Shown here: positions 1 through 64,000 of the stretch, piece by piece
Position numbering within the stretch: the first letter of the stretch is position 1
How the letters are laid out: the number at the start of each line of letters is the position of its first letter
Source: Eutreptiella sp. 'Long Island Sound 2002'
Lineage: Eukaryota > Protista > Euglenida
Direction of reading: 5' to 3'
NCBI GenBank assembly: GCA_964036045.1
Contig: OZ038378.1
Span: forward strand, 2,728,001-2,792,000
Length of the DNA stretch: 64,000 bases
Translations under genes and position numbers: made by a program
Notes under the pieces: generated by a model
Databases searched by the model: none
What the model saw: only the letters and a program-made list of their open reading frames with translations
What the model was told of the DNA's origin: nothing

Positions 1-76
1 CATGTTCAGCGCCAGCGCACTTGGGAAAATCCTATGTTTTTGGCTCTTGCGGCTGTTCTGGCGCCTCCGCGCCAAA

Positions 77-106
77 TTTCTCCGGATAAGGCCTTATCCG
101 GAGAAA
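77..106. repeat. Perfect 30-bp palindrome TTTCTCCGGATAAGG|CCTTATCCGGAGAAA
   Basis: 77-91 is the exact reverse complement of 92-106, with no spacer. Confidence 0.9.
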
Positions 107-1794
107 ACGCGTTTCTTCGGATAACACTTGCGTAGGAAAGCGCATGCAGACCGCGCAAGCGGTCACGCGCTCCGCAGAACTTCTGCTGCTTCCCCCTAGC
201 CACAAGAGGCCTCCATACCTCCCATTGTGCACAATCGTATAGCACGGCGTTAAATGCACACACGAAAACATGCCCGTGGATTCGGGCTTCTACATGCTAC
301 TGGGACCCCAGTATGTGCTTATTTTTTGCAAACTATCTTTGCAGATGGTTATGGGCATTTCTTCGCTGTTTTGTGCCTTCTTCTTTGTCCTTGCCCACTG
401 ATGAGTGTGTGCCAATAGTGTCATCAACGATTAAACCCTTGACGAACACCCTTGCATGTCATCTTTGCGTTGTTGCGTGGTTTGTTGTTTGCGTTGAGTT
501 TCAAACTCAAAAAAGGTGAAAACTTTTTTCACCAAAAAAAAAACAGCCACAACTTATGTAGATTTCAATTTCACATACACTCTTACAATTTTTTTGGTGT
601 CGGACTCTTTCAACCTTTTGTTTTTCTTGATTTATTAATGTTGGTTGGGGGACTGCTTGGCAGGGACAGTTGCCAGCCCGCAGCCTGATCACAGAGCCGC
701 ACAGGCGACCGCGGTTGATACGACAACGAACAACAGTACAATAGACATTTAGATATACTAGAGAGAGAGAAAGCCACAAACGAAAGTCGATGGTAGATAC
801 TCCACTAATGTGTTTGCGAAAAGCCTCAGCCCAGACTCTCGAGCTTAAAACCCCAAACTAAAGTGTGCACAGCACAATAACCCAATTCAATAGGTTCACA
901 CAGTAGACATCCACCAAGCACGAAAACTGCAAGGCAACTGGAGCACCTCGCTTGTCTTTGATCGTTAATGTGTTCACCTCTCAACTTGCTCAGCTCAACA
1001 GTTCCCACCTCTTGTACATTAAATTTGGGAAACTCTTCCTACTTCGAAACACCACGCCAACCTGAGCAGGTGACAAAAACGCATGAGTGGACCTGAATTC
1101 GGACTTACTCGTGCGGTCCTTCACATCTCATTCGTCACCTCCTGCAGTACGAATGGGGGTGGATCCACTGACCGCAGCCCTTAGTGCAGTAACATGCAAA
1201 TTATGGGAAAAACATGGGAGTGTGCTAGATCCATTGTCCGTACCCCAATCCATACATGAGACAAATTGATTGGTTACAATACCCATTGGTTGCGGCATCC
1301 AAGGCATGAGAACTAGAGCACTCTACACCACCATGGGCAGCTCACGCCCGTGTGTAGCAAAGTGCACACCGATTCATTTTGCACCAGGTCGCCCCAGGGA
1401 ATTTTTTCAAAATTTTCCGGTCTTCGTTTTCATCATGCATGTAGACAAGGAGAGCTTGCTCGCGCTACTTCGGTTTTGTGGTCTCCGGTTTTGGCTATTA
1501 TGGCTTCTAAACAGGCCACCCTTGTTGGCACGTGCTCGTCCCGCTTCGTTGCATTGTCAATGGTGTCACGACTTGAGATTACTTCCTTGTCTTGCGGATA
1601 CCAAATCCGTTGCTTGCTCTTCTGGCACAGAAGAAAGCAGGCACTAGAAAACCGGTGCTAACATATTCCCATGAGTAGTTTTTGAAGCAATGGGCGCAAT
1701 GTGGTTCACAAACGGAGGTAACGTACATTGCTGGTGCAAGCACACTTCGGGCTCGTGCCGAGGCTTGTCAACAAACCCACGGAGACGGGCAATG

Positions 1795-1902
1795 ATGCTA
1801 TGGTCCTAGGGTGCGGAACACCGTTTCTATGAATGCCCGCAAGTGCAAGGAATCCCTCACTGCCACAACTGTGATGAACCCGGGCATGAAACCCGGGAAT
1901 GA
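1795..1902 (+). mobile_element. Decayed tandem CCHC zinc knuckles (gag/ORF1-like retroelement relic)
   Basis: 1861-1902 reads C-HN-C-DEPG-H-ETRE-stop, i.e. CX2CX4HX4C with the last Cys replaced by TGA. The same frame upstream has H-RFYE-C (1819-1836), a remnant of a second knuckle with a stop and a frameshift. Confidence 0.5.
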
Positions 1903-4480
1903 AAGGAGTCATACGCCGTGAAGCCACGAGCCCATAGTGATTCATGACAATCAGAAGCCAAGCATTAAGGTGTCCACGAAATCCGCAAACCTCTTGGACT
2001 GCGGCCCAGTACGGGCCTTAAAGTGAACATTGATTGCAAAAAAAAACCTCTTGGGCTCAACAATCGACAGGTTGCTCACCATCATTGACGATGAGATGCC
2101 CTTAGCTTTGACAACGAAACACATGTACAAAAAATGATCAACGAAATCTAGAAGATCACAGGACGATCTGTTCACCAAAGTCAAAAAACATGGTCCCTCA
2201 ACCCGTGCGAAAGGATGTGGTCCAGGTGCGACTGTTGCACCTAAGACACACGGCCACGGGACTGGCATGAATAAGGAGGAGGCGCAGTGCGTGGTAAAAT
2301 TGGAGACCAACATTGCGACTTGAAAGTGAACATGGCACAATTGAAGGAGCAGAATCAACAAATCAATAACACGCGTTTGGATGACATGTCACAATCCATG
2401 GAGAACACGGAGGTCGCAAGACAAAAGGACAGCTATATCCTCGCGATGCTAGCCACCCATTTCAAGTTGGGATCACTGAACATGAACAACAACGGATGAC
2501 CGGTTGCAGACCTGTACTTGGTCCACGGTACCCCAATGCAACGCATAACGTGTGCCCAATCGCAGATGCACCCAGGTGTAGTACCGGAAATGCCCGAGAA
2601 GGACGAGGAGATGCGTGATGCACATGGGGCAAAGCAACCTATCCCATTCCCCTGAAAATCGATTTCACGGGGGCAACACTGAGGTAAAACCACGCAGAGT
2701 TACTGTACAACGCCACACAAAACCGCCACTTGCCCGCGTGGCATTGTGCACGCGTAAGGGCACAACCTCGCGGCTAGCCAACCTAGCGCGAGCACAGAAG
2801 CGCACACGAACACGACCAGCGCAAGTCACAGTACCACCCGACCCAGATAGCCCACAACACACACACGGCACGCACGTCGAGACAAACTGACTAGACACAG
2901 GGCCACGGCCACACATGGAAGTGCACCCACCCACCCTCCCCACCAAGAGAAGTGGAACCCACAATACACATGTCAAACCCCAAACAGGCCCGGTTTTCGA
3001 ACTGGTCCAGGGGTCAAACCGAGGTGCAACTAGGGAACATGTCCCTTGACATGACTCCTACTCGTTGCTTTATCTCGGTAACCAAAACACACAATGCCTC
3101 TTAGCGTGTACAATGCATGCATGGGCATAGTACACATGTAGGTCCTTGCTAGCACACCTCGTGGTGGGCTGGGCCCATAAATGCATGGGTCCAATCAAGC
3201 ATGTGTACGAGGCTGGGACATGCACATGCGATGAAACCGGACCCTCAGTGAATGGAAAAGACTGATTCAGGTCAGATAGGCACCGCCAGTGCTCGCTTCA
3301 CCTTTTACCAGGTAATGGCCGTTTGAGAAGCCGTTTTCTTTTCTTTCTCTGCTTTGCCAGTCTTCGTACCAAGTGAATGGGCAATGCAAGAGCAAGCACT
3401 GATACTACTGGACGAAGAGGATCCCTAGACACGGACGCTTCCAACGCTCCCCTTGCGCTGAAAATGGTGGGCAAATGCGCTGGAATGGCCCACCCTCCGA
3501 AATAATACCCCCCCCCCCCCTGTACCCAGTTGGTACTATAGTGCTAGTGAAAATGTGCCTGCCGACACCCCACAACCCGCACGTAGTACGGCGGGCGGTC
3601 ATGCAAGGCCCAGGGTACAATCAGCATTGGCAGCTCTGCCGATCATCAACTTGAAGATAGCACTCAGACTACCTGTGCGAAGCGTGCCACAGGGTATGCG
3701 ACAACCACGGAAACTGCCGGATAATGAGGGAACCATGCCCTGACAACAAAAGCAACGTGCCCATAAACACATGCCAACACAGCCCATAGCCCCTAGAACA
3801 CGATCACACACCCCACATCGGAAAAGCGACCCCAACCAAAGAAACCTGGTGACACTGGAGCCTGGTTATACGCAGAGGACACACCCACCCAAGCAAAAGG
3901 CAAAACCGGCATGAAGGTAGCCGCAGAAACAAGCACAAGTCAGAGTATCCATTCGTATGCGACACACAGTGCAGGTGGTGGCATCAGGGACGGAAACCCA
4001 TATGCAGGGTTGGCAATTGTTCCAATTCCATGACATGTGGGATCAGCGCTGCAGGCGCCCCACCTGAACTTGATGCGGGTCCTATAAATGAGTAAGTGAG
4101 ACCCAACCGTGCAACCGATAGGATGTACGACGTCATGCATAGTAACTGTTGACCCTTTGCAGGCTCTCGGGGCATCGCAGGGTCTGGGGATTCGGGCTAG
4201 ACTTGGGGCTTAGGGGGTTATGAGGTGTGACAAGTGATTCTGGGGGGGGGGCAGCAGAAAATGAGCTTCATGAAGTGTTTCAGAGCAATACACAGGGGGG
4301 CGGGGCGTTTACCACGCCGTATCCAAAATCCCACACTTATAATGACCCGCCGCTTCTAGGGTCTGGCCATTTGTGTTGGCCGAGGATGAGAATCAAACCA
4401 ATAGTCGGGGGGCGTTGAGTGCAGTGCCGCATCAGCCGGAGGGCAGGCCGTTGCACTTGACGGTCAACTGGGGGCAGGTC

Positions 4481-4507
4481 ACGTTCTGAGTGCCTGCCTT
4501 GTTTCAG
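4481..4507 (+). other. Relic euglenid spliced-leader-like sequence upstream of the PAP gene
   Basis: ACGTTCTGAGTGCCTGCCTTGTTTCA matches the euglenid SL as I recall it (ACTTTCTGAGTGTCTATTTTTTTTCG) at 19/26 positions without gaps. It ends 18 nt before the ATG. Confidence 0.6.
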
Positions 4508-4525
4508 GTCGGCTCTTCTGTGGCC

Positions 4526-6100
4526 ATGCACCTGCATGCACTGGCCCTGTACTGGGCTGTGGCCCTCACAGACGCCATGTTTGACGGGATTTACCCGCAT
4601 CACGAGCATCCTCCCAACTGCAAACACGGTTGTGCCCTCTGGTCGGATTTGGCTGCAGATGGCTGCGCGGCGTCTCAGTCCGAAGCCAATGCGCTGTGGT
4701 CCGGAGGCGTGCCGCCCGCCGCGGCCTCACGATTCTGTGCAACCCCAGCCCACAATCCCGGCGAAAATGCGGGCTGGTGCTATTGCCGGGACAGCGGCTC
4801 TGAGGCATGGGGTTACTGCACGCCGTCTTTGCACTACCCTTCAGAGCTCGGGGTCTATCCCGTGAAAGACGGTGCTGTGGTCATTGCCTTCGTGACGCTC
4901 AGTCAGAATCAGTCCGATGGGGCGCCTGAGGTCACAGTCGAGCCTTCGCCTTCAAAGCCCGTGAACTCCTGGAGCATGTGCCCTGCTGGCGGCACTGCCA
5001 CCCACCGAGTCATGCACTTTGTTTTCTTGGGAGGCCTCGCTCCCTCTGTGCTCTACAAATACCGTGTGAGAAGTGGGTCCCCAGAGGCCCCCTGGAGCGA
5101 TTTTGGTACTTTCGTGAGTCTGCCGGAGGCTGGCGCCGCCACACCGTTCACCTTTGCGATTTGGGCAGATATGGGGGTGTACTCCTGGAACAATATGGAC
5201 AGTGTAATTGCAAACTTTGAGGCTCGAACCATCGCATTCGCCGCGCACATTGGGGACCATGGCTACGACATTGGGGATCTTGGGCGTGGGGACGGCTATT
5301 TCGATGCGATCTCTGCCATGTACACCAAAGGGCTCTTCGTACCGGGCGTTGGGAATCATGAGTACTACCACGACCATTTCCATAGGTACGACGCATATAC
5401 GAGTGGGATCGCGAAGTACAACCCGTCGCATTCTCAAAAATACTACAGTCTCAACATCGGCCAGCTGCATCTCATTGTTCTGGATTCCACGCCATATTTT
5501 GACATGCCGGGCAGCGACAAGGCCCAGCAAAGGGAGTGGTTGGAAGCGGATTTGAAGCAGGTGAACCGGACGCGCACGCCTTGGATCCTGATGACAGCTC
5601 ATCACCCGTTGTACTGCTCCTCCATCACTTTCTATGACGATGACGCCAAGGCACAGCGCTACGGGGCCAACTATTCCAGCCAAGGGGGCTTCCAAGGATG
5701 CGTGGGATCGGGGGAGGAGCAGGTGGCTGCCATGCGAGCGGACTGGGAGCCGCTCATGCTGGCATATGGTGTGGACGTCTACATGTGTGGGCACGAGCAT
5801 AACTATGAGTCCATTTACCCTGTGGCCAAAGGGAAGCGGATACAGAGCAGTTTCACGGACCCCCGTGCCCCCGTACACATAGTCAGCGGTGCTGGAGGTG
5901 CCCCAACGTTGGACCAGTTCGGCCCTCCCGGGCCATGGACACGGTTGCAGCTCAATAACGCCTGGAGCTACTCCAAAGTGACGGTGCTCGGGGCACATGC
6001 ACTGAAGTGGCAGCAATATTTCAACAGTTATTATGGGGGAGGGCTCGCTGACGAGTTTGTTATAACCCAAACTGCACACGGACCGTTCAGAGGGAATTGA
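4526..6100 (+). CDS. Secreted purple acid phosphatase (ACP7/PAP-like metallophosphoesterase) with N-terminal Cys-rich kringle-like module; intronless
   Basis: All five PAP motif blocks are present (DMG, GDHGY, GNHE, TAHH, GHEH), preceded by an FN3-like PAP N-domain (...YKYRVRSG...WS...F). The hydrophobic N-terminus MHLHALALYWAVALTDA looks like a signal peptide. ATG 4526 follows a TTGTTTCAG acceptor, so the ORF-track start at 4490 is not used. Confidence 0.92.
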   Translation: MHLHALALYWAVALTDAMFDGIYPHHEHPPNCKHGCALWSDLAADGCAASQSEANALWSGGVPPAAASRFCATPAHNPGENAGWCYCRDSGSEAWGYCTPSLHYPSELGVYPVKDGAVVIAFVTLSQNQSDGAPEVTVEPSPSKPVNSWSMCPAGGTATHRVMHFVFLGGLAPSVLYKYRVRSGSPEAPWSDFGTFVSLPEAGAATPFTFAIWADMGVYSWNNMDSVIANFEARTIAFAAHIGDHGYDIGDLGRGDGYFDAISAMYTKGLFVPGVGNHEYYHDHFHRYDAYTSGIAKYNPSHSQKYYSLNIGQLHLIVLDSTPYFDMPGSDKAQQREWLEADLKQVNRTRTPWILMTAHHPLYCSSITFYDDDAKAQRYGANYSSQGGFQGCVGSGEEQVAAMRADWEPLMLAYGVDVYMCGHEHNYESIYPVAKGKRIQSSFTDPRAPVHIVSGAGGAPTLDQFGPPGPWTRLQLNNAWSYSKVTVLGAHALKWQQYFNSYYGGGLADEFVITQTAHGPFRGN

Positions 6101-6202
6101 TGTCCAACCTCCGATTCATTTCTGTTGCAGTGGATTGCTTTAGCCTTTTGCTGCACTGACCTCTATTTTGTTTCTCTCCCTAGCCACAGCTTGCGCCCAA
6201 GC

Positions 6203-6740
6203 CAGGCTTCGTTTATAAGAGCTATTTTGCAATGGGGGGGGGTGTCTGGGTGGGTGGGTCTTCAGCCGGGTGGGTGGGTCTGAAGCTCTGGACCCCCCCC
6301 CCTTTATAATTCTGAGTGTCTCCTGGGTTGGGCTCCAGCCACCCCTTCTTTCTTTGGTCACAGGTGCCTTGTCTGGCTGTTTGCTGGTGCCCCCTTCCGC
6401 TTGTGCAGACACCATGCCAAAATCTCCTTGTGGTTGTGGGGCACTGGTTGGAGCCTCTGAGCAGCTACCGGCGGGGTCGTACATTTCTTGGCATGTACGG
6501 CAGCATCAATGGGTGCCTTGCATATTGATGGTTTCCTTTTTGCTATATGTGTCACCCTTTGGGGCTGGGATGCCTAACCCGGGAGAGCGCCTTGGCTTCA
6601 ATTTGGTTTGCAAAAAATGCTCCCCACAGAATTATAAGGGGGGGGGGTCTGGGTGGGTCAAAAGTCGGGTGGGTGGGTCCAAAGTTGGGTGGGTGGGTCT
6701 TGTCCAAAATACTCCCCCCCCCTCTTATAAACGAAGCCTG
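6203..6740. mobile_element. hAT-type MITE (538 bp)
   Basis: Perfect 19-bp TIRs CAGGCTTCGTTTATAAGAG (6203-6221) and CTCTTATAAACGAAGCCTG (6722-6740), flanked by an exact 8-bp duplication GCCCAAGC (6195-6202, 6741-6748). An 8-bp TSD and a CAGG terminus are hAT hallmarks. No coding capacity. Confidence 0.9.
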
Positions 6741-6748
6741 GCCCAAGC

Positions 6749-6900
6749 CATAGCTCTCGCTAGTTTCAGCTCTAGCCCCGGCTACAGCCCTAGCCTTAGC
6801 CCTAATGCTAATATCAGCCGAGACCTAGCCCCAGCTCTCGCCTCACTTCCAGCTCTGGCCCCAGCTCTGGCCCTCACTTTAGCCCCAGTCTTCCCCGTCT
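6749..6900. repeat. Degenerate hexamer-phased run (AGCCCT/AGCCCC-like)
   Basis: Six-base periodicity, e.g. CTAGCC CCGGCT ACAGCC CTAGCC TTAGCC CTAATG. Confidence 0.55.
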
Positions 6901-7059
6901 TCCCTTCAGTCACATTCCTAGCCTGATCGCCTGCATAACCCTGGCCCGAGGCATCCTAGCAATTATTATCATTGCTGCCATCAATCTCCATCACGAGCTG
7001 TCTTTTGATTGGCGCCCCGCGTACTTGTGGTTCAGTTCCTTCGCCACGAAATGGACCTC

Positions 7060-7795
7060 GGGAGTCCAAGAGGTTCAATGGTGAACCCCCTTTTTGACAC
7101 CACGGACCTTCCATGCCCTCTGTGTCCCAAATTCACCCTCAAGATCCTGCGTTGCATTTTGCCAATTGCGACGTCTTGGAAGCATTCAGGACCAGAATGT
7201 TGTACCTGGGATGTCCAGTGCGTTCGGGTAGTACAGTGTCCGGTGTGGGAAAGCTGGCTATTGGCTTGCTCCCTGGTCCCCTTATCTTCAAAAGATGCGG
7301 TACTTTCTTGTCATACCCCACGGGGGAAACATGCCTCCGTTCAGTTAGTGTGTAAGTCGATGCCTGCTCGAGAAAACGCGTCTCAGATTGTCAAAGACGT
7401 TCCAGGCGAAAGGGAAGCTGGATTTTCACTTAGGGGGGGAAGCCCCAAAGAAATGTTGGATGGGACTGCAGTCTTTTACATCGGATCCCTCAGCTCATGC
7501 CGACCCCGACCACAATGCACTTTCCACTGAAACAGCGTTGCATTGTTTTCCTGGTGTGGCGATGGCCGAACATGGTGCCAACCTGATTGGCAACTTTTAA
7601 TCAAGGGGAGTGGCGCTCAGGGAACTATGGGCGGAGGTGTTAGATATGGTAGCAGTGAGGGCAGAGCTGTTTGCACCACAGTGGGTGCCGTCCAACAGGA
7701 ACATCTTTGGTCATGATTGGACAGATGAGTTGGTGGAACAGGGTTGGGTTTGGCCTCAGTTGAATGGATACAGTCATGTTGCACAGGGTTAGCCT
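7060..7795 (+). mobile_element. Decayed DIRS-like (tyrosine-recombinase retrotransposon) RT and downstream domains
   Basis: RT motifs occur in the expected order and spacing despite frameshifts: DL...PKFTL, D-VLEAF, LAIGLLPGPLIF (LPFGL..AP.IF) and V-stop-VDA (YVDD) at ~7350-7364. Downstream ELFA...NIFGHDW...WVWP resembles the DIRS methyltransferase-like domain. Confidence 0.68.
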
Positions 7796-7799
7796 GCAG

Positions 7800-8002
7800 G
7801 GGTGGGGGTGGGGGGTCAGGGTTGACACTACATTGTATACCTGCACATGTGGGTTCATGGCATGGTGCTGCTTCCTAACAGCTGACAGTACGTTGACCAG
7901 GTTGTGCCGACCACTGACCTGCCCTTTTGGTCTACCCCCCTCCATTTTTGTTGTAATCAACCACGCCTTGAATTCGGCGTAATGTAATTCATCAATCGAC
8001 AT
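7800..8002 (-). pseudogene. Possible tyrosine-recombinase N-terminal fragment, antisense to the RT
   Basis: ELHYAEFKAWL...NVLSAVRKQH resembles the 'f..wL...yLSAir..H' core-binding segment of tyrosine recombinases. No catalytic R-H-R-Y residues are visible. Confidence 0.3.
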
Positions 8003-8274
8003 ATTGATTGATATGGATCGAAATATGTGTCCTCCGTCCCATGCCTCATGCAGCAGGGCACCCTGTCATGCGGACACTGCATCAACCCCCTTCCCTCTTT
8101 TTTTAGGAGCTGTTGGACTCCGGTCTTTGGTCGGTGCCTTCTGCCACCCTTTTGAGTGTTGCGAAAGTGAACGTGACCAATGTGTTTTCCAAACGGGCGT
8201 GTTGGGTCATGACTAGGGAATGGCTGACCACGTGGGAACACATATCACAAATTTGTGGAGGTGGCGTGGCGCAG

Positions 8275-11200
8275 GGCCATTGCACTTGGGCCATTAACTT
8301 CAGCCATGCACTTGGGCCATTAACTTTAGCCATGCACTTGGGCCATGAACTTTAGCCATGCACTTGGGCCATTAACTTCAGCCATGCACTTGGGCCATTA
8401 ACTTCAGCCATGCACTTGGGCCATTAACTTTAGCCATGCACTTGGGCCATGAACTTTAGCCATGCACTTGGGCCATTAACTTTAGCCATGCACTTGGGCC
8501 ATTAACTTTAGCCATGCACTTGGGCCATGAACTTTAGCCATGCACTTGGGCCATTAACTTAAGCCATGCACTTGGGCCATTAACTTTAGCCATGCACTTG
8601 GGCCATGAACTTTAGCCATGCACTTGGGCCATGAACTTAAGCCATGCACTTGGGCCATTAACTTCAGCCATGCACTTGGGCCATTAACTTTAGCCATGCA
8701 CTTGGGCCATGAACTTAAGCCATGCACTTGGGCCATTAACTTAAGCCATGCACTTGGGCCATTAACTTTAGCCATGCACTTGGGCCATGAACTTTAGCCA
8801 TGCACTTGGGCCATGAACTTTAGCCATGCACTTGGGCCATTAACTTTAGCCATGCACTTGGGCCATGAACTTTAGCCATGCACTTGGGCCATGAACTTAA
8901 GCCATGCACTTGGGCCATTAACTTAAGCCATGCACTTGGGCCATTAACTTAAGCCATGCACTTGGGCCATGAACTTTAGCCATGCACTTGGGCCATTAAC
9001 TTTAGCCATGCACTTGGGCCATGAACTTAAGCCATGCACTTGGGCCATTAACTTAAGCCATGCACTTGGGCCATTAACTTTAGCCATGCACTTGGGCCAT
9101 GAACTTAAGCCATGCACTTGGGCCATTAACTTAAGCCATGCACTTGGGCCATTAACTTTAGCCATGCACTTGGGCCATGAACTTTAGCCATGCACTTGGG
9201 CCATGAACTTAAGCCATGCACTTGGGCCATTAACTTCAGCCATGCACTTGGGCCATTAACTTTAGCCATGCACTTGGGCCATGAACTTTAGCCATGCACT
9301 TGGGCCATTAACTTTAGCCATGCACTTGGGCCATGAACTTAAGCCATGCACTTGGGCCATTAACTTCAGCCATGCACTTGGGCCATTAACTTTAGCCATG
9401 CACTTGGGCCATTAACTTAAGCCATGCACTTGGGCCATTAACTTTAGCCATGCACTTGGGCCATGAACTTTAGCCATTTGCGTGGGCCATTAACTTAAGC
9501 CATGCACTTGGGCCATGAACTTAAGCCATGCACTTGGGCCATTAACTTAAGCCATGCACTTGGGCCATTAACTTAAGCCATGCACTTGGGCCATTAACTT
9601 AAGCCATGCACTTGGGCCATTAACTTAAGCCATGCACTTGGGCCATTAACTTAAGCCATGCACTTGGGCCATGAACTTTAGCCATGCACTTGGGCCATTA
9701 ACTTTAGCCATGCACTTGGGCCATTAACTTCAGCCATGCACTTGGGCCATTAACTTAAGCCATGCACTTGGGCCATTAACTTTAGCCATGCACTTGGGCC
9801 ATGAACTTTAGCCATTTGCGTGGGCCATTAACTTAAGCCATGCACTTGGGCCATGAACTTAAGCCATGCACTTGGGCCATTAACTTAAGCCATGCACTTG
9901 GGCCATTAACTTAAGCCATGCACTTGGGCCATTAACTTAAGCCATGCACTTGGGCCATTAACTTAAGCCATGCACTTGGGCCATTAACTTAAGCCATGCA
10001 CTTGGGCCATGAACTTTAGCCATTTGCGTGGGCTATTAACTTAAGCCATGCACTTGGGCCATGAACTTAAGCCATGCACTTGGGCCATTAACTTAAGCCA
10101 TGCACTTGGGCCATTAACTTAAGCCATTGCACTTGGGCCATTAACTTAAGCCATGCACTTGGGCCATGAACTTTAGCCATTTGCGTGGGCCATTAACTTA
10201 AGCCATGCACTTGGGCCATGAACTTAAGCCATGCACTTGGGCCATTAACTTAAGCCATGCACTTGGGCCATTAACTTAAGCCATGCACTTGGGCCATTAA
10301 CTTAAGCCATGCACTTGGGCCATTAACTTAAGCCATGCACTTGGGCCATTAACTTAAGCCATGCACTTGGGCCATTAACTTTAGCCATGCACTTGGGCCA
10401 TTAACTTCAGCCATGCACTTGGGCCATGAACTTTAGCCATGCACTTGGGCCATGAACTTAAGCCATGCACTTGGGCCATTAACTTAAGCCATGCACTTGG
10501 GCCATTAACTTTAGCCATGCACTTGGGCCATTAACTTTAGCCATGCACTTGGGCCATTAACTTCAGCCATGCACTTGGGCCATTAACTTCAGCCATGCAC
10601 TTGGGCCATGAACTTTAGCCATGCACTTGGGCCATGAACTTTAGCCATTTGCGTGGGCCATTAACTTAAGCCATGCACTTGGGCCATGAACTTAAGCCAT
10701 GCACTTGGGCCATTAACTTAAGCCATGCACTTGGGCCATTAACTTCAGCCATGCACTTGGGCCATTAACTTAAGCCATGCACTTGGGCCATTAACTTTAG
10801 CCATGCACTTGGGCCATTAACTTTAGCCATGCACTTGGGCCATTAACTTAAGCCATGCACTTGGGCCATTAACTTTAGCCATGCACTTGGGCCATTAACT
10901 TTAGCCATGCACTTGGGCCATTAACTTCAGCCATGCACTTGGGCCATTAACTTCAGCCATGCACTTGGGCCATGAACTTTAGCCATGCACTTGGGCCATG
11001 AACTTAAGCCATGCACTTGGGCCATTAACTTCAGCCATGCACTTGGGCCATTAACTTAAGCCATGCACTTGGGCCATTAACTTTAGCCATGCACTTGGGC
11101 CATTAACTTCAGCCATGCACTTGGGCCATTAACTTCAGCCATGCATTTGGGCCATGAACTTTAGCCATGCACTTGGGCCATTAACTTAAGCCATGCACTT

Positions 11201-12930
11201 GGGCCATTAACTTCAGCCATGCACTTGGGCCATTAACTTTAGCCATGCACTTGGGCCATGAACTTTAGCCATGCACTTGGGCCATTAACTTTAGCCATGC
11301 ACTTGGGCCATGAACTTAAGCCATGCACTTGGGCCATTAACTTCAGCCATGCACTTGGGCCATTAACTTTAGCCATGCACTTGGGCCATTAACTTAAGCC
11401 ATGCACTTGGGCCATTAACTTAAGCCATGCACTTGGGCCATTAACTTCAGCCATGCACTTGGGCCATTAACTTTAGCCATGCACTTGGGCCATTAACTTA
11501 AGCCATGCACTTGGGCCATTAACTTAAGCCATGCACTTGGGCCATTAACTTAAGCCATGCACTTGGGCCATTAACTTAAGGCCAGTTATCTTACCTTAAT
11601 TTCAGGTTGGGCCATTAACTTTAGCCATTTGCGTGGGCCATGAACTTAAGCCATGCACTTGGGCCATTAACTTAAGCCATGCACTTGGGCCATTAACTTT
11701 AGCCATGCACTTGGGCCATTAACTTAAGCCATGCACTTGGGCCATTAACTTCAGCCATGCACTTGGGCCATTAACTTTAGCCATGCACTTGGGCCATTAA
11801 CTTAAGCCATGCACTTGGGCCATTAACTTAAGCCATGCACTTGGGCCATTAACTTCAGCCATGCACTTGGGCCATTAACTTTAGCCATGCACTTGGGCCA
11901 TTAACTTAAGCCATGCACTTGGGCCATTAACTTAAGCCATGCACTTGGGCCATTAACTTAAGCCATGCACTTGGGCCATTAACTTAAGGCCAGTTATCTT
12001 ACCTTAATTTCAGGTTGGGCCATTAACTTTAGCCATTTGCGTGGGCCATGAACTTAAGCCATGCACTTGGGCCATTAACTTAAGCCATGCACTTGGGCCA
12101 TTAACTTTAGCCATGCACTTGGGCCATTAACTTAAGCCATGCACTTGGGCCATTAACTTCAGCCATGCACTTGGGCCATTAACTTAAGCCATGCACTTGG
12201 GCCATTAACTTTAGCCATTTGCGTGGGCCATTAACTTAAGCCATGCACTTGGGCCATGAACTTAAGCCATGCACTTGGGCCATTAACTTCAGCCATGCAC
12301 TTGGGCCATTAACTTCAGCCATGCACTTGGGCCATTAACTTTAGCCATGCACTTGGGCCATGAACTTAAGCCATGCACTTGGGCCATTAACTTCAGCCAT
12401 GCACTTGGGCCATTAACTTCAGCCATGCACTTGGGCCATTAACTTAAGCCATGCACTTGGGCCATTAACTTAAGCCATGCACTTGGGCCATTAACTTAAG
12501 CCATGCACTTGGGCCATTAACTTAAGCCATGCACTTGGGCCATTAACTTAAGCCATGCACTTGGGCCATTAACTTAAGCCATGCACTTGGGCCATTAACT
12601 TAAGCCATGCACTTGGGCCATTAACTTAAGCCATGCACTTGGGCCATTAACTTAAGCCATGCACTTGGGCCATTAACTTAAGCCATGCACTTGGGCCATT
12701 AACTTTAGCCATGCACTTGGGCCATTAACTTAAGCCATGCACTTGGGCCATTAACTTAAGCCATGCACTTGGGCCATTAACTTAAGCCATGCACTTGGGC
12801 CATTAACTTAAGGCCAGTTATCTTACCTTAATTTCAGGTTGGGCCATTAAGCCAAGCCATGCATTTCGTCCTTAAAATTCAGCCATTCAACTGGGGCCAG
12901 TGAGGTTAGCCATTTACTTGGGCAATGAAA
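8275..12930 (+). repeat. 26-bp tandem satellite, consensus AGCCATGCACTTGGGCCAT(T/G)AACTT(T/A/C), ~175 copies
   Basis: Uninterrupted 26-nt period from ~8275 to ~12850, degenerating to 12930. Recurrent variant monomers and three 44-bp interrupted monomers at 11581, 11989 and 12813. Confidence 0.98.
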
Positions 12931-13518
12931 TCACCTCGAAGAGAGGTTGTTAGATCAAGCGCAGGCGCGGGCGTCATATACCCCCCTTTTTTGGGGTCAT
13001 TCGCGTAGCATACCCCAAGGCATGATATTGGATGTCCAACCCCTTGTAAAATCATTATTTTGCCCAATAAGACCATCCCCCAATGGATTTTTTTATTCTG
13101 AGGCCTCTATCCCCTAAAACTGGATATCACTTTTTTGGGGGGTGGGTGGGGGGGGGGTGTTGCGGGGGGGGGTCAAAAGTTTTTGCTGAGAAGGCTCCAA
13201 GCAGTGGGGAAGCAAACCGCTAACACACAACTGATGGTTGAATGGTAACACAGCAGACCGCAGGAATCATGGTCGGCGGTTCGAACCCAGGTCGGCCGCA
13301 AAGAGTGGCGGCGGCGGCGGCAGCATATGCCAGCTGCATTACCATTCGGCCACTACTTGAATATTAGAACAAAGGAGTCCCCACTGCTTGGGGCCGTGTC
13401 TGCCACTGACAAAAAACCCAAACTGTGTGTTTCTGTCTGACTGACTGCTGGCCTGGCTCAGGGACTGCTTGGCTGACTGTCAACCTCTCTTCGAGGTGCA
13501 CTGCTGAAGGCAATAGAA
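12931..13518 (+). mobile_element. Non-autonomous Helitron/Helentron-like element, short subfamily (588 bp)
   Basis: Starts TCACCTCGAAGAGAGGTTG. An 18-bp perfect inverted copy lies at 13481-13498, followed by a TGCT-GAA-GGCA hairpin and ATAGAA. The flanks GGGCAATGAAA and TTTAGGCACACACTTGG rejoin into one satellite monomer, with no TSD. Confidence 0.8.
13228..13300 (+). promoter_or_regulatory. tRNA-derived Pol III A/B-box cassette inside the element
   Basis: A box TGGTTGAATGG (13235-13245) and B box GGTTCGAACCC (13278-13288) at tRNA-like spacing (43 nt). A full cloverleaf is not evident. Confidence 0.65.
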
Positions 13519-13670
13519 TTTAGGCACACACTTGGTGCATCAACTTTCGCCATGCCCTTAGGACATGAACTTTAGCCGTGCACTTGGGCCATTAACTTTA
13601 GCCTTGCACTTGGGCCATGAACTTTAGCCATGCACTTGGGCCATGGACTTTACCCATGCACTTGGGCCGT
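13519..13670 (+). repeat. Continuation of the 26-bp satellite (degenerate) beyond the insertion
   Basis: About 5-6 diverged monomers of GCCATGCACTTGGGCCATGAACTTTA. Confidence 0.9.
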
Positions 13671-13672
13671 GC

Positions 13673-13958
13673 ATTGTATTGTACTTTCACCCAAGGCACC
13701 CCTAAAATTTTGAAGGTCATGAGAATTGCTAGGTGAACCACAAAGTTGGTGGACTGCCACAGTTGCGTTCACTGCAATTGACAGATTGTATCAGCGTCTA
13801 CGGTGGTCTATCATACCGCACTTTTGATGGGCTGGGTTAATGTTCCAAGAGATGTCCCCTTTCACCTACTCGTCTATATTGCATACCCGGGCATACACAT
13901 ATACACCACAATACATGAGAAATTTCAAAAAGATTTTGTACATCACGGATGGAGAGGG
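13673..13958 (+). repeat. Left arm of a ~290-bp long inverted repeat
   Basis: Reverse-complement match to 14958-15208 plus 25470-25504; the right arm is split by a 10.3-kb insertion. Confidence 0.85.
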
Positions 13959-14301
13959 AGGACATTCTTTGAGGATGGAGACCACCAACCGAAATCAAGG
14001 TCAAATCTTGGGGATTTGATGAGTTCTTTGAGAAATTCGGATCTTGTCTTGGCGTAGCCTGCAGTTGTTGTTGCGAAGGATTGTAAACAATTCGTCCAAA
14101 AGTGTCAGGGGTGGCAAGGATCGTGTCAGCTCTCGCAAAAATGGTATCTATCTGTGCCTTCAGGACTCTGTTGTGGTTCTTCGGGACAAGAAATCATCTG
14201 GGGCTCATGCTGTTGGAGTCCTATGGCCTCGGTCATTTTGTAGACCAAAAGGTGTTACACTATTCAGTCAACCTTGTGCACCCCGTTTGACTTGTGGGGT
14301 G

Positions 14302-14435
14302 GCTTAAGTTAATGGCCCAAGTGCATGGGCTAGGTTAATGCCCCAAGGGAATGGCTACAGTTCATGGCCGAAGTGCAGGGCTAATGTTAATGGCCCAAGT
14401 GCATGGTTTAATTTAATGGCCCAGGTGCATGGCCC
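14302..14435 (-). repeat. Inverted, diverged copies of the 26-bp satellite monomer
   Basis: TTAAGTTAATGGCCCAAGTGCATGG and four to five diverged neighbours are the reverse complement of the satellite unit. Confidence 0.85.
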
Positions 14436-14957
14436 CTGTGCAAGCTGCACAAGATTCCATTCAGAGACGTGGTGCGCGTGCCTGGTGGCATACACATCAG
14501 CAACTCAATCGGGGGATAGTGTACCATCTCTGTGGCTACGAACACTGTTCTGGCTCCTGGAGACCGGGATGGGGTATTGGATGCTACAAGGGGGTTGTAC
14601 CCGCGCTTTGGACAAGTATCGTCTGGGTGGAGACGAGAGGAGTGCTTGGAGTCCAGGTTTGTTGACACATGCACTCCAAGCCTGGTTGGGTGCAAAATTC
14701 ATGGCTCTGCCTCCTCCTCGCAAGCACCCCTATCACAAGCCGGAAAGGATGCAACGAAGGCAGTGTGAAGGTAGCTGAAGCCAGATCACGGGTCGAAACC
14801 CAAGCTTTTGTGACCCCCGAACCCCTACCCACGGCTCCATCTTGGAGATAGGCCCTAAAGAACCAAAAGAATAATGACTATGGTCACCACTAAAATTGGG
14901 TGATTCACAAATGGCGAATCATAGGATTCCCCGCTCGCCAACCGGTGCGGTACATTA

Positions 14958-15208
14958 CCCCCGTCCATCCTTGGTGTACAAAATCTTTTTAGGCTTTCTC
15001 ATGCATTGCGGTGTGTATGTGTATGCCCGGGTATGCAATATAGACGAGTAGGTGAAAGGGGACATCTCTCGGAACATTAACCCAGCCCATCAAAAGTGCG
15101 GTATGATAAGCCACTGTAGACGCTGATACAAATTGTCAATTGTAGTAAAGAAAATGTGGCAGTCCACCCACTTGGTGGTTCATTTGGCAATTCTCATGAC
15201 CTTCAAAA
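14958..15208 (-). repeat. Right arm (first part) of the long inverted repeat
   Basis: Reverse complement of ~13705-13958; resumes at 25470. Confidence 0.85.
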
Positions 15209-16769
15209 TCACCTCGAAGAGAGGTTGCGGGGTTGTTAGATCAAGCGCAGGCGCGAGCGTCGTATACCCCCCTTTTTTGGGGTCGTTCGCGTAGCATACC
15301 CCAATGTATGGTTTCTAACGTCTAACCCCCTGTAAAATCATCATTTTAGGACCAAAAATGATCCCCCAATGATTTTTTGGATTTTGACCCCCGTACCCCC
15401 CCGCACCGGGGTACCCTTTTTTGAGGGGGGGGGGTGGGGGGGGTGGGGGGGGGGTCAAAACTGCTTTGTGTATTGTGGCCGCTGTGTGTGTATTTGGACC
15501 TGGGTCCTGAAGAACTTTTTTCTTGTATATGGACCCTCTAACCCGTGGCGGGGGTCCCGGATCCCAACTCCAGGTACCCCCAGGCACCCCCCCCTATATG
15601 GCCCCTCGCCAATGAGGACTTAGCCGTTTTTCACGCTGGATAGGCTGTTTAGTGGCACGTGAAGGTTTTTTGAAATTCGAATTTTAGTGACTACCTTCCG
15701 TTGCCCCTGCGATTGGTTTGGGTGATCATTTGGTGACAATACGGGTACTTGAGCACCCATGGGGACCCACGTAGTGGCTGCTAGGCCTATGTAGCCCTTG
15801 CCATGGGCCCTCCGAAAGCCCCAAAATTGCTGTTGCGTAGGCTGTTTAGTGACACTTGAAAGTTTTTCACATTTCCACTTTTTCCGAAACCCTTCTGTTG
15901 CCCCTAGGATGGGTTTGGGTGATCATTTGGTGACAATGCGGGTGCTTGAGCACCCATGGGGGCCCACGTAGTGGCCACTGGGCCCATCTAGCCCGAACCA
16001 TGGGCCCCCCAAAAGCTTCAAATTGCTGTTTGTAGGTGGTTCAATGGTATTTGGTGTGTGCACAAACTGCTTTCCAGCACAACAAGCAGTTTTCCACCCT
16101 CTGCAGGTCAAAAATGGAAAATTTTTGCAAAATCACCTCGCAGAGGTTGTTAGATCAAAGCCAGGCAGGCGTATATATGGGAAAACGCCACATACCCCGC
16201 CATTTTGGCCTTTTTGGGCCTATTCGCGTACCCTACCCCAAGGGGTTGAATTGTTAGTTTAACCCCTTGTAAAATCATTATTTTGTCCAATAAACGCATC
16301 CCCCAATGAGTTTTTGGTCCGGACCCCCCCAGACCCCCCCCACTTGAAACCCACTTTTTTGAGGTTTTAAGGGAGGGGGGGGGATAGGGGGGGGTCAAAA
16401 ATGTCGAAAAAATGACCCCCCTTTGTTTGGGTCATTTTTTGGGTCGAAAATCATGAATCTTTTGGTTTTTTTCGATTTTGAGCCGAAAAAGTGTTTCCGG
16501 GTCCCGACTCCATAGGGTTTGTATGGGGCGGAGTGGGACGAGCGCAGTTTATGCATTTTTTGGCCATTTTTGCTATGTTGGCGATTTTGGCAACCTCGGT
16601 GACCCCGTGGTACCCACTCCAAGGGGTGCGAGTGGGGATGTTGTGACAGTATATGCCTCCTAGGATATGGAAGAACGTTTTTTGCACTCTGTAGCCTTGC
16701 CCAGGGCTGGTGAAATGCCTTGCCAAAGACGCGAAATGGCCGTTTCCACCAATAATGGCCTAGTGAATG

Positions 16770-18295
16770 GGCCAGTACACAACCTGCTCATGCAGTTTTT
16801 CACCTTGGGCAGCTCAAACATCGAAGTTTTTGAAACTTGTTTTTTGATATTGTGACCACCTAAAATGACCATCCAAGGTATATAAAGCATGTTTTAGACC
16901 GTATTTACGTGTTTCTCACCCTATTTGGGTATTAGGTCCGGGGGGGGGGGTCTCCCAAGGGATTGGTACACAACCTGCTTATGCAGTTTTTCAACCTCAG
17001 CAGCTTAAAAATCGAAGTTTTTGAAACTTGTTTTTTTGATATTGTGACCACCCAAAATGACCATCCAAGGTACGTAAAGCATGTTTTAGGCTGTATTTGC
17101 GTGTTTTTTCATCCTATTTGGGTATTAGGTGCGGGGGGGGGGTCTCCCAAGGGATTGGTACACAACCTGCTTATGCAGTTTTTCACCCTGGGCAGCTCAA
17201 AAATCGAAGTTTTCGAAACTTGTTTTTTTGATATTGTGACCACCCAAAATGACCATCCAAGGTACGTAAAGCATGTTTTAGGCCGTATTTACGTGTTTCT
17301 CACCCTATTTGGGTATTAGGTCCGGGGGGGGGGGTCTCCCAAGGGATTGGTACACAACCTGCTTATGCAGTTTTTCAACCTCGGCAGCTCAAAAATCGAA
17401 GTTTTCGAAACTTGTTTTTTTGATATTGTGACCACCCAAAATGACCATCCAAGCTATGTAAAGCATGTTTTAGGCCGTATTTACGTGTTTCTCACCCTAT
17501 TTGGGTATTAGGTCCGGGGGGGGGGGGTCTCCCAAGGGATTGGTACACAACCTGCTTATGCAGTTTTTCAACCTCGGCAGCTCAAAAATCGAAGTTTTCG
17601 AAACTTGTTTTTTTGATATTGTGACCACCCAAAATGACCATCCAAGGTACGTAAAGCATGTTTTAGGCTGTATTTGCGTGTTTTTTCATCCTATTTGGGT
17701 ATTAGGTGGGGGGGGGGGTCTCCCAAGGGATTGGTACACAACCTGCTTATGCAGTTTTTCAACCTCGGCAGCTCAAAAATCGAAGTTTTCGAAACTTGTT
17801 TTTTTGATATTGTGACCACCCAAAATGATCATCCAAGCTATGTAAAGCATGTTTTAGGCTGTATTTGCGTGTTTTTCATCCTATGTGGGTATTAGGTCCG
17901 GGGGGGGGGGGGGGGTCTCCCAAGGGATTGGTACACAACCTGCTTATGCAGTTTTTCACCCTGGGCAGCTCAAAAATCGAAGTTTTCGAAACTTGTTTTT
18001 TTGGTATTGTGACCACCCAAAATGACCATCCAAGGTATGTAAAGCATGTTTTAGGCCGTATGTACATGTTTTTCACCCTATTTGGGTATTAGTTCCGGGG
18101 GGTCGGGGGCTCCCAAGGGATTGGCACACAACCTTATGCAGTTTTCCACCCTGGGCAGCTCAAAAATCGAAGTTTTCGAAACTTGTTTTTTTGATACCGT
18201 GATCACCTAAAATGATCATCCAAGGTATGCAAAGCATGTTTTAGCCCGTATTTATGTAGTTTCCATCCTATTTTGGGTGTGTTTTGCTCGGGGTA
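16770..18295 (+). repeat. ~192-bp central tandem repeat, unit 1 (8 copies; 9, 6 and 4 copies in units 2-4)
   Basis: CCCAAGGGATTGG recurs at 16954, 17146, 17338, 17531, 17722, 17919 and 18112. Length differences are mostly in a poly-G tract. Confidence 0.95.
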
Positions 18296-18587
18296 GATTC
18301 TCTGCGAGGTGGACTTGCCGAAGGCAACAGAACCACCGCGCAGAGGTTGTTAGGTCAAAGCCAGGCAGGCGTATATATGGGGAAAACGCCACATACCCCC
18401 CCATTTTGGCCTTTTTGGGCCTATTCGCGTACCCTACCCCAAGGGGTTGAATTGTTAGTTTAACCCCTTGTAAAATCATTATTTTGTCCAATAAACGCAA
18501 CCCCCCATGAGTTTTTGGTCCGGACCCCCCTAGACCCCCCCCACTTGAAACCCACTTTTTTGAGGTTTTCAAGGAGGGGGGGGGGGT

Positions 18588-19270
18588 GGGTTGGGTTGGG
18601 TTGGGTTGGGTCAAGGCCTCGCCTGGTCGCCTACCCACGGTCCGCGCCGCCTTCCCTGCGGGACCCGACTGGGCGGCCGTACCCGGGTGTCCGGTCACAA
18701 GGCCTACCGGACTGTTGACCGCCCCCAGACCCCGCGGTGGCGCTCGCGGGCGGGAGATGCCGCCGTGCCTGTGTGTATGTGCCCTTGTGTGTCTGAGGGG
18801 GGGGGGGGGGGGGCTGTGGCACACCTGCTTGCTCCATTGTTGTTCGGCGTTGGCGCACATGGCGCGGGGAAGTGTGTGCCTGGTGCTCCAGGCCCCGGCA
18901 GGGAGGCTGGAGAGCCTGACGCTGAGCCCGCCGGGGGAGATGTGGGCCTGGGCTCGCAACCTCCACGTCACAAGGACATGCTACCCAACCACTCCACGAC
19001 TGCCTATTGGCACGGGAAGGCGGTGGTACGTGGCACGACTGGGGTCAGACCCGCACTCCTTGACTGCCTTAGGCACAGGTGGTGCTGCCTCGCGGGCTGG
19101 GTCCGGCTCCCACGGCCGAGGGCGTACCCTGGGCAGATGGAGGGGCACCAAGGCGCAGAGTGTGCTTCCCTGCCCTGGGTGCCACCAGTGCTGGCTGCAC
19201 TGGCTGCGGCGCTACAGCCCGCGTAGACGAGGGGGCCCAGAGGGCACCACACCCGAATGGCCTCTCCGTT
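18588..19270 (-). mobile_element. ~680-bp GC-rich insertion with (GGGTT)n end, probable retroposon fragment, in array unit 2 only
   Basis: Absent from units 1, 3 and 4. It sits in the G-run, flanked by G11-12TGGG on both sides (possible TSD), with a (AACCC)4 tail on the minus strand. Confidence 0.6.
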
Positions 19271-22200
19271 GGGGGGGGGGGGTGGGGGGGGGGTCAAAAA
19301 ATGACCCCCCTTTTTTTGGGTCGAAAATCATGAATCTTTTGGTTTTTTTCGATTTTGAGCCGAAAAAGTGTTTCCGGGTCCCGACTCCATAGGGTTTGTA
19401 TGGGGCGGAGTGGGACGAGCGCAGTTTATGCATTTTTTGGCCATTTTTGCTATGTTGGCGATTTTGGCAACCTCGGTGACCCCGTGGTACCCACTCCAAG
19501 GGGTGCGAGTGGGGATGTTGTGACAGTATATGCCTCCTAGGATATGGAAGAACGTTTTTGCACTCTGTAGCCTTGCCCAGGGCTGGTGAAATGCCTTGCC
19601 AAAGACGCGAAATGGCCGTTTCCACCAATAATGGCCTAGTGAATGGGCCAGTACACAACCTGCTCATGCAGTTTTTCACCTTGGGCAGCTCAAACATCGA
19701 AGTTTTTGAAACTTGTTTTTTTGATATTGTGACCACCTAAAATGACCATCCAAGGTATGTAAAGCATGTTTTAGGCCGTATTTACGTGTTTCTCACCCTA
19801 TTTGGGTATTAGGTCCGGGGGGGGGGGGTCTCCCAAGGGATTGGTACACAACCTGCTTATGCAGTTTTCAACCTCAGCAGCTTAAAAATCGAAGTTTTTG
19901 AAACTTGTTTTTTGATATTGTGACCACCCAAAATGACCATCCAAGGTACGTAAAGCATGTTTTAGGCTGTATTTGCGTGTTTTTTCATCCTATTTGGGTA
20001 TTAGGTGGGGGGGGGGGGTCTCCCAAGGGATTGGTACACAACCTGCTTATGCAGTTTTTCACCCTGGGCAGCTCAAAAATCGAAGTTTTCGAAACTTGTT
20101 TTTTTGATATTGTGACCACCCAAAATGACCATCCAAGGTACGTAAAGCATGTTTTAGGCCGTATTTACGTGTTTCTCACCCTATTTGGGTATTAGGTCCG
20201 GGGGGGGGGTCTCCCAAGGGATTGGTACACAACCTGCTTATGCAGTTTTTCAACCTCGGCAGCTCAAAAATCGAAGTTTTCGAAACTTGTTTTTTTGATA
20301 TTGTGACCACCCAAAATGACCATCCAAGCTATGTAAAGCATGTTTTAGGCCGTATTTACGTGTTTCTCACCCTATTTGGGTATTAGGTCCGGGGGGGGGG
20401 TCTCCCAAGGGATTGGTACACAACCTGCTTATGCAGTTTTTCAACCTCGGCAGCTCAAAAATCGAAGTTTTCGAAACTTGTTTTTTTGATATTGTGACCA
20501 CCCAAAATGACCATCCAAGCTATGTAAAGCATGTTTTAGGCCGTATTTACGTGTTTCTCACCCTATTTGGGTATTAGGTCCGGGGGGGGGGGTCTCCCAA
20601 GGGATTGGTACACAACCTGCTTATGCAGTTTTTCAACCTCGGCAGCTCAAAAATCGAAGTTTTCGAAACTTGTTTTTTTGATATTGTGACCACCCAAAAT
20701 GACCATCCAAGGTACGTAAAGCATGTTTTAGGCTGTATTTGCGTGTTTTTTCATCCTATTTGGGTATTAGGTGGGGGGGGGGGGTCTCCCAAGGGATTGG
20801 TACACAACCTGCTTATGCAGTTTTTCAACCTCGGCAGCTCAAAAATCGAAGTTTTCGAAACTTGTTTTTTTGATATTGTGACCACCCAAAATGATCATCC
20901 AAGCTATGTAAAGCATGTTTTAGGCTGTATTTGCGTGTTTTTCATCCTATGTGGGTATTAGGTCCGGGGGGGGGGGGGGGGTCTCCCAAGGGATTGGTAC
21001 ACAACCTGCTTATGCAGTTTTTCACCCTGGGCAGCTCAAAAATCGAAGTTTTCGAAACTTGTTTTTTTGGTATTGTGACCACCCAAAATGACCATCCAAG
21101 CTATGTAAAGCATGTTTTAGGCCGTACGTACATGTTTTTCACCCTATTTGGGTATTAGTTCCGGGGGGTCGGGGGCTCCCAAGGGATTGGCACACAACCT
21201 TATGCAGTTTTCCACCCTGGGCAGCTCAAAAATCGAAGTTTTCGAAACTTGTTTTTTTGATACCGTGATCACCTAAAATGATCATCCAAGGTATGCAAAG
21301 CATGTTTTAGCCCGTATTTATGTAGTTTCCATCCTATTTTGGGTGTGTTTTGCTCGGGGTAGATTCTCTGCGAGGTGGACTTGCCGAAGGCAACAGAACC
21401 ACCGCGCAGAGGTTGTTAGGTCAAAGCCAGGCAGGCGTATATATGGGGAAAACGCCACATACCCCCCCATTTTGGCCTTTTTGGGCCTATTCGCGTACCC
21501 TACCCCAAGGGGTTGAATTGTTAGTTTAACCCCTTGTAAAATCATTATTTTGTCCAATAAACGCAACCCCCCATGAGTTTTTGGTCCGGACCCCCCTAGA
21601 CCCCCCCCACTTGAAACCCACTTTTTTGAGGTTTTCAAGGAGGGGGGGGGGGTGGGGGGGGGTCAAAAAATGACCCCCCTTTTTTTGGGTCGAAAATCAT
21701 GAATCTTTTGGTTTTTTTCGATTTTGAGCCGAAAAAGTGTTTCCGGGTCCCGACTCCATAGGGTTTGTATGGGGCGGAGTGGGACGAGCGCAGTTTATGC
21801 ATTTTTTGGCCATTTTTGCTATGTTGGCGATTTTGGCAACCTCGGTGACCCCGTGGTACCCACTCCAAGGGGTGCGAGTGGGGATGTTGTGACAGTATAT
21901 GCCTCCTAGGATATGGAAGAACGTTTTTTGCACTCTGTAGCCTTGCCTAGGGCTGGTGAAATGCCTTGCCAAAGACGCGAAATGGCTGTTTCCACCAATA
22001 ATGGCCTAGTGAATGGGCCAGTACACAACCTGCTCATGCAGTTTTTCACCTTGGGCAGCTCAAACATCGAAGTTTTTGAAACTTGTTTTTTTGATATTGT
22101 GACCACCTAAAATGACCATCCAAGGTATGTAAAGCATGTTTTAGACCGTATTTACGTGTTTCTCACCCTATTTGGGTATTAGGTCCGGGGGGGGGGGTCT

Positions 22201-24600
22201 CCCAAGGGATTGGTACACAACCTGCTTATGCAGCTTTTCACCTTGGACAGCTCAAAAATCGAAGTTTTCGAAACCTGTTTTTTTTGATATTGTCATCACG
22301 TAAAATGACCATCCAAGCTATGTAAAGCATGTTTTAGGCTGTATTTACCTGTTTTTCACCTTATTTGGGTATTGGGTTGGGGGGGGGGTCTCCCAAGGGA
22401 TTGGTACACAACCTGCTTGTGCAGTTTTTCAACCTCAGCAGCTTAAAAATCGAAGTTTTTGAAACTTGTTTTTTTGATATTGTGACCACCCAAAATGACC
22501 ATCCAAGGTACGTAAAGCATGTTTTAGGCTGTATTTGCGTGTTTTTTCATCCTATTTGGGTATTAGGTGGGGGGGGGGGTCTCCCAAGGGATTGGTACAC
22601 AACCTGCTTATGCAGTTTTTCAACCTCAGCAGCTCAAAAATCGAAGTTTTCGAAACTTGTTTTTTTGATATTGTGACCACCCAAAATGACCATCCAAGGT
22701 ACGTAAAGCATGTTTTAGGCTGTATTTGCGTGTTTTTCATCCTATGTGGGTATTAGGTCCGGGGGGGGGGGTCTCCCAAGGGATTGGTACACAACCTGCT
22801 TATGCAGTTTTTCACCCTGGGCAGCTCAAAAATCGAAGTTTTCGAAACTTGTTTTTTTGGTATTGTGACCACCCAAAATGACCATCCAAGGTATGTAAAG
22901 CATGTTTTAGGCCGTATGTACATGTTTTTCACCCTATTTGGGTATTAGTTCCGGGGGGTCGGGGGCTCCCAAGGGATTGGCACACAACCTTATGCAGTTT
23001 TCCACCCTGGGCAGCTCAAAAATCGAAGTTTTCGAAACTTGTTTTTTTGATACCGTGATCACCTAAAATGATCATCCAAGGTATGCAAAGCATGTTTTAG
23101 CCCGTATTTATGTAGTTTCCATCCTATTTTGGGTGTGTTTTGCTCGGGGTAGATTCTCTGCGAGGTGGACTTGCCGAAGGCAACAGAACCACCGCGCAGA
23201 GGTTGTTAGGTCAAAGCCAGGCAGGCGTATATATGGGGAAAACGCCACATACCCCCCCATTTTGGCCTTTTTGGGCCTATTCGCGTACCCTACCCCAAGG
23301 GGTTGAATTGTTAGTTTAACCCCTTGTAAAATCATTATTTTGTCCAATAAACGCAACCCCCCATGAGTTTTTGGTCCGGACCCCCCTAGACCCCCCCCCA
23401 CTTGAAACCCACTTTTTTGAGGTTTTCAAGGAGGGGGGGGGGTCCGGGGGGGTCAAAAAATGACCCCTCCTTTTTTTGGGTCGAAAATCATGAATCTTTT
23501 GGTTTTTTTCGATTTTGAGCCGAAAAAGTGTTTCCGGGTCCCGACTCCATAGGGTTTGTATGGGGCGGAGTGGGACGAGCGCAGTTTATGCATTTTTTGG
23601 CCATTTTTGCTATGTTGGCGATTTTGGCAACCTCGGTGACCCCGTGGTACCCACTCCAAGGGGTGCGAGTGGGGATGTTGTGACAGTATATGCCTCCTAG
23701 GATATGGAAGAACGTTTTTTGCACTCTGTAGCCTTGCCCAGGGCTGGTGAAATGCCTTGCCAAAGACGCGAAATGGCTGTTTCCACCAATAATGGCCTAG
23801 TGAATGGGCCAGTACACAACCTGCTCATGCAGTTTTTCACCTTGGACAGCTCAAAAATCGAAGTTTTCGAAACTTGTTTTTTTTGATATTGTCATCACGT
23901 AAAATGACCATCCAAGCTATGTAAAGCATGTTTTAGGCCGTATTTACCTGTTTTTCACCTTATTTGGGTATTGGGTTGGGGGGGGGGTCTCCCAAGGGAT
24001 TGGTACACAACCTGCTTATGCAGTTTTTCAACCTCAGCAGCTTAAAAATCGAAGTTTTTGAAACTTGTTTTTTTGATATTGTGACCACCCAAAATGACCA
24101 TCCAAGGTACGTAAAGCATGTTTTAGGCTGTATTTGCGTGTTTTTTCATCCTATTTGGGTATTAGGGGGGGGGGGGGTCTCCCAAGGGATTGGTACACAA
24201 CCTGCTTATGCAGTCTTTCAACCTCGGCAGCTCAAAAATCGAAGTTTTCGAAACTTGTTTTTTTGATATTGTGACCACCCAAAATGATCATCCAAGCTAT
24301 GTAAAGCATGTTTTAGGCTGTATTTGCGTGTTTTTCATCCTATGTGGGTATTAGGTCCGGGGGGGGGGGGGGGTCTCCCAAGGGATTGGTACACAACCTG
24401 CTTATGCAGTTTTTCACTCTGGACAGCTCAAAAATCGAAGTTTTCGAACGTTGTTTTTTTGATATTGCGATCACCTAAAATGATCATCCAAGGTATGTAA
24501 AGCATGTTTTAGGCCGTATTCGCGTGTTTTTCACCCTATTTTTGGTTTGTGTTGCTCGGGGTAGATTCTCTGTGAGGTGGACTTGCCGAAGGCAATAGAA

Positions 24601-25437
24601 TTTTTTTTTTGATATTGTGACCACTTACAATGATGAAATATGCTATGTAAAGCATGTTTTAGACCCTCTTTGTGCGTTTTTCACCCTATTTGGCTGTGTG
24701 TGTGGGGGGGGGGGGGGGTACCAAGGGGTCTAGGGCACACAACCTGCTTATGCAGTTTTCAGGCCTCGGCAACTCAAAAATAGAAATTTCCGAAACTGAT
24801 TTTTTTGATACTTTGACCATCCAAAATGATCAAATATCCTATGTAAAGCATGTTTTGGACCCTGTTCATGTGTTTTTCACCCTATTTGGGTGTGGCGGGG
24901 GGGGGGGGGGTACCAAGGGGTCTAGGGCACACAACCTGCTTATGCAGTTTTCAGGCCTCGGCAGCTCAAAAATGGAAATTTCCGAAACTGATTTTTTTGA
25001 TACTTTGACCATCCAAAATGATCAAATATCCTATGTAAAGCATGTTTTGGACCCTCTTCGTGTGTTTTTCACCCTATTTGGGTGTGGGGGGGGGGGAGTA
25101 CCAAGGGGTCTAGGGCACACAGCCTGCTTACGCAGTTTTCAGGCCTCGGCAACTCAAAAATAGAAATTTCCGAAACTGATTTTTTTGATACTTTGACCAT
25201 CCAAAATGATCAAATATCCTATGTAAAGCATGTTTTGGACCCTCTTCGTGTGTTTTTCACCCTATTTGGGTGTGGCGGGGGGGGGAGTACCAAGGGGTCT
25301 AGGGCACACAACCTGCTTATGCAGTTTTTAGGCCTCGGCAACTCAAAAATAGAAATTTCCGAAACTGATTTTTTTGATACTTTGACCATCCAAAATGATC
25401 AAATATCCTATGTAAAGCATGTTTTGGCCCCTCTCCC
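24601..25437 (+). repeat. ~190-bp tandem repeat of the outer element (older homologous variant)
   Basis: CCAAGGGGTCTAGGGCAC recurs at ~24721, 24913, 25101 and 25290, and shares CACAACCTGCTTATGCAGTTTT...GTAAAGCATGTTTT with the 192-bp unit. Confidence 0.9.
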
Positions 25438-26529
25438 CTCTTCGAGGTGCCTTGCCGAAGGCAATAGAATTTTAGGGGTGCCTTGGGTGAAAGTACAATA
25501 CAATTGTTTGGATGTCTTGTCCAGTAAACAAGTCATTCTTCACCCATGAGGTCGCAACAAAGAACCACCAAACAACTACTGGGAGTGTTATGCCACAATG
25601 ACTTCTGAGAGTACTGCGTTGTGGTGTGCTGAAGTCCATCACAGTGCTGCAAGCCAACACACACAAAGCTCATTAGAGACCTGTGAGCACACCTTGATCA
25701 CCCCACATGAAACATGACCCCGTTTTTGGTACACCCGCCTTGTTGCCATCCATCCATCGGTGTAGCAAAACACAAGCATGTCTCCGTAGACACCCATAAC
25801 CAAGAACTACGGACCCACCTAGAAACAATGAAGGTAGTAGGCGGTCCATCGTGTGATGCAAGGTGGAGGTTTTGTACCCCATTTGTTCCCACTACAGACC
25901 AAGCAACGCAAGACACAAGCTTAGGGTATGATTCCCTACACCAATGAATACCTCGGCAACAGCCAACGGCTGTGGACTGAATTTCGGTGCATGTGTGTAG
26001 CGTGGTGGGGCACTTGTCTTTGCCTTATAGCCTAGCCGTATGCAGTGCAATGGCCTTGTACAACATTCTCATCTATGAGGCCCATTACACACGGACCATT
26101 TGACAATGGTCCGTGTGCTATGCGCAACCATTTCAGACTTGCCCACTGGAAGTAAACATATGTGACGGCAGTGCAAGCTGCCATAATTGCATTTTTTTTT
26201 GTGCATCGATATGCTTCTTTTTTCAATGGCACATGTCGATATGATGGGTGTAGCAATGTTGTGAGTGTGAGGAATGTACCTACTTTCAGAAGTTCATGCA
26301 ACTGAACAAAATGTGCACAATGCCAACCATTGCAACGTGGGTATTGGGGATGGCAAATCATTTTTGATACACCACCAGCATTCTTGCATACCTTACCATA
26401 CCCTCAAAGGTGTGTGTGTAAGCAATGTGGGTAAGCAACCCGGTCCATCTTGGGCAAAGAATGGCTCTTTTTGGCATAAATGGCGCAGATTTGAAAACTT
26501 GGATTTAGCAAGGGCACCACCTACCGCCT

Positions 26530-26960
26530 CTTGATTGTCCTCCTTGTCTATTGCTGCTACCTCTACCTTGTCCATCACCACATCTTTTCTATCCATTGCC
26601 ACCCACTGCGCCCACCTCTCTTTATTGTCTATGGCCACCAGCTCTTTTTTGTCCATATGTCACCTTTCTGTGTTGTCAGTGGGCATGTTGGACTCCTAAT
26701 AATCTTCGATCTATGTCTCATTACCTCTGCTTTGTCCATGGCCACCACCTCTCTTTTGTCTACGGCGATCACTTTTCCTTTTTCGATGTGCCACCACCAC
26801 CACCACCACCACTCTTCCATAACTGCCCCGGACCCTTTGTCCATATGTCAAGACCACTCCTTGGTCCATAACATGCCCGCTCTCTTGTGCACGTGCTGCC
26901 ACCTCTCCTTTGTACATGTGTCAACTCTTTGTCGTCGACCGCCACCGCCACTCCTTGAAA
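26530..26960. repeat. Degenerate pyrimidine-rich minisatellite (TTTGTCCATGGCCACC-like core)
   Basis: Recurrent TTTGTCCAT/TTGTCTAT cores with a (CAC)n tract. It accounts for the low-complexity first half of ORF 26531-27400. Confidence 0.6.
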
Positions 26961-27030
26961 GGCTAGCTCTTCTTTGTCCATGCGTCATATCTCTCCTTTT
27001 TCCATGTGTCGCCACCATTGCATCTTTTCC

Positions 27031-27400
27031 AAGGAAACATATTAGTGTGCGACAAGCTTTCAAGCATCTCACCCACCTACTGTTGTCACCAATTTCTGTC
27101 GGACGAACCACGGGTGACTACTTTGTTTCTTTTGCGAGAAGAGTGGATAGCAACCTCGTTTCTGTTGGAAGAGTGGTGCATTTCGAATTCGAAATTCCCA
27201 GCATTCGGTTACCAGAAGATTTGAAGTATTTGATGGCAATACTTACACGGCCAACCGGACGAAAGGTATCAGTGGAATGTGCCATGGCACCTAACAACAC
27301 ATTGGCCATCAGCTTCACTCCTTTGGAGTATGGTGAACAAACCATTGAGGTCAGAAAGCGTGGACGGTTTGTGGAGTCCTTCGAAATCAGGGTCGTCTAA
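27031..27400 (+). CDS. Filamin-type (ABP280) Ig-like repeat, terminal exon or gene fragment
   Basis: VGRVVHFEFEIP...DL..MAILTRPTGRKV.VEC....NNTLAISFTPLEYGEQTIEVRKRG..VES.EIRVV-stop follows the filamin repeat pattern. A possible acceptor TTTTCCAAG lies at ~27031. No upstream exon was identified. Confidence 0.55.
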
Positions 27401-27559
27401 AGCATGCACAGCTCCATTCCACTCCAGTCAAGTTTCTTTTTGGTCATGCAGCTCTGTAGATCTGCTTCATATATGCTGTATGCATATTTTCATGGCATAA
27501 GAGGACTAGTGTACCTACCTAGGTACAGGGGCACCGTTTGGGCTTTGAGAGGGAAGTAG

Positions 27560-27930
27560 GGACCCCCCCCCCCTCTATTTTGGGGTTGGGAAACACAAAA
27601 AAACATGTTTTAGAAGTGAATCGGATGTGTAATCGTTGGTATTTGCCCCTATAAAGGCCTCGTTATGGCTAATAATAGGGTCCCGTGGAGAAGCCAGCCG
27701 ACCAAAGGGGAACGTAACAGGGAACATCCCAACTTAATTCCTAATCAAACGTAACCAAATCAAATACAACCCCAAATGCAACCAAATTTGTTCTGGAGGG
27801 AAATAGAGACCCCCCCCCCGATTTTGGGGTTGAAAAACACAAAAAAAACGTGTTTTAGAAGTGAATTGGATGGTCATTACTGGGTATTTGCCCCTATAAA
27901 GGCCTCGCGATGGCTAACAATGGGGTATGA
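27560..27930. repeat. ~125-bp imperfect direct repeat pair (27560-27690, 27808-27930)
   Basis: Shared GACCCCCCCCC...TTTTGGGGTTG...GTTTTAGAAGTGAAT...GTATTTGCCCCTATAAAGGCCTCG. Confidence 0.7.
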
Positions 27931-30900
27931 CATCACTACTACTAGGAACCTAACCAGATTACTAAAAATTACCACTAAATCCTAAAAACACCCCACACCA
28001 CCCCTGTATACAGCCAATGGGCATTTTGAATGTACTCTTGTCCATTTTGATGTCTGTCAAACAAATATTTGGGGTGGAAAGGGCTAGTATTAGGGGTTTG
28101 GACCACAATGTTACGTTTTTTTGGTACTTTGGTTCGGATCCTAGTAGTTTAAAGTCGGAATAGTTAACACAAAAGTAACGCGCCCGGCGCGCGCCGGACA
28201 AACACCCCCCCATTCCTGCCAGCCCAGACATCGTGAGCATGCCTATGATGATCCTACGGAGATGGCTACGGAGTGGGGACCCCGGCTCATCCTGGGAGAA
28301 TCACGTGGGGCACAGAGAATGCGGATGCACCCCGCACTCCAGCAGCCAATGAGATCAGGAGCTCTTGTGCAGTATGCCCGGTCTCTGTGCCGTCGCCTTG
28401 TTTGCTTCTACCTCAGCAGCCCATGCGAATGGTTCCAGCGCACCCTTGTATACATTGGTGCCCATATTTGGAGCCATAATGATTTGGCACACATTTGTGG
28501 CTTGGGTGTGGTTGGTTTCTTCCAGCATAGGCCTGATGTTTTATAGGAAAGAAGAAGAAGCAAACAAGGACTTGGCCGCACTCACTTGGATTCAGGGACA
28601 GCATGTCACCAGGCCCAATCCTCCAAGATGCAAATCTGATCCAAACCTAAATATGAAGAATGCAACAACAGTTCTGCATTCGGCTGAACAAGACATATTA
28701 TGCATTGAAGGACATAGCCGTGGTATTTCTTACTCCTTGAATATCCTCTTTGAAGAATCCACCAGGTTGATACATGAGCAGAGAATAAGCTATGGACCAC
28801 CAAGGGCCATGGTATTATGATCTGGAGAATGGTTGAGTCTTTGAACCAGGAGGTCCACAAGGAACAAGAGTGGCAACAGCTGGTGAGGCCACGAGCCCAT
28901 GAGCGTTGAATCAGCAGCTGACACGAGCTGCGTAGACTCATTCTTCGCCCGTGGGGCGATCTCAAGACCAAAGCACGAACCCAAGAGGGCAAAGAGCATT
29001 CTTGAGTCCAACAAAAGTAGAAACTTCAGCTCTTAGACAGTTGCCCCGAGTTTGCCCCGAGGTGGATGAATGGCTTATCATCGTCATGGACGAAGCCAAC
29101 CCCTTGATCTGTAGTGTGTCTCAGCATGCCCAAGTGATTGTTTTTTCCTCTGTACTCTGCCCTTGTAGTTTACTAATTGTTGTGAGGGTAAGAAAATGGT
29201 GAAAACGAACTGAATGTAGTATGTGGGTGACTGTTTTGGAAGCTTTAGTACTCCGTCTTCAGTTAATGGTCGTGTAACCAGCTGTTTCTTTGCTTTGTTG
29301 CCCCCCTCGCCTTTTTACAATTTGTGTTCATGGCCTCATGGGCAAATGTTCAATTCACCACTATGCACCCCAAGACCACACCACCAGACATCGTGCCATC
29401 TCACACACTTGCTCTCCTCACATTCACCACTGGGGTTCGATGGACATTCACCGTGGGAGGTGGGGTGGGAGGGGTGGCACACTGACAGGTTGAGAGGGGA
29501 TAAGTGGGGTTAAACAAGGGACGGCAAGTGCTTGGATTGCTATTCCATGCACTACATTTGTAGAGTCTGGTCTGGTGTGTGTGGGGGGGGTGCATGGCGT
29601 CATTTGCACCACGAGCTGTGCTGTTCGTGTTGTGCTTTCATCTCGCACATTGGGGTCTTCGCATGTTTGAGGCTTGTGGTCAATCAATCACTGTGTCTCG
29701 TATGTTTTTCGGGCAATGACTTCATAAAAACACATGGAGTGTTGCTACCTTGACCTCAGCATTGAACAGAGGTGGTGTTACCTGGAATCTAGTTGCCTAC
29801 AATATCTTTCACTCTATAACCTAGCGGGACACAACCACAAATTGTCTATTCTATGGTCCCTTGTATGTTGTCTTGGCCTGAGGAGCAACACTGCACAACT
29901 GTCTAAAACACTGCACTACTGTCTGAATGCGAGTTTGGAGTGGCGTTTGGAATCTGTTGGGTGGTTGCTTTGGGTGAGCACTTGCGCCGCATGTGTGCCA
30001 CCCGCTGCTTATGCGGCGAATTTACTCAGAACGTCCTGATTTTTACCCCCTCGAAAAATAGCCCCTAAGCAAAGCAAACACTTTGGCCTAAGAAATTGCA
30101 TAAACACCCTTCCTTCCCGTAACCATTGTACAACCAAGAGCACAATACAACTGACACCCACCTCATAATCTTTGAAATGGCCCTTGGCCCGTTTGTGGCC
30201 CTTCACAGTCCCAAATAAGTACATCCACACACGAGAGGACAAGTCCAAACAACAACACAACACCTTTCCCATTGATGCATAGATGCTACATCAGGTGCTC
30301 CCCCTTTGAGGAAGTAGGTTCGTACAGTATGCAAAGGCACCCTTACAAAGAAGTGCAGGAGGATGTGCAAGAGCATGACACAAGGGCTGTAATAATTGAA
30401 GTCCGAAAGTCTCCCTTATCTTTTTGAGATAGAGCTTGGTTGACATGCAAGCCTAGAGGGTCTTTGTGCACACACAGCACCCGATACAACCAACCACCCC
30501 AAAATACCATATGCAAGAGCCAAAAGATGAAAAATGAATGTGTTGGAGCAACATTGATGCACCATATCTTCTTGTAGCTCCTTTCACACCTTTTGCATGA
30601 GGTGATCCACGCGGCATCATGTGAGCAACCATGGATGTTGAGGACCACTTGGCAACCTTGACTTGGACTTCTTCGCCCACCACCTGAATAGTGAGGATGT
30701 AACTAGCCCTCTCGCCTAGGTCACCAGTCACACACACAATGTCCGCATAGCTTAGTGCAGTTTTCCAAAAGCATTTTGGACCTACCATCCGGCATCCCTC
30801 GAATTTCTTGTGCTCATAGCAGGAAGCCATGCCCTCCTGTGCCCCAGCCCCTTTAGCCCCTGCCCCCTTGGCCGCTGCCCCTGCCTCTACCCGTCATACC

Positions 30901-31008
30901 CCGCGCCGTGCTCTGGCAGAAACAGAAGTTGTTTATTTCCTTGTTTACCGCCAGCCTTTCATGCCACTCATTGGTTTTCTATAAGAGCTCTGCAGGCATC
31001 AGGGCCCA

Positions 31009-31257
31009 ATGCCGTGCACCAATTTCATGATTGTGGGGAAGAATGACACCCCAATCTATGAAGTGGAGATCTCAGACCGCAAGAACCCCACGAAGCCCCA
31101 GACCATGAAGCAGTTCATTATGCATGCGGCTATGGACCCGTTGGATGAGATGATGTGGACATCGCAGGCGCTATATTTGAAGAGTGTTGACAAGTTCAAT
31201 GAATTCGTTGTGTCAGCGTATGTCACACCGGGTTACATCAAGTTTCTGATCATGCAG
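31009..31257 (+). CDS. TRAPPC2: TRAPP complex subunit 2 (sedlin/Trs20), exon 1 of 2
   Basis: FMIVGKNDTPIYEVE...QFIMHAAMDPLDEMMW...LYLKSVDKFNEFVVSAYVTPGYIKFLIMQ matches sedlin. A GT donor is at 31258, and an AG acceptor lies just upstream of the ATG. Confidence 0.93.
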
Positions 31258-31769
31258 GTGTGACCCAACTTCAGAAGTGGACGGCAGGGGCAGAGGCAGC
31301 GGCATGTGGGGTGTTTCATGGGGTGCACCATGCGCAGAGTTCCACTTACTCAGCACCAGTGGGGGGCGGGATTCCAGAACCCCCCCGCCCCCCTGAAGCG
31401 ATCGGGCTCTGCGCCTTCGGCCAATCAAAAATTTTCTCTGGTGCCTTCGGTGCCAATTAGTTTAGACCAAAAATTTTTATCGGCGCCTTTGGTGCCTCTA
31501 ACAACTCAGCACCCGGAGAGGGGGGGTGGTTGGACCCACCCCCCTCGGGCTTTGCACTTTGGGCTTTTCTCTCCAGACCACGAAAGGTCCATAGTGTGTG
31601 TGCCCTTTCAGCCACCGCACACACACTGAGTTTTGAGTGTCACACGAGCATTGCTAGAAACGAAAAAAGATTTTATCTAATTTTTTTTTATGTCAAGACA
31701 AGTGTACAGATCTATATTTTTTTGAGTGGTAGCACAATTGTATTTGAAAGAAGCGAAACCATTCATCCC

Positions 31770-31960
31770 AATTTCGGGGACCCCACCATGGCAGAGGTAA
31801 TGTTGCCCATTTGATTCCTCCACGCTCTAGGGACCCAAGACGGCAGAGATTATGTCGCCCTTTTGATCCCTGTCTGCTTCTGGGACCTGAGACGGCAGGG
31901 GTTAGGTAGCCCATTTGATTCCTCCCCAGGTTGAGACCCCGAGACAGCAAGGGTTATGTC
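31770..31960. repeat. ~44-bp minisatellite family (GGGGTTATGTCGCC...TGATTCCTCC...GGGACCCAAGACGGCA); also at ~51645-51770 and ~63920-64000
   Basis: The same core occurs as 3-4 tandem copies at three separate sites. Confidence 0.75.
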
Positions 31961-34900
31961 GCTCATCTCATTCTTGCTCTTTACGTGTGCTTGAAGGATG
32001 GCAAGGAACTTGTTCTTGTGGAGGGCCTGCGAGAAAAAGGCATCCCTGTAACCACAAAGCCCTTGGTATTCCAATGTTTGGATGGTTGGACTTGCAGCTA
32101 TCAATGCTTGAGCTTGCTTCAGCAACTAGTAGCAGGGCTGGTATGTACCCTAAATCCGTTATACCCCTGTGGTGCATGTGAATGTGAAGGCCATCTTTTA
32201 TGGTGTCGTACTCGCTTCTTTTGGCATCTCAAGCATTGCTACGGTAACTAACCACCCTCTTGTGAGCCTGTTGCACACTCATAGCCTTGTCCACACATTG
32301 CCCTCTTGGTGACATCTCAACCTTATCGCCAAAGGCTTTCGTCATGAGTGTGGTTATCCACCACAACTTGCAGTCCTAGCTTCACCCAAGAGGCTTACTC
32401 CCCCTGCTATTGTGCAGCGTGTACTACCACATGTTGTAGCATGTGCTGTCTGAAAAATTTGGAGAGGATTCTCTACTTCCTTGCACAAAAAAACCCGTAT
32501 CGTCCATCCCAAATGGCACCATGCTCTTGCATTTCCAACGTTTTTTGCATGCTTTTTGTCACTTCTAGAGGTTTTGTTGGATGATCCCCCAACTAGGGGT
32601 GCGGTAGATCTCGAATTTCGACGTCATGCTAGTTTTGGCAAGCCGCACAGTTTTTTTTTTGGAAGGTCCAAAATTAGTGGTTTTTTTATACAAAAGAACC
32701 CCCCCCCCTTTTCAAGCGAGTGCAATTAGTATTAGCATAACGAAAGGTCCAAAGGTCCAAATTTAGTGGTTTTTTTTTGGGGCAAAAGAACCCCCAATAC
32801 AATTGGTAGTAGCATGCAGGCCAAAGGAGTGCTTGCGTTGCTAGTATAAAGACTAATGGATGTGGCAACGTCGTCTGCCCAAGGTGGAGACATGTTTGGG
32901 CAAAAGAAAGCCACAAGTAGTGGGAGTGACTAGCAACCCACCATGAAGAGCAAGTTGCAGCTGATAGCGAAAGTAGGAGTAAGGGGCAGCCCCGAAACTA
33001 GGCCCGGATCATCTTTGAGTTCCTTGTCGTCATCGTCATCATCATCTTTTTTAGATGGTTGTTTGGTGCAAGGTACATGCCGCACCAAGCGCTACAGCAA
33101 AACAACATTAGCAAAGCAAAAGACTACTACTACACAACAAAGCAGACAGTGGTAACCTGTGAAGGGTATGCGCAAGCAAAGTGTGACACAAACGGCACCC
33201 AACAATTGGGAAACCAAGTGCACAAAATGGTGAGCTGGACATTACAAGGTTGCCTGTGGGAGCCGTAGGTAACCTTTCATTGCTACTAGTGGAAAAGGTT
33301 GTTGTGGGGGTGCACGGCCATGCCTTGCTCTTGGTGGAGGAGCTAGCGGTGTAGAAGCTTGTAGTTTGTGGGCATGTGGACTACATGCTTGACGACAAAC
33401 GACTCCCTGTGGCAAGGGGCGTGGGAGACTTAAGGCACCTAGATTTTGCTGTGGTGAGGGCCTGGAGTGAGGGCCCCGGTCCAAAATGTTTACCCCTTAG
33501 ACCACCGCATCCCTGCGACCATTGCATTGGTCGTAGGAGAATTTTTTCCGCTTTGCTAAAAAGTATTGGTTATTTCAGTGGGGCCAATTTTAGTGCCACT
33601 TTTTGAAAAGTCCCCTAGTTTTTTCGGAGCCTCCCAAAGTAGTGAAAACAACATGACGTTCAACACTCGAGATCTGGAGCGCCCCTACCCCCAACCCTCC
33701 AATCAGGTTCTAGTCATGCAATGTCTTGTAGTAGTGCATTTACATGAAACATACTCCCACCCATCTCGCACACTCAACTCATAGTGGTTGCGGCGTGCAC
33801 TCGTTTGGCCTCCCCTCATCCGAGTGTGGTGCATCGGATCTTTTTCCTACGCTTTTTCTTGCCCTCCCTACTATGTCTTCGTCCATGAACACCATTGCTC
33901 AACTCAGCTTGCTTTTGGGTGTGGTGTGTTGGCCGCTTCATTTGCCATCTACCAGAAGCCCCTTTGTTATGGTGAGTGGCTAATGGTGCTTTCACCCCTA
34001 ATTTTGTGTTGTCCCATGCTCAAAATCTGACGGTGCTTCCAAAACTCAAAGAATAACGCCCCTCTCCAAGACCCCCTGTCTCACTTTGTGCGTGTTGGGG
34101 TTATATGTCATCTAAGGGCAACAACCAAAAGGACGGTAGATTGTAGCTACATAGCCCCTACCGTCTCTTCAGGCCACACCCAAAAAGAGTGTGGATTGTG
34201 AATGCATCACCCCCACCATTGCAGCCACACACGAAAAAAAGATCATGGATTGTGGCTCAATATTTCACATGGGGAGACGGGAAGTGCTCAAAGGCGAGGA
34301 TTCAGGGTGTGGTTGGGGGGGTCCACACCTACATAAGATGGCTCGCGCACAACATGGATGTATTGCACATTTGCACATTATATTTTGCGATTTTGCCTAT
34401 GACATATGGGAGCATTTGGAGGCACAAACCCCTGCAACTGATGAAGAAGATAACGATGCTATATGATGATCTGCGGGTAAGGATGTTAGGGTGACCAGGC
34501 ATTCTTGGCCAAGCAGCATTGTGCTTGTGGCTGCATAATCATTAATTAGCTATTTGCCTTATATTTTCAAAACATCTCTTGTTGCTCTCTATGTGTACAT
34601 TGTGAATGATGCACACTTGTGCCGTCTATTTTCATGGTTGTACACGTCAATCCGAGGCAATGAGGAGGGGTGTGACTTCCTAAAAGAATTGTTGCAATGT
34701 GTGGAGGTCTTAGAAACCAAGAGCGCCGTCAAGACCGGTCCCGAGGCCAAAACAAGTTCTTTATCAAGTTCGACACCATGCAGAAGATTGTTACGGCAAC
34801 TACAAAGCTATGAACGCACTGACTGCAAGCATTGCACTTCGTACTCTGCTTGTGGGATCCATGTTGCATTACAATGTCCGAAGGCTGCACACCAAAAGAA

Positions 34901-34974
34901 GATGGATTGTTGCTTACCGCCTGCCACCTCTGGGCTCAACAAATGTGGATTGTGGCCGCATATCCCGCGTACTA

Positions 34975-35160
34975 GGGCAAGGCAAAGGTGGGGTGTGGAC
35001 CAGGGTAGAGGTAGACTTGGATGAAGGTAGGGTTCAGTAGGTGCAAGGTAGGGTTGAGGAAGGGCAGAGGCAAGATTAGAGGTGAAAGTCATGGTAGGTA
35101 GGTGTGGAGTCAAGGGGAGGGCAAAGGTAAGACCAAGGGTGGGGCAAGGGCAAAGTGCAA
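34975..35160. repeat. Degenerate hexamer-phased G-rich run (TAGGG(C/T)-like)
   Basis: Six-base periodicity: TAGGGC AAGGCA AAGGTG...TAGGGT TGAGGA AGGGCA. Confidence 0.55.
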
Positions 35161-37603
35161 GGTACTTTACAAGTCTCATCCCCACATCTGTGGTCATGTG
35201 TCGGACATAGAAACTAGCCTTGTGTGCTTGGGGAATACAAATGAACGCTCAAAGTAGAAGGTGTACTTGACTGGCACTAGGCACATTGAGTATGGTCACC
35301 AGGAGACCCATGCATGCACACTACTCAAAAAAAATGTAGAATGTAGAATGTCATGGACATTTGGAACACAAATTGTGTAACTGCCATCACCCAATGATCA
35401 TCACCCCTCCTCAGCCATTTGAGGCAATTGTGATACCTTGCTGCCTTCAAGGACCCAACCTGGTAGGAGAAATGTAGCCATATTGATTTCTCCTTGCTCA
35501 GGTGGTGTTCATAGGGTACAAGGGTTCGTAGGGTACAATATGTGGCCATATCGACTCCTCCCCACTTGAGGATCCCCTGTGGCGTAGTTTTTGAAAGATG
35601 ATCAACAATGCCCCCTCTGAATGGTACGTAAGGCGAGTCCAGCCCCCCCCTTTATGACCCCCCCCCCCTTTCGGAATATGGCCTTTTCCCATGGCCCAGT
35701 GATACCGCAATGCTGCCCATATGCATGGCTTGACAACCACTCTTCACCCTTGCCCCTCTCCCCTCCTTCTCCTTTGCGATTGCTCATTCCCACTTCCCTT
35801 ACTACATACACATCACAATTTGTCAACTCCCTTCTCTTCATTGTTTCCGCATTGTACCCTTCATCTTTAATTGGCACGAGCATCTTACACATCTGGAGGC
35901 TAATGAAGCAGCTCTCGAGGAAGCTTGTGGCACAGGCAGACAAGTATTTAAAGCACTAAAAGGGGCACATTCCAAAGCAACATCAGTGTCTGCAGTTTGG
36001 TCAGCGACGAATCCCAAGGAATGGAGAACCCATAGTAGCATTGCACATTCGGTGGCACGCCAAGTGGCAGAGCACAATGCATGCACAAGCCAACAAGTAA
36101 GAAGGTATGTGACCTGCCGAATATGCACTCGACTGGTGGGTGAGTGTGGGGAAAGTTTCACATATTGAAAAATGTCACGGAAGTGCTCGTGTGGCACATA
36201 TCAAACATATCAAGAAATTTTTTCTTTCTTTTTTTTTCACACCTTGTTTGAGTTTTTCTGGGTGTCAACAAGAGCACTATGGAAAAAATTCCAGTTTGAA
36301 TGCCATTGCTAGTTGGACAGGTAAAGTGAGGTAAATTTACTCACATGGACATTTTGGGTGCTCCAAGCATGGGTCAGGCAATGCACAGATGGATGATCAA
36401 GTTCGAGACCCGGACGAATTCAAGGATGAGAGGAAGGGGTATGAGGAAGAACCAATGGGTGGGCAGTGGATACACCGCACATACAAACGTGCTGTACAAA
36501 AGATCAGTTGCTAGTCCAAGGAGCAAAAGAAGCAAGGGGAGCAAGGGGAGCAAGGGGAGCCAATAAGCATGAATGGGGGCTCTCATAACTCGTACAACTG
36601 CCATTTGCAGGGAACTGAGAAGTGGAAGGCTGAAGAAGAACCAATCAGTAGCAATTGAATACACCGCACCTAAAAAATGCTGTGCACATAGCACATTAGC
36701 TGTTTGAGGGTCAAGGGAAAAGGGAAAATCAATGGAGGCTCATTGACCCCGTGCAAATGCTGATTGCACCTGAGGGGCGCCATTCCCAATGTGTTGACTG
36801 TGCCCTACACAGCCAAATGCATGCAGCTGGGCAAGAAGTTGCCTAAATCTGCATTTGCAGAACATACAATTGAACGCTCATTTTGTGGCCCACATATGCT
36901 AAAGTGCACATTTTACTAGTCAAAGGTGGTTGCAAATGTGGTGTTGACTATTTCCACCCTCTAGGGGATGGTTGAAGAGGGCATGCGTGGCTTTCTTTCT
37001 TAACAGTATTGCTTAATTTTCTATGTCTTTATGTCTGGTTATGGGGGCCATGGTGTTGGGCTAATACCGACATGAGGATCTATCTCGACTGCCATCATGG
37101 GGCCGGCCATTATTGAAGAAGTCAAAGTACCGAAACATTGTACCCTTTGTGAATGGCCATTGATGCACCTGTTAAACAAGGCTTGCACCAAGTGTGAATT
37201 TTGGTGACCGTTTCTGTCAAAAGATCTCTTTTCTGCCCTACATCTTCAGATGCTCATATTGGTAAAACTCGACACAAATCCAGACATAAGGTTTCAACAT
37301 GTCACGCCCTCACAGTGACATATGCACCACTTTGCAGACCCTCTTCGCCATGGCCATTCACATACATTTGTTTGTGAATGTAATTTCAGTGTAAAGTTCA
37401 CCTGAATTCCGCGTGAGGGTGTCCAGGAAGGGACTAATAATGGTTCGCTGCCTGGAGATCTCTTAGGTAGTTTGCCCCTACCTCTACCTCTATGGGAGTA
37501 AAGAGGGGCCCCACAGCGGGCCCTGTTCCCCATCAGAAGGGCGACTTGGTACTGACCTGAGCTGCACACTGCAAGAACCACGGACCCACTCCCCACCATG
37601 CAG

Positions 37604-37759
37604 GACATGCGGCAGGAGGAGAACGTAAAGAATTTTTTCAACGACGTATACGAGTTGTACCTCAAGACCCTGTTGAACCCCTTTTATGAGCTCAACACCC
37701 CCATTACGTCACCTACGTTCGATCTGCGCGTTCGGGCACTGCTGCGCCGCCACTTCTAG
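37604..37759 (+). CDS. TRAPPC2: TRAPPC2 exon 2 of 2 (joined protein 134 aa; intron 31258-37603)
   Basis: After CATGCAG the frame reads DMRQEENVKNFFNDVYELYLKTLLNPFYELNTPITSPTFDLRVRALLRRHF-TAG, the sedlin C-terminal half. It joins in phase 0. Confidence 0.93.
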   Translation, partial: DMRQEENVKNFFNDVYELYLKTLLNPFYELNTPITSPTFDLRVRALLRRHF

Positions 37760-39945
37760 GCATTGAGGAGGCCGTTTACAGTGACGGGTACCTGTATGGA
37801 TATATCCCTGCAAGGATGGTTGTCAGGAGGGGGCTTTGGGAAAATCTGAACAGTTGAGTTTGCCACCCGCTCTGAGTATCTTTGCTGGCAATTTTCTTCA
37901 TTTCTATGATTCAAAGCCCCCCCCCTGCAGCCATAAGAGCCATGCTTTGGGCTGTGGGGAGTGCATTTGGCCTCCCACATCTTGAGTGAAGGTAACCCCA
38001 CCCTAGCACCAACAAAACAGTGCCATAGTTATGTGCATCCGAGTGAACCGGGTCTTCAAGCTCATGGTGGACTGCTGTGTTAGACAGGGTTCCGGGGTGT
38101 CTGTCCTCCAGAAATGTCTACTCTGACTTGAAACTGGTGCTTGTAGTTGCACCAGATCTAAAGGGGTGTCCTTGTTTGGGACGGGGGGGAGTCTAGTGTG
38201 TGTCCAAGAATGGAGTGTCCTCCCTCTTTGATCAGGTTCGGGCCCGGAATGCACCATGTGATCTGTTATGTATAACAGGCATTTCAGGCATGAACGCACT
38301 TACACGCCTATCGTGGCAAACTCATGCCCAGCATGGGGGGCGAGCATGCGGAATAGGGCGGTGGATGGATGGGTTGCCTTGCTGCAATGGGACTGCCTGA
38401 CTTTGGGCTGGGTGGCCGGGTTGGTCTTGAGAACCCAGACAGCCCCCGCCCACTAACCACAACATCACCAATTCACAGATGGTCTGGATAGACTGACGAA
38501 ACGCGTGGTGCACCCTTTTTGAAGCCAGCAGTTGTTCCGCTAGAACGTTCGTTGAGGAGTCGAAGCGGTGGTCATGGTTTGGGTTGAGGAACGTACGAGG
38601 AGGTGGAAGTGTTGCTGTGTACCTCCGTTTTGGGTGGGGTCGCAGGCGTTTATTCGGGGCATGGGCGTGCTCTTGTGCGTGATGCATGCAGCACAGGGTG
38701 CACCTTGCAAGGCTTGCGAAACGGGCCGAATCTCATCTTGTTTGAGTAATCTGGGTATGTGCTTGCTGCAGGCAGCGCCTGATGTGAACGTCCTTGGCAC
38801 AACGCAGTCAAAAAAATGGCACATTGCAGTCAAAAAAATGGAATTGATGCACATCGGGGCCAGTCAGAGTTTGTTTAAGTCAGGGAGTGGGGTGTACAGT
38901 TAGTCTTGCGATGGGTGTCATCAGTTTCACCCCCGGCCCCCCTTTTTGGCCATGTCATTGGACAACACATGCATTTTGAAGTGCCAGCATCCTGTGCAGC
39001 CTTCTGTCCACTTGCATTTGGTGCTTGGATCAAGGCATCTCCAACAAAACACACGGTTGCCTGTCCATGTGCTGGACAAAGTTCGATACCTCCCTCTGCA
39101 TCCCAGTGCAAGGAACAGTGCAGTTGAATGAAGGTAGCCTTTGTTTTAACATTTCCAATGCTTTCATGGAACAAGTTGTTTTGGTGCTCATGGAATTTTC
39201 AGCGTTGTGTTGTGCTGGCATTGATATCATGTTGTGTGCAGTATCATTGTTGTTGCCTTTCCTGGTGGCTAGAGCAGTTTTTGCAGGATAATCCTATTTC
39301 AGAATGGTTTAAAAATTGTCATGTCAGGAGCCACTCTTCAGGAGCTGTGGGACATGCAGTTATCATCGTGCAATGGGTCAGTCTTAACACCAGCATAGCG
39401 ATGAGATGTAGGAAGATGTAGGTGCAATCTAGATCAGTTATTATCTGGGTCCCAGAACAGTACTGAACAGTACTGAATGGTGGTGCACAATTCAAAGCAT
39501 GGACACTTTGTAGTGGTCAGCCTGCTACAATGGAAATTGGGACCCCGTCATACCGTTAACCCCCCCCCCCCCTCTTGAATAGTCCCCCACGTTGCATAAT
39601 CCCCTGGCGGACACCAGCACTTTGATTTTTTTCGGCAATTTTATAATGCATGGTTGCAACATTCTGTAACCTCCTCTCCTAAGATTGGTCACGTTGTACA
39701 TGTTTGTGTCTGCTTTTTTATTCAGACACAGATGTATGCTCCAAACCATTATGTTTGGTACCACTCTCGCAGCCAGGGTGCCCACCAAGTGCAAGCCGGG
39801 CAAGCCAGCTGTCAATAGGGCTGCAAAGCAGCTACACAGTCCTCTTCTGCTTCATCATCCAACCCTCGACCTGTTCCCAAATGGCCCATTGAACATGTCC
39901 CAGACTTCAAGGTTGTTTGGTCTCGCAAAAAGAAGTTTCATGCAG

Positions 39946-40089
39946 TGCCTTTGGAAAGGGTACCCGCACAAAAAAACCAACATGTTTCAATGGGACTGAC
40001 ACTACCCGCATCTTGCATGCCTTTGGAAACGGTACCCGCACAAAAATACCACCATGTTTCAATGGGACTGACACTACCCGCATCTTGCA
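39946..40089. repeat. 72-bp tandem duplication
   Basis: TGCCTTTGGAAA.GGTACCCGCACAAAAA.ACCA.CATGTTTCAATGGGACTGACACTACCCGCATCTTGCA occurs twice in tandem. Confidence 0.85.
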
Positions 40090-40419
40090 TACACTGTTGG
40101 TTCACAACATGTTACCAGTGCAGTGCATGGCTCAATGTCTGGGGGGTGTGTGGGGATACCGTCACACACTATGGGGTGGCTGTTCAAGCGGGGGGCAAGA
40201 TAGTACAACATTGCTACTTCACACAACCCCCTTTAAGTGGCTTGATCCAAGCTGAGAGGTTGGCCCCTTCTCCTTGGTGAGTTGCAATTTTTTCGACGGC
40301 ACCAAATTCGATATGCCCGGCTGTGTTGTGGGCGTTACCTTCTGTGCAAAATGCACCAAATATTAAGAAGTTCCCCCTCTGTTAGCTGAAACAATTGAGA
40401 AGGTCGGCACTTTAGCCTT

Positions 40420-40900
40420 CAATTGTCGTCCTGTTGTATGAGATCCCCTATGGAATTTCTACACAGCTTGTCACCACGTAGGTCTAGGACCCATTTACAA
40501 AATTCATCCACGTGCTTTTCCTTCCCTACATCCTGAGACAGTTCCTCCTTAGATGCATATAGCCTGCCACCAAGGAACCGACGGAAAGGAGTAGCATCCG
40601 TGACAATTATGCCTGAACAGTTGGAGACAATCAGACGCCATTGCAAGCACTGGTGGACAACAATTTGAATGTGATAGATAAAGCGCCACATCCTGCACCG
40701 GAACCATTTCAATGAGACAGTAGAAAGATAACCGCAAAATAACAAGAAAAAGATCCATCATACATATCGCAGCACCAAGAGCAAACCGGTGCCATGGTCA
40801 CAGATGCATCAATAAAAAACAATTGGACAAATGGAACACACACCTTCGTAGTAACACATACCATGAATTGTTTAGTGGCTGGGAACGTTGCCTTGTGCAC
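40420..40900 (-). mobile_element. Possible decayed reverse-transcriptase fragment
   Basis: On the minus strand, LRYV(frameshift)DG resembles RYVDD, and PFRRFLGGRL further on resembles the RT FLG motif. Heavily disrupted. Confidence 0.3.
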
Positions 40901-41859
40901 ATGTCGACACTTGCGTGGAACTAGTCTTTTTCAAGAAAAATCAATTTCAATATCCCATTTTTCATGGTCATGTTTTTGTATACATTTTAGTTCAAATTGT
41001 CGTGTCAATTCAACGGTAACATGTGTTGATGATCCAACGTAACATGTGGTGATGATCCGACGACCCTGTCACTTCACAGCTTCTGTGTGCTCTTGCTTCA
41101 CAATTTGTGCCCCCCCCCCCCCCCTCCCTCCTTCCCTAGAGAAGCACCCCAAGTAGACCAGAGTAGACCGCAAACCCTCCCTACAAAGCGCGTTGCATAA
41201 GGTGGAATCGGTGATTTCGGTGTTAACACATGTCAGTTCTCTTGTGCCAAACAAACAGTATTATCCCCACAAGTGTGGGTGTCAATACATTCAGCACAAT
41301 AATTCTCTTTGCACTCACCACAAACTGTGATGGTGGAGCGCTTTTGACAACACAAAGCACACCCGTTTGCCTCATCCTCTCCCTAATCTTGCGTGGCAGC
41401 TGAGTTGCTTTTATCAATCCAAAATTGCTTACGGCCCTTCAAAGCTGTATTCTTTCTTCCAATGAAGGGATGAATCCATATGAATCCATATCCCCAACTC
41501 GAGGGGCCACACAAATTTGTTCATTGTTAGTCCATATCGCCAGCTGAAGGGGCCACAGAAATCACCTCGAAGAGAGGTTGTTAGATCAAGCGCAGGCGCG
41601 GGCGTCCTATACCCCCCTTTTTTGGGGTCATTCGCGTAGCATACCCCAAGGCATGATATTGGATGTCCAACCCCTTGTAAAATCATTATTTTGCCCAATA
41701 AGACCATCCCCCAATGGTTTTTTGATTGTGAGGCCTCTATCCCCTAAAACTGGATATCACTTTTTTGGGGTGTGGGGGTGTGGGGGGGGGGTGTGGGGGG
41801 GGGGTCAAAAGTTTTTGCTGAGAAGGCTCTAAGCAGTGGGGAAGCAAACCGCTAACACA

Positions 41860-41936
41860 CAACTGATGGTTGAATGGTAACACAGCAGACCGCAGGAATC
41901 AAGGTCGGCGGTTCGAATCCTGGGCGGCCATTTTTT
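41860..41936 (+). promoter_or_regulatory. tRNA-like A/B-box cassette followed by a T6 Pol III terminator
   Basis: A box 41867-41877, B box GGTTCGAATCC 41910-41920, TTTTTT at 41931-41936. Confidence 0.65.
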
Positions 41937-41965
41937 GCGGCGGCGGCGGTGGCGGCGGCGGCATA

Positions 41966-42038
41966 TTTACTGTACCGGGGTTCGAACCGCCGACCAAAAA
42001 GTCAACAGGTAGCTGCATTACCATTCGGCCACTGCTTC
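41966..42038 (-). pseudogene. tRNA-Asn-like degenerate cassette, convergent with the plus-strand cassette
   Basis: The minus strand reads GTGGCCGAATGGTAATGCAGCTAC-CTGTTGA-CTTTTTGGTCGGCGGTTCGAACCCC: A box, a CT-GTT-GA anticodon-like loop and a B box. The anticodon stem does not pair. Confidence 0.55.
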
Positions 42039-42699
42039 AATACCAGGACATTAGAGTCCCCAGTGCTTGGGTTCGTGTCTGCCACTGACAAAAAACCCAG
42101 ACTGTGTGTTTCTGTCTGACTGACTGCTGGCCTGGCTCAAGGACTGCTTGGCTGACTGTCAACCTCTCTTCGAGGTGCACTGCCGAAGGCAATAGAATTT
42201 GTCGATGATGAGTCCCCAACTCAAGGGACCATACAAATTTATGGATTATGAGTCCATATCCCCAACTCAAGGGGCCACCCAATTTGTGGATTGTTTGGCG
42301 TACATACGGGGTGAGGCAACACAAGGAGGGAGTTGAAAATGGTCATGGGTGGCGAATGGGTCCAAAAAGATGCCCGACGCTAACACTCCCCCCAAGGCTT
42401 GTCTAGTCTCCGAGGCTTGCCCTTTCCCTAAACAACTCATATAGTGCAGACAAAAATACCATGTTCCATGGACATCCGCCAAAGAACTATGGCAGCAAGA
42501 GTATTCGGATCATGCACCCACTCAGCCATGTGCTCCAAAGAATATCCAAAGCCCCAACCGGACTGGAAAGGCAAGCATGAAATGGGATTTGCAGCACCCC
42601 CTTCAAAATGATACAGAAGCAAAATGGCAATTGGACCAGGCTCCGCATCTAGGGAATGTGCAAAATTTCGGGAGAGGGTGCATCTCTTTTGCGTGGACA

Positions 42700-43000
42700 C
42701 ATGGGGTAACATGCACAAGCATGTCCTAGACACACTTCGGGGTCTACAAGCGGATGGCTTGAGGTATGCCCACGGCGTGAACAGGGGTGTGTATAGGGTA
42801 CATACCCACATTGCATTTGCATTGCATGCACATAGTATCCATACTTTGCCGCACCCCTTGGCACTGAAGACATTAGGGATAAGGTAGAGTTGGGGGCTTA
42901 GGAAGAAGTACAACTCTGAGTGTAACTCACCAATTTGCATGAAACTGACTGACCTCTGCCTCCATGTTCCATTGCACTTGACACCAGAACTAGGGACTTG
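42700..43000 (-). mobile_element. Possible decayed LINE AP-endonuclease fragment
   Basis: ELH...Y...NVFSAKGCGKVWIL loosely resembles the QE.H...G.GV.IL region of apurinic endonucleases. Confidence 0.25.
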
Positions 43001-43384
43001 CTTGTCTGAGTGGAGCACGGGGCATGGGGTCTAGGGGAAGGGGGAAGGGGGGGAGGGGTCTCCCCCCTGCCCCGCCAGAATGTACCCTGCGAATCCTAAT
43101 GTTTTGCGGAATCCTAATTATTGTAATGTGGGTTTTGAATCTTATTTGTGCAGATTTTTGCAACGGCACCCAAAATAGGGGAAACATATTTCAGTTCTAC
43201 GATTTCTTCCGGCGGAGATCAGTTTGGCGGAGCTGTTTTGGTTGAATGCGTCCAAAGTTTTTTTATGTTTTATTTTTTTTTGTGTTCAGAAGGCCCGGAC
43301 CACATTTGGTGCTGAAGGCGCTGGAGGAACTTTTTTAGCATATCTCTAAGGGACATTCAGAACATGCCAACGCGGAGCAAATTC

Positions 43385-44185
43385 GTGTTTTTTCAGGGTT
43401 TTCTCAATTTTTTGTCCAAAGCACCAAAATTTCATTCCGTAGGGGGGGGTATGTGTATGCTTTTCGAAATCTGTGAGAAAAGGCCGTTTCAGAAATGTAT
43501 GGGTTGGGGGGGGATAGGTGACCATATTTTTGAGTACCGAGGCCGACCTTTTCGGCGTTTCAGGGTTTTCAGGCCTCAGGCTGCTCCGCTCATGCGTGCA
43601 GGACACCAACTCACAGGTCTTCCCCTGGGTGCTCCGACATATTGTGGAGTTGGAGCAGAGTGGAAGGAGGTAAATGGATGCATTTTGACGTGCTGAATCC
43701 AAATATTGTGGTCTCATGTCCCAACTTGACAGCCTCTTTGAGAAATTCTGCCATCTTTGATTTCTTGCACTCTGGTGAGCTTGATGCTGCAAGTTGCACC
43801 AGGCATCACCCGGGTGTCAAAGGTAGTTATTGGTCAAAATCTTCAACATATTGGGGTCTTGAGGGGACCCATGTTGCACATGTCTTCTACACATCAAATG
43901 CAACAAATCCACCTGACTGACGTGACCCTCATATGCCCATATGTTGGAGTAATGGGGGTAGGGGTGCGGTGCAGTCTGTCTGAAACCGGACTAGAACAGG
44001 CAAAAAAAACCCAACCTGTCAACGGTAACGGCCATTTTTTGAAAAAATATGGTTCCGGACCCCCCCTAACCCATACATCTCCGAAAAGCCCTTTTCAAGG
44101 GCTTTCCGAATATACCCCACATACCCCTACCTACGGGACACTCAGTGAGCACAAATCAGGCAACAATGGCACCGACCCCTGAAAA
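43385..44185. repeat. Imperfect ~140-bp inverted repeat pair (43390-43530 / 44035-44185)
   Basis: AAAAATATGGT...CCCCC.AACCCATACAT.TC.GAAA.G.CCTTTTC...CCTACGG...CCCTGAAAA is shared between the second arm and the reverse complement of the first. Confidence 0.65.
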
Positions 44186-44693
44186 CGCTCCGTGTTGGCA
44201 TAATCGGCACCGTCCCTTAGAGATATGGTGGGAGATGAAATTTGTTTTTATCCCAAGTGTGCATCCTCAAAATGTTCAGACCTACATGGGGAATCCAAAT
44301 ATGTATGCAAAACATCAAATATTTTCTGACACCTAACCTCCCATCTAGCCCCCCCCTCCAATTGGTATAATTTCCTTTTCAAGAACCCCACATATGTGTG
44401 TTCAAAATTATCAGTGCGACGAAGGGATCATTTTGAGGTATGTATGTTGGGCTACCTGGGACCCCATCCCGGCTGCCCCCCAGCTCCCTCCCTTCACGTG
44501 GCCAAAAGGTTTGGGGATGTCGTCGTCGGGGGCTGCACCTGGGCTGGGGGAAGAGAAGTGTCCGTCCGCCGAGAGCGACCTCAAGGACTGCACTTCTTTG
44601 GAACGGCCTTTTTCGTGGGCTAAGGCACGGAAGAAGAGGGCCCTAGCGCCAGATGTAGGGCAACGTGACCCAGTGTCGCGTTAGCATGTCCCC

Positions 44694-45110
44694 GAGGTAT
44701 ATACGGATGACTCCTTTGCAGAGGAGGCGCCGGGTGTAGGTTTTGCGGGCTTCCGTGTTTGGTTCGGTCCTCTAGACCCCCGGAATGTCAGCGGCCACCT
44801 GGATGGGGTGCTATAGATAATAGGGCGGAGTCGGTGGCGGCCATCACTGCGCTCTGCGCGGTACTGCCGGCCCAGCCCCATCTGTGTCGTAACGGACAGT
44901 AAGTATGTCTATGATGGAACCAACACCCACATGTACCGGTGGTTCCTCTTGGGGTCCAATGTGTCAAACGTAGATCTCTGGGAGGACCTGCACGCGGCTT
45001 TGCGGGCCCGCGCTGCCCCGACCGTCTTGCGTCATGTGTACAGTCAAATTGGAATCGTGGGTAATGAGAGGGCAGATGTCCTTGCCAACTCGGGGCACAT
45101 CGGGCATCCA
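44694..45110 (+). mobile_element. RNase H1-type domain, pseudogenised; probable 3' end of a non-LTR retroelement
   Basis: VYTDDS...VWFGPLDPRNVS...(frameshift)NRAES.AAI.AL...(frameshift)VVTDSKYVYDG...N.DLW...HVYSQIGIVGNERADVLAN gives the RNase H D-E-D-D motifs, with a stop and compensating frameshifts. Confidence 0.8.
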
Positions 45111-47004
45111 GCGAGGCTCCAGTTTCTGTGCGAACAGCGGGCCCACCATGGCGTGTCGCCTGTCATCTTGTGTGCCTGATTTGTTGGGTGGCCTCACTGT
45201 GTACGCTTGCATAGTGTTCCTTGCACCTTCCTCTTGATGTGGTTTGTTTGCTGCGGTGTTTCCGCGCCGTCTATGCGTTCCTACCTTTTCTCCTGACTCT
45301 CTCTTTCTCGCTCTATGGGTGGTTGGCTGGCGGCCCCGTGAGGGCCAGCAGGACGGGCATGATGTCGAGTTCATGTTTGCCCTATACTCCTAGGCAGTGC
45401 TGCTCTCACCGATGTTCTGGTTCTTGGGAGCCTCTCCCCCTTGCCCTACTCCCCCCCCGCCCCCCCCCCCCCCCACGGCTTGGCAGGGATGCATTGGGAT
45501 GGTTTGTGGGGAGAGGTAGGGCACATGCGCATGCAATGTGTGTCTTGCTGCATTGTGGTGGGGTTTTAGGGCTAGGAGCTGCGGTGTGTTGGCAGCACCC
45601 TGTACACATCCAGAGCAGACGCCCGACAGGGCTGCCCCCCTGCAGGGCCGAACACCGAACCGATGGTTTGCAGTAGTGGTCAGACGTAGGAATGTCGAAC
45701 CTCGCAGTTTGAGCATGATTGCAATTGATACCTTGGCACACACACACCAGCGAGACCCATGGGCTAATGCCTCTGCGTCCGCCGACCGCACAGTGGACTC
45801 GCCCAGGGGGCCTCCACCAAAGCACAGAGCACAGAGAGGGATGCAGGGCACGGTAGGAGCACAGACTCCACTCCCTCTTGTTGCATGTATGCGTGTCCAG
45901 TTTCCTCAACCCAGTTGCGTGAAGCCAGCAGCCCGACGACGGGGCATCAGAACATCGGAACTTGCAGGGAGGTCGCTTAGCAGTAGGTCTTAGAATGTTG
46001 AACCTCGCAGTTTGAGCACGATTTGAATGATTTGGGCGTCACACACACACACACACCTTCGGATACAATTCTGATATACACGCAAGTACACTCATATTGA
46101 TTGGTGTGTTATTTTGGAGAAACTACACTCTTACGTGGCCGGTTATGCATGTAGGGCAAATGACCAAGATGCACAATTTGTTTCATTTTCAATGCCATGA
46201 CGGGGTATACATGTCACCAAGGACAGTATGTGGATATCAGTGTTTTGGGGTGAGTATTTCATTCTTTGAAAAGAATTTGGAACTGCAGCTCCAAAATATC
46301 TCCAAGGCCCCTGTGATGGAGGTGCTGCTTGTCTCTCGTTTCACAAAAGTAGCGCGCCAGCGTGCGCCCGCAAAGATTCCGGTTGTGAATGAGACCGTGT
46401 CGGTGGGTGGTCAGTGCAAAATTTGTGGAAGATATTTCCACATTGAGAGAGGGCAGGGTTCATTGATGGCGAGACAATGGTGCTAAAAGCAGGAAAGGGC
46501 TGAGCTTGAGAATTGAGACTAGAAATGGGAGCAGCAGTGGCTGTGCTAGTGGATGTGAAAAGGGGTGGTTGTGGGGTGCGGTAGTGGGAGTAGAATGGGT
46601 GTACCGATGGTAGGGGTGGGCTTGGGAGTGGGCGCAGGGCCGGGGCTGGGGATGGGGGTGGGGCAGGGCTTTGCTTGAAGGGGAGGGGGGCGATCGGCGA
46701 GATTCCAGAGCGGTTGCAGAGCGGTCACAGGGGACTCAAAGCGGTTGGGGGGCGGTTACTGGCGGTTGGAAATGCGGTTGGGGCGGGTGTCGGGGTATGG
46801 GAATGCCTTTGGGGGAGAGTCAGGGCCGGCGTGTTGGGGGGGAGGGGGGTACCCCCCTCCCCTTGAAGCGATTCCCTGGGGTGGGGAGTGTGGGTGGGAG
46901 CCAAATCTTTGCAACGACCGCCATGGCCATACACAAGGCAGCATAGCCACAAACAAGTGCCCGGCATGCCCTGCCTCGGGGTCTGCATCCCCCTTCAGAT
47001 CCAC

Positions 47005-47996
47005 ATGGATCCCCCACTGCAGCCTGCGGACGTCCCCCGCCCCACCGCAGCGCCAGGCCCCCTCTCCACGTCCCCCACCCGCCGCACAACGCTGGCCTCG
47101 GCGGGCGCCGCATGTGCACTGCTGGGGCTGACCATCGCCGTCCACGCCAAGACCCACGCCCCCGCGACCACCGCCAGCGTCGCAGCGGCAGCACTCGACG
47201 TGCCCCGCAGCGCCATCCAGCCAGCGCTCGGCGTTCCGCGCAGGCGGCCGGGGGTGTGGCGTGCCCCTGCCATGAAGGAGCCCCCCGCCAGCGACGCCCG
47301 GGGGCCGTACGCCTCATCGTCCCCTGCCGCTCTTGCACGCCGCCTTCGAGTGCCTCCCCAGCACGCCCCAGGCCCCGCAGGCAGTGCTGCCCCGTGGGTG
47401 CCCTATTTCATGTCCATGCTCCTGGGCTTTGCCGCAGGCCTTCTGTACGCCCGCCAGCGCCCGGCAGCCACCGGCGCGCCCGCGCCGCCCGCGCCGGACC
47501 GCACCCGTGGGGGCGTTCCTAACGGCTGCGTGCCGCTCAGCCTCGGAGGCCTCGGCCCCGGTCCGACGGGCTCAGGCCACTGGGCCCTCCTGGTGACGTC
47601 CGGTGCGCGGCCCCGTGCCCGGGCCCCCGCCCTCCGCAGTGCCGTCGCTGTTGGGGAGCGCCCGTTAACTGTGACCGAGGGCAAGTGCAAGTGGCTTGGC
47701 GGCGCGCGCGGCAGCGACGGGGCCATTTACGGGGTGCCGGCCCATGCCCGGCAGATCATTAAGATCGACCCGCGGACCGGCGATCTGGACGTTTTGCCGG
47801 GTGCCCCGCTCGGGAAGTACAAATGGCTCCGCTGTGTGCCGGCCCCCGACGCGGCAATCTACGGGATCCCGGCGTGGGCGGAGTCCGTGCTGAAGATCGT
47901 GCCAGGGACGCGGGAGGTGACTACCTTTGGCCGCGTGCCGAAGGGGCAATGGAAGTGGCACGGGGGCGCTCTTGGGCACGACGGCGTGATTTACGG
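47005..47996 (+). CDS. Putative plastid-targeted repeat (beta-propeller-like) protein, exon 1 of 4
   Basis: ATG follows a CCCCTTCAG acceptor. TM1 (AGAACALLGLTIAVHA), an Ala/Pro/Ser/Arg-rich spacer, and TM2 (WVPYFMSMLLGFAAGLLY) plus RQR are followed by KW.GG...DG.IYG.P repeats. GT donor at 47997. Confidence 0.85.
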
Positions 47997-48505
47997 GTTG
48001 TTGCCCAATGCCATGCCCCGGACCTGCATGGCTTTCCGTGCTGGTGGTGTGCGGTGGATGGGGGTGGGTTTAGGGGGGCGGGCTCCGTGCTGTCAACCCC
48101 CTCCCCCCCACCAGCGCTGAGAATTCGGCCCCGGTCATCGAAGAATACTTGGCGACAAACAGCGACACTTGGGATCTTGTGGCCAAGTCCAAGAACGCCA
48201 ATCTTCCCGTTTCGTTTTGCTTCGGCGCCTTTGACACCAAGAGGATTAAAGCTGAAAAATTTGTGGCCCGCCTTCGGCGGGGACCATAGGGGGACCCTAG
48301 GAAGAGTGGGGGTCCCAGCCAACCCTCGCCCTCCCTTCAGATCCCCCCCTCCCCCCCTCCGCCCCTTCTAATACATCCCCCCCGCCCCCCTCCACAGCGG
48401 TGCACGGTGTCTACAAGCATCAGATCGACTGTGCTTTAGGTAATACACATTGGGTCGCGTGTCAGGCCAGCTCTGCCCCCTGCCCTTGTGGCCCACCTAT
48501 CGCAG

Positions 48506-48707
48506 GGTCCCTGCAAATGCAGAGCGCGTGCTGAAGATTGTGCCCAGTACCGGAGAAGTGACGATGATCGGGGAAGCGATGGAAGGCAAGAGCAAGTGGT
48601 ACGGGGGCATTGTGGGTGGGGACGGTGCCATCTACGGCATCCCCTACACCGCCGAGGCCGTCCTGCGCATTGAGCCCGGCACTGAGGAGGTCACCACCAT
48701 TGGCCAG
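48506..48707 (+). CDS. Repeat protein exon 2
   Basis: AG at 48504-5. Completes IYG|VPANAERVLKIVP...KWYGGIVGGDGAIYGIP...VTTIGQ. GT at 48708. Confidence 0.88.
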
Positions 48708-50947
48708 GTCCTCCCACGCACCCTCGCCCCCCCCCCCCCCTCTGCTTCGACGCCCCTGCACCACGTCCGTGTGGTTCATCCAATCCAAAAAGGGAATGCT
48801 CCCGGGGTGAGCACCAGTGCACGTGATGTATGAAGGCTTGAGGCAGGCCTTTTCTTTTTTTGGTGCTGTGGAACCCCCAAGGGGGAGGGGGTCGAGAAGG
48901 GGGGGGAGTGGGGGGGGCAACAGGAGCCAGCATGTTTCTGGCACGTTGGCTCTGCCTTGAGTGGTTTGGGGAGGTGAACTCAAGGATTGTGCTTGCTGCT
49001 TTGTGCCTTTTTTTTTTCCACTGTGTACTGGATGCTTATGGGGTTTGGTGTGGAAATTAATGCCTGGAAGATGGTATGTCATGTTGGATGTCTGATGGGG
49101 TTGGAGCAAGTGAGCAGGGTTTGCCTGAACACAGCACTGAAAAGGTGCAAATGACAAACAAACAACGACGAACGACGCTCACCCTGGTAGGATTTTGTTT
49201 GCCCCAGCTTTGTGATTTGCCTCTGCGTTCCGGGACTGAGGTTCACCACCCTTGCCTTGCAATTGTTGCTTGGAAATCAGACTGGTGTGAATGGGGACTG
49301 TGGCTGCGAAGATGAGCATCTCCATATTGCATCCAACAGAGATGCAGATTGTAGAAAAGCTGCACTGCGGCCAAATCCGAGAGACACGGGAAACATTGCA
49401 TTTGCGACATAGATTCGATACGTGTTCCCGATGAAAACAAAACAAGAGATCCTGCCCCATTATTTTGTACTCCAAATTGGTACGACTCGTTTTAAAGTCA
49501 GCTTAAGGGCCGGTTGGGTCCCTGAGAAACGCCCCCCCTCCCCCCCTTTGGGGGCACGCATGTGGCTGTCAAAGGATGCCATGGTGGTAATATTTGTGGA
49601 TGTGGACTCTGGTTCATGCACCATTCGCCCCCCTCGCTACCCAGAACGCAACCATCTGTTGGGCGATGTGTTCCGCGCCACATGGCAGTAGCCCCAGTTG
49701 CATGGTGCGATTGGCGGGGGGTCCGACCGGCAATGTGCCATGATTTTTTTGCCCCTGGCAGGGCCACCAGGAGCCTGGCATGTTGCTGGCCAAAGGTGTG
49801 GCCCCTAGCCCAGCCGGCCTCTGGCTGGACATGTGCCCAGATGTCCAGGAAATGGCCCTGATTTTCTGGCCCCCCCGGCTGGGGGAATGAAAATATACAG
49901 TGAAGGGCAACGGGCGTTTCAAGACTGCCATTTTATCATAGCACACCCTAAGATTACTGCTTACCACCGACAAGTGGTCTTGGCTGACCGTCAACTTTCG
50001 ACTGGTGGCAATCAGACCGAGTACAAATGTGGCAGACTGCGGCTGCATTAAACTGCGAAGTGGAGCATCTGCATATTACATCCAGAGAGCTTCAGAATGT
50101 ACAAGAGCTGCGATGCAACTTTATCTGAGAAACACGGACACATTGCGTCTGCGACAGGGCAACCACACGCCACCCCTCAGAACACACAGGAATCTATCAG
50201 CACATGCACTGAATGCTTTGTCAACCTCCAACCTCCAACGGGCAATCCCCAACTGCCGATGGTTTATCAAGCAACAAGGCAAAGTTGGTGAACCTCAGAC
50301 GTCTTTTTCAGTGGGTTTTTTTTACGATCACCATCGAGATGTCAGTGACATGCACATGCATGAATACGGTGTGACCAATGGAGCTAAGGATGGCCTAGGC
50401 AAAGCATCAGTTTGCATCACAGGAGTGTGGCAGCAACGGCAAAGACCGGAGCCAAGAACAAGCAACGGTTTGGTATTTAATGCATCTGCTCATCGTGCAA
50501 ACGCATCCATGCACGGGACATCATGGCCCGGCAGCACCTTGTCTGCCTGTTCCTTCCTCACGGATCATCCCAGTTTGCCATTCTTCCAGAAATTTATCCA
50601 CAAAATGAGGTTCTACGGTTTCATCTGCCCCCCTCCTTCCCTCCATTCCTCCCTCCCCTCCCGTGCCATGCCTTCTTGCCTTCGACTACCCACACATGTG
50701 CCGCCCGCATGCCTGCCCCGCCTACTCTACGCAGCATCTTCCTCTTCTCCACCCTTCTGTCTTCTTTAGCATCTTCTCCCTTGTGCATTTCTTCCTCCAC
50801 CATCGCATGCCCCTATCTCTCGCATGCAAGCCGCCCCCTCCCCCAGTCCCCGCCCCAAGGTTCCTCGTTCCCTGCCTTCCTCACCCATCCCCTGCTTCCC
50901 TCTCTGCAATGCAATTTCCGCGTCTCTTTCCTCTTGGGCTTCCAAAG

Positions 50948-51163
50948 GTTCCTAAGGGGGAATGGAAGTGGCACGGTGGTGTCGTGGCTCCTGATGGGAA
51001 CATTTATGGCATTCCCTCCCACGCGGACAAAGTGTTGAAGGTCAATACTCAGACCCAGGAGGTGACGCAGATTGGGCCGGCCCTGAAGGGGAGATACAAG
51101 TGGGGTGGGGCCGTCGTGGGCAATGATGGGGCGATTTATGGGATCCCCAGCGACACTGATCAG
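50948..51163 (+). CDS. Repeat protein exon 3
   Basis: AG at 50946-7. VPKGEWKWHGGVVAPDGNIYGIP...KWGGAVVGNDGAIYGIPSDTDQ. GT at 51164. Confidence 0.88.
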
Positions 51164-52093
51164 GTGACCTCCGTTGCCCCTCTGTTGTCTGCTGCTTTGT
51201 TCCGGAGCTGACAAAAAGAAATACAAAGCACAGGGGTTGCGTGAGGAACTTGATCCACCTGCCCCTGCGGATCCACAAACCTACGCCTACAGGGGGCTGC
51301 AGTTTGTTCGCCTACACAGTGAAGATATGTGATAATTCGGCTCAAAGAAGGTTGTTAGATCATGGACAGTCGCAAGCGCCATACACCCCCATTTCTGGGG
51401 GGTTATCCACATCACATAAGGGGCATAAGGGTCTGTGGTCAAACTTAGTAAATTTTTTTTACATTAACTTTACCATCTTATGGGGTTTGTTACTAAGTTC
51501 CGAAACTTAGCCCCCAAAAACTTTTCAACAAAGTTTTTGCCTTGGCAATTGTTTTTTCACAAAGTAAAGAATTTAGTGAAAAAAGCACCCTTGTACTAAG
51601 TTTGGGAAATTTAACAACAAAATTTTCATTCCTCCCCGCTTTGAGGACCGAGAGACGGCAGGGGTTATGTAGCATTTTTGATTGCTCCCCACTCTGGGAA
51701 CCCCGAGTTGGTGGGGTTTATGTCGCCTTTTTGATTCCTCGCTGCTCTGGGGACCTTGAGACTGCAAGGCTTACGTACATCTCGACTAGTCAGGACCTAT
51801 TTTTAAGGCCGGCTGGGATGCATTGGAGGAGCACTAATCCGCAACGCCGCACAATTGCTCTGGACCATTTGGACTATGCTTAGGAGCATTATGTTGTCTG
51901 CTCCACTTGTTTTTGATTGCTCCAACGCGTGAATACCTTTGCCTTAAGTCTGACCCCCTATACGACAAGCCACACATAGTTGGTGTAGAGGAAGTTTTTG
52001 GGTGCTTTGGCGGGATTGAAATGAAGCGGGGGCTAGAGCTCTTCCACCTCCTCCCAATCCTCACCCCCATGCGGAACCTTTTTTGTTTTTGCC

Positions 52094-52123
52094 CAGGTCA
52101 GGTCAGGTCAGGTCAGGTCAGGT
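52094..52123 (+). repeat. (CAGGT)6 array behind a poly-T tract within intron 3
   Basis: TTTTTTGTTTTTGCC followed by CAGGT x6. Confidence 0.9.
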
Positions 52124-52420
52124 ATTGCCCGCTACCACCGTCCGCCAGCCCGCTATCAAGCGTCCGATGGCAGGACACCTGGCCGAAACACACGCACTCA
52201 GAGGCCCTGAGAGGACACCAGCCGGTAGAGATGCTACCTGACAGGCGGGGCTTGAGCTGGGGAACTTGGTCTGGCAGGGGTACCTCTGCCTCATCCGGAT
52301 AGCACCGTCCCCGGGGGGAGCGCCCTGTATTGGCTGGTCCCGCTGGTGGGGCCCGCTCCGTCCCATCCGACTCGAGTTTTTTGCCCGACCCCCACTCCCA
52401 TGATGCCGCGTGCTTCTCAG

Positions 52421-52768
52421 GTGATCAAGATTGTACCGGAGACGGGGGAGGTGACGCTGCTTGACGGGCATTTTCCCGGCAAAAACAAATGGCAAGGCGG
52501 CGTGTTGGCTCCGGATGGGACAATCTACGGCATTCCGACGGATGCGGAGGCCGTGCTGAAGATTGTGCCTGAAACGGGGGAGGTCTGCACGATTGGAGGG
52601 CCGTTCAAGGGCAAGAATAAGTGGCAGGGCGGGTTTTTGGCCGACGGTGGTGTGATCTACGGAATCCCGGAAGGGGCGCAGGAGGTGCTGCAGATCATCT
52701 GTGGCACGGGGGAGGTCACCACGATCCATGATGACCGGATGGTGCCAGTGAACCTCCACCAGGACTGA
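52421..52768 (+). CDS. Repeat protein exon 4 (joined protein 585 aa, 8 repeats of ~44 aa)
   Basis: AG at 52419-20. VIKIVPETGEV...KWQGGVLAPDGTIYGIP...KWQGGFLADGGVIYGIP...HQD-TGA. All junction phases are consistent. Confidence 0.88.
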   Translation: MIKIVPETGEVTLLDGHFPGKNKWQGGVLAPDGTIYGIPTDAEAVLKIVPETGEVCTIGGPFKGKNKWQGGFLADGGVIYGIPEGAQEVLQIICGTGEVTTIHDDRMVPVNLHQD

Positions 52769-54087
52769 GTGCTGCCTTGCCAAATCTGCATTGCTTCATA
52801 TGAAACGATGCATCAGGGAGAGGCTTCGATGTGATGCGCAAACACAGTGGAAGCGTTACGATGACTCCCGCTTGCGATCCTGCTTGCAGTAACCACAACA
52901 CTTGCAATAACAATGCCGGGGGCTTTGCACTTCAGAGTCGCAAGTGAAGTCCTGCCCGATTTACACTGAACCATCTGGTGTAGATTTGCTTTTTGTGGCA
53001 TGGTCCATGCCGGCTGTATCAGGCAAAGCAAGAGAGACGGTCGAGCTGCACAGGCAACACCACCCAGTGCCCCACCCCATGTGACCTGACGTGAACGGGC
53101 AGGAACGTTTGTGTACGCCCCGTGCAGTGTGGGTGGTCCGGGGGGGGCTGGGGGTGCTTGCAATTGTGCTACGGTGATTCCAACATGTGTGTGTGTGCAC
53201 GTGCACTGGAGGCATTTTCAAGAGTGGCTATTGCAAGAAAGCTCCACGATCATGGTCTGTGCGAGATGCGAAGCCAGCCCCACACACGTTATATATGAGG
53301 TTCCACCTGTGCTCACTTATGCATGGGTGTGACTTGGTGTCAGCAAAAAACAACTGGTGTCCTAACCTAAGGCACAAAGCATAGGCGACAGATTGTAATG
53401 TAGAACATATGACGCACCTGGTCCAATGGTATGAGAAAGTGGGTCATTGTGTTTGGAAGTGGGTCCAGTTGAATGGTGCAGCAACATTTTGTGGGTTGTA
53501 GCTTGGCTTAACCCCAAAACAGTTTGACCTTGATGTGCTGTCTGTTTGGTTTACATGAAATCACAACACGAATCACTGGGCGACATCTCTCCCACTACCA
53601 TGTCACCACAGGGGCTGGCCGGCGCTGCCGGGTGACCGGTGGGATGTGTGCCTGCATCCTCTTTCTCTGCAGTGCGGCGTGGTGGTGCTTAGTGTCACAT
53701 CGCAGGACTTGGGGCGGCCCTGCGGCAGGTCAGCAATATGACTGGATGGCACAAACTGGGGTGATGGCGGTGGTGACTGTGGGGGCACGTTCGGTGGCAT
53801 GTGTATTGCAGCCACATGTCACAAGTCAACTTTGGAGATTGATGGTGATAGATAGAAGCCCATAAAGACTGAAACTGACTTGTGGAAAGCATTTTCTGGG
53901 AAGCAAATTGGTGTTGTCATGCCTGCTGTTTTGATCCATCTTGGGGCGACGGGAGGGTGTGCAGATGCATGGGAGGAGCCCTGACCCCCTTTGGTCCATC
54001 AGAATTGGTGGCCCAAGTGCAATCCTGTGCAACATCAAATACCGGCAAATGAAGGAGTGGGAGATAGTCTGCTGCAAGGCAACTCTG

Positions 54088-54141
54088 GGGTGGTAGCGGT
54101 GGTGGTGGTGGTGGTGGTGGTGGTGGTGGTGGTGGTGGTGG
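54088..54141. repeat. (GGT)n microsatellite
   Basis: About 15 tandem GGT. Confidence 0.95.
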
Positions 54142-55049
54142 CGCAATGTCTGTGAAGAGTTCCGGATTGTCAAAAGCTGTGATGCTGAACCTTGTGGGGT
54201 GTGGGTCTGTCATTTAGCAAGTCAGATGGGGCCAAAGGGGAGGCTGAACTACAGCAGGTTGTGGCATGTGTATCAGTGCTGACCTACGCTTGACCTACAC
54301 TGACAACACATGTACCAAGGGTACACGCTAGAACGCCCAATATGTTGTTCTAGAAAATTTCACTAGAACAACTAGAACAAAAAAGTATGGGCTTCCCCCA
54401 ACCTGGGGGTACCCTTCATGGAAAGTGGAGCCCAGGAATGGTACGAGGGGTCCCGGGTCCACTTTCGATATTTTGTTGGGGGTTTAACCCAGAGTTCCAC
54501 CCCAGAGAGTTGTCGTTCCAGTATTGTTCCAGTATTGTTCTAGTCGGCGAAGCTGCCGCCCACTAGAAGGCGTTGACGAGGGCAAAACTAGAACAGAAAG
54601 ATCGAAACATGTGCAGTGCTCCTCCACTCCTCAAAGAGAAGCTTCCCTAGCTCCCGTGGCCAGTCGTGGCGACTCACGTGTCTCCGCTTCTGGGAGCACC
54701 CCCCCCCCCCCACTGAACCTCAAGCCCCCTCCTGGTTAGCTTGATTCGCCCGGTTAGCCCCCTATCGCGATTTGTTAGCCCCTGTTAGCCCATTGCGAAA
54801 CACAAGTCACCCCTCCTGTGTTGTGTGTGGGGGGCGGGGGTCCCCGGGGCTTCCCCCCACCACTACTACCCCCCCCCCCCCCTGCCCGCCCCCTTGTCCC
54901 CACTGTTGTCTCCCCCCTCGTCCCCACCATTGTGCCCGTCCCCTTGCTGTTCTTCTTCCCCCATAGCCTCGGCTAACTACTCTTTCCCCTCCTGTTCCAT
55001 CTGGAAGAGGAGGCCTGCGGGCACCCTATAAGAGCCCCCCCCTTGCCCT

Positions 55050-55120
55050 CTTCCTCTTCTTCCCCTTCTTCCCCTTCTTCCCCTTCTTCCCCTTCTTCCC
55101 CTTCTTCCCCTTCTTCCCCC
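55050..55120. repeat. (TTCCCCTTC)n 9-bp tandem repeat in a C-rich low-complexity tract
   Basis: About 7 tandem copies. Confidence 0.9.
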
Positions 55121-55726
55121 CCCCCCCCTCCCCCTCCCCACATGACCCCAAGTACCACTTCCCCAACTGCTCCTCATCCTAGTCCTCCATGGCGACACAC
55201 CTTGTAACAGTCCCCGTATCCCCCCCCCCCCCCCTCCCAACAGGCATCCCAGATCTCCCCTGCCACTGGCAAGTCCCCATAGGGGGGGTTGGATGGGGGG
55301 CTTCTCCTTCTTCTCCTTCCCCTGTTTCTTCTTCTTCCCGTCCACCTTGCTTTCTTTGGAGGGGGGGGGAGGTTGGGGGGAGGGGCTGTCACTCGCAGGC
55401 TCACTCCCACTCTCCCAATGCCCCCCCCCCCCCCTTGGGCAGGGGCTTGGGGGCCTTCTGAGGGGCAGCGGGGGGGCTTCTTGAGGGTTTGGGGGGGGGT
55501 GCCGCATATTGTGGTAACATGGAGACGTTAGTCTCCTGGATCTCTCAGCACGGCGTTGAGCAGAAGTCAAACGCAAGGCAAAGATGGCAAACACAAAACA
55601 TGTCTAAATGAATGCAACCTTCAAAGTATGGAGGGTCCGTACAAAACATGTCTAAATGAATGCAACCTTCAAACTATGGAGGCTCCGTACGCCCCGTTGC
55701 TTTTTATACATTCTTGTGGAGAAAAA

Positions 55727-56070
55727 TCACCTTGAAGAGAGGTTGTTAGATCAAGCGTAGGCGTGAGCATCGTATACCCCCCCTTTTTGGGGGTCGTTCG
55801 TGTAGCATACCCCAATGTATGGTTTCTGACGTCCAACCCCTTTGAAAATCATCATTTTAGGACCAAAAATGATCCCCCAATGATTTTTTTGGATTTTGAC
55901 CCCCGTACCCCCCTGCACCTGGGTACCACTTTTTTGGGGGGCGGGGGGGTTCAAAACTTCTTTGCGTATTGTGGCCGCTGTGTGTGCATTTGGACCTACG
56001 TCCTAAAGAACTTTTTTCTTGTATATGGACCCCCTAACCCATGGCGGGGGTCCCGGGTCTCAACTCTAGG
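55727..56070 (+). mobile_element. 3'-truncated copy of the Helitron/Helentron-like family
   Basis: GAAAAA|TCACCTTGAAGAGAGGTTGTTAGATCAAGC; colinear with 15209-15590 for ~340 bp, with no 3' hairpin found. Confidence 0.8.
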
Positions 56071-56332
56071 TACTGTCTTCTGCTGCTCTGGTTCCTGGTT
56101 CACATGGAAGTTGGCCATAACCCCTCCCCCCCCCAAATGGGGGGGATAACACCGCCCCCAGGTGTGATAATCCTCCCCGATGGGGGGATAAAACCACCCC
56201 TTTTGGAATGCCTTACATGATCTGCTTTTTAAATCCTGAAGAGTGCAAAAAAAAAAGGGAGACAATTGTAAGTATGAAAATGGTACAGAAACAGCATGAA
56301 ATCAACAAAGGGACAGATCTGTTGCGTCCATT

Positions 56333-56335
<3 letters not shown>

Positions 56336-56369
<34 letters not shown>
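56336..56369. repeat. (TG)n microsatellite
   Basis: About 17 tandem TG. Confidence 0.95.
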
Positions 56370-56371
<2 letters not shown>

Positions 56372-58404
56372 TCAAGGGCCAGTGCTGCTTCATAGCACAC
56401 CAATTCATTGCTGTGCACAGCAAACGTGAAGAGACCCACCTACCCCACCCTATCACCAAGTGCAACATGTTTCTCTCCTACCAAGATGGGGGCTGCATCA
56501 CACCTGATGCACATTGGGCAGTGCAAGTACCCTGAGGCTGCACGCAAAAAAAAGCATCAATTTGCCCAACCCAAAGCGTTAGGCATGTGTATACGACCTC
56601 ACCATTAATATACAAAGGTCACCTTGAACACCATTGATATGCAAGTTTAAATGACACAATCGCGAATTATGGGAACTGCTAAAATGAGGAAAATAGATAA
56701 CAAGAAAGGAAAAGCCCTAGATAGAAAAGAGATTAACCCGTGATGACGAGTCCGTTATCAAGAAGTGGAAGACATCGTGTCACAATGATTCCACAGCCTG
56801 TGTTTCAATGTTATGACGCGTGACAGCAATACCCAGCGCGAGATGACAATCCAATGCAAAGAACAACCTTTTTTGGAAAAGCACCTCAACACCATGCATA
56901 GGGTGAATTTGGTGGCCATCTTCATGCTATCACATCTGGCCTCACACAACCAGCCAATATGCACGGGCCAGCCGAGGGTCAATAATTCAGTGGCACGCAT
57001 GAGAACGCGTCAACATACCCATGTACATACCTCCGCCAAATCGAGAGAGGCATATCATTAAGCCATCAATGTTATGACGCAAGCCGCCAACACATGCCAC
57101 AACGACGATTGCATTGGCGCTAATGCTGTGGGATGCTGCCATTAAGTGGTAGCACCCAGCAGTGCAAAGGCTCTCATCACCGAGATAACTTGAGTGAAGC
57201 CCCAAATGATGATCCGGCTCGATGTTTAATCCCTGGGCTTCAGATGCTAAGCACACACTGGGATGATGGAGCCCAGCGACCATTGGTGTATACCCCCTGG
57301 GGCTTTTTTCCTCTGCAACAAACGCATCAGCAGTGTCAACAGTGACAATTGACACAAGTTCGAGTCTTCTCGCTGCAAAAACGTCCGTCTCACGACGAGC
57401 TCACTAAATGCTTTTCCATGGACCAAATTCTCCAGTTGCAAATTCTTTTCCAGGAGCAAAACATAGGGCAAAGATGGCAAACATACAACAGGTTTAGATG
57501 GATGCAGTCTTCAAAGTCTGGAGGCCCTGTACGCCACAGTGCTTTTTGTACATCACCATTCTTGGTTGCCTCACTGGCACTACTCGTTAAACCCGTTGAA
57601 GAGTGCTAAAAAGAAAGACAAACATAAGTATGAAACTGGTGCAGAAACAGCATCACATAAACAAAGGGACAGGTCTGTTATGTGGCTTCGTGTGCACATG
57701 ATCGGGGCCTAGTGCTGCTCAGTATTTGCCTGCGCGCATAACCTGCTACGCCAAAGCACTGGTCATACACAGCAAAGTTGGAGAAGACACCTATGATCTG
57801 CCTAGGATTATGAGGCATCATCAAGCATTCTCATGTCTCAATAGACAAACAGGACATGCCTTATAAGACATCAGACATCAGACACCACCACCACCATGGT
57901 GAGTGTGTGGTTGTATGAATTCATCTATACACCCACAGACGAAACTGTTTCTTATGCAATTGTCCAACCCTGCCCCTACCTTTGCACGATTCATCAATGT
58001 GTCACCATCCCTCTTCTCCCTGCTATGTGCTGGGTAGAAACACATGCGTACACCAATGAGGGGTGTTTGCCTGGCACACTCCTTTGGGCAATTGTCCTTG
58101 ACTTTCGTCCCAAATTTGCCATCTCTTACAGAAGTCAACCTGCTGAAACCAAATATTGCAGATCGTTGGGACTTAGCCTACTGTGGTAACTTCAGCAGCA
58201 CCAGGCCCTCATGCTGGTTTATGCTAGGCTCGCAGCAAAACTTGCGGCCCAGAAGACCTGTGCCCGACAATCATGGATTCCATAGACTCAAGGGTCCGCT
58301 GATCCATTATCTGGCTCTGCTGTGTTTGCTGTTTGGATCCTGTTGCAAGTTGGCAAACACCCAATGCGGAATGCTTCTATTTCTTTTTTGCAACCCCAGG
58401 CATG

Positions 58405-58430
58405 CCTTTCTCAGTGTCCATTTATTTACT
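58405..58430 (+). other. Relic euglenid spliced-leader-like sequence upstream of the TBC gene
   Basis: CCTTTCTCAGTGTCCATTTATTTACT matches the recalled SL 26-mer at 20/26 positions without gaps and ends 32 nt before the ATG. A polypyrimidine tract plus CAG (~58377-58399) lies just upstream. Confidence 0.68.
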
Positions 58431-58462
58431 TATTATCCCTGATTGTTTTCTCTCTAGTTTCC

Positions 58463-60430
58463 ATGTCGACGCTTGGCATGAAAGGGGGCCCGAAAGTCCC
58501 CAACGCTGCATTCGTTCAGAAGCTCCACAAAGTGCTTGATTCTTTATTGGGCTCAACGAACATTGACACTGTCCTTTTTTCCAAGGAGTCGGTTGCCGTA
58601 CACCCTTTGGGTGTTGATAAGGAGGGTATTGATGGAACTGTCTTCTTTCTATCGCAAAAAGCGACGGGCGGTGTGGAGAGCAAGTTTTACCTTTGTTGGT
58701 TGCCTGATTCTATATTAGCAATCATAAACCAGGGGCTCCTCGCGCCATCATCCAAGTACTCAAAGCCCAGCAACCAATCTTTTGGATCGCAACCAAATGC
58801 CTCTGGGTCACCGGATACAACTCCTGACCACCAAATGCATGTATCTGAGCTTTCTACCGCATATGACATGCACACCTTTGAGCATTCCCCCGATTGGATG
58901 CATGCCTTTGCGATTGAATCAAGTGAAATTCACATTCTCAAGCAAACAGTGGAACAATTCCGATGGTCTTGTCTTGCCATAGCAAGTAAAGCGGGCATTG
59001 AACACCCTCCGTTGTACTTCCATGATGGTGGATTGGCAAAATTGATGTCCCAACTGCAGCAGAAGATGAATTTGACAGAAATTGCCCCCGGCACATATCG
59101 TGTTGAGCCGTTCAATGAGAAGTTGAGGAAGTCCCTCAATCAACTTAATCTTGGTGGCTACGCGAACATCCTTGAAAAGCCAAGTTTTTCTTTACTGCAA
59201 TTAGGCTCAAAGGTGACAAAGAAATTTCGGGAAACCGGTGCGCTCTTGACCGGGGCTCAGGAAAAGAGCATGTTGGAGGACCTGGCCTTGGGGGATATTG
59301 AAGGTGCAAGAAGACAAGATTCCTGGTGCAACATCGACTTTGAGCAATTACCGTCATCCTCAGCTTCGTCAGAGCCCGTGGTAGCAGCTGCTGGCCCAAA
59401 GCCCAGCGAGAAAATTAATGACGCACCAGGTTTGAGACAACCCATGGCCTGGGAAACGCCAACCCAGGCCAAACGGAACGCGGAACCTTTGACAGAGTGT
59501 CGATGGCGTGCTGGATTTGACGAGGAAGGGCGCATGAGCTCTGACGAATGGACACACATCAAGCAAGCGATTTTTGATGGGGGTGTAGAGGCTTCCATCC
59601 AAGCACAAGTATGGCCCTTTATTTTGGGGTTCTACAAGCCGGACAGCACTGCCGCAGAGCGCGCTGTGTATCGACAGCAAAAGGACAGTGAGTATCACCA
59701 GTACAAGCAGCAGTGGACCAGCATCACCGCTGAGCAAGAGTCCCATTTCAAGGAGTTTCGAGACCGACGGTGGCGGATAGAAAAGGATGTTGTGCGAACC
59801 GATCGGCTCTATCCATTTTACGAAGATGAGACCAACATCACGATGCTGAACGACATCCTCCTCACTTATTCGTTCTACAATTTCGATCTGGGGTATTGCC
59901 AGGGGATGGGAGATTTACTTTCGCCGCTGTTGATGCTGCTGCAAGATGAGGTTGACGCTTTCTGGGCATTCGCCTGCGTGATGGACTCATTGGGGGGGAA
60001 TTTCAACCGCGACGAGAATGCTATGCAATGGCAATTGACTGCCATTGGCAAGCTGCTGAAGGTCGTGGACCGTCATTTGTGGGACTACTTTGAGCAAATG
60101 GATGGGTTGAATTTCTTTTTCTGTTTCCGCTGGATTCTGGTGCGCTTCAAAAGAGAGTTTGAATATCCAGACATCTTAACCCTGTGGGAGGTCCTTTGGA
60201 CTTGCCCTTTCGCGGACAACGGTCTGGACTATCATTTGTGGATGTGTGTGTACCTTCTGCACAGCAAGCGGTCGACTATAGTCAACGAGGAGATGAAGAA
60301 TGACGACCTCCTCAAGTACATGAATGACCTCAGTGGCAAACTGAACGTAACAGAGCTCATCTGCAATACAAATGCGTTGCATGAGGCTTACCGGGACACC
60401 CCCATTCCGCTTTGCCTCAAGAATCAATAA
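58463..60430 (+). CDS. TBC1D15/TBC1D17 (Gyp7)-like Rab GTPase-activating protein, 655 aa, intronless
   Basis: The TBC domain has IEKDVVRTDR (Arg finger), YCQGMGDLL (Gln finger), FFCFRWILVRFKREF and LWEVLW. The N-terminal PPLYFHDGG block is typical of this subfamily. ATG follows TTTTCTCTCTAG. Confidence 0.93.
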   Translation: MSTLGMKGGPKVPNAAFVQKLHKVLDSLLGSTNIDTVLFSKESVAVHPLGVDKEGIDGTVFFLSQKATGGVESKFYLCWLPDSILAIINQGLLAPSSKYSKPSNQSFGSQPNASGSPDTTPDHQMHVSELSTAYDMHTFEHSPDWMHAFAIESSEIHILKQTVEQFRWSCLAIASKAGIEHPPLYFHDGGLAKLMSQLQQKMNLTEIAPGTYRVEPFNEKLRKSLNQLNLGGYANILEKPSFSLLQLGSKVTKKFRETGALLTGAQEKSMLEDLALGDIEGARRQDSWCNIDFEQLPSSSASSEPVVAAAGPKPSEKINDAPGLRQPMAWETPTQAKRNAEPLTECRWRAGFDEEGRMSSDEWTHIKQAIFDGGVEASIQAQVWPFILGFYKPDSTAAERAVYRQQKDSEYHQYKQQWTSITAEQESHFKEFRDRRWRIEKDVVRTDRLYPFYEDETNITMLNDILLTYSFYNFDLGYCQGMGDLLSPLLMLLQDEVDAFWAFACVMDSLGGNFNRDENAMQWQLTAIGKLLKVVDRHLWDYFEQMDGLNFFFCFRWILVRFKREFEYPDILTLWEVLWTCPFADNGLDYHLWMCVYLLHSKRSTIVNEEMKNDDLLKYMNDLSGKLNVTELICNTNALHEAYRDTPIPLCLKNQ

Positions 60431-60561
60431 CCGGCGCGTGCACTCCCGGGACTTTCCGCAGGTCACCCGCACAGATCATGCGCAACACTGCGTTGTGGTG
60501 TCCCGCATTACCCCCCCCCCCCCTCCAACAGCTTGCCCAAGGCGTGTGGGTGTACAGTACT

Positions 60562-61964
60562 CAACCCTATGAAGTCTCCAATTTTCCGGAGACCCCCGGA
60601 GACCTCAATTTTCCCCCATTTTTCCACTCCGGAGACCGGAGACTGAATTTTTGTAAAGAAAAGTGCCGTTTTTCTGCCATTTTTCCGACCATTTTTCCAC
60701 CGTTTTTCTCCGAACGTCCCGTTTTTCATCCATTTTTCCATCCATTTTTCCAGCCATTTTGATAATGTTGTCCTTTGGTTTTGCTTTTGGTTCTTTTGTA
60801 CCATTCCACCTCTGCTTCACATTTTTCACACAAATGGACCCTGAGGCTTTTTGGCCTCATGAGGGTGTGTTGTTCATGATGAAACAAGAGGTGGTCAAAC
60901 GTGGCTGGCTGTCGGATGCTCAATCCTCGAAGAAGCTGAAGGGCGAATGGAAAAAGGCTTCTACTTTGGGGATGCATCTGTCAGCCAAGTATAGTGGGGC
61001 CCGTGAACCGAAGTTTGCAAATGTCGATCTGATTCTGCCCGTGGTGGTTGTGGGGAAACGTGAAGAAGCCGCCAGGACTATTTTGAATGAGAAAGAACGC
61101 CTACTACCAACTCCCCAGGTATTGCAATGGGCGTACATTTTCGTTTTTCGGTGCAAAATAGCGGCTTCTCGTCCTACATGTTTTTGTGTTTGTGTCTATC
61201 TTCCTGTTTTTGTGTGCAGCATGCAGAACACTCACCGGAAAATGATGTGGGGCAGCCATCGGGAAATGCTTCACAAACGGCCCCGGTGGACGAGGAAACG
61301 CAAGAAGGCCCTGTTGATGAAGGGCCAAGTGAAACTGGCACCCCTGATGAAAAGGTGGTGCCCCCTGAAAGTTGTGCAATGCACCCGAGTGCTATTGTCT
61401 TTTTAATAGCCACTTTTTTTTGTTGTCCTGCATAGGTGTTGGACACTGCCTTTGAGGACTTGCTGAACATTCCCGCAATGTACCGCATTGCATGGTCCAT
61501 CCTGGCCATTCCCCACACTTCTTGTGATGTAGAACGCTCGTTTTCAGTTTGGAAGCGTGTTCGTTCCGACAAGCAACAGAGTATGGCGGAGGGAACACAC
61601 AAGGCCTATGTCTCCTTTTGTTTCAATGGTGTAGTTCCACCACCATGAGCAAGTACAAATTGTGAGTGGTACACGAGATGGCAAAACGATTCTTCGCTTT
61701 GAATGCACCACCTACTGAATGCTTGTGTTGCAATCATGTGTGTCGTCAAAGAAGTAACAGTGGCGAGCAAACGTGCTCTGGCATGCCATACCCCCGCATT
61801 TCCCCCCATTTCCCCCCCGTTTTCCCCGTTTTTCCCCGTTTTTCCCCGTTTTTCCCCGTTTTCCCCCATTTTTCCCCATTTTCCCCCATTTTCCCCATTT
61901 TTCCCATTTTTCCGTGGCCCAAAAAAGACTTGGAGACTCCGGGGTGGGAGACTTCCAAGGCCTG
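60562..61964 (+). mobile_element. Internally deleted hAT transposon (~1.4 kb)
   Basis: Imperfect TIRs CAACCCTATGAAGTCTCC / rc CAGGCCTTGGAAGTCTCC, flanked by AGTACT on both sides. Subterminal TTTTCC(C) and CCGGAGAC repeat blocks at both ends, and a hAT dimerisation motif inside. Confidence 0.78.
60834..61648 (+). CDS. Spliced truncated hAT transposase-derived ORF, join(60834-61118, 61220-61354, 61436-61648), 210 aa
   Basis: Two short GT-AG introns (101 and 81 nt) with polypyrimidine tracts join three open exons in phase 0. The last exon IAWSILAIPHTSCDVERSFSVWKRVRSDKQQSM...FN is the hAT C-terminal dimerisation domain. Confidence 0.7.
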
Positions 61965-64000
61965 AGTACTTGTGACGTGACTTCACTCCGGCCTGATTTG
62001 TAGGTGTGGGCCAAGGTGCTCTGTTTGTGTGCAGTTTTGATTGTTTCCGGAGTCACACGGGCTCTAATGTGATTTGGCTGACCGTCCTCCGCCCGTTTGG
62101 CTACCAGCCATTTTGTTCTGTGTTAGGGGTGATGAAACACACATTGGAGCCGGGTGCATCATAGTCAGTGCCTGGGTAAAACAGTGTTGACCGCCGTGCG
62201 CAAGATACCTCTTGCCTCAATTAGAGGGGGCGTTTGTACCGTATTAATTTGGGACCCTGCCGGATCTCGGACAGCGGCGGCCGGGGGGGGGGGATTGCGT
62301 CGTTCTGTTCTGTACAAAAAGCCGTGGCAGGTATTTTGTCGTGACTGCAAAATGCGGTGACCAGGGGGCTTTGCCCCGCCTGCTCACCTGCATCAAAAAG
62401 ATTTGAGTCCGCGAAATTTCTGTGACCAGTTCTGGCTGTCGCCTGGGTATCACAGGCGAACAAGGCAGGCGCAGCACGCCTTGTCAAAAAAAACACACCC
62501 CCATCTTCCTACGGAAGGCGCCTTCATATCAGCCTGAAACGCCTGTTGAGGATTTTTACTGGCGCTGTGCTTCGGCTAGACATCCCATGCTCATGCCCAT
62601 GTGTGTTTCACCCTGAGTACCGAAAAATGTTTTTCTGTCATATTCCCAAGTACCTAAAATTCCACATCTCCGAGCTACCAAACAATCTCCACAAGATGGT
62701 ACGTGCAATCACGGCCACCTGCAACCTGCATATTGTGTTCGTGAGCAGGCTGAACTACTCATGAATAAGCTGATTGATTTTCTGGTGCTCACGGTGATGA
62801 TGATTTTGTGCTCAGGGATGCAACGGAACCAAATTACACAGAATGCAATTCCATGGTCATTGCAACACTATCTTTTTGATTTTTTGAGTTCCAGTTGAGC
62901 ATATTAACCACAGTGGGACCTTCCTGACCCCATGGGCGATGGGGACCCTAACTTCTCAGGATGACAAAGAAACACCAACACGATCCTGGTAATACAATTT
63001 TGATATCCCGCACTCTTTGCGCCCATTTCCATCATTTTACCGAGAGGGCAACAAGGGGTCATGCGCACAACAGGGGACGTTCCCAATGATCCATTCCCAG
63101 GGCTGGGAATCACAAAGTTTTGGGATTTAACCCAGTGGCCCGATCTCTGGCCCAATCTTCGGATTTTTTTCAGCCCTGCAGAGGTGCTACGGGAAGTTAT
63201 AACACCCTCCCATTGTGTGTGTGCAACACATTTTTTTCCGCAAAGTTGAGTCTCTGCCTCAGTTCCTAGCATCCGTGATAGACATCCGTCTTTCCACCAG
63301 GCTCTGCATCACCATTGTTGGAGCAATCTCGGCTTTGAACCCGCATCTGCTCTCACTTTGTCTGCTCTGCCACATCTCAGCTCCTAGTTGTACAAGCTTT
63401 GGGCTTCGGTGCAACTCATCCTTTACTGCCCTGGCATAGCACAGCAAATTGTTCAAGTAGACGGGAAATCTCTTTGTGCCTTTGCCCTGAGTTGCACCCC
63501 TCTCTCCTTTTGTTTTGTAACCCAGATCTCAGTGTATGTTGTAAGTTGTGTAATTTTTTGTCCCGTAAACGTAAGTACAAAAAAAGTCATACTGTGGTGT
63601 AATTTGGTTTTGCAGTAAATGCGAGTTCAAAAAATCGTTTTGGTGAGTAGTGCAAAACCTCCAAATCTGGTTCTTGGCTTGACCACAAATATAAAATGCA
63701 GCACTGTACAATTTTTTTTGGTACTCGTGTTTATGGCAAAACAAACAAACAAACAAACTGCACGACGTACAAGGTTTTTGTATTTGTGTTTAGCGCAGAA
63801 CAAACAATTCCACGACATGTGATTTTTTTGTACTTGGGTTAACCGCAATACAAAAAAATCACCCGCCCTTGCAACAAGGAAAAACTAGCGGCCATGTGCC
63901 ACACTTCTGTTTTTGTACCCGCTTTGGGGACCCCCAAGACAGCAGGGGTTATGTCGCCACATTGCCCACAGGTGGGCCCCCAAGACAGTAGGAGTTATGG

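Follow-up and report, generated by a model that had tools for sequence, protein, structure and literature searches.

A decayed spliced-leader copy upstream of a single-exon purple acid phosphatase gene as the probable mark of an old retrogene

Spliced leaders (SL) are joined to mRNAs only by trans-splicing. Slamovits and Keeling reportedly described, in 2008, DinoSL-relic retrogenes in dinoflagellates. Such retrogenes (reviews: PMC6050394, PMC12014239) are recognised as retroposed from mature mRNA by a leader copy that lies in the genome ahead of the coding sequence, and the relics decay with age. Both traits recur at the locus presented here, and in the searchable literature SL relics are described only for dinoflagellates. 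The locus lies in a 64,000-nt stretch of DNA, called the window, and consists of an intronless purple acid phosphatase gene headed by a degenerate leader copy. Its anatomy and the accompanying statistics make it very probable that the gene is an old SL-tagged retrogene, derived from a mature mRNA that was copied back into the genome. The features of the locus are the following.

4480-4506, plus strand: decayed SL relic, a C at position -1 followed by 26 nt, with 19/26 identities (20/27 with the C) to the E. gracilis SL
4484-4492, plus strand: intact SL core TTCTGAGTG, containing the SL-internal AG 4489-4490 (candidate acceptor)
4493-4507, plus strand: decayed SL tail, a 12/15 pyrimidine tract ending in CAG (candidate acceptor)
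4508-4525, plus strand: presumed 5' UTR, 18 nt if spliced at 4507 and 19 nt in the inferred parent mRNA
4526-6100, plus strand: single-exon purple acid phosphatase, 524 aa plus stop, with a signal-peptide-like N-terminus
6101-6179, plus strand: short 3' flank of unique sequence that lacks an A-rich run and is presumed to be left from the 3' UTR
6180-6763, no strand assigned: high-copy repeat complex at the 3' end of the presumed retrocopy, recognised by inverted repeat I1, direct repeats D1-D4, depth and hairpin

The relic at 4481-4506 (+) agrees without gaps with the Euglena gracilis SL, ACTTTCTGAGTGTCTATTTTTTTTCG, at 19 of 26 positions and contains the exact 9-nt core TTCTGAGTG at 4484-4492 (+); recomputation thus returned the 19/26 match with intact core that an earlier note on this DNA had reported. 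The mismatches fall on SL positions 3, 13, 16, 17, 18, 21 and 26, and five of the seven are transitions, as the same note had said of most of them. They are unevenly spread, the head of the relic matching at 11/12 and the tail at 8/14 positions, and overall the divergence from the SL amounts to 27% (Jukes-Cantor d ~0.33). A C is present at -1 (4480), and such a C precedes 29 of 30 perfect dispersed SL copies as well as the SL in SL-RNA genes. The relic has the sense of the phosphatase gene and is separated from its ATG (4526) by 19 nt; the short gap given previously therefore stands, whereas its value of 18 nt is obtained only by counting from G4507 of the CAG. A gap of this size lies in the range of 0-22 nt that all but one of 30 perfect genomic SL copies show (the exception has 60) and is typical of Euglena 5' UTRs. 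The stretch 4508-4525 contains neither an AG nor an ATG.

The gene behind this relic is well preserved. Its open reading frame (4526-6100) matches the profiles Metallophos (PF00149, E-value 4.3e-9), Metallophos_C (PF14008, 7.2e-9) and Pur_ac_phosph_N (PF16656, 4.8e-4), the last with a score of 21.1, under the Pfam cut-off of 30. All five metal-binding motifs are intact (DMG, GDHGY, GNHE, AHH and GHEH). The protein thus shares with purple acid phosphatases the domain set (PF00149, PF14008, PF16656) and the motifs DxG, GDxxY, GNHE, xxxH and GHxH, and it differs from them in an N-terminal extension of ~125 aa that contains Cys and in the N-terminal domain scoring below the cut-off. A single exon (1,572 nt) holds the whole phosphatase, 96-98% of which is covered by alignments with homologues of 521-573 aa, and the nearest relatives, at ~40% identity, are eukaryotic and include choanoflagellates and MMETSP transcripts. 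Phosphate starvation typically induces purple acid phosphatases. Searched in six frames, the whole genome yielded no paralogue above 37% identity, the best being at 34-37%, and neither a close paralogue nor a parent with introns. Published E. gracilis genes have 3.85 exons on average with a median exon of 112 nt, and most are cis-spliced (PMC6366073). Several of the distant phosphatase paralogues also lie in long open frames, without SL-like sequence, and the intronless state is therefore not diagnostic by itself.

Among protein records the product occurs only as the genome's own ORF (ENA assembly, identical sequence), which says nothing on expression; an exact look-up of the 524-aa product and a query with the N-terminal 150 aa returned no other record, a result equally uninformative on this point. 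For the neighbouring TBC gene, too, the only record comes from the genome. An exact-pattern scan of metagenome contigs with the 5' UTR and start gave no match. Four sequencing runs of the organism covering 3000-8000 consist of genomic unitigs with flat single-copy depth and are uninformative on transcription and on SL addition. One metatranscriptome shares 0.07 of the query, which is about the size of the query's repeat segment and probably reflects that repeat.

The genome in which the locus lies provides ample precedent for leader copies of this kind. The 26-mer ACTTTCTGAGTGTCTATTTTTTTTCG is the SL of this genome: it has 2,588 exact copies, where a reversed control has none, and the SL-RNA genes, of which more than 1,300 copies are scattered through the genome, begin with it. 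About 2,600 dispersed SL copies genome-wide are not followed by the SL-RNA intron; some of these intron-less SL tails are unique and bear an ORF, others belong to a retroelement family that carries the SL at its front, and there are nested relics as well. Large-scale retroposition of SL-bearing RNAs is demonstrable in this genome. Moreover, it contains 58 perfect junctions at which an SL tail is directly followed by the 16-nt stump TGTCTATTTTTTTTCG; these show that the SL-internal AG is used as an acceptor on relic-bearing transcripts.

An SL copy bounded by the exon border, a short 5' UTR of typical length and a complete, intron-free ORF together lead us to infer a retrogene made from mature mRNA. 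A trans-spliced and cis-spliced mRNA would have been reverse-transcribed and then inserted into the genome. Without gaps, the SL-RNA gene is matched in its exon only (19/26, against 5-9/26 in the flanks), as is expected of a spliced mRNA copy. The retroposition proposed in the earlier note is supported by an SL-derived match in sense orientation, a normal UTR distance, an intronless gene and genome-wide SL retrocopies. The event would be an old one: the relic has diverged by more than a quarter, no poly(A) or target-site duplication can be recognised and the parent copy is gone, so that the phosphatase would now be the only copy, an 'orphaned' retrogene. Its expression would need upstream transcription and a fresh leader.

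The leader relic is the only mark of an RNA origin at the phosphatase locus. A poly(A) remnant was sought 3' of the gene and no A-rich run was seen, and no word longer than 9 nt, as a target-site duplication would leave, is common to the 5' flank and 6098-8500. The lack of both is weak evidence, because it is expected at such age. Single-copy depth in the DNA unitigs persists to about 6116-6230. The repeat at 6180-6763, which reaches 100-500 times that depth, breaks up or masks the presumed retrocopy at its 3' end. It has imperfect inverted ends of 42 nt and contains two G-run/C-run hairpin units, with TTATAA on their flanks.

The match at 4481-4506 is confirmed as real SL-derived sequence, beyond chance, and it is significant against a composition-matched background, a point on which the earlier note had made its reading depend: when the 200 nt upstream of the gene (4326-4525) were shuffled, at least 19/26 was reached in 5 of 200,000 trials (2.5e-5). 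By chance, 0.03-0.11 such matches are expected per strand per 64 kb under i.i.d. and Markov models of order 1 and 3, and 20 scrambled-SL control patterns run on real sequence (211 kb) gave 0.3 per window on both strands at the same threshold. Within the window only two matches of at least 18/26 exist on both strands (128 kb), at 4481 and 58405, both on the plus strand and each directly 5' of a long single-exon ORF, and these two ORFs are the only recognisable genes of the window. Likewise, the exact core TTCTGAGTG occurs twice against 0.33 expected. The previous observation that two of two intronless genes carry an SL match, independently, is upheld by the second, separate relic, which lies 54 kb away in front of the window's other recognisable gene. 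Upstream of ~25 paralogous and other ORFs, the best match was 16/27, against 20/27 at the phosphatase.

Coincidence is the strongest of the competing explanations, improbable as it is. It would see in the relic an ordinary acceptor region, a pyrimidine tract with CAG, that happens to follow an SL-head-like 12-mer, the gene being intronless ancestrally or by in-place loss of introns. The tail indeed matches no better (8/14) than any pyrimidine tract would, and because any acceptor tract is pyrimidine-rich this part is little informative, so that the case rests mainly on the head. Under a harsh null, in which a T-rich tract stands in register at every position, the probability of at least 19 matches rises up to 2.3e-5 per position; this overstates the risk, since native acceptor tracts of E. 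gracilis are C-rich rather than T-rich (PMC11170887). A Smith-Waterman comparison with the whole 326-nt SL-RNA gene unit scores 26, within the range of shuffles (maximum 28), many windows were examined for such matches, some chance ones being expected, and distant paralogues likewise lie in long open frames, without relics. Against coincidence stand the head alone, whose 11/12 identities are expected at ~2.5e-6 per position or ~2.5e-4 per 100 positions, the rarity of 19/26 among the local shuffles, the sense orientation of the window's only two strong matches before its only two recognisable genes, and a high prior given by thousands of SL retrocopies in the genome.

A second alternative, very improbable, holds that a DNA-level fragment of a dispersed SL-RNA gene, a pseudogene remnant and not an mRNA-borne leader, happens to precede the phosphatase gene. 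The more than 1,300 scattered SL-RNA gene copies could supply such fragments, and a gapped alignment extends the similarity by AGGT-C upstream and GGT downstream of the exon. Ungapped flank identity, however, is at the level of chance (7-9/26 upstream, 5-8/26 in the intron) and is not improved by register shifts of 1-2 nt; in place of the ~75-nt SL-RNA intron there are only 19 nt before the coding ATG, and the relic borders coincide with the spliced exon. On the chance-level identity of its flanks, an SL-RNA pseudogene origin was rejected. Scarcely credible, finally, is a selected cis-element, a promoter-like or splicing-enhancer mimic of the leader in place of a fossil: the 9-nt core is perfectly kept while the remainder has decayed, and a promoter role has been proposed for retained DinoSL relics in dinoflagellates (PMC6050394), but nine matches in a row are nothing unusual at 73% identity, no element of this type has been described in euglenids, and selection would explain the maintenance of the sequence and not its origin, being compatible with a relic.

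If the gene is an SL-tagged retrogene, its decayed SL tail is, as the earlier note proposed, a plausible candidate for a new trans-splice acceptor. The 3' end of the relic reads TTTCAG, as noted before, and lies at 4502-4507. The AG at 4506-7 has 12 pyrimidines among the 15 nt upstream, and no other AG lies between the tract and the ATG; within the CAG (4505-4507), the A derives by mutation from the last base of the SL, and the old 5' UTR begins with the G. In E. gracilis the outron consensus places CAG behind a pyrimidine tract rich in C (PMC11170887), and the CAG at 4505-4507, after a partly C-enriched tract, fits it. This CAG has nearly even chances of being the acceptor; it would have arisen when the G that ends the leader, within a CpG site, mutated to A, and the mRNA would be one base shorter than that of the parent. 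The intact internal AG at 4489-90, missed in the earlier note, is an alternative candidate of a type documented by the 58 genomic junctions. Its use, by which the mRNA would retain a stump of 16 nt, appears doubtful, and it is rather unlikely that another site is used or that the gene is silent. Transcripts could be told apart by the bases that follow the leader, since the sequence right after 4507 reads GTCGGC and that right after 4490 reads TGCCTGCC.

It is possible, though somewhat less likely than not, that the T-rich tail of the leader is a ready-made acceptor tract, so that euglenid retrocopies would be 'born trans-splice-ready'. Here one CpG transition together with the first G of the old UTR would have yielded a consensus CAG, and each transcript would be re-capped to resemble the parental mRNA, one base shorter. 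In young relics, G26>A, the change that creates the AG, shows no genome-wide excess: it is found in 9/235 with a following G and in 60/2428 without (Fisher p 0.2-0.8). This gives no support for selection and counts as weak evidence against it, weak because the young copies are mostly repeats. If trans-splice-ready tails were general, they would help explain the good survival of SL-tagged retrogenes in the genome.

The Euglena gracilis genome comprises 2.3 Gb, and its growth is poorly understood. Leader relics offer an intron-independent mark of RNA-mediated gene duplication, and the phosphatase case indicates that they are still recognisable at a decay of about 27%. An ordinary single-copy enzyme gene as an old retrocopy would support the view that mRNA recycling has shaped the Euglena gracilis gene set.

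Compared with known systems, the locus resembles the processed retrogenes of mammals, which are mediated by L1: it is probably the intron-free product of a spliced mRNA, placed at a new site where signals for expression have to be acquired. The marks by which those retrogenes are recognised, namely a parent with introns, a poly(A) tail and target-site duplications, are none of them detectable here. With the fresh SL-headed retrocopies and the retroelement family of the same genome it shares the order of C at -1, SL, short UTR, ATG and ORF; unlike these 26/26 copies, the phosphatase relic (19/26) is much older and less certain, and it heads a single-copy cellular gene without surviving parent. 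The DinoSL-relic retrogenes are the closest parallel. Their repeated trans-splicing, which leads to stacked relics, has its counterpart here in the 58 junctions of SL tail and 16-nt stump. The lineage, in contrast, is Euglenozoa and the leader is unrelated (26-27 nt, with a T-rich tail). DinoSL relics were first seen in cDNAs, whereas the phosphatase relic is known from DNA alone; DinoSL relics are 5'-truncated stumps, whereas the phosphatase relic keeps the full-length leader. Unlike in DinoSL relics, its tail may itself have become the acceptor, and the phosphatase locus thus provides a concrete, testable case in which an old leader may have turned into a new acceptor.

The 26-nt spliced leader (SL) of Euglena gracilis, ACTTTCTGAGTGTCTATTTTTTTTCG, is present in 2,588 exact copies in the 2.28 Gb genome of this euglenid, compared to 0 copies of the reversed control. 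Where the next base is G, the sampled copies stand at the head of SL-RNA genes: the sequence upstream is conserved, and an intron starting with GTAT follows. Copy number and position at the head of SL-RNA genes identify ACTTTCTGAGTGTCTATTTTTTTTCG as the SL of the source organism. One SL-RNA gene copy (locus L013, G000:C1:29492-29517) has the usual upstream flank and GA instead of GT at its 5' splice site (CG/GATTATTT), and is presumably dead.

Ahead of the phosphatase gene, the ungapped 19/26 match with an intact core described in the earlier note was reproduced at window positions 4481-4506 (+), with TTCTGAGTG exact at 4484-4492. Identity amounts to 11/12 in the head and 8/14 in the tail, an overall divergence of 27% (JC d ~0.33). 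The mismatches are mostly transitions, as had been remarked (5/7; P = 0.045 under equal rates), a bias that is equally expected from a pyrimidine tract.

That this resemblance arose by chance is unlikely. I.i.d. and Markov models predict 0.03-0.11 matches of at least 19/26 on each strand of 64 kb, and 20 scrambled SL versions, run on the real sequence, predict 0.3 per window with both strands counted. Two were seen, while the minus strand has none of at least 17/26. Both are in sense orientation directly 5' of the only two ORFs of the window in which protein domains can be recognised, the phosphatase and the TBC gene at 58463, which bears out the 'two of two' of the earlier note. Its condition of significance against a composition-matched background was addressed with shuffles of the 200 nt preceding the ATG, 5 of 200,000 of which reached at least 19/26. 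A null made harsh on purpose, in which every position has a T-rich tract in register, yields P = 2.3e-5 per position for at least 19/26; since the acceptor tracts native to E. gracilis are rich in C (PMC11170887), this figure is too generous to chance. Upstream of about 25 other long frames in the fetched loci, the best match is 16/27, compared to 20/27 at the relic. The 9-mer SL core occurs twice in the window against 0.33 expected, the second copy inside a 12-mer discussed below.

A fragment of an SL-RNA gene would also carry the leader, and is a very improbable source. In register with the SL-RNA gene, the exon matches at 19/26, whereas two upstream blocks reach 7-9/26 and three intron blocks 5-8/26, and register shifts of 1-2 nt do not improve the flanks. 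The similarity coincides with the spliced exon, starting and stopping at its borders. The relic is preceded by C (4480), like the SL-RNA genes (...GGTAC/ACTTT) and 29 of 30 perfect copies of the dispersed SL (loci L019-L048, contig C1), which suggests a retroposed leader of at least 27 nt. The gap from relic to ATG is 19 nt; in the 30 perfect copies the first ATG follows at 0-22 nt, with one exception at 60. Exon-limited identity, the preceding C and the UTR-length gap point to a leader probably carried on an mRNA. In the same perfect copies, the leader is mostly followed by A. A selected SL-like motif is the least probable explanation.

The gene itself is intronless, as previously claimed. 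From the ATG at 4526, a frame of 524 codons runs to 6100; its product is a purple acid phosphatase that has Metallophos and Metallophos_C domains, a sub-threshold Pur_ac_phosph_N match, 5/5 metal-ligand motifs and a signal-peptide-like N-terminus. Alignments with homologues of 521-573 aa cover 96-98% of the product, showing that the phosphatase is complete in a single 1,572-nt exon. In published models, most E. gracilis genes undergo cis-splicing; a CDS has 3.85 exons on average, and the median exon length is 112 nt (PMC6366073). An exon as long as that of the phosphatase is therefore atypical, though not unique. Several distant paralogues likewise lie in long open frames, without SL-like sequence. 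The closest paralogue in the genome is only 34-37% identical, so there is no parent gene, and a search around the gene for an A-rich remnant and a target-site duplication gave no candidate. Given the divergence of the relic, such marks are expected to have faded, and the relic is the sole mark of RNA origin at the locus. In agreement with the independent retroposition proposed earlier, the phosphatase is most probably an old, orphaned, SL-tagged retrogene.

Unique sequence 3' of the gene ends after about 80 nt at a high-copy repeat complex, whose depth in the organism's DNA unitigs is 100-500x the single-copy level. Features on this side are:

6180-6763: the repeat complex, whose ends form an imperfect 42-nt inverted repeat (6180-6221 and 6722-6763)
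~6216-6309 and ~6633-6732: two ~95-nt units within the complex, each with TTATAA on both sides and each forming a hairpin from its G-run, GGGTGGGTGGGTC repeats and C-run
6310-6321: exact SL 12-mer TTCTGAGTGTCT (SL positions 4-15; overall SL match 16/26) within the complex, possibly a captured leader fragment or a chance match; its first five bases are part of an inverted repeat of 21 nt (6294-6314 and 6627-6647)
8276 to beyond 9500: 26-bp satellite, consensus GCCATGCACTTGGGCCATTAACTTTA, at least 47 copies, 95% matches

The earlier note further proposed that the decayed SL tail became a new trans-splice acceptor at AG 4506-7. Five AGs lie between 4440 and the ATG, and this one is the only AG between tract and ATG. 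It has 12/15 pyrimidines upstream, reads CAG and would leave a UTR of 18 nt. The final base of the leader, a CpG site, has mutated to supply the A, and the G is the base with which the old UTR began. Three mismatches in the relic tail are T>C and shift the tract toward the C-rich tract and CAG that form the consensus of 11,921 E. gracilis outrons (PMC11170887). These changes fit the proposal without proving it. The internal AG 4489-90, left out of that account, is also intact and is a candidate acceptor with genomic precedent in the junctions described below. Among young relics, no preference for an AG-creating G26>A was seen (9/235 with G next, or 6 with a tandem cluster taken as one, compared to 60/2,428 otherwise; Fisher p = 0.2 and 0.8, respectively), and most young copies are repeats without such selection. 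The organism's four runs are genomic DNA unitigs, look-ups for the phosphatase and its TBC neighbour found neither proteins nor contigs derived from transcripts, and a metagenome scan for the phosphatase 5' UTR and start gave no match. In one of the four runs, X5, the G-run 4240-4252 is one base short at window position 4242, through either a length polymorphism or a homopolymer error. Rebirth of the tail as an acceptor is conceivable, at slightly below even likelihood, and the relic is chiefly of value as a well-defined case on which to test this process.

Genome-wide, 1,234 exact 26-mers are followed by a base other than G. The exact 16-nt SL tail occurs 2,368 times with non-G next and 226 more times with G then non-T; controls for these counts gave 0-1. 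Among 30 loci drawn from the 1,234 are an SL-headed retroelement-like family, nested relics and several unique sequences in which the SL leads through a short UTR into a long ORF. About half of these perfect copies, which lack a following SL-RNA intron, belong to an abundant repeat family with a perfect SL then ATTGACCCTCAGCATTTTGTTGATGGATCC (L022, L023, L029-L031, L033-L036, L039, L040, L042-L044, L046). Retroposition of RNAs that carry the SL is thus common here, which gives the relic a high prior. In 58 perfect junctions, partly in arrays with 16-nt spacing, the 16-nt stump TGTCTATTTTTTTTCG follows the SL tail without a gap (for example at C1:55396077-55396122 and at locus L020, the latter with three stacked relics). 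These junctions show that relic-bearing transcripts were repeatedly trans-spliced at the internal AG of the leader and then retroposed again. The searchable literature describes SL relics as retrogene tags in dinoflagellates only, with no Euglena paper found, and it is in dinoflagellates that the same pattern of renewed trans-splicing and retroposition is known (PMC6050394).

Follow-up and report, generated by a model that had tools for sequence, protein, structure and literature searches.

The window, that is, the whole stretch of 64,000 nt analysed here, carries nine units of one family of mobile elements, which we count as five or six insertion events and which make up 18.6% of its length. 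Units were delimited by aligning the copies to the window with BLAST; every one of them lies on the + strand, to which their coordinates refer. All units start with T(C)CACC behind AAA, and the complete ones close with A(T/C)AGAA ahead of TTT. The original prediction placed five 5' ends at 12931, 15209, 16133, 41562 and 55727, and we found AAA|TCACCT(C/T)G at each of them. It also described 3' ends made of a subterminal inverted repeat, a hairpin and AGAA before TTT, and this anatomy is present at the four ends that abut TTT (13518, 24600, 25469 and 42197). Three more such ends (18332, 21398 and 23188) abut the 5' end of the next unit, so that the window holds seven TGC(C/T)GAAGGCA-A(T/C)AGAA 3' ends (0.31 expected from shuffles). 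The subterminal repeat is an exact inverted complement of the 5' end in six matches (0.04 expected from shuffles). The small elements of the family encode no proteins. Long uninterrupted ORFs of the window, for a purple acid phosphatase (4490–6100) and a RabGAP-TBC protein (58322–60430), are on the same strand as the element copies.

Copy A (12931–13518) is a complete 588-bp element of the short (S) subfamily, inserted at the frayed edge of a 26-bp satellite. It opens with TCACCTCGAAGAGAGGTTG directly behind AAA. Its 5' asymmetric terminal inverted repeat (12931–12949) starts 1 nt from the end and forms its own hairpin, ACCTC-GAAGA-GAGGT; the 3' subterminal inverted repeat (13481–13498) is the exact complement of 12932–12949 and ends 20 nt before the 3' end. 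This inverted complement is followed by TGCTGAAGGCA, then by ATAGAA and then by the flanking TTT. The 3' hairpin (TGCT-GAA-GGCA) and the 6-nt tail ATAGAA together occupy 13502–13518, and the element stops before TTT. The satellite itself counts 175 copies, with a short inverted patch, at 8276–12812, 13529–13668 and 14305–14432; the clean array has no free AAATTT inside. Copy B (41562–42197, 636 bp) is a second complete S element, 93% alike to copy A over aligned columns, and its host is a repeat of 43-bp monomers (41464–41545 and 42198–42290) whose word depth in the sequencing runs is as high as that of the element's ends. The S body has two convergent box-B-like stretches, GGTTCGAA(C/T)C, around a GGC repeat (41860–42040 in copy B; also 13220–13300 in copy A). 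A tRNA cargo was considered and rejected, as neither ARAGORN nor Rfam calls any tRNA there.

Copy C is an older element split by a nest of other units. Its 5' part (15209–16132) consists of the head and 197-bp repeats, and its 3' part (24601–25469) of a 192-bp array, the 3' repeat, the hairpin and an AGAA/TTTT junction. The nest between them (16133–24600) is made of four units of the long (L) subfamily fused head to tail. Unit D (16133–18332), with AAAA as its 5' flank, has a head, about eight monomers of 192 bp and a tail. Unit E (18333–21398) is joined head-to-tail to D (AGAA/CCACC) and is followed in the same manner by unit F (21399–23188), whose head is identical to that of unit E over 258 bp, and by unit G (23189–24600), whose 3' end abuts a T run inside the monomer of copy C. 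The remaining traces are copy H (55727–56073), a 347-bp 5' fragment only, which lies behind AAAAA and is 85% alike to the head of copy C, and a scrap that corresponds to head positions 5–66 (51341–51401; 79% alike). A (GT)n microsatellite lies just past copy H at 56330–56370.

A 5' head of ~250 bp is common to all subfamilies (72–80% alike between subfamilies in the alignment) and closes with a G run and then TCAAAA. The bodies differ, being either the S body or tandem arrays of four to nine monomers of 190–192 bp (units C–G). Unit E has an extra G+C-rich segment of 688 bp (18585–19272), which sits in the G run of the head and is missing from D, F and G. The 268-aa ORF of this segment has no Pfam match; the segment may be captured DNA or another insertion.

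Target site and empty sites

We obtained more copies by translating an ORF that crosses the head and using it to search a protein collection. All 143 matches were spurious ORF products of a single ENA assembly, from which we fetched ten loci of ~20 kb each (L002–L011, 194 kb). Genes of other mobile elements adjoin the family there: a DDE_1 ORF and retroelement ORFs (RVT_1, RNase_H, zf-CCHC, Exo_endo_phos) occur at L004:19047–19991, L005:1–6317 and L010:1–5630 and 14663–19506.

The family was originally described as inserting without target duplication, and four empty sites within the window do rejoin exactly, with neither duplication nor loss. The flanks of copy A rejoin in register with the 26-bp satellite, those of copy B with a sister 43-bp monomer, and those of the D–G nest with sister 190-bp monomers. 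The empty site of copy C is a paralogous arm (13858–13673, – strand), which matches the rejoined 15209/25469 flanks at 91% over 186 bp. The paralogous site, CAAAA^TTTTAGG, is uninterrupted and has four A and four T, as in the occupied site, which rules out a target-site duplication (TSD) hidden by shifted boundaries. The fetched loci added two further exact empty sites, bringing the total to six, none with a TSD. Because the empty sites keep AAATTT, AAA and TTT belong to the host and are excluded as parts of the element.

With the window and the ten loci pooled, independent 5' flanks are AAA in 20 out of 21 cases (TAA in the other) and 3' flanks are TTT in 16 out of 17. A is also frequent at position –4 and T at position +4. 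The sole exception to TTT is a TGA next to an old S copy (10023–10598) that lies between exons of a gamma-glutamyltranspeptidase gene (L011:348–18508), on the same strand as the gene. Boundaries were also visible when Logan contigs of four runs were aligned to copy B: hundreds of them break at 41559 and 42200, just outside AAA and TTT; the sequence beyond the breaks is unrelated, and the contigs carry three organism labels. The shuffle controls, the independent assembly and the four sequencing runs rule out chance or artefact as the origin of these patterns.

The initial reading of the target was A^T. This call is ambiguous by one base: since the element and the 3' flank both start with T, AAAT^TT fits equally well, and this one-base shift also accommodates the T^T rule of Helitron-like elements of the HLE2 type, whose insertion is said to take place between T and T (PMC11417382). 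Variants of the HLE2 target include TTTT^T/C (PMC3627910) and TNAT^A (PMC5148889). Under either boundary, the A-rich left flank is atypical for HLE2.

A strict, two-sided and palindromic AAA^TTT counts against an assignment to HLE2 for a second reason, namely that it is the signature of Spy, a DDE element of the PHIS superfamily that the original prediction had overlooked. Spy inserts exactly between AAA and TTT, leaves AAATTT intact at empty sites and makes no TSD (PMC4122938), all of which we see here. A Spy-like or other cut-and-paste element would have a dimeric DDE transposase that recognises palindromic AAATTT in double-stranded DNA and inserts bluntly, and the inverted repeats of 12–20 nt could serve as its binding sites. 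The ends of the elements, however, speak against it.

Anatomy of the element ends

Each element has a first T and then a repeat of 12–20 nt that folds into its own hairpin. The offset of this 5' repeat from the 5' end is 0–1 nt in all 21 complete copies, and in 20 of the 21 the 3' repeat, with 11–20 matches to the 5' repeat, ends 19–21 nt from the 3' end. The 3' hairpin (TGCC-GAA-GGCA; 4–5 bp with a GAA loop) stands 3–4 nt behind the 3' repeat, and six more bases, ending in AGAA, finish the element. As DNA, the 5' repeat folds into ACCTC-GAAGA-GAGGT in the S and ACCTC-GCA-GAGGT in the L subfamily, with the arms kept and the loop changed. Energies of the 5' hairpin are modest (z –1.2 to –1.6), and the case for it therefore rests on the conservation of its arms. 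The two repeats also co-vary between subfamilies: GAAGAGAGG goes with CCTCTCTTC, and GCAGAG with CTCTGC.

The true termini are not inverted repeats of one another (5' TCACCTCG versus TTCTATTG, the reverse complement of the 3' end), and the contrast between TCACC... at the 5' end and ...ATAGAA at the 3' end speaks against a DDE cut-and-paste enzyme. In Spy, the termini are genuine inverted repeats that start with GGANNNNG, and the enzyme is a DDE transposase (PMC4122938), whereas the ends here are asymmetric, carry a hairpin tail and lack both the terminal GGANNNNG motif and any GGA. Moreover, the conserved 20-nt tail with its hairpin lies outside the 3' repeat and yet is the element's own at every empty site. 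Spy is reported only from invertebrate animals (PMC4122938), and neither the window nor the loci yielded a PHIS transposase. We rate the probability of a Spy-like origin as low, on account of the asymmetric termini, the outer hairpin tail and the missing GGANNNNG.

Hairpins at both ends, cleavage a few nucleotides 3' of the right hairpin, a fixed target and no TSD also recall the logic of IS608-type elements. One could imagine another, undescribed single-strand HUH transposon, distinct from those with a Rep-helicase (RepHel), whose cleavage is guided by hairpins as in IS200/IS605. IS200/IS605 elements, however, fix their left flank only, and here both flanks are fixed. We know of no such family in eukaryotes. 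The precise geometry of the ends is, moreover, that of Helitron2 (PMC3627910), and we regard this alternative as unlikely.

A link to the nonconventional introns of euglenids was also rejected. Their boundary code is 5'-N3-CDG ... CHG-N5-6 | R (PMC12501133); positions 4–6 of the element read CCT, and the bases 6–9 nt from its 3' end read GCA/CAA.

Relationship to Helitron2 and other Helitron-like elements

Published criteria for Helitron2 comprise a 5' T, a 5' repeat that lies 0–2 bp from the end and forms a hairpin, and a 3' repeat ~20–30 bp from the end, upstream of a hairpin (PMC3627910). The canonical HLE2 structure of the HELIANO paper has the same end layout (PMC11417382). HLE2 elements never end in CTRR, usually start with T, have asymmetric terminal inverted repeats and a 3' hairpin, and make no TSD (PMC3627910, PMC11417382, PMC4067079). 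The elements described here share the 5' repeat offset, the 5' hairpin, the position of the 3' repeat and hairpin, and the lack of a TSD. We conclude, with a probability of roughly 70%, that the family belongs to the non-autonomous Helitron-like elements and, among these, to the HLE2 (Helitron2/Helentron, HINE-like) type. The original prediction had reached a rolling-circle, Helitron-like reading, which the end anatomy fits best. It had also proposed a hybrid of Helitron and Helentron with a 'non-canonical' AGAA end; this part falls away, because each end feature matches the published definition of Helitron2/HLE2 and a hybrid is needless.

A close likeness is to non-autonomous Helitron2 elements such as Helitron-1N1_CRe of Chlamydomonas (Bao & Jurka 2013, PMC3627910), with their hairpin-forming 5' repeat 0–2 nt from the end, their 5' T and, directly upstream of a hairpin, a 3' repeat ~20–30 nt from the end. 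They also resemble our family in a shared 5' region of ~200 bp, a size of ~0.6 kb, the lack of a TSD and a fixed target of A/T only, but that target is TTTT^T/C instead of AAA^TTT (or AAAT^TT), and the host here is a euglenid.

Helentron-associated HINE/DINE-1 elements (Thomas et al. 2014, PMC4067079) likewise have palindromic subterminal inverted repeats, a 3' stem-loop and no target modification; their central tandem repeats expand, their copy number is very high, and they seed satellite-like arrays. Central tandem repeats of this kind are present in C–G as the 190–192-bp arrays, and the S subfamily is without them. Compared with HINE/DINE-1, the tail is more compact here, with the repeat ending 20 nt rather than 38–60 nt from the end; the 5' flank is rich in A and not in T, the ends have no variable T run, and no Helentron with an APE endonuclease is known here.

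FoHeli1/2 of Fusarium oxysporum (PMC5148889) are HLE2 elements with asymmetric terminal inverted repeats, a TC start and a target other than T^T (TNAT^A). A one-base ambiguity of the boundary, joined ends and tandem copies were observed for them as well; unlike our elements, they are autonomous, with a known RepHel, and use another target. With canonical Helitrons (HLE1) the family shares the 5' TC, the 3' hairpin, the lack of a TSD and the A^T reading of the target. It departs from HLE1 in that the CTRR 3' end is absent, the end being A(T/C)AGAA, and in that inverted repeats are present.

Head-to-tail arrays

Exact head-to-tail junctions were found in three independent places. One is of the L/L kind, in the window (AGAA|CCACC), one S/S (AGAA|TCACC; L005:10735–10736) and one S/L (AGAA|TTACC; L010:10649–10650). 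The two units in L005 are only 81% alike, one of them matches a copy from another locus at 93%, and the L010 junction unites two different subfamilies. The junctions therefore join unlike units and must have been made by insertion exactly at the end of a resident element; rolling-circle concatemers are ruled out as the origin of these arrays. Tandem insertions are known for Helitrons and their relatives (PMC5148889). Head-to-tail junctions alone do not prove rolling-circle copying. The reuse of resident ends is consistent with an enzyme able to recognise element ends and nick them. The reused site agrees with the target at only five of six bases, and sites of this kind are seldom used elsewhere.

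In the window array, the tails of D, E and F are identical and the heads of E, F and G nearly so. This likeness suggests one original dimer, which may then have grown by unequal exchange within the 190-bp arrays. All copies in the window are on the + strand, but a same-strand bias was rejected, as the pooled ratio for the window and the ten loci is about 11 to 4 and not significant.

Possible mode of transposition

The junctions admit another explanation of how a joined form could integrate. An AGAA|TCACC circle moved by a tyrosine or serine recombinase (Crypton-like or IS607-like) could recombine with AAA|TTT through an AA core and leave no duplication. The left junction (AAA|T), the right junction (GAA|T) and the target (AAA|T) all share AA, as a 2-nt crossover core would leave, and once the ends are joined a repeat would stand on either side of the junction, much as binding arms do. 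The spacing between these arms, however, would be 24 nt and the crossover would lie next to one of them, a layout that to our knowledge is unlike recombinase core sites. The asymmetric arrangement of repeats and hairpin, moreover, is not described for Cryptons or IS607-type elements and is defining for Helitron2 (PMC3627910). We saw no recombinase gene in either the window or the loci and consider a recombinase-driven element highly improbable.

For the preferred HLE2 reading, we take as starting points the ends, the target, the lack of a TSD and the reuse of ends, all of which are read directly from the sequences, and propose the enzymatic steps as follows. A Rep(HUH)-helicase supplied in trans would nick one strand at AA^T, a step that the left junction (AAA^TCACC) has in common with the right one (AGAA^TTT) and with the target. 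Termination would be signalled by the hairpin together with the pairing of the repeats, as proposed for Helitron2 (PMC3627910). A single-stranded or circular copy, putatively joined as AGAA|TCACC, would then be released and placed into AAA^TTT of the target DNA.

We compared 30 long ORFs from the window and the loci with Rep, helicase, GIY-YIG and PHIS and found no match. Since neither the window nor the 194 kb of fetched loci, including their gene tables, contains a Rep-helicase gene, the link to RepHel is one that we infer. For one HLE2 family, a GIY-YIG domain is on record (PMC11417382). It is conceivable, if rather doubtful, that the mover belongs to a euglenid RepHel-GIY-YIG (SLX1-like) lineage and that the palindromic AAA^TTT reflects a new way of choosing or cutting the target, for example a second-strand or structure-specific cut by the fused nuclease or, more radically, that the mover is not a RepHel. 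A RepHel-GIY-YIG mover, if real, would define a distinct branch of HLE2 with its own integration chemistry.

Abundance and significance

The family is abundant well beyond the window. The 194 kb of other loci have about one extra copy per 15–20 kb, and in three DNA runs the word depths of head and tail are ~10^4 times the unique baseline, a figure to be read as an order of magnitude and not as a copy number. In metagenomes, one scan for related copies came back empty and another gave only a chance 25-mer match. The literature that we searched contains no description of Helitron-like elements in euglenids. The family is thus probably a new and very abundant member of HLE2/Helitron2, in a lineage for which that literature describes none.

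Its precise ends and target allow the family to be annotated exactly and can guide the way to its partner. That an HLE2-type element and the DDE-type Spy have the same AAA^TTT target without TSD is a small but real puzzle of target choice. Given the nesting of elements within each other, the head-to-tail arrays and the expandable 190-bp arrays, the family is a likely source of satellite-like DNA. Overall, we suggest that these elements are likely to feed both satellite-like DNA and genome growth in this euglenid.

Follow-up and report, generated by a model that had tools for sequence, protein, structure and literature searches.

The window analysed here, a 64,000-nucleotide stretch of a Eutreptiella sp. 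contig, contains four related elements fused head to tail without spacers and nested in an older relative (Table 1). The 5′ motif CACCNCGCAGAGGTTGTTAG was found at positions 16134, 18334, 21400 and 23190 (chance expectation 0.03), and the 3′ motif, composed of a subterminal repeat and a hairpin, ends at positions 18327, 21393, 23183 and 24595 (chance expectation 0). These positions confirm to the base the units of 2200, 3066, 1790 and 1412 bp recognized in the initial annotation; the count of four is as in the assembly.

Table 1. Features of the array, of the outer element that carries it and of the surrounding inverted repeat (positions in the window)
Feature	Position	Strand	Description
Inverted repeat, left arm	13673..13953	-	Old; holds the empty target site of the outer element
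Inverted repeat, right arm	14964..15208, resuming 25470-25504	+	Split by the outer element
Outer (host) element	15209-25469	+	Older relative of the array units
Outer element, left part	15209..16132	+	5′ end TCACCTCGAAGAGAGG; "A-type" subfamily
Outer element, head	within 15209..16132		197-bp repeat in two copies, then first 73 nt of the first 190-bp monomer
Unit 1	16133..18332	+	2200 bp; standard 5′ end TCACCTCGCAGAG; variant 3′ end CAACAGAA; monomers A B C D E F G H
Unit 1, edge segment	first ~300 bp of unit 1		Unlike the inner heads
Unit 1, 3′ terminal module	18300..18332	+	Repeat, hairpin, 5 terminal nt
Inner joint 1	18323..18345, break 18332/18333	+	GGCAACAGAA / CCACCGCGCAGAG
Unit 2	18333..21398	+	3066 bp; variant 5′ end CCACCGCG; monomers A B C D D E F G H
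Unit 2, insertion	18588-19284		697 bp; foreign, GC-rich
Unit 3	21399..23188	+	1790 bp; variant 5′ end; monomers A X B (B/F hybrid) G H
Unit 4	23189..24600	+	1412 bp; variant 5′ end; monomers (A/X hybrid) B F H′
Unit 4, edge segment	last monomer and 3′ end of unit 4		CTCTGTGAGGTG ... GGCAATAGAA; unlike the inner tails
Outer element, right part	24601..25469	+	Remainder of the interrupted monomer, then four further monomers
Outer element, 3′ module	end of 24601..25469		CCTCTTCGAGGTG-CCTTGCCGAAGGCAA-TAGAA

The 8.5-kb array was inserted at AAAA^TTTT within a monomer of the outer element, as had been proposed: when its flanks, gcaaaa^tttttttttt, are joined, one collinear outer-element monomer is restored. 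The outer element in turn splits one arm of an inverted repeat, again in agreement with the initial annotation, and the other arm keeps the empty site, with AAAA^TTTT uninterrupted between positions 13707 and 13708. A blastn comparison of the two arms, with the outer element excised from the right one, showed 90.5% identity over 283 bp, across the excision point. Since the empty site in the left arm equals the filled site base for base, insertion of the outer element was not accompanied by a target-site duplication.

The array units are best explained as non-autonomous (protein-less) Helitron2/Helentron-style elements. The traits taken to support this assignment are a 5′ TC, a 5′ end of 12 nt that can pair with a subterminal repeat on the 3′ side, a small predicted hairpin located 5 nt from the 3′ terminus, insertion at AAA^TTT, the lack of target-site duplication and an internal 191-bp satellite. 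In unit 1, the 5′ end CACCTCGCAGAG (16134-16145) finds its complement in the subterminal repeat CTCTGCGAGGTG (18300-18311), and so asymmetric (subterminal) inverted repeats are present; the subfamily of the outer element carries the matched pair CGAAGAG and CTCTTCG, a compensatory difference. The hairpin has a 5-bp stem (TTGCC-GAA-GGCAA, 18315-18327), and its position is conserved across subfamilies; it is predicted to fold with an energy of -3.4 kcal/mol, no better than shuffled sequences. Insertion flanks always read ..AA^TT(T).., and the cut can be read as either A^T or T^T because the element starts with T and ends with two A. Two properties of canonical Helitrons (Helitron1), the 5′ TC and insertion between A and T, were found (TCACC.. 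follows ..AAAA, and TTTT.. follows the 3′ end, the cut being ambiguous by 1-2 bases). The canonical 3′ end, CTRR preceded by a hairpin at a distance of 10-12 nt, was absent from the units, which end in ..GGCAATAGAA with the hairpin 5 nt from the terminus. At least 150 matches to Helitron_like_N, many of them within long open frames, are present in the genome; in a search for an autonomous Rep/helicase partner sharing the termini, the end motifs of the array family were not found at the eight 3.5-kb Helitron_like_N loci examined. An Rfam scan of the window produced no family match, and a search of the paper library used retrieved no paper substantively linking Euglena and Helitrons.

The joints at 21398/21399 and 23188/23189 are identical to inner joint 1, so that all three share the variant bases (CAGAA and CCACCG) that the initial annotation had noted. 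The outer ends of the array, TCACCTCGCAGAG at the 5′ side and GGCAATAGAA at the 3′ side, carry none of the three joint variants and are standard, as had also been noted; among the joints listed genome-wide, nearly all read ATAGAA-T-CACCTCGCAGAG. A genome search for the variant junction had been suggested beforehand, with restriction to this locus and a fit to local duplication named as the outcome that would count against the annotation. Its result was two-sided. The triple-variant joint has no copy outside this locus in the 2.28-Gb genome, every other match being at least two mismatches away, and no junction-spanning match elsewhere exceeds 97% identity, versus 100% for the three local copies; this speaks for local duplication of the variant joint. 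The generic joint, on the other hand, is very common: we counted 1333 precise head-to-tail joints, versus 3 tail-to-tail and 2 head-to-head ones, a bias exceeding 400 to 1. In the array's subfamily, about 24% of the 5′ ends are joined. About 105 joints combine the 3′ end of another subfamily with a 5′ end of the array's subfamily, and 5 show the reverse combination. At three loci that differ in their flanks (L020-L022), a short but complete element directly adjoins a long one.

Comparison of diagnostic differences between the units, another check suggested beforehand, revealed a uniform interior, divergent edges and mosaic units. The three joints, each taken with its flanking 655 bp, are 0-2 substitutions apart, and the interior of the array is 99.7-100% identical, whereas both edges diverge from the matching inner segments, one by ~4% and the other by 11-13%. 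In a MAFFT alignment of heads, made with the 697-bp insert of unit 2 cut out, the inner heads are 0.0% apart and the head of unit 1 is 3.8-4.2% away from them; 11 substitutions and 2 indels separate it from units 2-4 in the first 300 bp. From position 303 on, the four heads are alike save for three sites; head site 609 reads C, C, T and T in units 1-4. At the other edge, the three inner tails are identical and the last 207 bp of unit 4 differ from them by 22-27 substitutions. The monomer maps (Table 1) show that unit 2 equals unit 1 plus one extra D, that monomer X is confined to units 3 and 4, and that unit 3 includes a B/F hybrid, while unit 4 begins with an A/X hybrid. Poly-G runs are numerous and of variable length, a hint of homopolymer noise. 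The contrast between edge and interior recurs in another array, L050, in which the inner heads are 0% apart and the first head is 2.5% away; in array L046 three inner heads are identical.

We conclude, with a probability of roughly three in four, that the three joints descend from one old joint that was amplified in place by recent unequal recombination. This follows from the restriction of the variant to the locus, the near-identical interior, the diverged edges and the mosaic units with hybrid monomers, and it agrees with one of the two origins offered in the initial annotation, a single junction later amplified by unequal crossover. All hallmarks of an array shaped by unequal exchange are present: a homogeneous interior, divergent edges, hybrid repeats and one duplicated D. 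Mosaic units with hybrid 191-bp monomers are what at least two unequal exchanges would be expected to leave. We infer the following mechanism and order of events. The starting structure would have been an old head-to-tail pair of elements inside a monomer of an older relative, the single joint of which gained three substitutions in place. Recent unequal homologous exchange (or equivalent slipped replication) between misaligned units, in phase with both the 191-bp monomers and the 5′ heads, would then have copied the joint-bearing interior, turning the pair into four units and making the interior uniform while leaving both array edges untouched. One path sufficient for this could start from a pair P-Q, with a crossover in the B-to-F monomer region producing P-U3-Q and a head crossover between positions 300 and 609 then producing U2. 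Since the bodies of units 1 and 4 are more than 99.5% alike despite edges that are 4-13% different, a simple two-step history is insufficient, and additional exchanges or conversion near both edges would be needed. Unequal crossover cannot be told apart here from replication slippage or break-induced copying.

The history of the founding pair was approached from its edges. Relative to the family consensus, the differences between edge and interior are additive (3+8 for the heads, 10+17 for the tails), and they are as compatible with two independent elements as with an old identical pair. The distance between the first and the inner heads (about 4%) equals the between-locus median, 4.2%. The two founders have 13 and 25 derived sites in head and tail together, which is only suggestive of their relative age (about p = 0.04, one-sided). 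A sister test for the first and second units was uninformative, given the star-like family and differences that add up relative to the consensus. Dating of the pair by the host inverted repeat was dropped; its arms, 9.5% diverged, are too old to bound anything.

The other origin offered in the initial annotation, a junction-containing circle, is at odds with these three joints. That all four units arrived as a rolling-circle concatemer or joint-carrying circle and differ through later decay is improbable, even though the base-precise structure of the joints (3′ end, one T/C, 5′ end) resembles that of Helitron circles and tandem arrays (PMC5876387, PMC5148889) and head-to-tail joints so greatly outnumber inverted ones. 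A single template should place the same bases at every boundary, yet neither outer end has any of the three variants; decay should not have left the interior nearly identical with the first 300 bp and last 207 bp so divergent; and the variant lineage has no other copy in the genome. Units drawn from one template should also be of the same length, but the four units have four lengths and differ in monomer content, hybrids included. With standard outer ends and mosaic units, we reject a circle or concatemer as the origin of the three joints.

It is very improbable that faulty assembly accounts for the number of units. Repeats of 2-3 kb that are almost identical may be over- or under-collapsed, an interior of this identity is where assemblers err and the variable poly-G runs point to some noise, but spurious duplication would not create unit-specific structures (the extra D, the 697-bp insert, X and the hybrids), and an 8.5-kb block fits within one long read. 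Nor is the arrangement an oddity of the assembly, because the generic head-to-tail joint recurs 1333 times across contigs.

Just as little credence is given to an array, or founding pair, built by successive integrations at a resident terminus with little local amplification. The one-way excess of heterotypic joints, the abutting elements at L020-L022, the resemblance of the 3′ boundary AGAA^TTT to the preferred target and the scarcity of tail-to-tail joints would all suit it, but three independent events would not share three private substitutions together with nearly identical 655-bp flanks. Joint identity therefore refutes separate integrations for all three joints, and this process could account at most for the first joint here.

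For that first joint, from which local amplification would have proceeded, integration of an element precisely at the terminus of another that was already in place is given a little less than an even chance. Rolling-circle read-through or a concatemer is a tentative alternative of lower standing, and recombination of a circle with a resident copy appears unlikely. The about 105 heterotypic joints point to integration targeted to resident element ends, since rolling-circle concatemers cannot make them. Random-orientation insertion at AGAA^TTT was ruled out as the source of joints by the counts of 1333 versus 3 and 2, and instability of palindromes does not account for the deficit of inverted joints between different subfamilies, whose common sequence at the 3′ end is limited to about 35 bp. 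We tentatively suggest that the transposase may take a resident 3′ terminus as an integration site and join the incoming 5′ end to it, which would generate one-directional chains. The footprint of such integration would be the excess of precise different-subfamily joints over the 3 tail-to-tail ones, and joints made in this way could then seed arrays that grow by unequal exchange. If true, Helitron tandem arrays would arise by end-directed integration as a second route, separate from that through rolling-circle concatemers.

Head-to-tail Helitron arrays are already known elsewhere, and this locus is one ordinary example among many in its genome. Such arrays are usually cited as evidence of rolling-circle concatemers, and in this respect the locus is a clean counter-example: the copies of its joint are identical by descent, having arisen on the spot from a joint that was already mutated. 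Thus, an array by itself is no proof of a concatemer. For the question of how first joints originate, the genome is an unusually large natural data set, with about 1300 precise joints, about 110 of them between different subfamilies, the strong orientation bias and the joining of about a quarter of the 5′ ends of one subfamily.

Tandem head-to-tail Helitron arrays have been described in bat, Drosophila (including Helitron-1_DPe on the D. pseudoobscura Y chromosome), rice and maize and are commonly read as a footprint of rolling-circle transposition (PMC5876387; PMC5148889; bioRxiv 10.1101/2021.06.02.446622, in which joints were detected with the same kind of end-to-start query). The Eutreptiella array is like them in that whole elements are fused, 3′ end to 5′ end, without spacers. 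It differs in that growth from one to three joints is traced to local unequal exchange, not transposition, and in the large share of subfamily 5′ ends that are joined. Comparable element types are the non-autonomous HINE/DINE-1 Helentrons and Helitron2 (Drosophila DINE-1, mite and oyster HINEs, Fusarium FoHeli; PMC4067079, PMC7492417, PMC5148889). Features in common are the subterminal or asymmetric terminal inverted repeats, the short 3′ stem-loop (predicted in the array units), T-rich sites, the lack of a clear target-site duplication and central tandem repeats able to fill half of the element. In contrast to these types, the array units have a hairpin with a stem of just 5 bp, 5 nt away from the terminus and energetically unremarkable, and the insertion point is open to two readings. 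An analogy may also be drawn with IS91 and ISCR, rolling-circle insertion sequences with one-ended transposition and tandem multimers. They use an HUH-type mechanism, which the array family would share, have ends defined by a terminator-like hairpin, and occur as circles and in tandem (for IS91 circles, see PMC5148889). These elements differ in being bacterial and protein-coding.

A homogeneous interior with divergent edges and hybrid repeats at exchange points is the textbook pattern of concerted evolution by unequal crossover. The array resembles satellites undergoing concerted evolution in each of these respects, and differs from them in that its repeating unit is a whole mobile element with a nested 191-bp satellite. 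This nesting gives exchange two periods to work with, one of 191 bp and one of about 1.4-3 kb. The locus also illustrates how satellite-bearing mobile elements seed larger tandem repeats.

The 5′ motif of the array elements occurs four times (at 16134, 18334, 21400 and 23190) and their 3′ module also four times (ending at 18327, 21393, 23183 and 24595), both counts far exceeding chance. Together with the boundary sequences, these occurrences confirm the unit sizes, direct joins and standard outer ends proposed in the initial annotation. All three inner boundaries consist of GGCAACAGAA followed directly by CCACCGCGCAGAG, and the outer ends of the array are TCACCTCGCAGAG and GGCAATAGAA.

Features of the window, with monomer types of units 1-4 assigned from informative sites within monomers
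Feature	Position	Length	Content
26-bp satellite	8276-12812		175 copies, 93% match
Short family element	12931-13518		+ orientation
Satellite remnants	13540-13660 / 14300-14440		opposite orientations
Left inverted-repeat arm	13673-13953		intact site at 13707/13708
Host element	15209-25469		+ orientation
Unit 1	16133-18332	2200 bp	A B C D E F G H
Unit 2	18333-21398	3066 bp	A B C D D E F G H
Unit 3	21399-23188	1790 bp	A X B (B/F hybrid) G H
Unit 4	23189-24600	1412 bp	(A/X hybrid) B F H′
Joint 1	18328-18338		variant joint
Joint 2	21394-21404		variant joint
Joint 3	23184-23194		variant joint
Foreign insert	18588-19284	697 bp	unit 2 only
Family insertion	41562-42197		+ orientation
5′ end of short/outer subfamily	55727		+ orientation

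The 12 nt following base 1 of the element (CACCTCGCAGAG) are exactly complementary to CTCTGCGAGGTG; a small hairpin, TTGCC-GAA-GGCAA, follows closely downstream of the latter and ends 5 nt short of the element terminus. Folding of this hairpin is predicted, yet its strength is not above that of shuffled sequence; support for it comes from its position, which is conserved across subfamilies. The element middles are arrays of 190-197-bp monomers, and no transposase-like open frame was found in the array elements, the sole long frames lying within the GC-rich foreign insert. As judged from sequence, this anatomy appears to be that of Helitron2/Helentron-derived non-autonomous elements (PMC4067079, PMC5148889).

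The host element was assigned to a sister subfamily, and its 5′ CGAAGAG is matched by CTCTTCG on the 3′ side, a compensatory pair. When the array flanks (..gcaaaa and tttttttttt..) are joined, one collinear host-element monomer is restored. The host element in turn splits a 283-bp inverted repeat (90.5% identity) in its right arm, while the left arm retains the site, four A then four T; the proposed nesting inside an older family member is borne out. Since the site in the left arm is uninterrupted, insertion produced no target-site duplication; because the element starts with T and ends with AA, its cut is ambiguous between A^T and T^T. The satellite remnants flank this inverted repeat, and the short element is situated at the satellite edge. 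At 55727, TCACCTTGAAGAGAGG follows agaaaaa, no matching 3′ module is present downstream within the window, and the copy is possibly truncated or decayed.

The three inner joints of the array are copies of one joint. The exact joint (CAGAA and CCACCG), with all three substitutions relative to standard ends, is found at three places in the 2.28-Gb eukaryotic genome assembly, all within the array; every other genomic match is at least two mismatches away and shares no more than one of these variants. A 449-bp probe spanning joint 3 matched the three local copies at 100% and the next best place at 97% (40 of 3529 candidates scored), and the 655 bp surrounding the joints differ pairwise by 0, 2 and 2 substitutions. 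The three substitutions lie within 12 bp of the joint and affect terminal bases that a transposase would be expected to read. Their density, 3 per 26 bp, exceeds that of the adjacent head, 8 per 240 bp (Poisson p ~0.02, our own calculation); as most joints genome-wide are unmutated, the cluster may be due to chance.

The interior of the array is more uniform than its edges. Over the first 240 bp of the head, the inner units are 0.0% apart and unit 1 differs from them by 3.8-4.2%, the median head distance between loci being 4.2%. The 11 substitutions and two indels that separate the head of unit 1 from those of units 2-4 all fall inside its first 300 bp; at positions 303-644 the four heads are alike except at three sites, one of which, site 609, is C, C, T and T in units 1-4, respectively. 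The final 207 bp are identical in units 1-3, and unit 4 differs there by 22-27 substitutions. The remaining homologous pieces are 99-100% identical, with the body of unit 1 also resembling that of unit 4.

An origin of the array as a circle or concatemer was rejected. The boundaries of a concatemer would all be copied from the same joint, and its outer ends would therefore show CAGAA and CCACCG. Since the outer ends are standard and the edges unlike the interior, the joint was already chromosomal when it mutated and was copied afterwards. Of the two origins initially suggested, amplification of one junction by unequal crossover is supported and a junction-containing circle is not. Two unequal exchanges in a founding pair, P and Q, would suffice to reproduce the unit order: one in the B-to-F monomer region, giving unit 3, and one between head positions 300 and 609, giving unit 2. 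Three smaller changes would have followed, namely duplication of the D monomer, fusion of A and X and, late in unit 2, the foreign insertion. The weak point of this simple history is the likeness of the unit 1 and unit 4 bodies, which makes it necessary to assume an extra exchange or conversion near both edges. The foreign insert, which is GC-rich, lies inside a poly-G tract and starts with TGGGT-type short repeats, entered unit 2 after array expansion. At least 40 full-length copies with ~100% identity are present on many contigs (2644 first-look candidates), and it is therefore another kind of mobile element, both very young and very abundant.

A possible route to first joints is suggested by joints between subfamilies, which a concatemer of one element cannot explain. 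In 108 joints, or ~105 after subtraction of three point variants, the 5′ end of the array subfamily is preceded by a 3′ module that belongs to a different subfamily (CTTCGAGGTG, hairpin CACTGCC or CCTTGCC); in the 28 joints with a 5′ end of the other type, the 3′ partner comes from the array subfamily in 5 and from its own type in 23. At each of three sampled loci (L020-L022), a long element is adjoined by a complete short one (544-627 bp), and the upstream flanks differ between the loci. The 3′ boundary AGAA^TTT resembles the usual insertion target, as seen in the flanks of sampled loci. A symmetric target at this boundary would give equally many tail-to-tail joints, and was rejected, as three such sites were found; head-to-head joints occur at two. 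These observations suggest that integration may be directed by the terminus of a resident element. No derived sites are common to the edge and interior ends of the founding pair (3+8 in heads, 10+17 in tails), a pattern that, in a star-like family, is compatible with independent elements as well as with an old identical pair.

Head-to-tail joints are abundant. With one mismatch allowed, the generic joint has 682 + 651 = 1333 matches genome-wide, and its reversed control 0 and 1. AGAA-T precedes 1085 of the 4530 exact 5′ ends of the array subfamily (~24%, an upper estimate, as a few may be chance flanks). The 63 joints listed on the contig of the window (C1) fall in 32 places, 19 of them with a single joint and others with arrays of up to seven, and the present array is typical among them. 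The interest of the locus is moderate and rests chiefly on these genome-wide statistics. Because nested insertions recur within sampled arrays, with higher-order periods of 3.2-3.7 kb, local amplification is common; some nested insertions are repeated within one array, and array growth therefore followed nesting. Recurrent insertion spots inside family members were seen at L050:2795 and 6448, L051:4083 and 7260, and L045:4780 and 5673; one is located in the head at ~326-341 bp (..tcatgaa^t..), others in monomers (..ttcgaaa^, ..atggaaa^). At L048 (G000:C1:1763000-1772999) a higher-order tandem repeat of ~3.2 kb is built from a solo element, 194 bp of spacer and two elements joined head to tail; whole elements are thus also carried along by tandem duplication of segments. 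Nested or abutting elements at ten array loci (L043-L052) are nearly always co-oriented with their host, with one reverse 5′ end (L047:608), and the family insertions of the window all share one orientation. Such co-orientation may reflect strand-specific integration, with counts inflated by local duplication.

Helitron Rep domains have at least 150 matches genome-wide (863 candidates) in at least three score classes (~204, 188 and 92 bits), many of them within open frames 1400-2600 aa long; the end motifs of the array family are absent from all eight short Rep loci (L001-L008). Our literature search found no paper on Helitrons of Euglena. Helentron-derived elements typically contain internal tandem repeats (PMC4067079, PMC7492417). 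Tandem Helitron arrays with head-to-tail joints are known in bat, plant and Drosophila genomes, where such joints are read as footprints of rolling-circle transposition (PMC5876387, PMC5148889, bioRxiv 10.1101/2021.06.02.446622).

Follow-up and report, generated by a model that had tools for sequence, protein, structure and literature searches.

A decayed spliced-leader copy most likely precedes a single-exon RabGAP gene in a euglenid genome

Introduction

Several studies of dinoflagellates indicate that the spliced leader (SL) is encoded in DNA, in sense orientation and just before the start codon, that repeated rounds of the process produce tandem relics, and that such copies survive well, given that trans-splicing provides a new 5' end (PMC5585692, PMC6050394, PMC12014239). 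In the literature searched, SL-relic retrogenes seem so far to have been described only for dinoflagellates, and no description of DNA-encoded SL recycling in euglenids was found. The locus analysed here resembles the dinoflagellate system in that an SL-like sequence lies in DNA, on the sense strand and upstream of an ATG, in a genome where full and truncated SLs stand in tandem at 81 sites. It differs in belonging to the phylum Euglenozoa and in its leader of 26-28 nt, which is T-rich; moreover, the relic is single, 23% diverged from the SL and known from DNA alone.

Processed retrogenes of the mammalian L1 type are likewise intron-free copies of spliced mRNA, and SL-headed LINE families, which could supply the reverse transcriptase, are abundant in the present genome. 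A poly(A) tail and a target-site duplication are the classical hallmarks of LINE-made retrocopies. Unlike in L1-type retrogenes, neither was found in the flanks of this locus, and the gene is functional and has no second copy beside it. Loss of introns through reverse transcriptase and recombination with cDNA has been described, for example, in Kinetoplastea (PMC11613528). This route would explain a single-copy gene that lost all of its introns and shows neither a poly(A) tail nor a duplication nor a surviving parent; however, homologous replacement is not expected to import an SL, as the locus offers no genomic counterpart to it, and the 5' junction would have to be non-homologous. The SL-RNA genes of Euglena gracilis have their 26-nt exon in common with the relic, whereas their 5' flank and GT-started intron are absent from it.

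Results

The window, by which we mean the whole 64,000-nt stretch of DNA that was analysed, was compared on both strands with the SL of E. gracilis, ACTTTCTGAGTGTCTATTTTTTTTCG. This leader is printed in PMC6242988, and PMC5654406 gives it as a primer of 28 nt; the SL-RNA genes of the genome itself carry it as their exon. The highest-scoring match in the window, CCTTTCTCAGTGTCCATTTATTTACT, shares 20 of 26 bases with the leader in an ungapped alignment and stops 32 nt short of the ATG at 58463, as had been predicted (Table 1); the agreement becomes 22 of 28 if the extra 5' bases of the leader are counted. From its sequence, this stretch is most likely a decayed genomic copy of the Euglena SL.

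None of 200 block shuffles reached 20/26. In 1.7% of trials, composition-matched permuted SLs attained at least this score somewhere in the real window; in the 100 nt upstream of the ATG they did so in 2 of 20,000 (p ~1e-4). Taking the permuted SLs together with composition-keeping shuffles of these 100 nt, the local P is ~1e-4 to 2e-4. Background rates were drawn from the window and from 128 kb of other sampled loci of the same genome, and in this further 128 kb no stray match of 19-20/26 was found away from true SLs. Three other matches in the window, all T-rich, score 17/26. An 'older relic' that had been suspected between the SL-like stretch and the ATG (CTGATTGTTTTCTCTCTAG, 58439-58457) scored 10/16 and 11/21 with a permutation P of ~0.7, and was discarded as noise. 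No RNA families were detected in the window by Rfam.

The downstream frame is uninterrupted from the ATG to the TAA at 60428-60430 (1,968 nt), so that the intron-free coding sequence of 1.97 kb described earlier is an intact single exon. Its product contains PH_RBD (PF12068, residues 36-224, E = 5e-12) and RabGAP-TBC (PF00566, residues 380-603, E = 2e-37), with the arginine finger IxxDxxR at residue 439 (IEKDVVR) and the glutamine finger YxQ at 478 (YCQ). An N-terminal PH-like Rab-binding domain and a TBC domain with both fingers place it in the TBC1D15/17/Gyp7 type. Homologues span 92-95% of the protein length, the best named ones being TBC1D15 proteins. The nearest relative, with 41% identity, is encoded on a 4.6-kb metagenome contig where its frame is also uninterrupted and no SL-like sequence is present. 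No match was returned by a protein search with the first 220 residues or by a metagenome scan for the ATG region, and a metagenome search for related loci found none. An identical protein is recorded from a genome contig and from nowhere else. RNA-library contigs at the locus are colinear with it and cover the coding part only, none reaching the 5' end; over the 57000-62000 interval examined, one metatranscriptome covers 58642-60475 in pieces, and three other runs behave like DNA.

Table 1. Features of the window around the RabGAP and phosphatase genes (positions are those of the whole stretch)
Feature	Position	Strand	Basis or remark
Most likely a decayed DNA copy of the SL	58405..58430	+	Top SL match in window; flanks unlike SL-RNA gene
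Single-exon TBC1D15/Gyp7-type RabGAP (TBC) gene, 655 aa, single copy	58463..60430	+	ORF, Pfam, homologues
Pyrimidine tract ending CAG, candidate trans-splice acceptor upstream of relic	58377..58399	+	Sequence only
TTTCTCAG inside relic, candidate current acceptor	58407..58414	+	AG 58413-58414 is the SL's own internal AG
Spacer of 32 nt, presumed 5' UTR, with third candidate acceptor CTCTCTAG at 58450-58457	58431..58462	+	
Putative second SL relic, 19/26, 19 nt before phosphatase ATG	4481..4506	+	Next-best match in window
Single-exon purple acid phosphatase gene, 524 aa	4526..6100	+	
Unique 3' flank up to high-copy repeats, no poly(A) relic	60431..60561	+	Repeats start ~60562 (depth jump)

The candidate acceptors upstream of the TBC gene would have different consequences. 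The polypyrimidine-CAG tract that had been predicted just upstream of the relic is present, but it is probably not the main acceptor, because an mRNA spliced there would include an ATG (58402-58404) that is out of frame. Within the relic, the AG at 58413-58414 is a candidate acceptor in view of the 81 SL-stump junctions found elsewhere in the genome, and a junction of TTTTTTTTCG to base 58415 would mean that the relic's own AG is in use. An SL joined at 58400 would keep the relic within the mRNA, in the manner of dinoflagellates, and one joined at 58458 would leave it in the outron. All three junctions would be consistent with a relic.

The only other long intron-free gene of the window encodes the phosphatase, and the second-best SL match precedes its ATG; in the 100 nt before this ATG, none of 20,000 permuted SLs reached 19/26. 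This putative relic has G+C-rich surroundings and has TTCTGAGTG in common with that of the TBC gene, and the two stretches differ from the SL at different positions. The original prediction also held that two intron-containing genes of the window show no SL match. This stands for Sedlin, the single such gene identified, whose first exon (30985-31260) ends in a GT donor and whose best upstream score is 13/26. The comparison of intron-free with intron-containing genes is one of three genes against one. Upstream of the ATG of L012, another intron-free TBC paralogue in the genome, nothing resembles the SL, the best score being 12/26.

Marks of retroposition were sought on the 3' side and in the rest of the genome. 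No A-rich stretch that could be a poly(A) relic occurs in 60431-64000 except a (CAAA)n repeat at 63733, and the repeats beginning at 60562 may have displaced such a relic. No 8-16 nt repeat common to 58375-58406 and 60431-60800 was found as a target-site duplication, in a search of low power at 23% divergence. The genome contains no close copies of the TBC gene, and no intron-bearing parent or paralogue was found in it.

At the scale of the genome, a pattern search allowing up to 3 mismatches gave 7,985 DNA-encoded SL copies (control 0), 1,536 of them with exactly 3. Exact SLs followed by the intron G, which correspond to SL-RNA genes, are dispersed and number ~1,541; another 1,768 exact SLs are not followed by this G, and more than half of the exact copies therefore lie outside SL-RNA genes. 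At 81 junctions (control 0), exemplified by loci L017 and L043, a full SL precedes a 16-nt SL stump cut at the leader's own AG, the SL being joined to TGTCTATTTTTTTTCG. One lectin gene (L016) is headed by an SL and free of introns, and its collinear parent has at least 10 exons over 18.7 kb on C5. About half of 30 sampled SL loci head repeat families, one of which has at least 89 copies, and in young SL-headed copies long open frames begin 3-195 nt after the SL. Recycling of trans-spliced mRNA into DNA operates in this genome; the suggestion that cDNA recycling may shape the euglenid genome is thus strongly supported by the 1,768 exact SLs, the 81 junctions and the lectin gene.

Discussion

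It seems rather probable that the TBC gene is a retrogene or a cDNA-converted gene, and the best reading of the sequence is that the relic derives from the gene's own mRNA. The gene is intact, the RNA-library contigs at the locus are confined to its coding sequence, and the two best SL matches of the window each lie before the ATG of a long intron-free gene. The relic-to-ATG spacing of 32 nt fits that of young SL-headed copies. Euglena genes are usually intron-rich, with 55,727 genes and 703,976 introns in E. agilis (PMC12501133), which counts in the same direction; draft data for E. gracilis give only ~2 introns per coding sequence (PMC6366073), so that intron-free genes need not be rare. Also to be counted against a retrogene are the missing poly(A) relic, target-site duplication and intron-bearing parent, the paralogue without an SL, and the composition of the relic, whose first half is a good 3' splice site and whose remainder is T-rich. 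For the proposal that the gene is a functional retrocopy, the position, strand and statistics of the relic, its phosphatase twin and a likeness confined to the SL exon speak in favour; a poly(A) relic, a target-site duplication and an intron-containing parent or orthologue were not found in the searches above.

If the TBC gene arose in this way, an SL-trans-spliced, fully spliced mRNA would have been reverse-transcribed and written into the genome, either elsewhere, the intron-bearing parent being lost afterwards, or in place, overwriting the parent. The copy would not have needed a promoter of its own, since a new SL could be added at any usable AG before the ATG, and a DNA-encoded SL would bring such an acceptor along, as pyrimidines plus AG (CTTTCTCAG at the TBC locus). 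The copy would then have stayed expressed, and the gene now stands as the sole TBC1D15-type member of its kind in the genome.

The stretch itself could have had other origins. A pyrimidine-rich trans-splice acceptor followed by a T-rich 5' UTR may resemble the T-rich leader with no common descent. The SL indeed opens with 10 bases that resemble a 3' splice site and closes with 12 that are almost entirely T, and both the 1.7% of permuted leaders and the three further T-rich matches fit such a look-alike. However, the probability of the match in the actual upstream 100 nt is low under both types of control, the match takes in both the CTTTCT block and the non-T core AGTGTC, the phosphatase relic shares part of its sequence in a G+C-rich setting and the Sedlin upstream region scores poorly, so that a chance resemblance appears unlikely. 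The stretch may instead be SL-derived but belong to another SL-headed insertion, a LINE or a retrocopy, that landed before an otherwise ordinary TBC gene and now provides the acceptor or 5' UTR of that gene. Most DNA-encoded SLs head repeat families, and the SL relic is not linked to the TBC gene by a poly(A) remnant, a duplication or a parent. This origin is nevertheless improbable, given that the 32-nt spacer downstream of the relic resembles the 5' end of none of the sampled SL-headed families (P = 0.78), that a random insertion would rarely fall in sense orientation at this distance from an ATG, and that the same layout recurs at the phosphatase gene.

A DNA-level copy of one of the dispersed SL-RNA genes, with no mRNA stage, could also be considered, given the ~1,541 exact copies scattered through the genome. 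The flanks of the relic, however, resemble neither the conserved 5' flank (P = 0.81) nor the intron (P = 0.97) of the sampled genes of this kind. The likeness stops at the SL exon, and therefore neither of the two stretches is a decayed SL-RNA gene; for the one upstream of the TBC gene this origin was rejected and is very improbable. It has also been proposed that dinoflagellate SL relicts located 50-100 nt before the start codon, which were reported as better conserved, act as promoters (PMC6050394). By analogy, the stretch could be a cis-element under selection for its resemblance to the SL, for instance in translation or splicing control, but the mismatches of the window's two relics with the SL fall at different places, as free decay would predict, and such an element is hardly to be expected here.

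A retrogene origin of the TBC gene would make the SL a built-in barcode of retroposition in a second, unrelated trans-splicing lineage, and the number and age of functional retrogenes could be determined throughout the 2.3-Gb Euglena genome. The relic-borne acceptor would explain the lasting expression of promoter-less copies. The kinetoplastid branch of the Euglenozoa is almost intron-free, and reverse transcription of trans-spliced mRNAs as a driver of intron loss in this phylum would become testable. We put forward tentatively, as quite possible though short of probable, that housekeeping genes which are conserved and single-copy in Euglena, the RabGAP and the phosphatase among them, are retrogenes that replaced intron-bearing ancestors and were expressed at once through the SL-borne acceptor. 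In the same tentative proposal, recycling of SL-tagged mRNA would rank among the main ways in which Euglenozoa renew genes and lose introns, would have arisen independently of dinoflagellates and could be dated for each gene from the decay of its relic. Taken alone, the TBC locus has a modest practical value, namely a corrected gene model with a single exon and probable acceptor sites.

A spliced-leader relic ahead of the TBC gene

An SL-like stretch (SL, spliced leader, 26 nt) ends 32 nt ahead of the ATG of the TBC gene, which encodes a TBC1D15/Gyp7-type RabGAP. As the original prediction had it, the match is ungapped, covers 20/26 positions and precedes an intron-free coding sequence; the observation is confirmed. 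The leader sequence used for that match also proved correct: it is printed in this form for E. gracilis (PMC6242988), and a 28-nt SL primer carries two extra 5′ bases (PMC5654406). In the 2.28-Gb euglenid genome that harbours the window (C1:2728001-2792000), the exon of the SL-RNA genes consists of the same 24–26 nt, followed by GTATATACTCGC... and with a conserved flank on the 5′ side.

Features of the window
Feature	Position	Strand	Description
Second-best SL match	4481-4506	+	ACGTTCTGAGTGCCTGCCTTGTTTCA, 19/26; 19 nt before phosphatase ATG (4526)
Purple acid phosphatase gene	4526-6100	+	single exon, 524 aa; only other long intact gene of the window
Sedlin/TRAPPC2 exon 1	30985-31260	+	Pfam E = 3.5e-23, profile positions 1-78 of 129; GT donor at end
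Candidate acceptor CAG	58397-58399	+	after pyrimidine tract
SL-like stretch (relic)	58405-58430	+	CCTTTCTCAGTGTCCATTTATTTACT, 20/26 against SL ACTTTCTGAGTGTCTATTTTTTTTCG
Candidate acceptor CAG	58412-58414	+	inside relic; counterpart of the AG at 81 stump junctions; G-to-C change makes YAG
Candidate acceptor TAG	58455-58457	+
TBC gene	58463-60430	+	ATG 58463 to TAA 60428-60430; one open frame, 655 residues

Block shuffles of the window never reached 20/26 (0/200). A stricter null, because it keeps the real, T-rich sequence, was given by permuted SLs (composition-matched rearranged leaders): in 3,000 trials, 1.7% yielded a score of 20 or more somewhere on the two strands of the window. Within the 100 nt before the TBC ATG, permuted SLs reached 20 in 2/20,000 trials, and shuffles of those 100 nt did so against the true SL in 4/20,000. 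The second-best match of the window stands before the phosphatase gene, and in the 100 nt before that ATG permuted SLs reached 19 in 0/20,000 trials; the phosphatase is a single-copy gene whose paralogues are distant and for the most part uninterrupted. A further 128 kb of the same genome, from sampled loci, contained no stray 19–20/26 match apart from true SLs and tandem stumps. Two intron-containing genes had been said to have no SL match, and this holds for Sedlin, the one verifiable in the window, whose best upstream score is 13/26. A counter-example is an intron-free 626-aa TBC paralogue (L012, C21:28788938-28792378, minus strand), with at best 12/26 before its ATG.

A worn SL-RNA gene was rejected as the source of the relic, given that the 60 nt before and the 60 nt after it are unlike the 5′ flank and intron of such genes (P = 0.81 and 0.97); the flanks of the phosphatase relic are likewise unlike them. 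The 32-nt spacer between relic and ATG shows no likeness to the 5′ ends of the sampled SL-headed families (P = 0.78), and the weaker stretch within it, once proposed as an older relic, is at chance level (P about 0.7).

Lesser matches also occur in the window. An exact 12-nt SL core, TTCTGAGTGTCT, lies at 6310-6321 (+), about 210 nt past the phosphatase stop codon and directly after a small element (about 6213-6307) that is bordered on each side by TTATAA and ends in a G run and a C run; no open frame follows the core. A 17/26 match at 29686-29711 (+), located about 1.3 kb ahead of Sedlin exon 1, is SL-like with internal deletions (CACT..GTGTCT..TTTTTCG) and may be due to chance.

Recycling of SL-tagged RNA across the genome

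The 26-mer SL is present in 6,449 copies at ≤2 mismatches and in 7,985 at ≤3 (reversed control, 0), and the 1,536 copies with exactly 3 mismatches indicate a long decay tail. Exact SL 24-mers are followed by G, as in SL-RNA genes, in 1,541 cases and by any other base in 1,768. Among 30 sampled non-G copies, the 5′ flank varies from copy to copy and the sequence past the SL is not intron; about 15 different sequences follow, most with an ATG within 3–60 nt and several with long open frames. One SL-headed repeat family (L024 type) comprises at least 89 copies at 95–99% identity; its open frame, about 830 aa long, gave no Pfam hit in the first 499 residues. Another family (L020, L022, L029 and others) accounts for about one third of the sampled SL copies outside SL-RNA genes.

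An intron-free C-type-lectin-like gene of 434 aa starts with the SL plus 16 nt (L016, C1:835319-836620), and a second retrocopy of it is disrupted by stop codons (L019, C1:8185467-8186739). Twelve collinear pieces matching this gene extend over 18.7 kb on C5 (27471844-27490565), and this set is its multi-exon parent or a paralogue. The junction CTATTTTTTTTCG-TGTCTATTTTTTTTCG, in which the end of a full SL meets a stump of the SL truncated precisely behind the leader's internal AG, occurs at 81 dispersed places (controls, 0), at times with three units in a row. At L017 (C1:1042748 region) and L043 (C1:38085175 region), a full SL is followed directly by a second SL and/or the 16-nt stump TGTCTATTTTTTTTCG. 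These junctions record repeated trans-splicing and reverse transcription, and imply a full cycle in which an SL is added, the RNA is reverse-transcribed and integrated, the copy is transcribed, a further SL is joined at the AG of the leader now encoded in DNA, and the product is reverse-transcribed once more. The SL-plus-stump pattern has been reported in dinoflagellates (PMC6050394). Genome-wide recycling of SL-tagged RNA is very well supported, and the suggestion that cDNA recycling shapes this euglenid genome is strongly supported by the non-SL-RNA-gene SLs, the stump junctions and L016 with its multi-exon relative. The literature searched yielded no description, for euglenids, of SL relics encoded in DNA or of SL-tagged retrogenes, a blank that is not proof.

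Loci L015 and L035 share a short element with a 5′-truncated SL, about 175 nt of common sequence, (AAAAAATTCC)n and an A16 tract. The base just ahead of the CAC of the SL, in front of CACTTTCTGAG, is A in 6/6 SL-RNA genes. In the copies outside them (L015-L044) it is T 11 times, A 7 times, and C and G twice each, which may reflect the capped 5′ end or be no more than flanking sequence.

Origin of the TBC gene

The TBC product has a PH-like Rab-binding domain and a TBC domain with intact arginine and glutamine fingers (IEKDVVR at 439, YCQ at 478), and alignments with homologues named TBC1D15 span 92–95% of it. The Rab-binding profile is matched from its first position, at residue 36, so no 5′ exon is absent. 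An estuary-sample RNA library contains pieces that match the coding sequence perfectly and colinearly, and none that stems from the 1.6 kb of unique DNA 5′ of the gene; this is consistent with expression, though thin as evidence. Runs X1, X2 and X4, labelled estuary metatranscriptomes, hold perfect pieces of the gene.

The gene had been taken for a functional retrocopy. A retro-origin is the best explanation and, in our view, a reasonably probable one; the relic and the genome-wide process speak for it, and the missing poly(A), duplication and intron-bearing parent against it. No A-rich relic lies between the TBC stop codon and the window end, and no flanking duplication was found. High-copy repeats at 60562-62000, including CCATTTTTCC-type short repeats and with contig depth up to thousands, begin 131 nt past the stop and may have broken up the former 3′ end. 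The TBC gene occurs once in the genome, where the closest other matches are 29% identical; no intron-containing parent survives there, and no orthologue of known gene structure came to light. For a single copy that lacks poly(A) and duplication, in-place overwriting of the parent by cDNA fits about as well as insertion elsewhere followed by parent loss. The weight of the intron-free state is uncertain, since the mean for E. agilis is about 12.6 introns per gene, but coding sequences in an early E. gracilis sample had about 2 each.

Under a retro-origin, a fully spliced, SL-capped TBC mRNA would have been copied into DNA, and the copy would have needed only an AG acceptor upstream of the ATG, because 5′ ends are made by trans-splicing. 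If the acceptor at the pyrimidine tract were used, the mRNA would take in the ATG at 58402, which is out of frame and starts a long overlapping reading frame; we therefore infer that the main acceptor is one of the other two, both further downstream. Among known systems, the relict-DinoSL retrogenes of dinoflagellates come closest; the TBC locus resembles them in the SL relic, exon-only likeness, orientation, distance and a process active in the genome, but not in poly(A) or duplication.

An RNase H open frame (44817-45176, +) and several long open frames that gave no Pfam hit lie in a G+C-rich block at about 44-56 kb; they probably represent a retroelement. A JGI metagenome contig (L045, 4,623 bp, with A8 at its end) carries three closely packed same-strand genes, whose products are a lectin, an L5e-like ribosomal protein and a TBC protein that shares 41% identity with that of the window.
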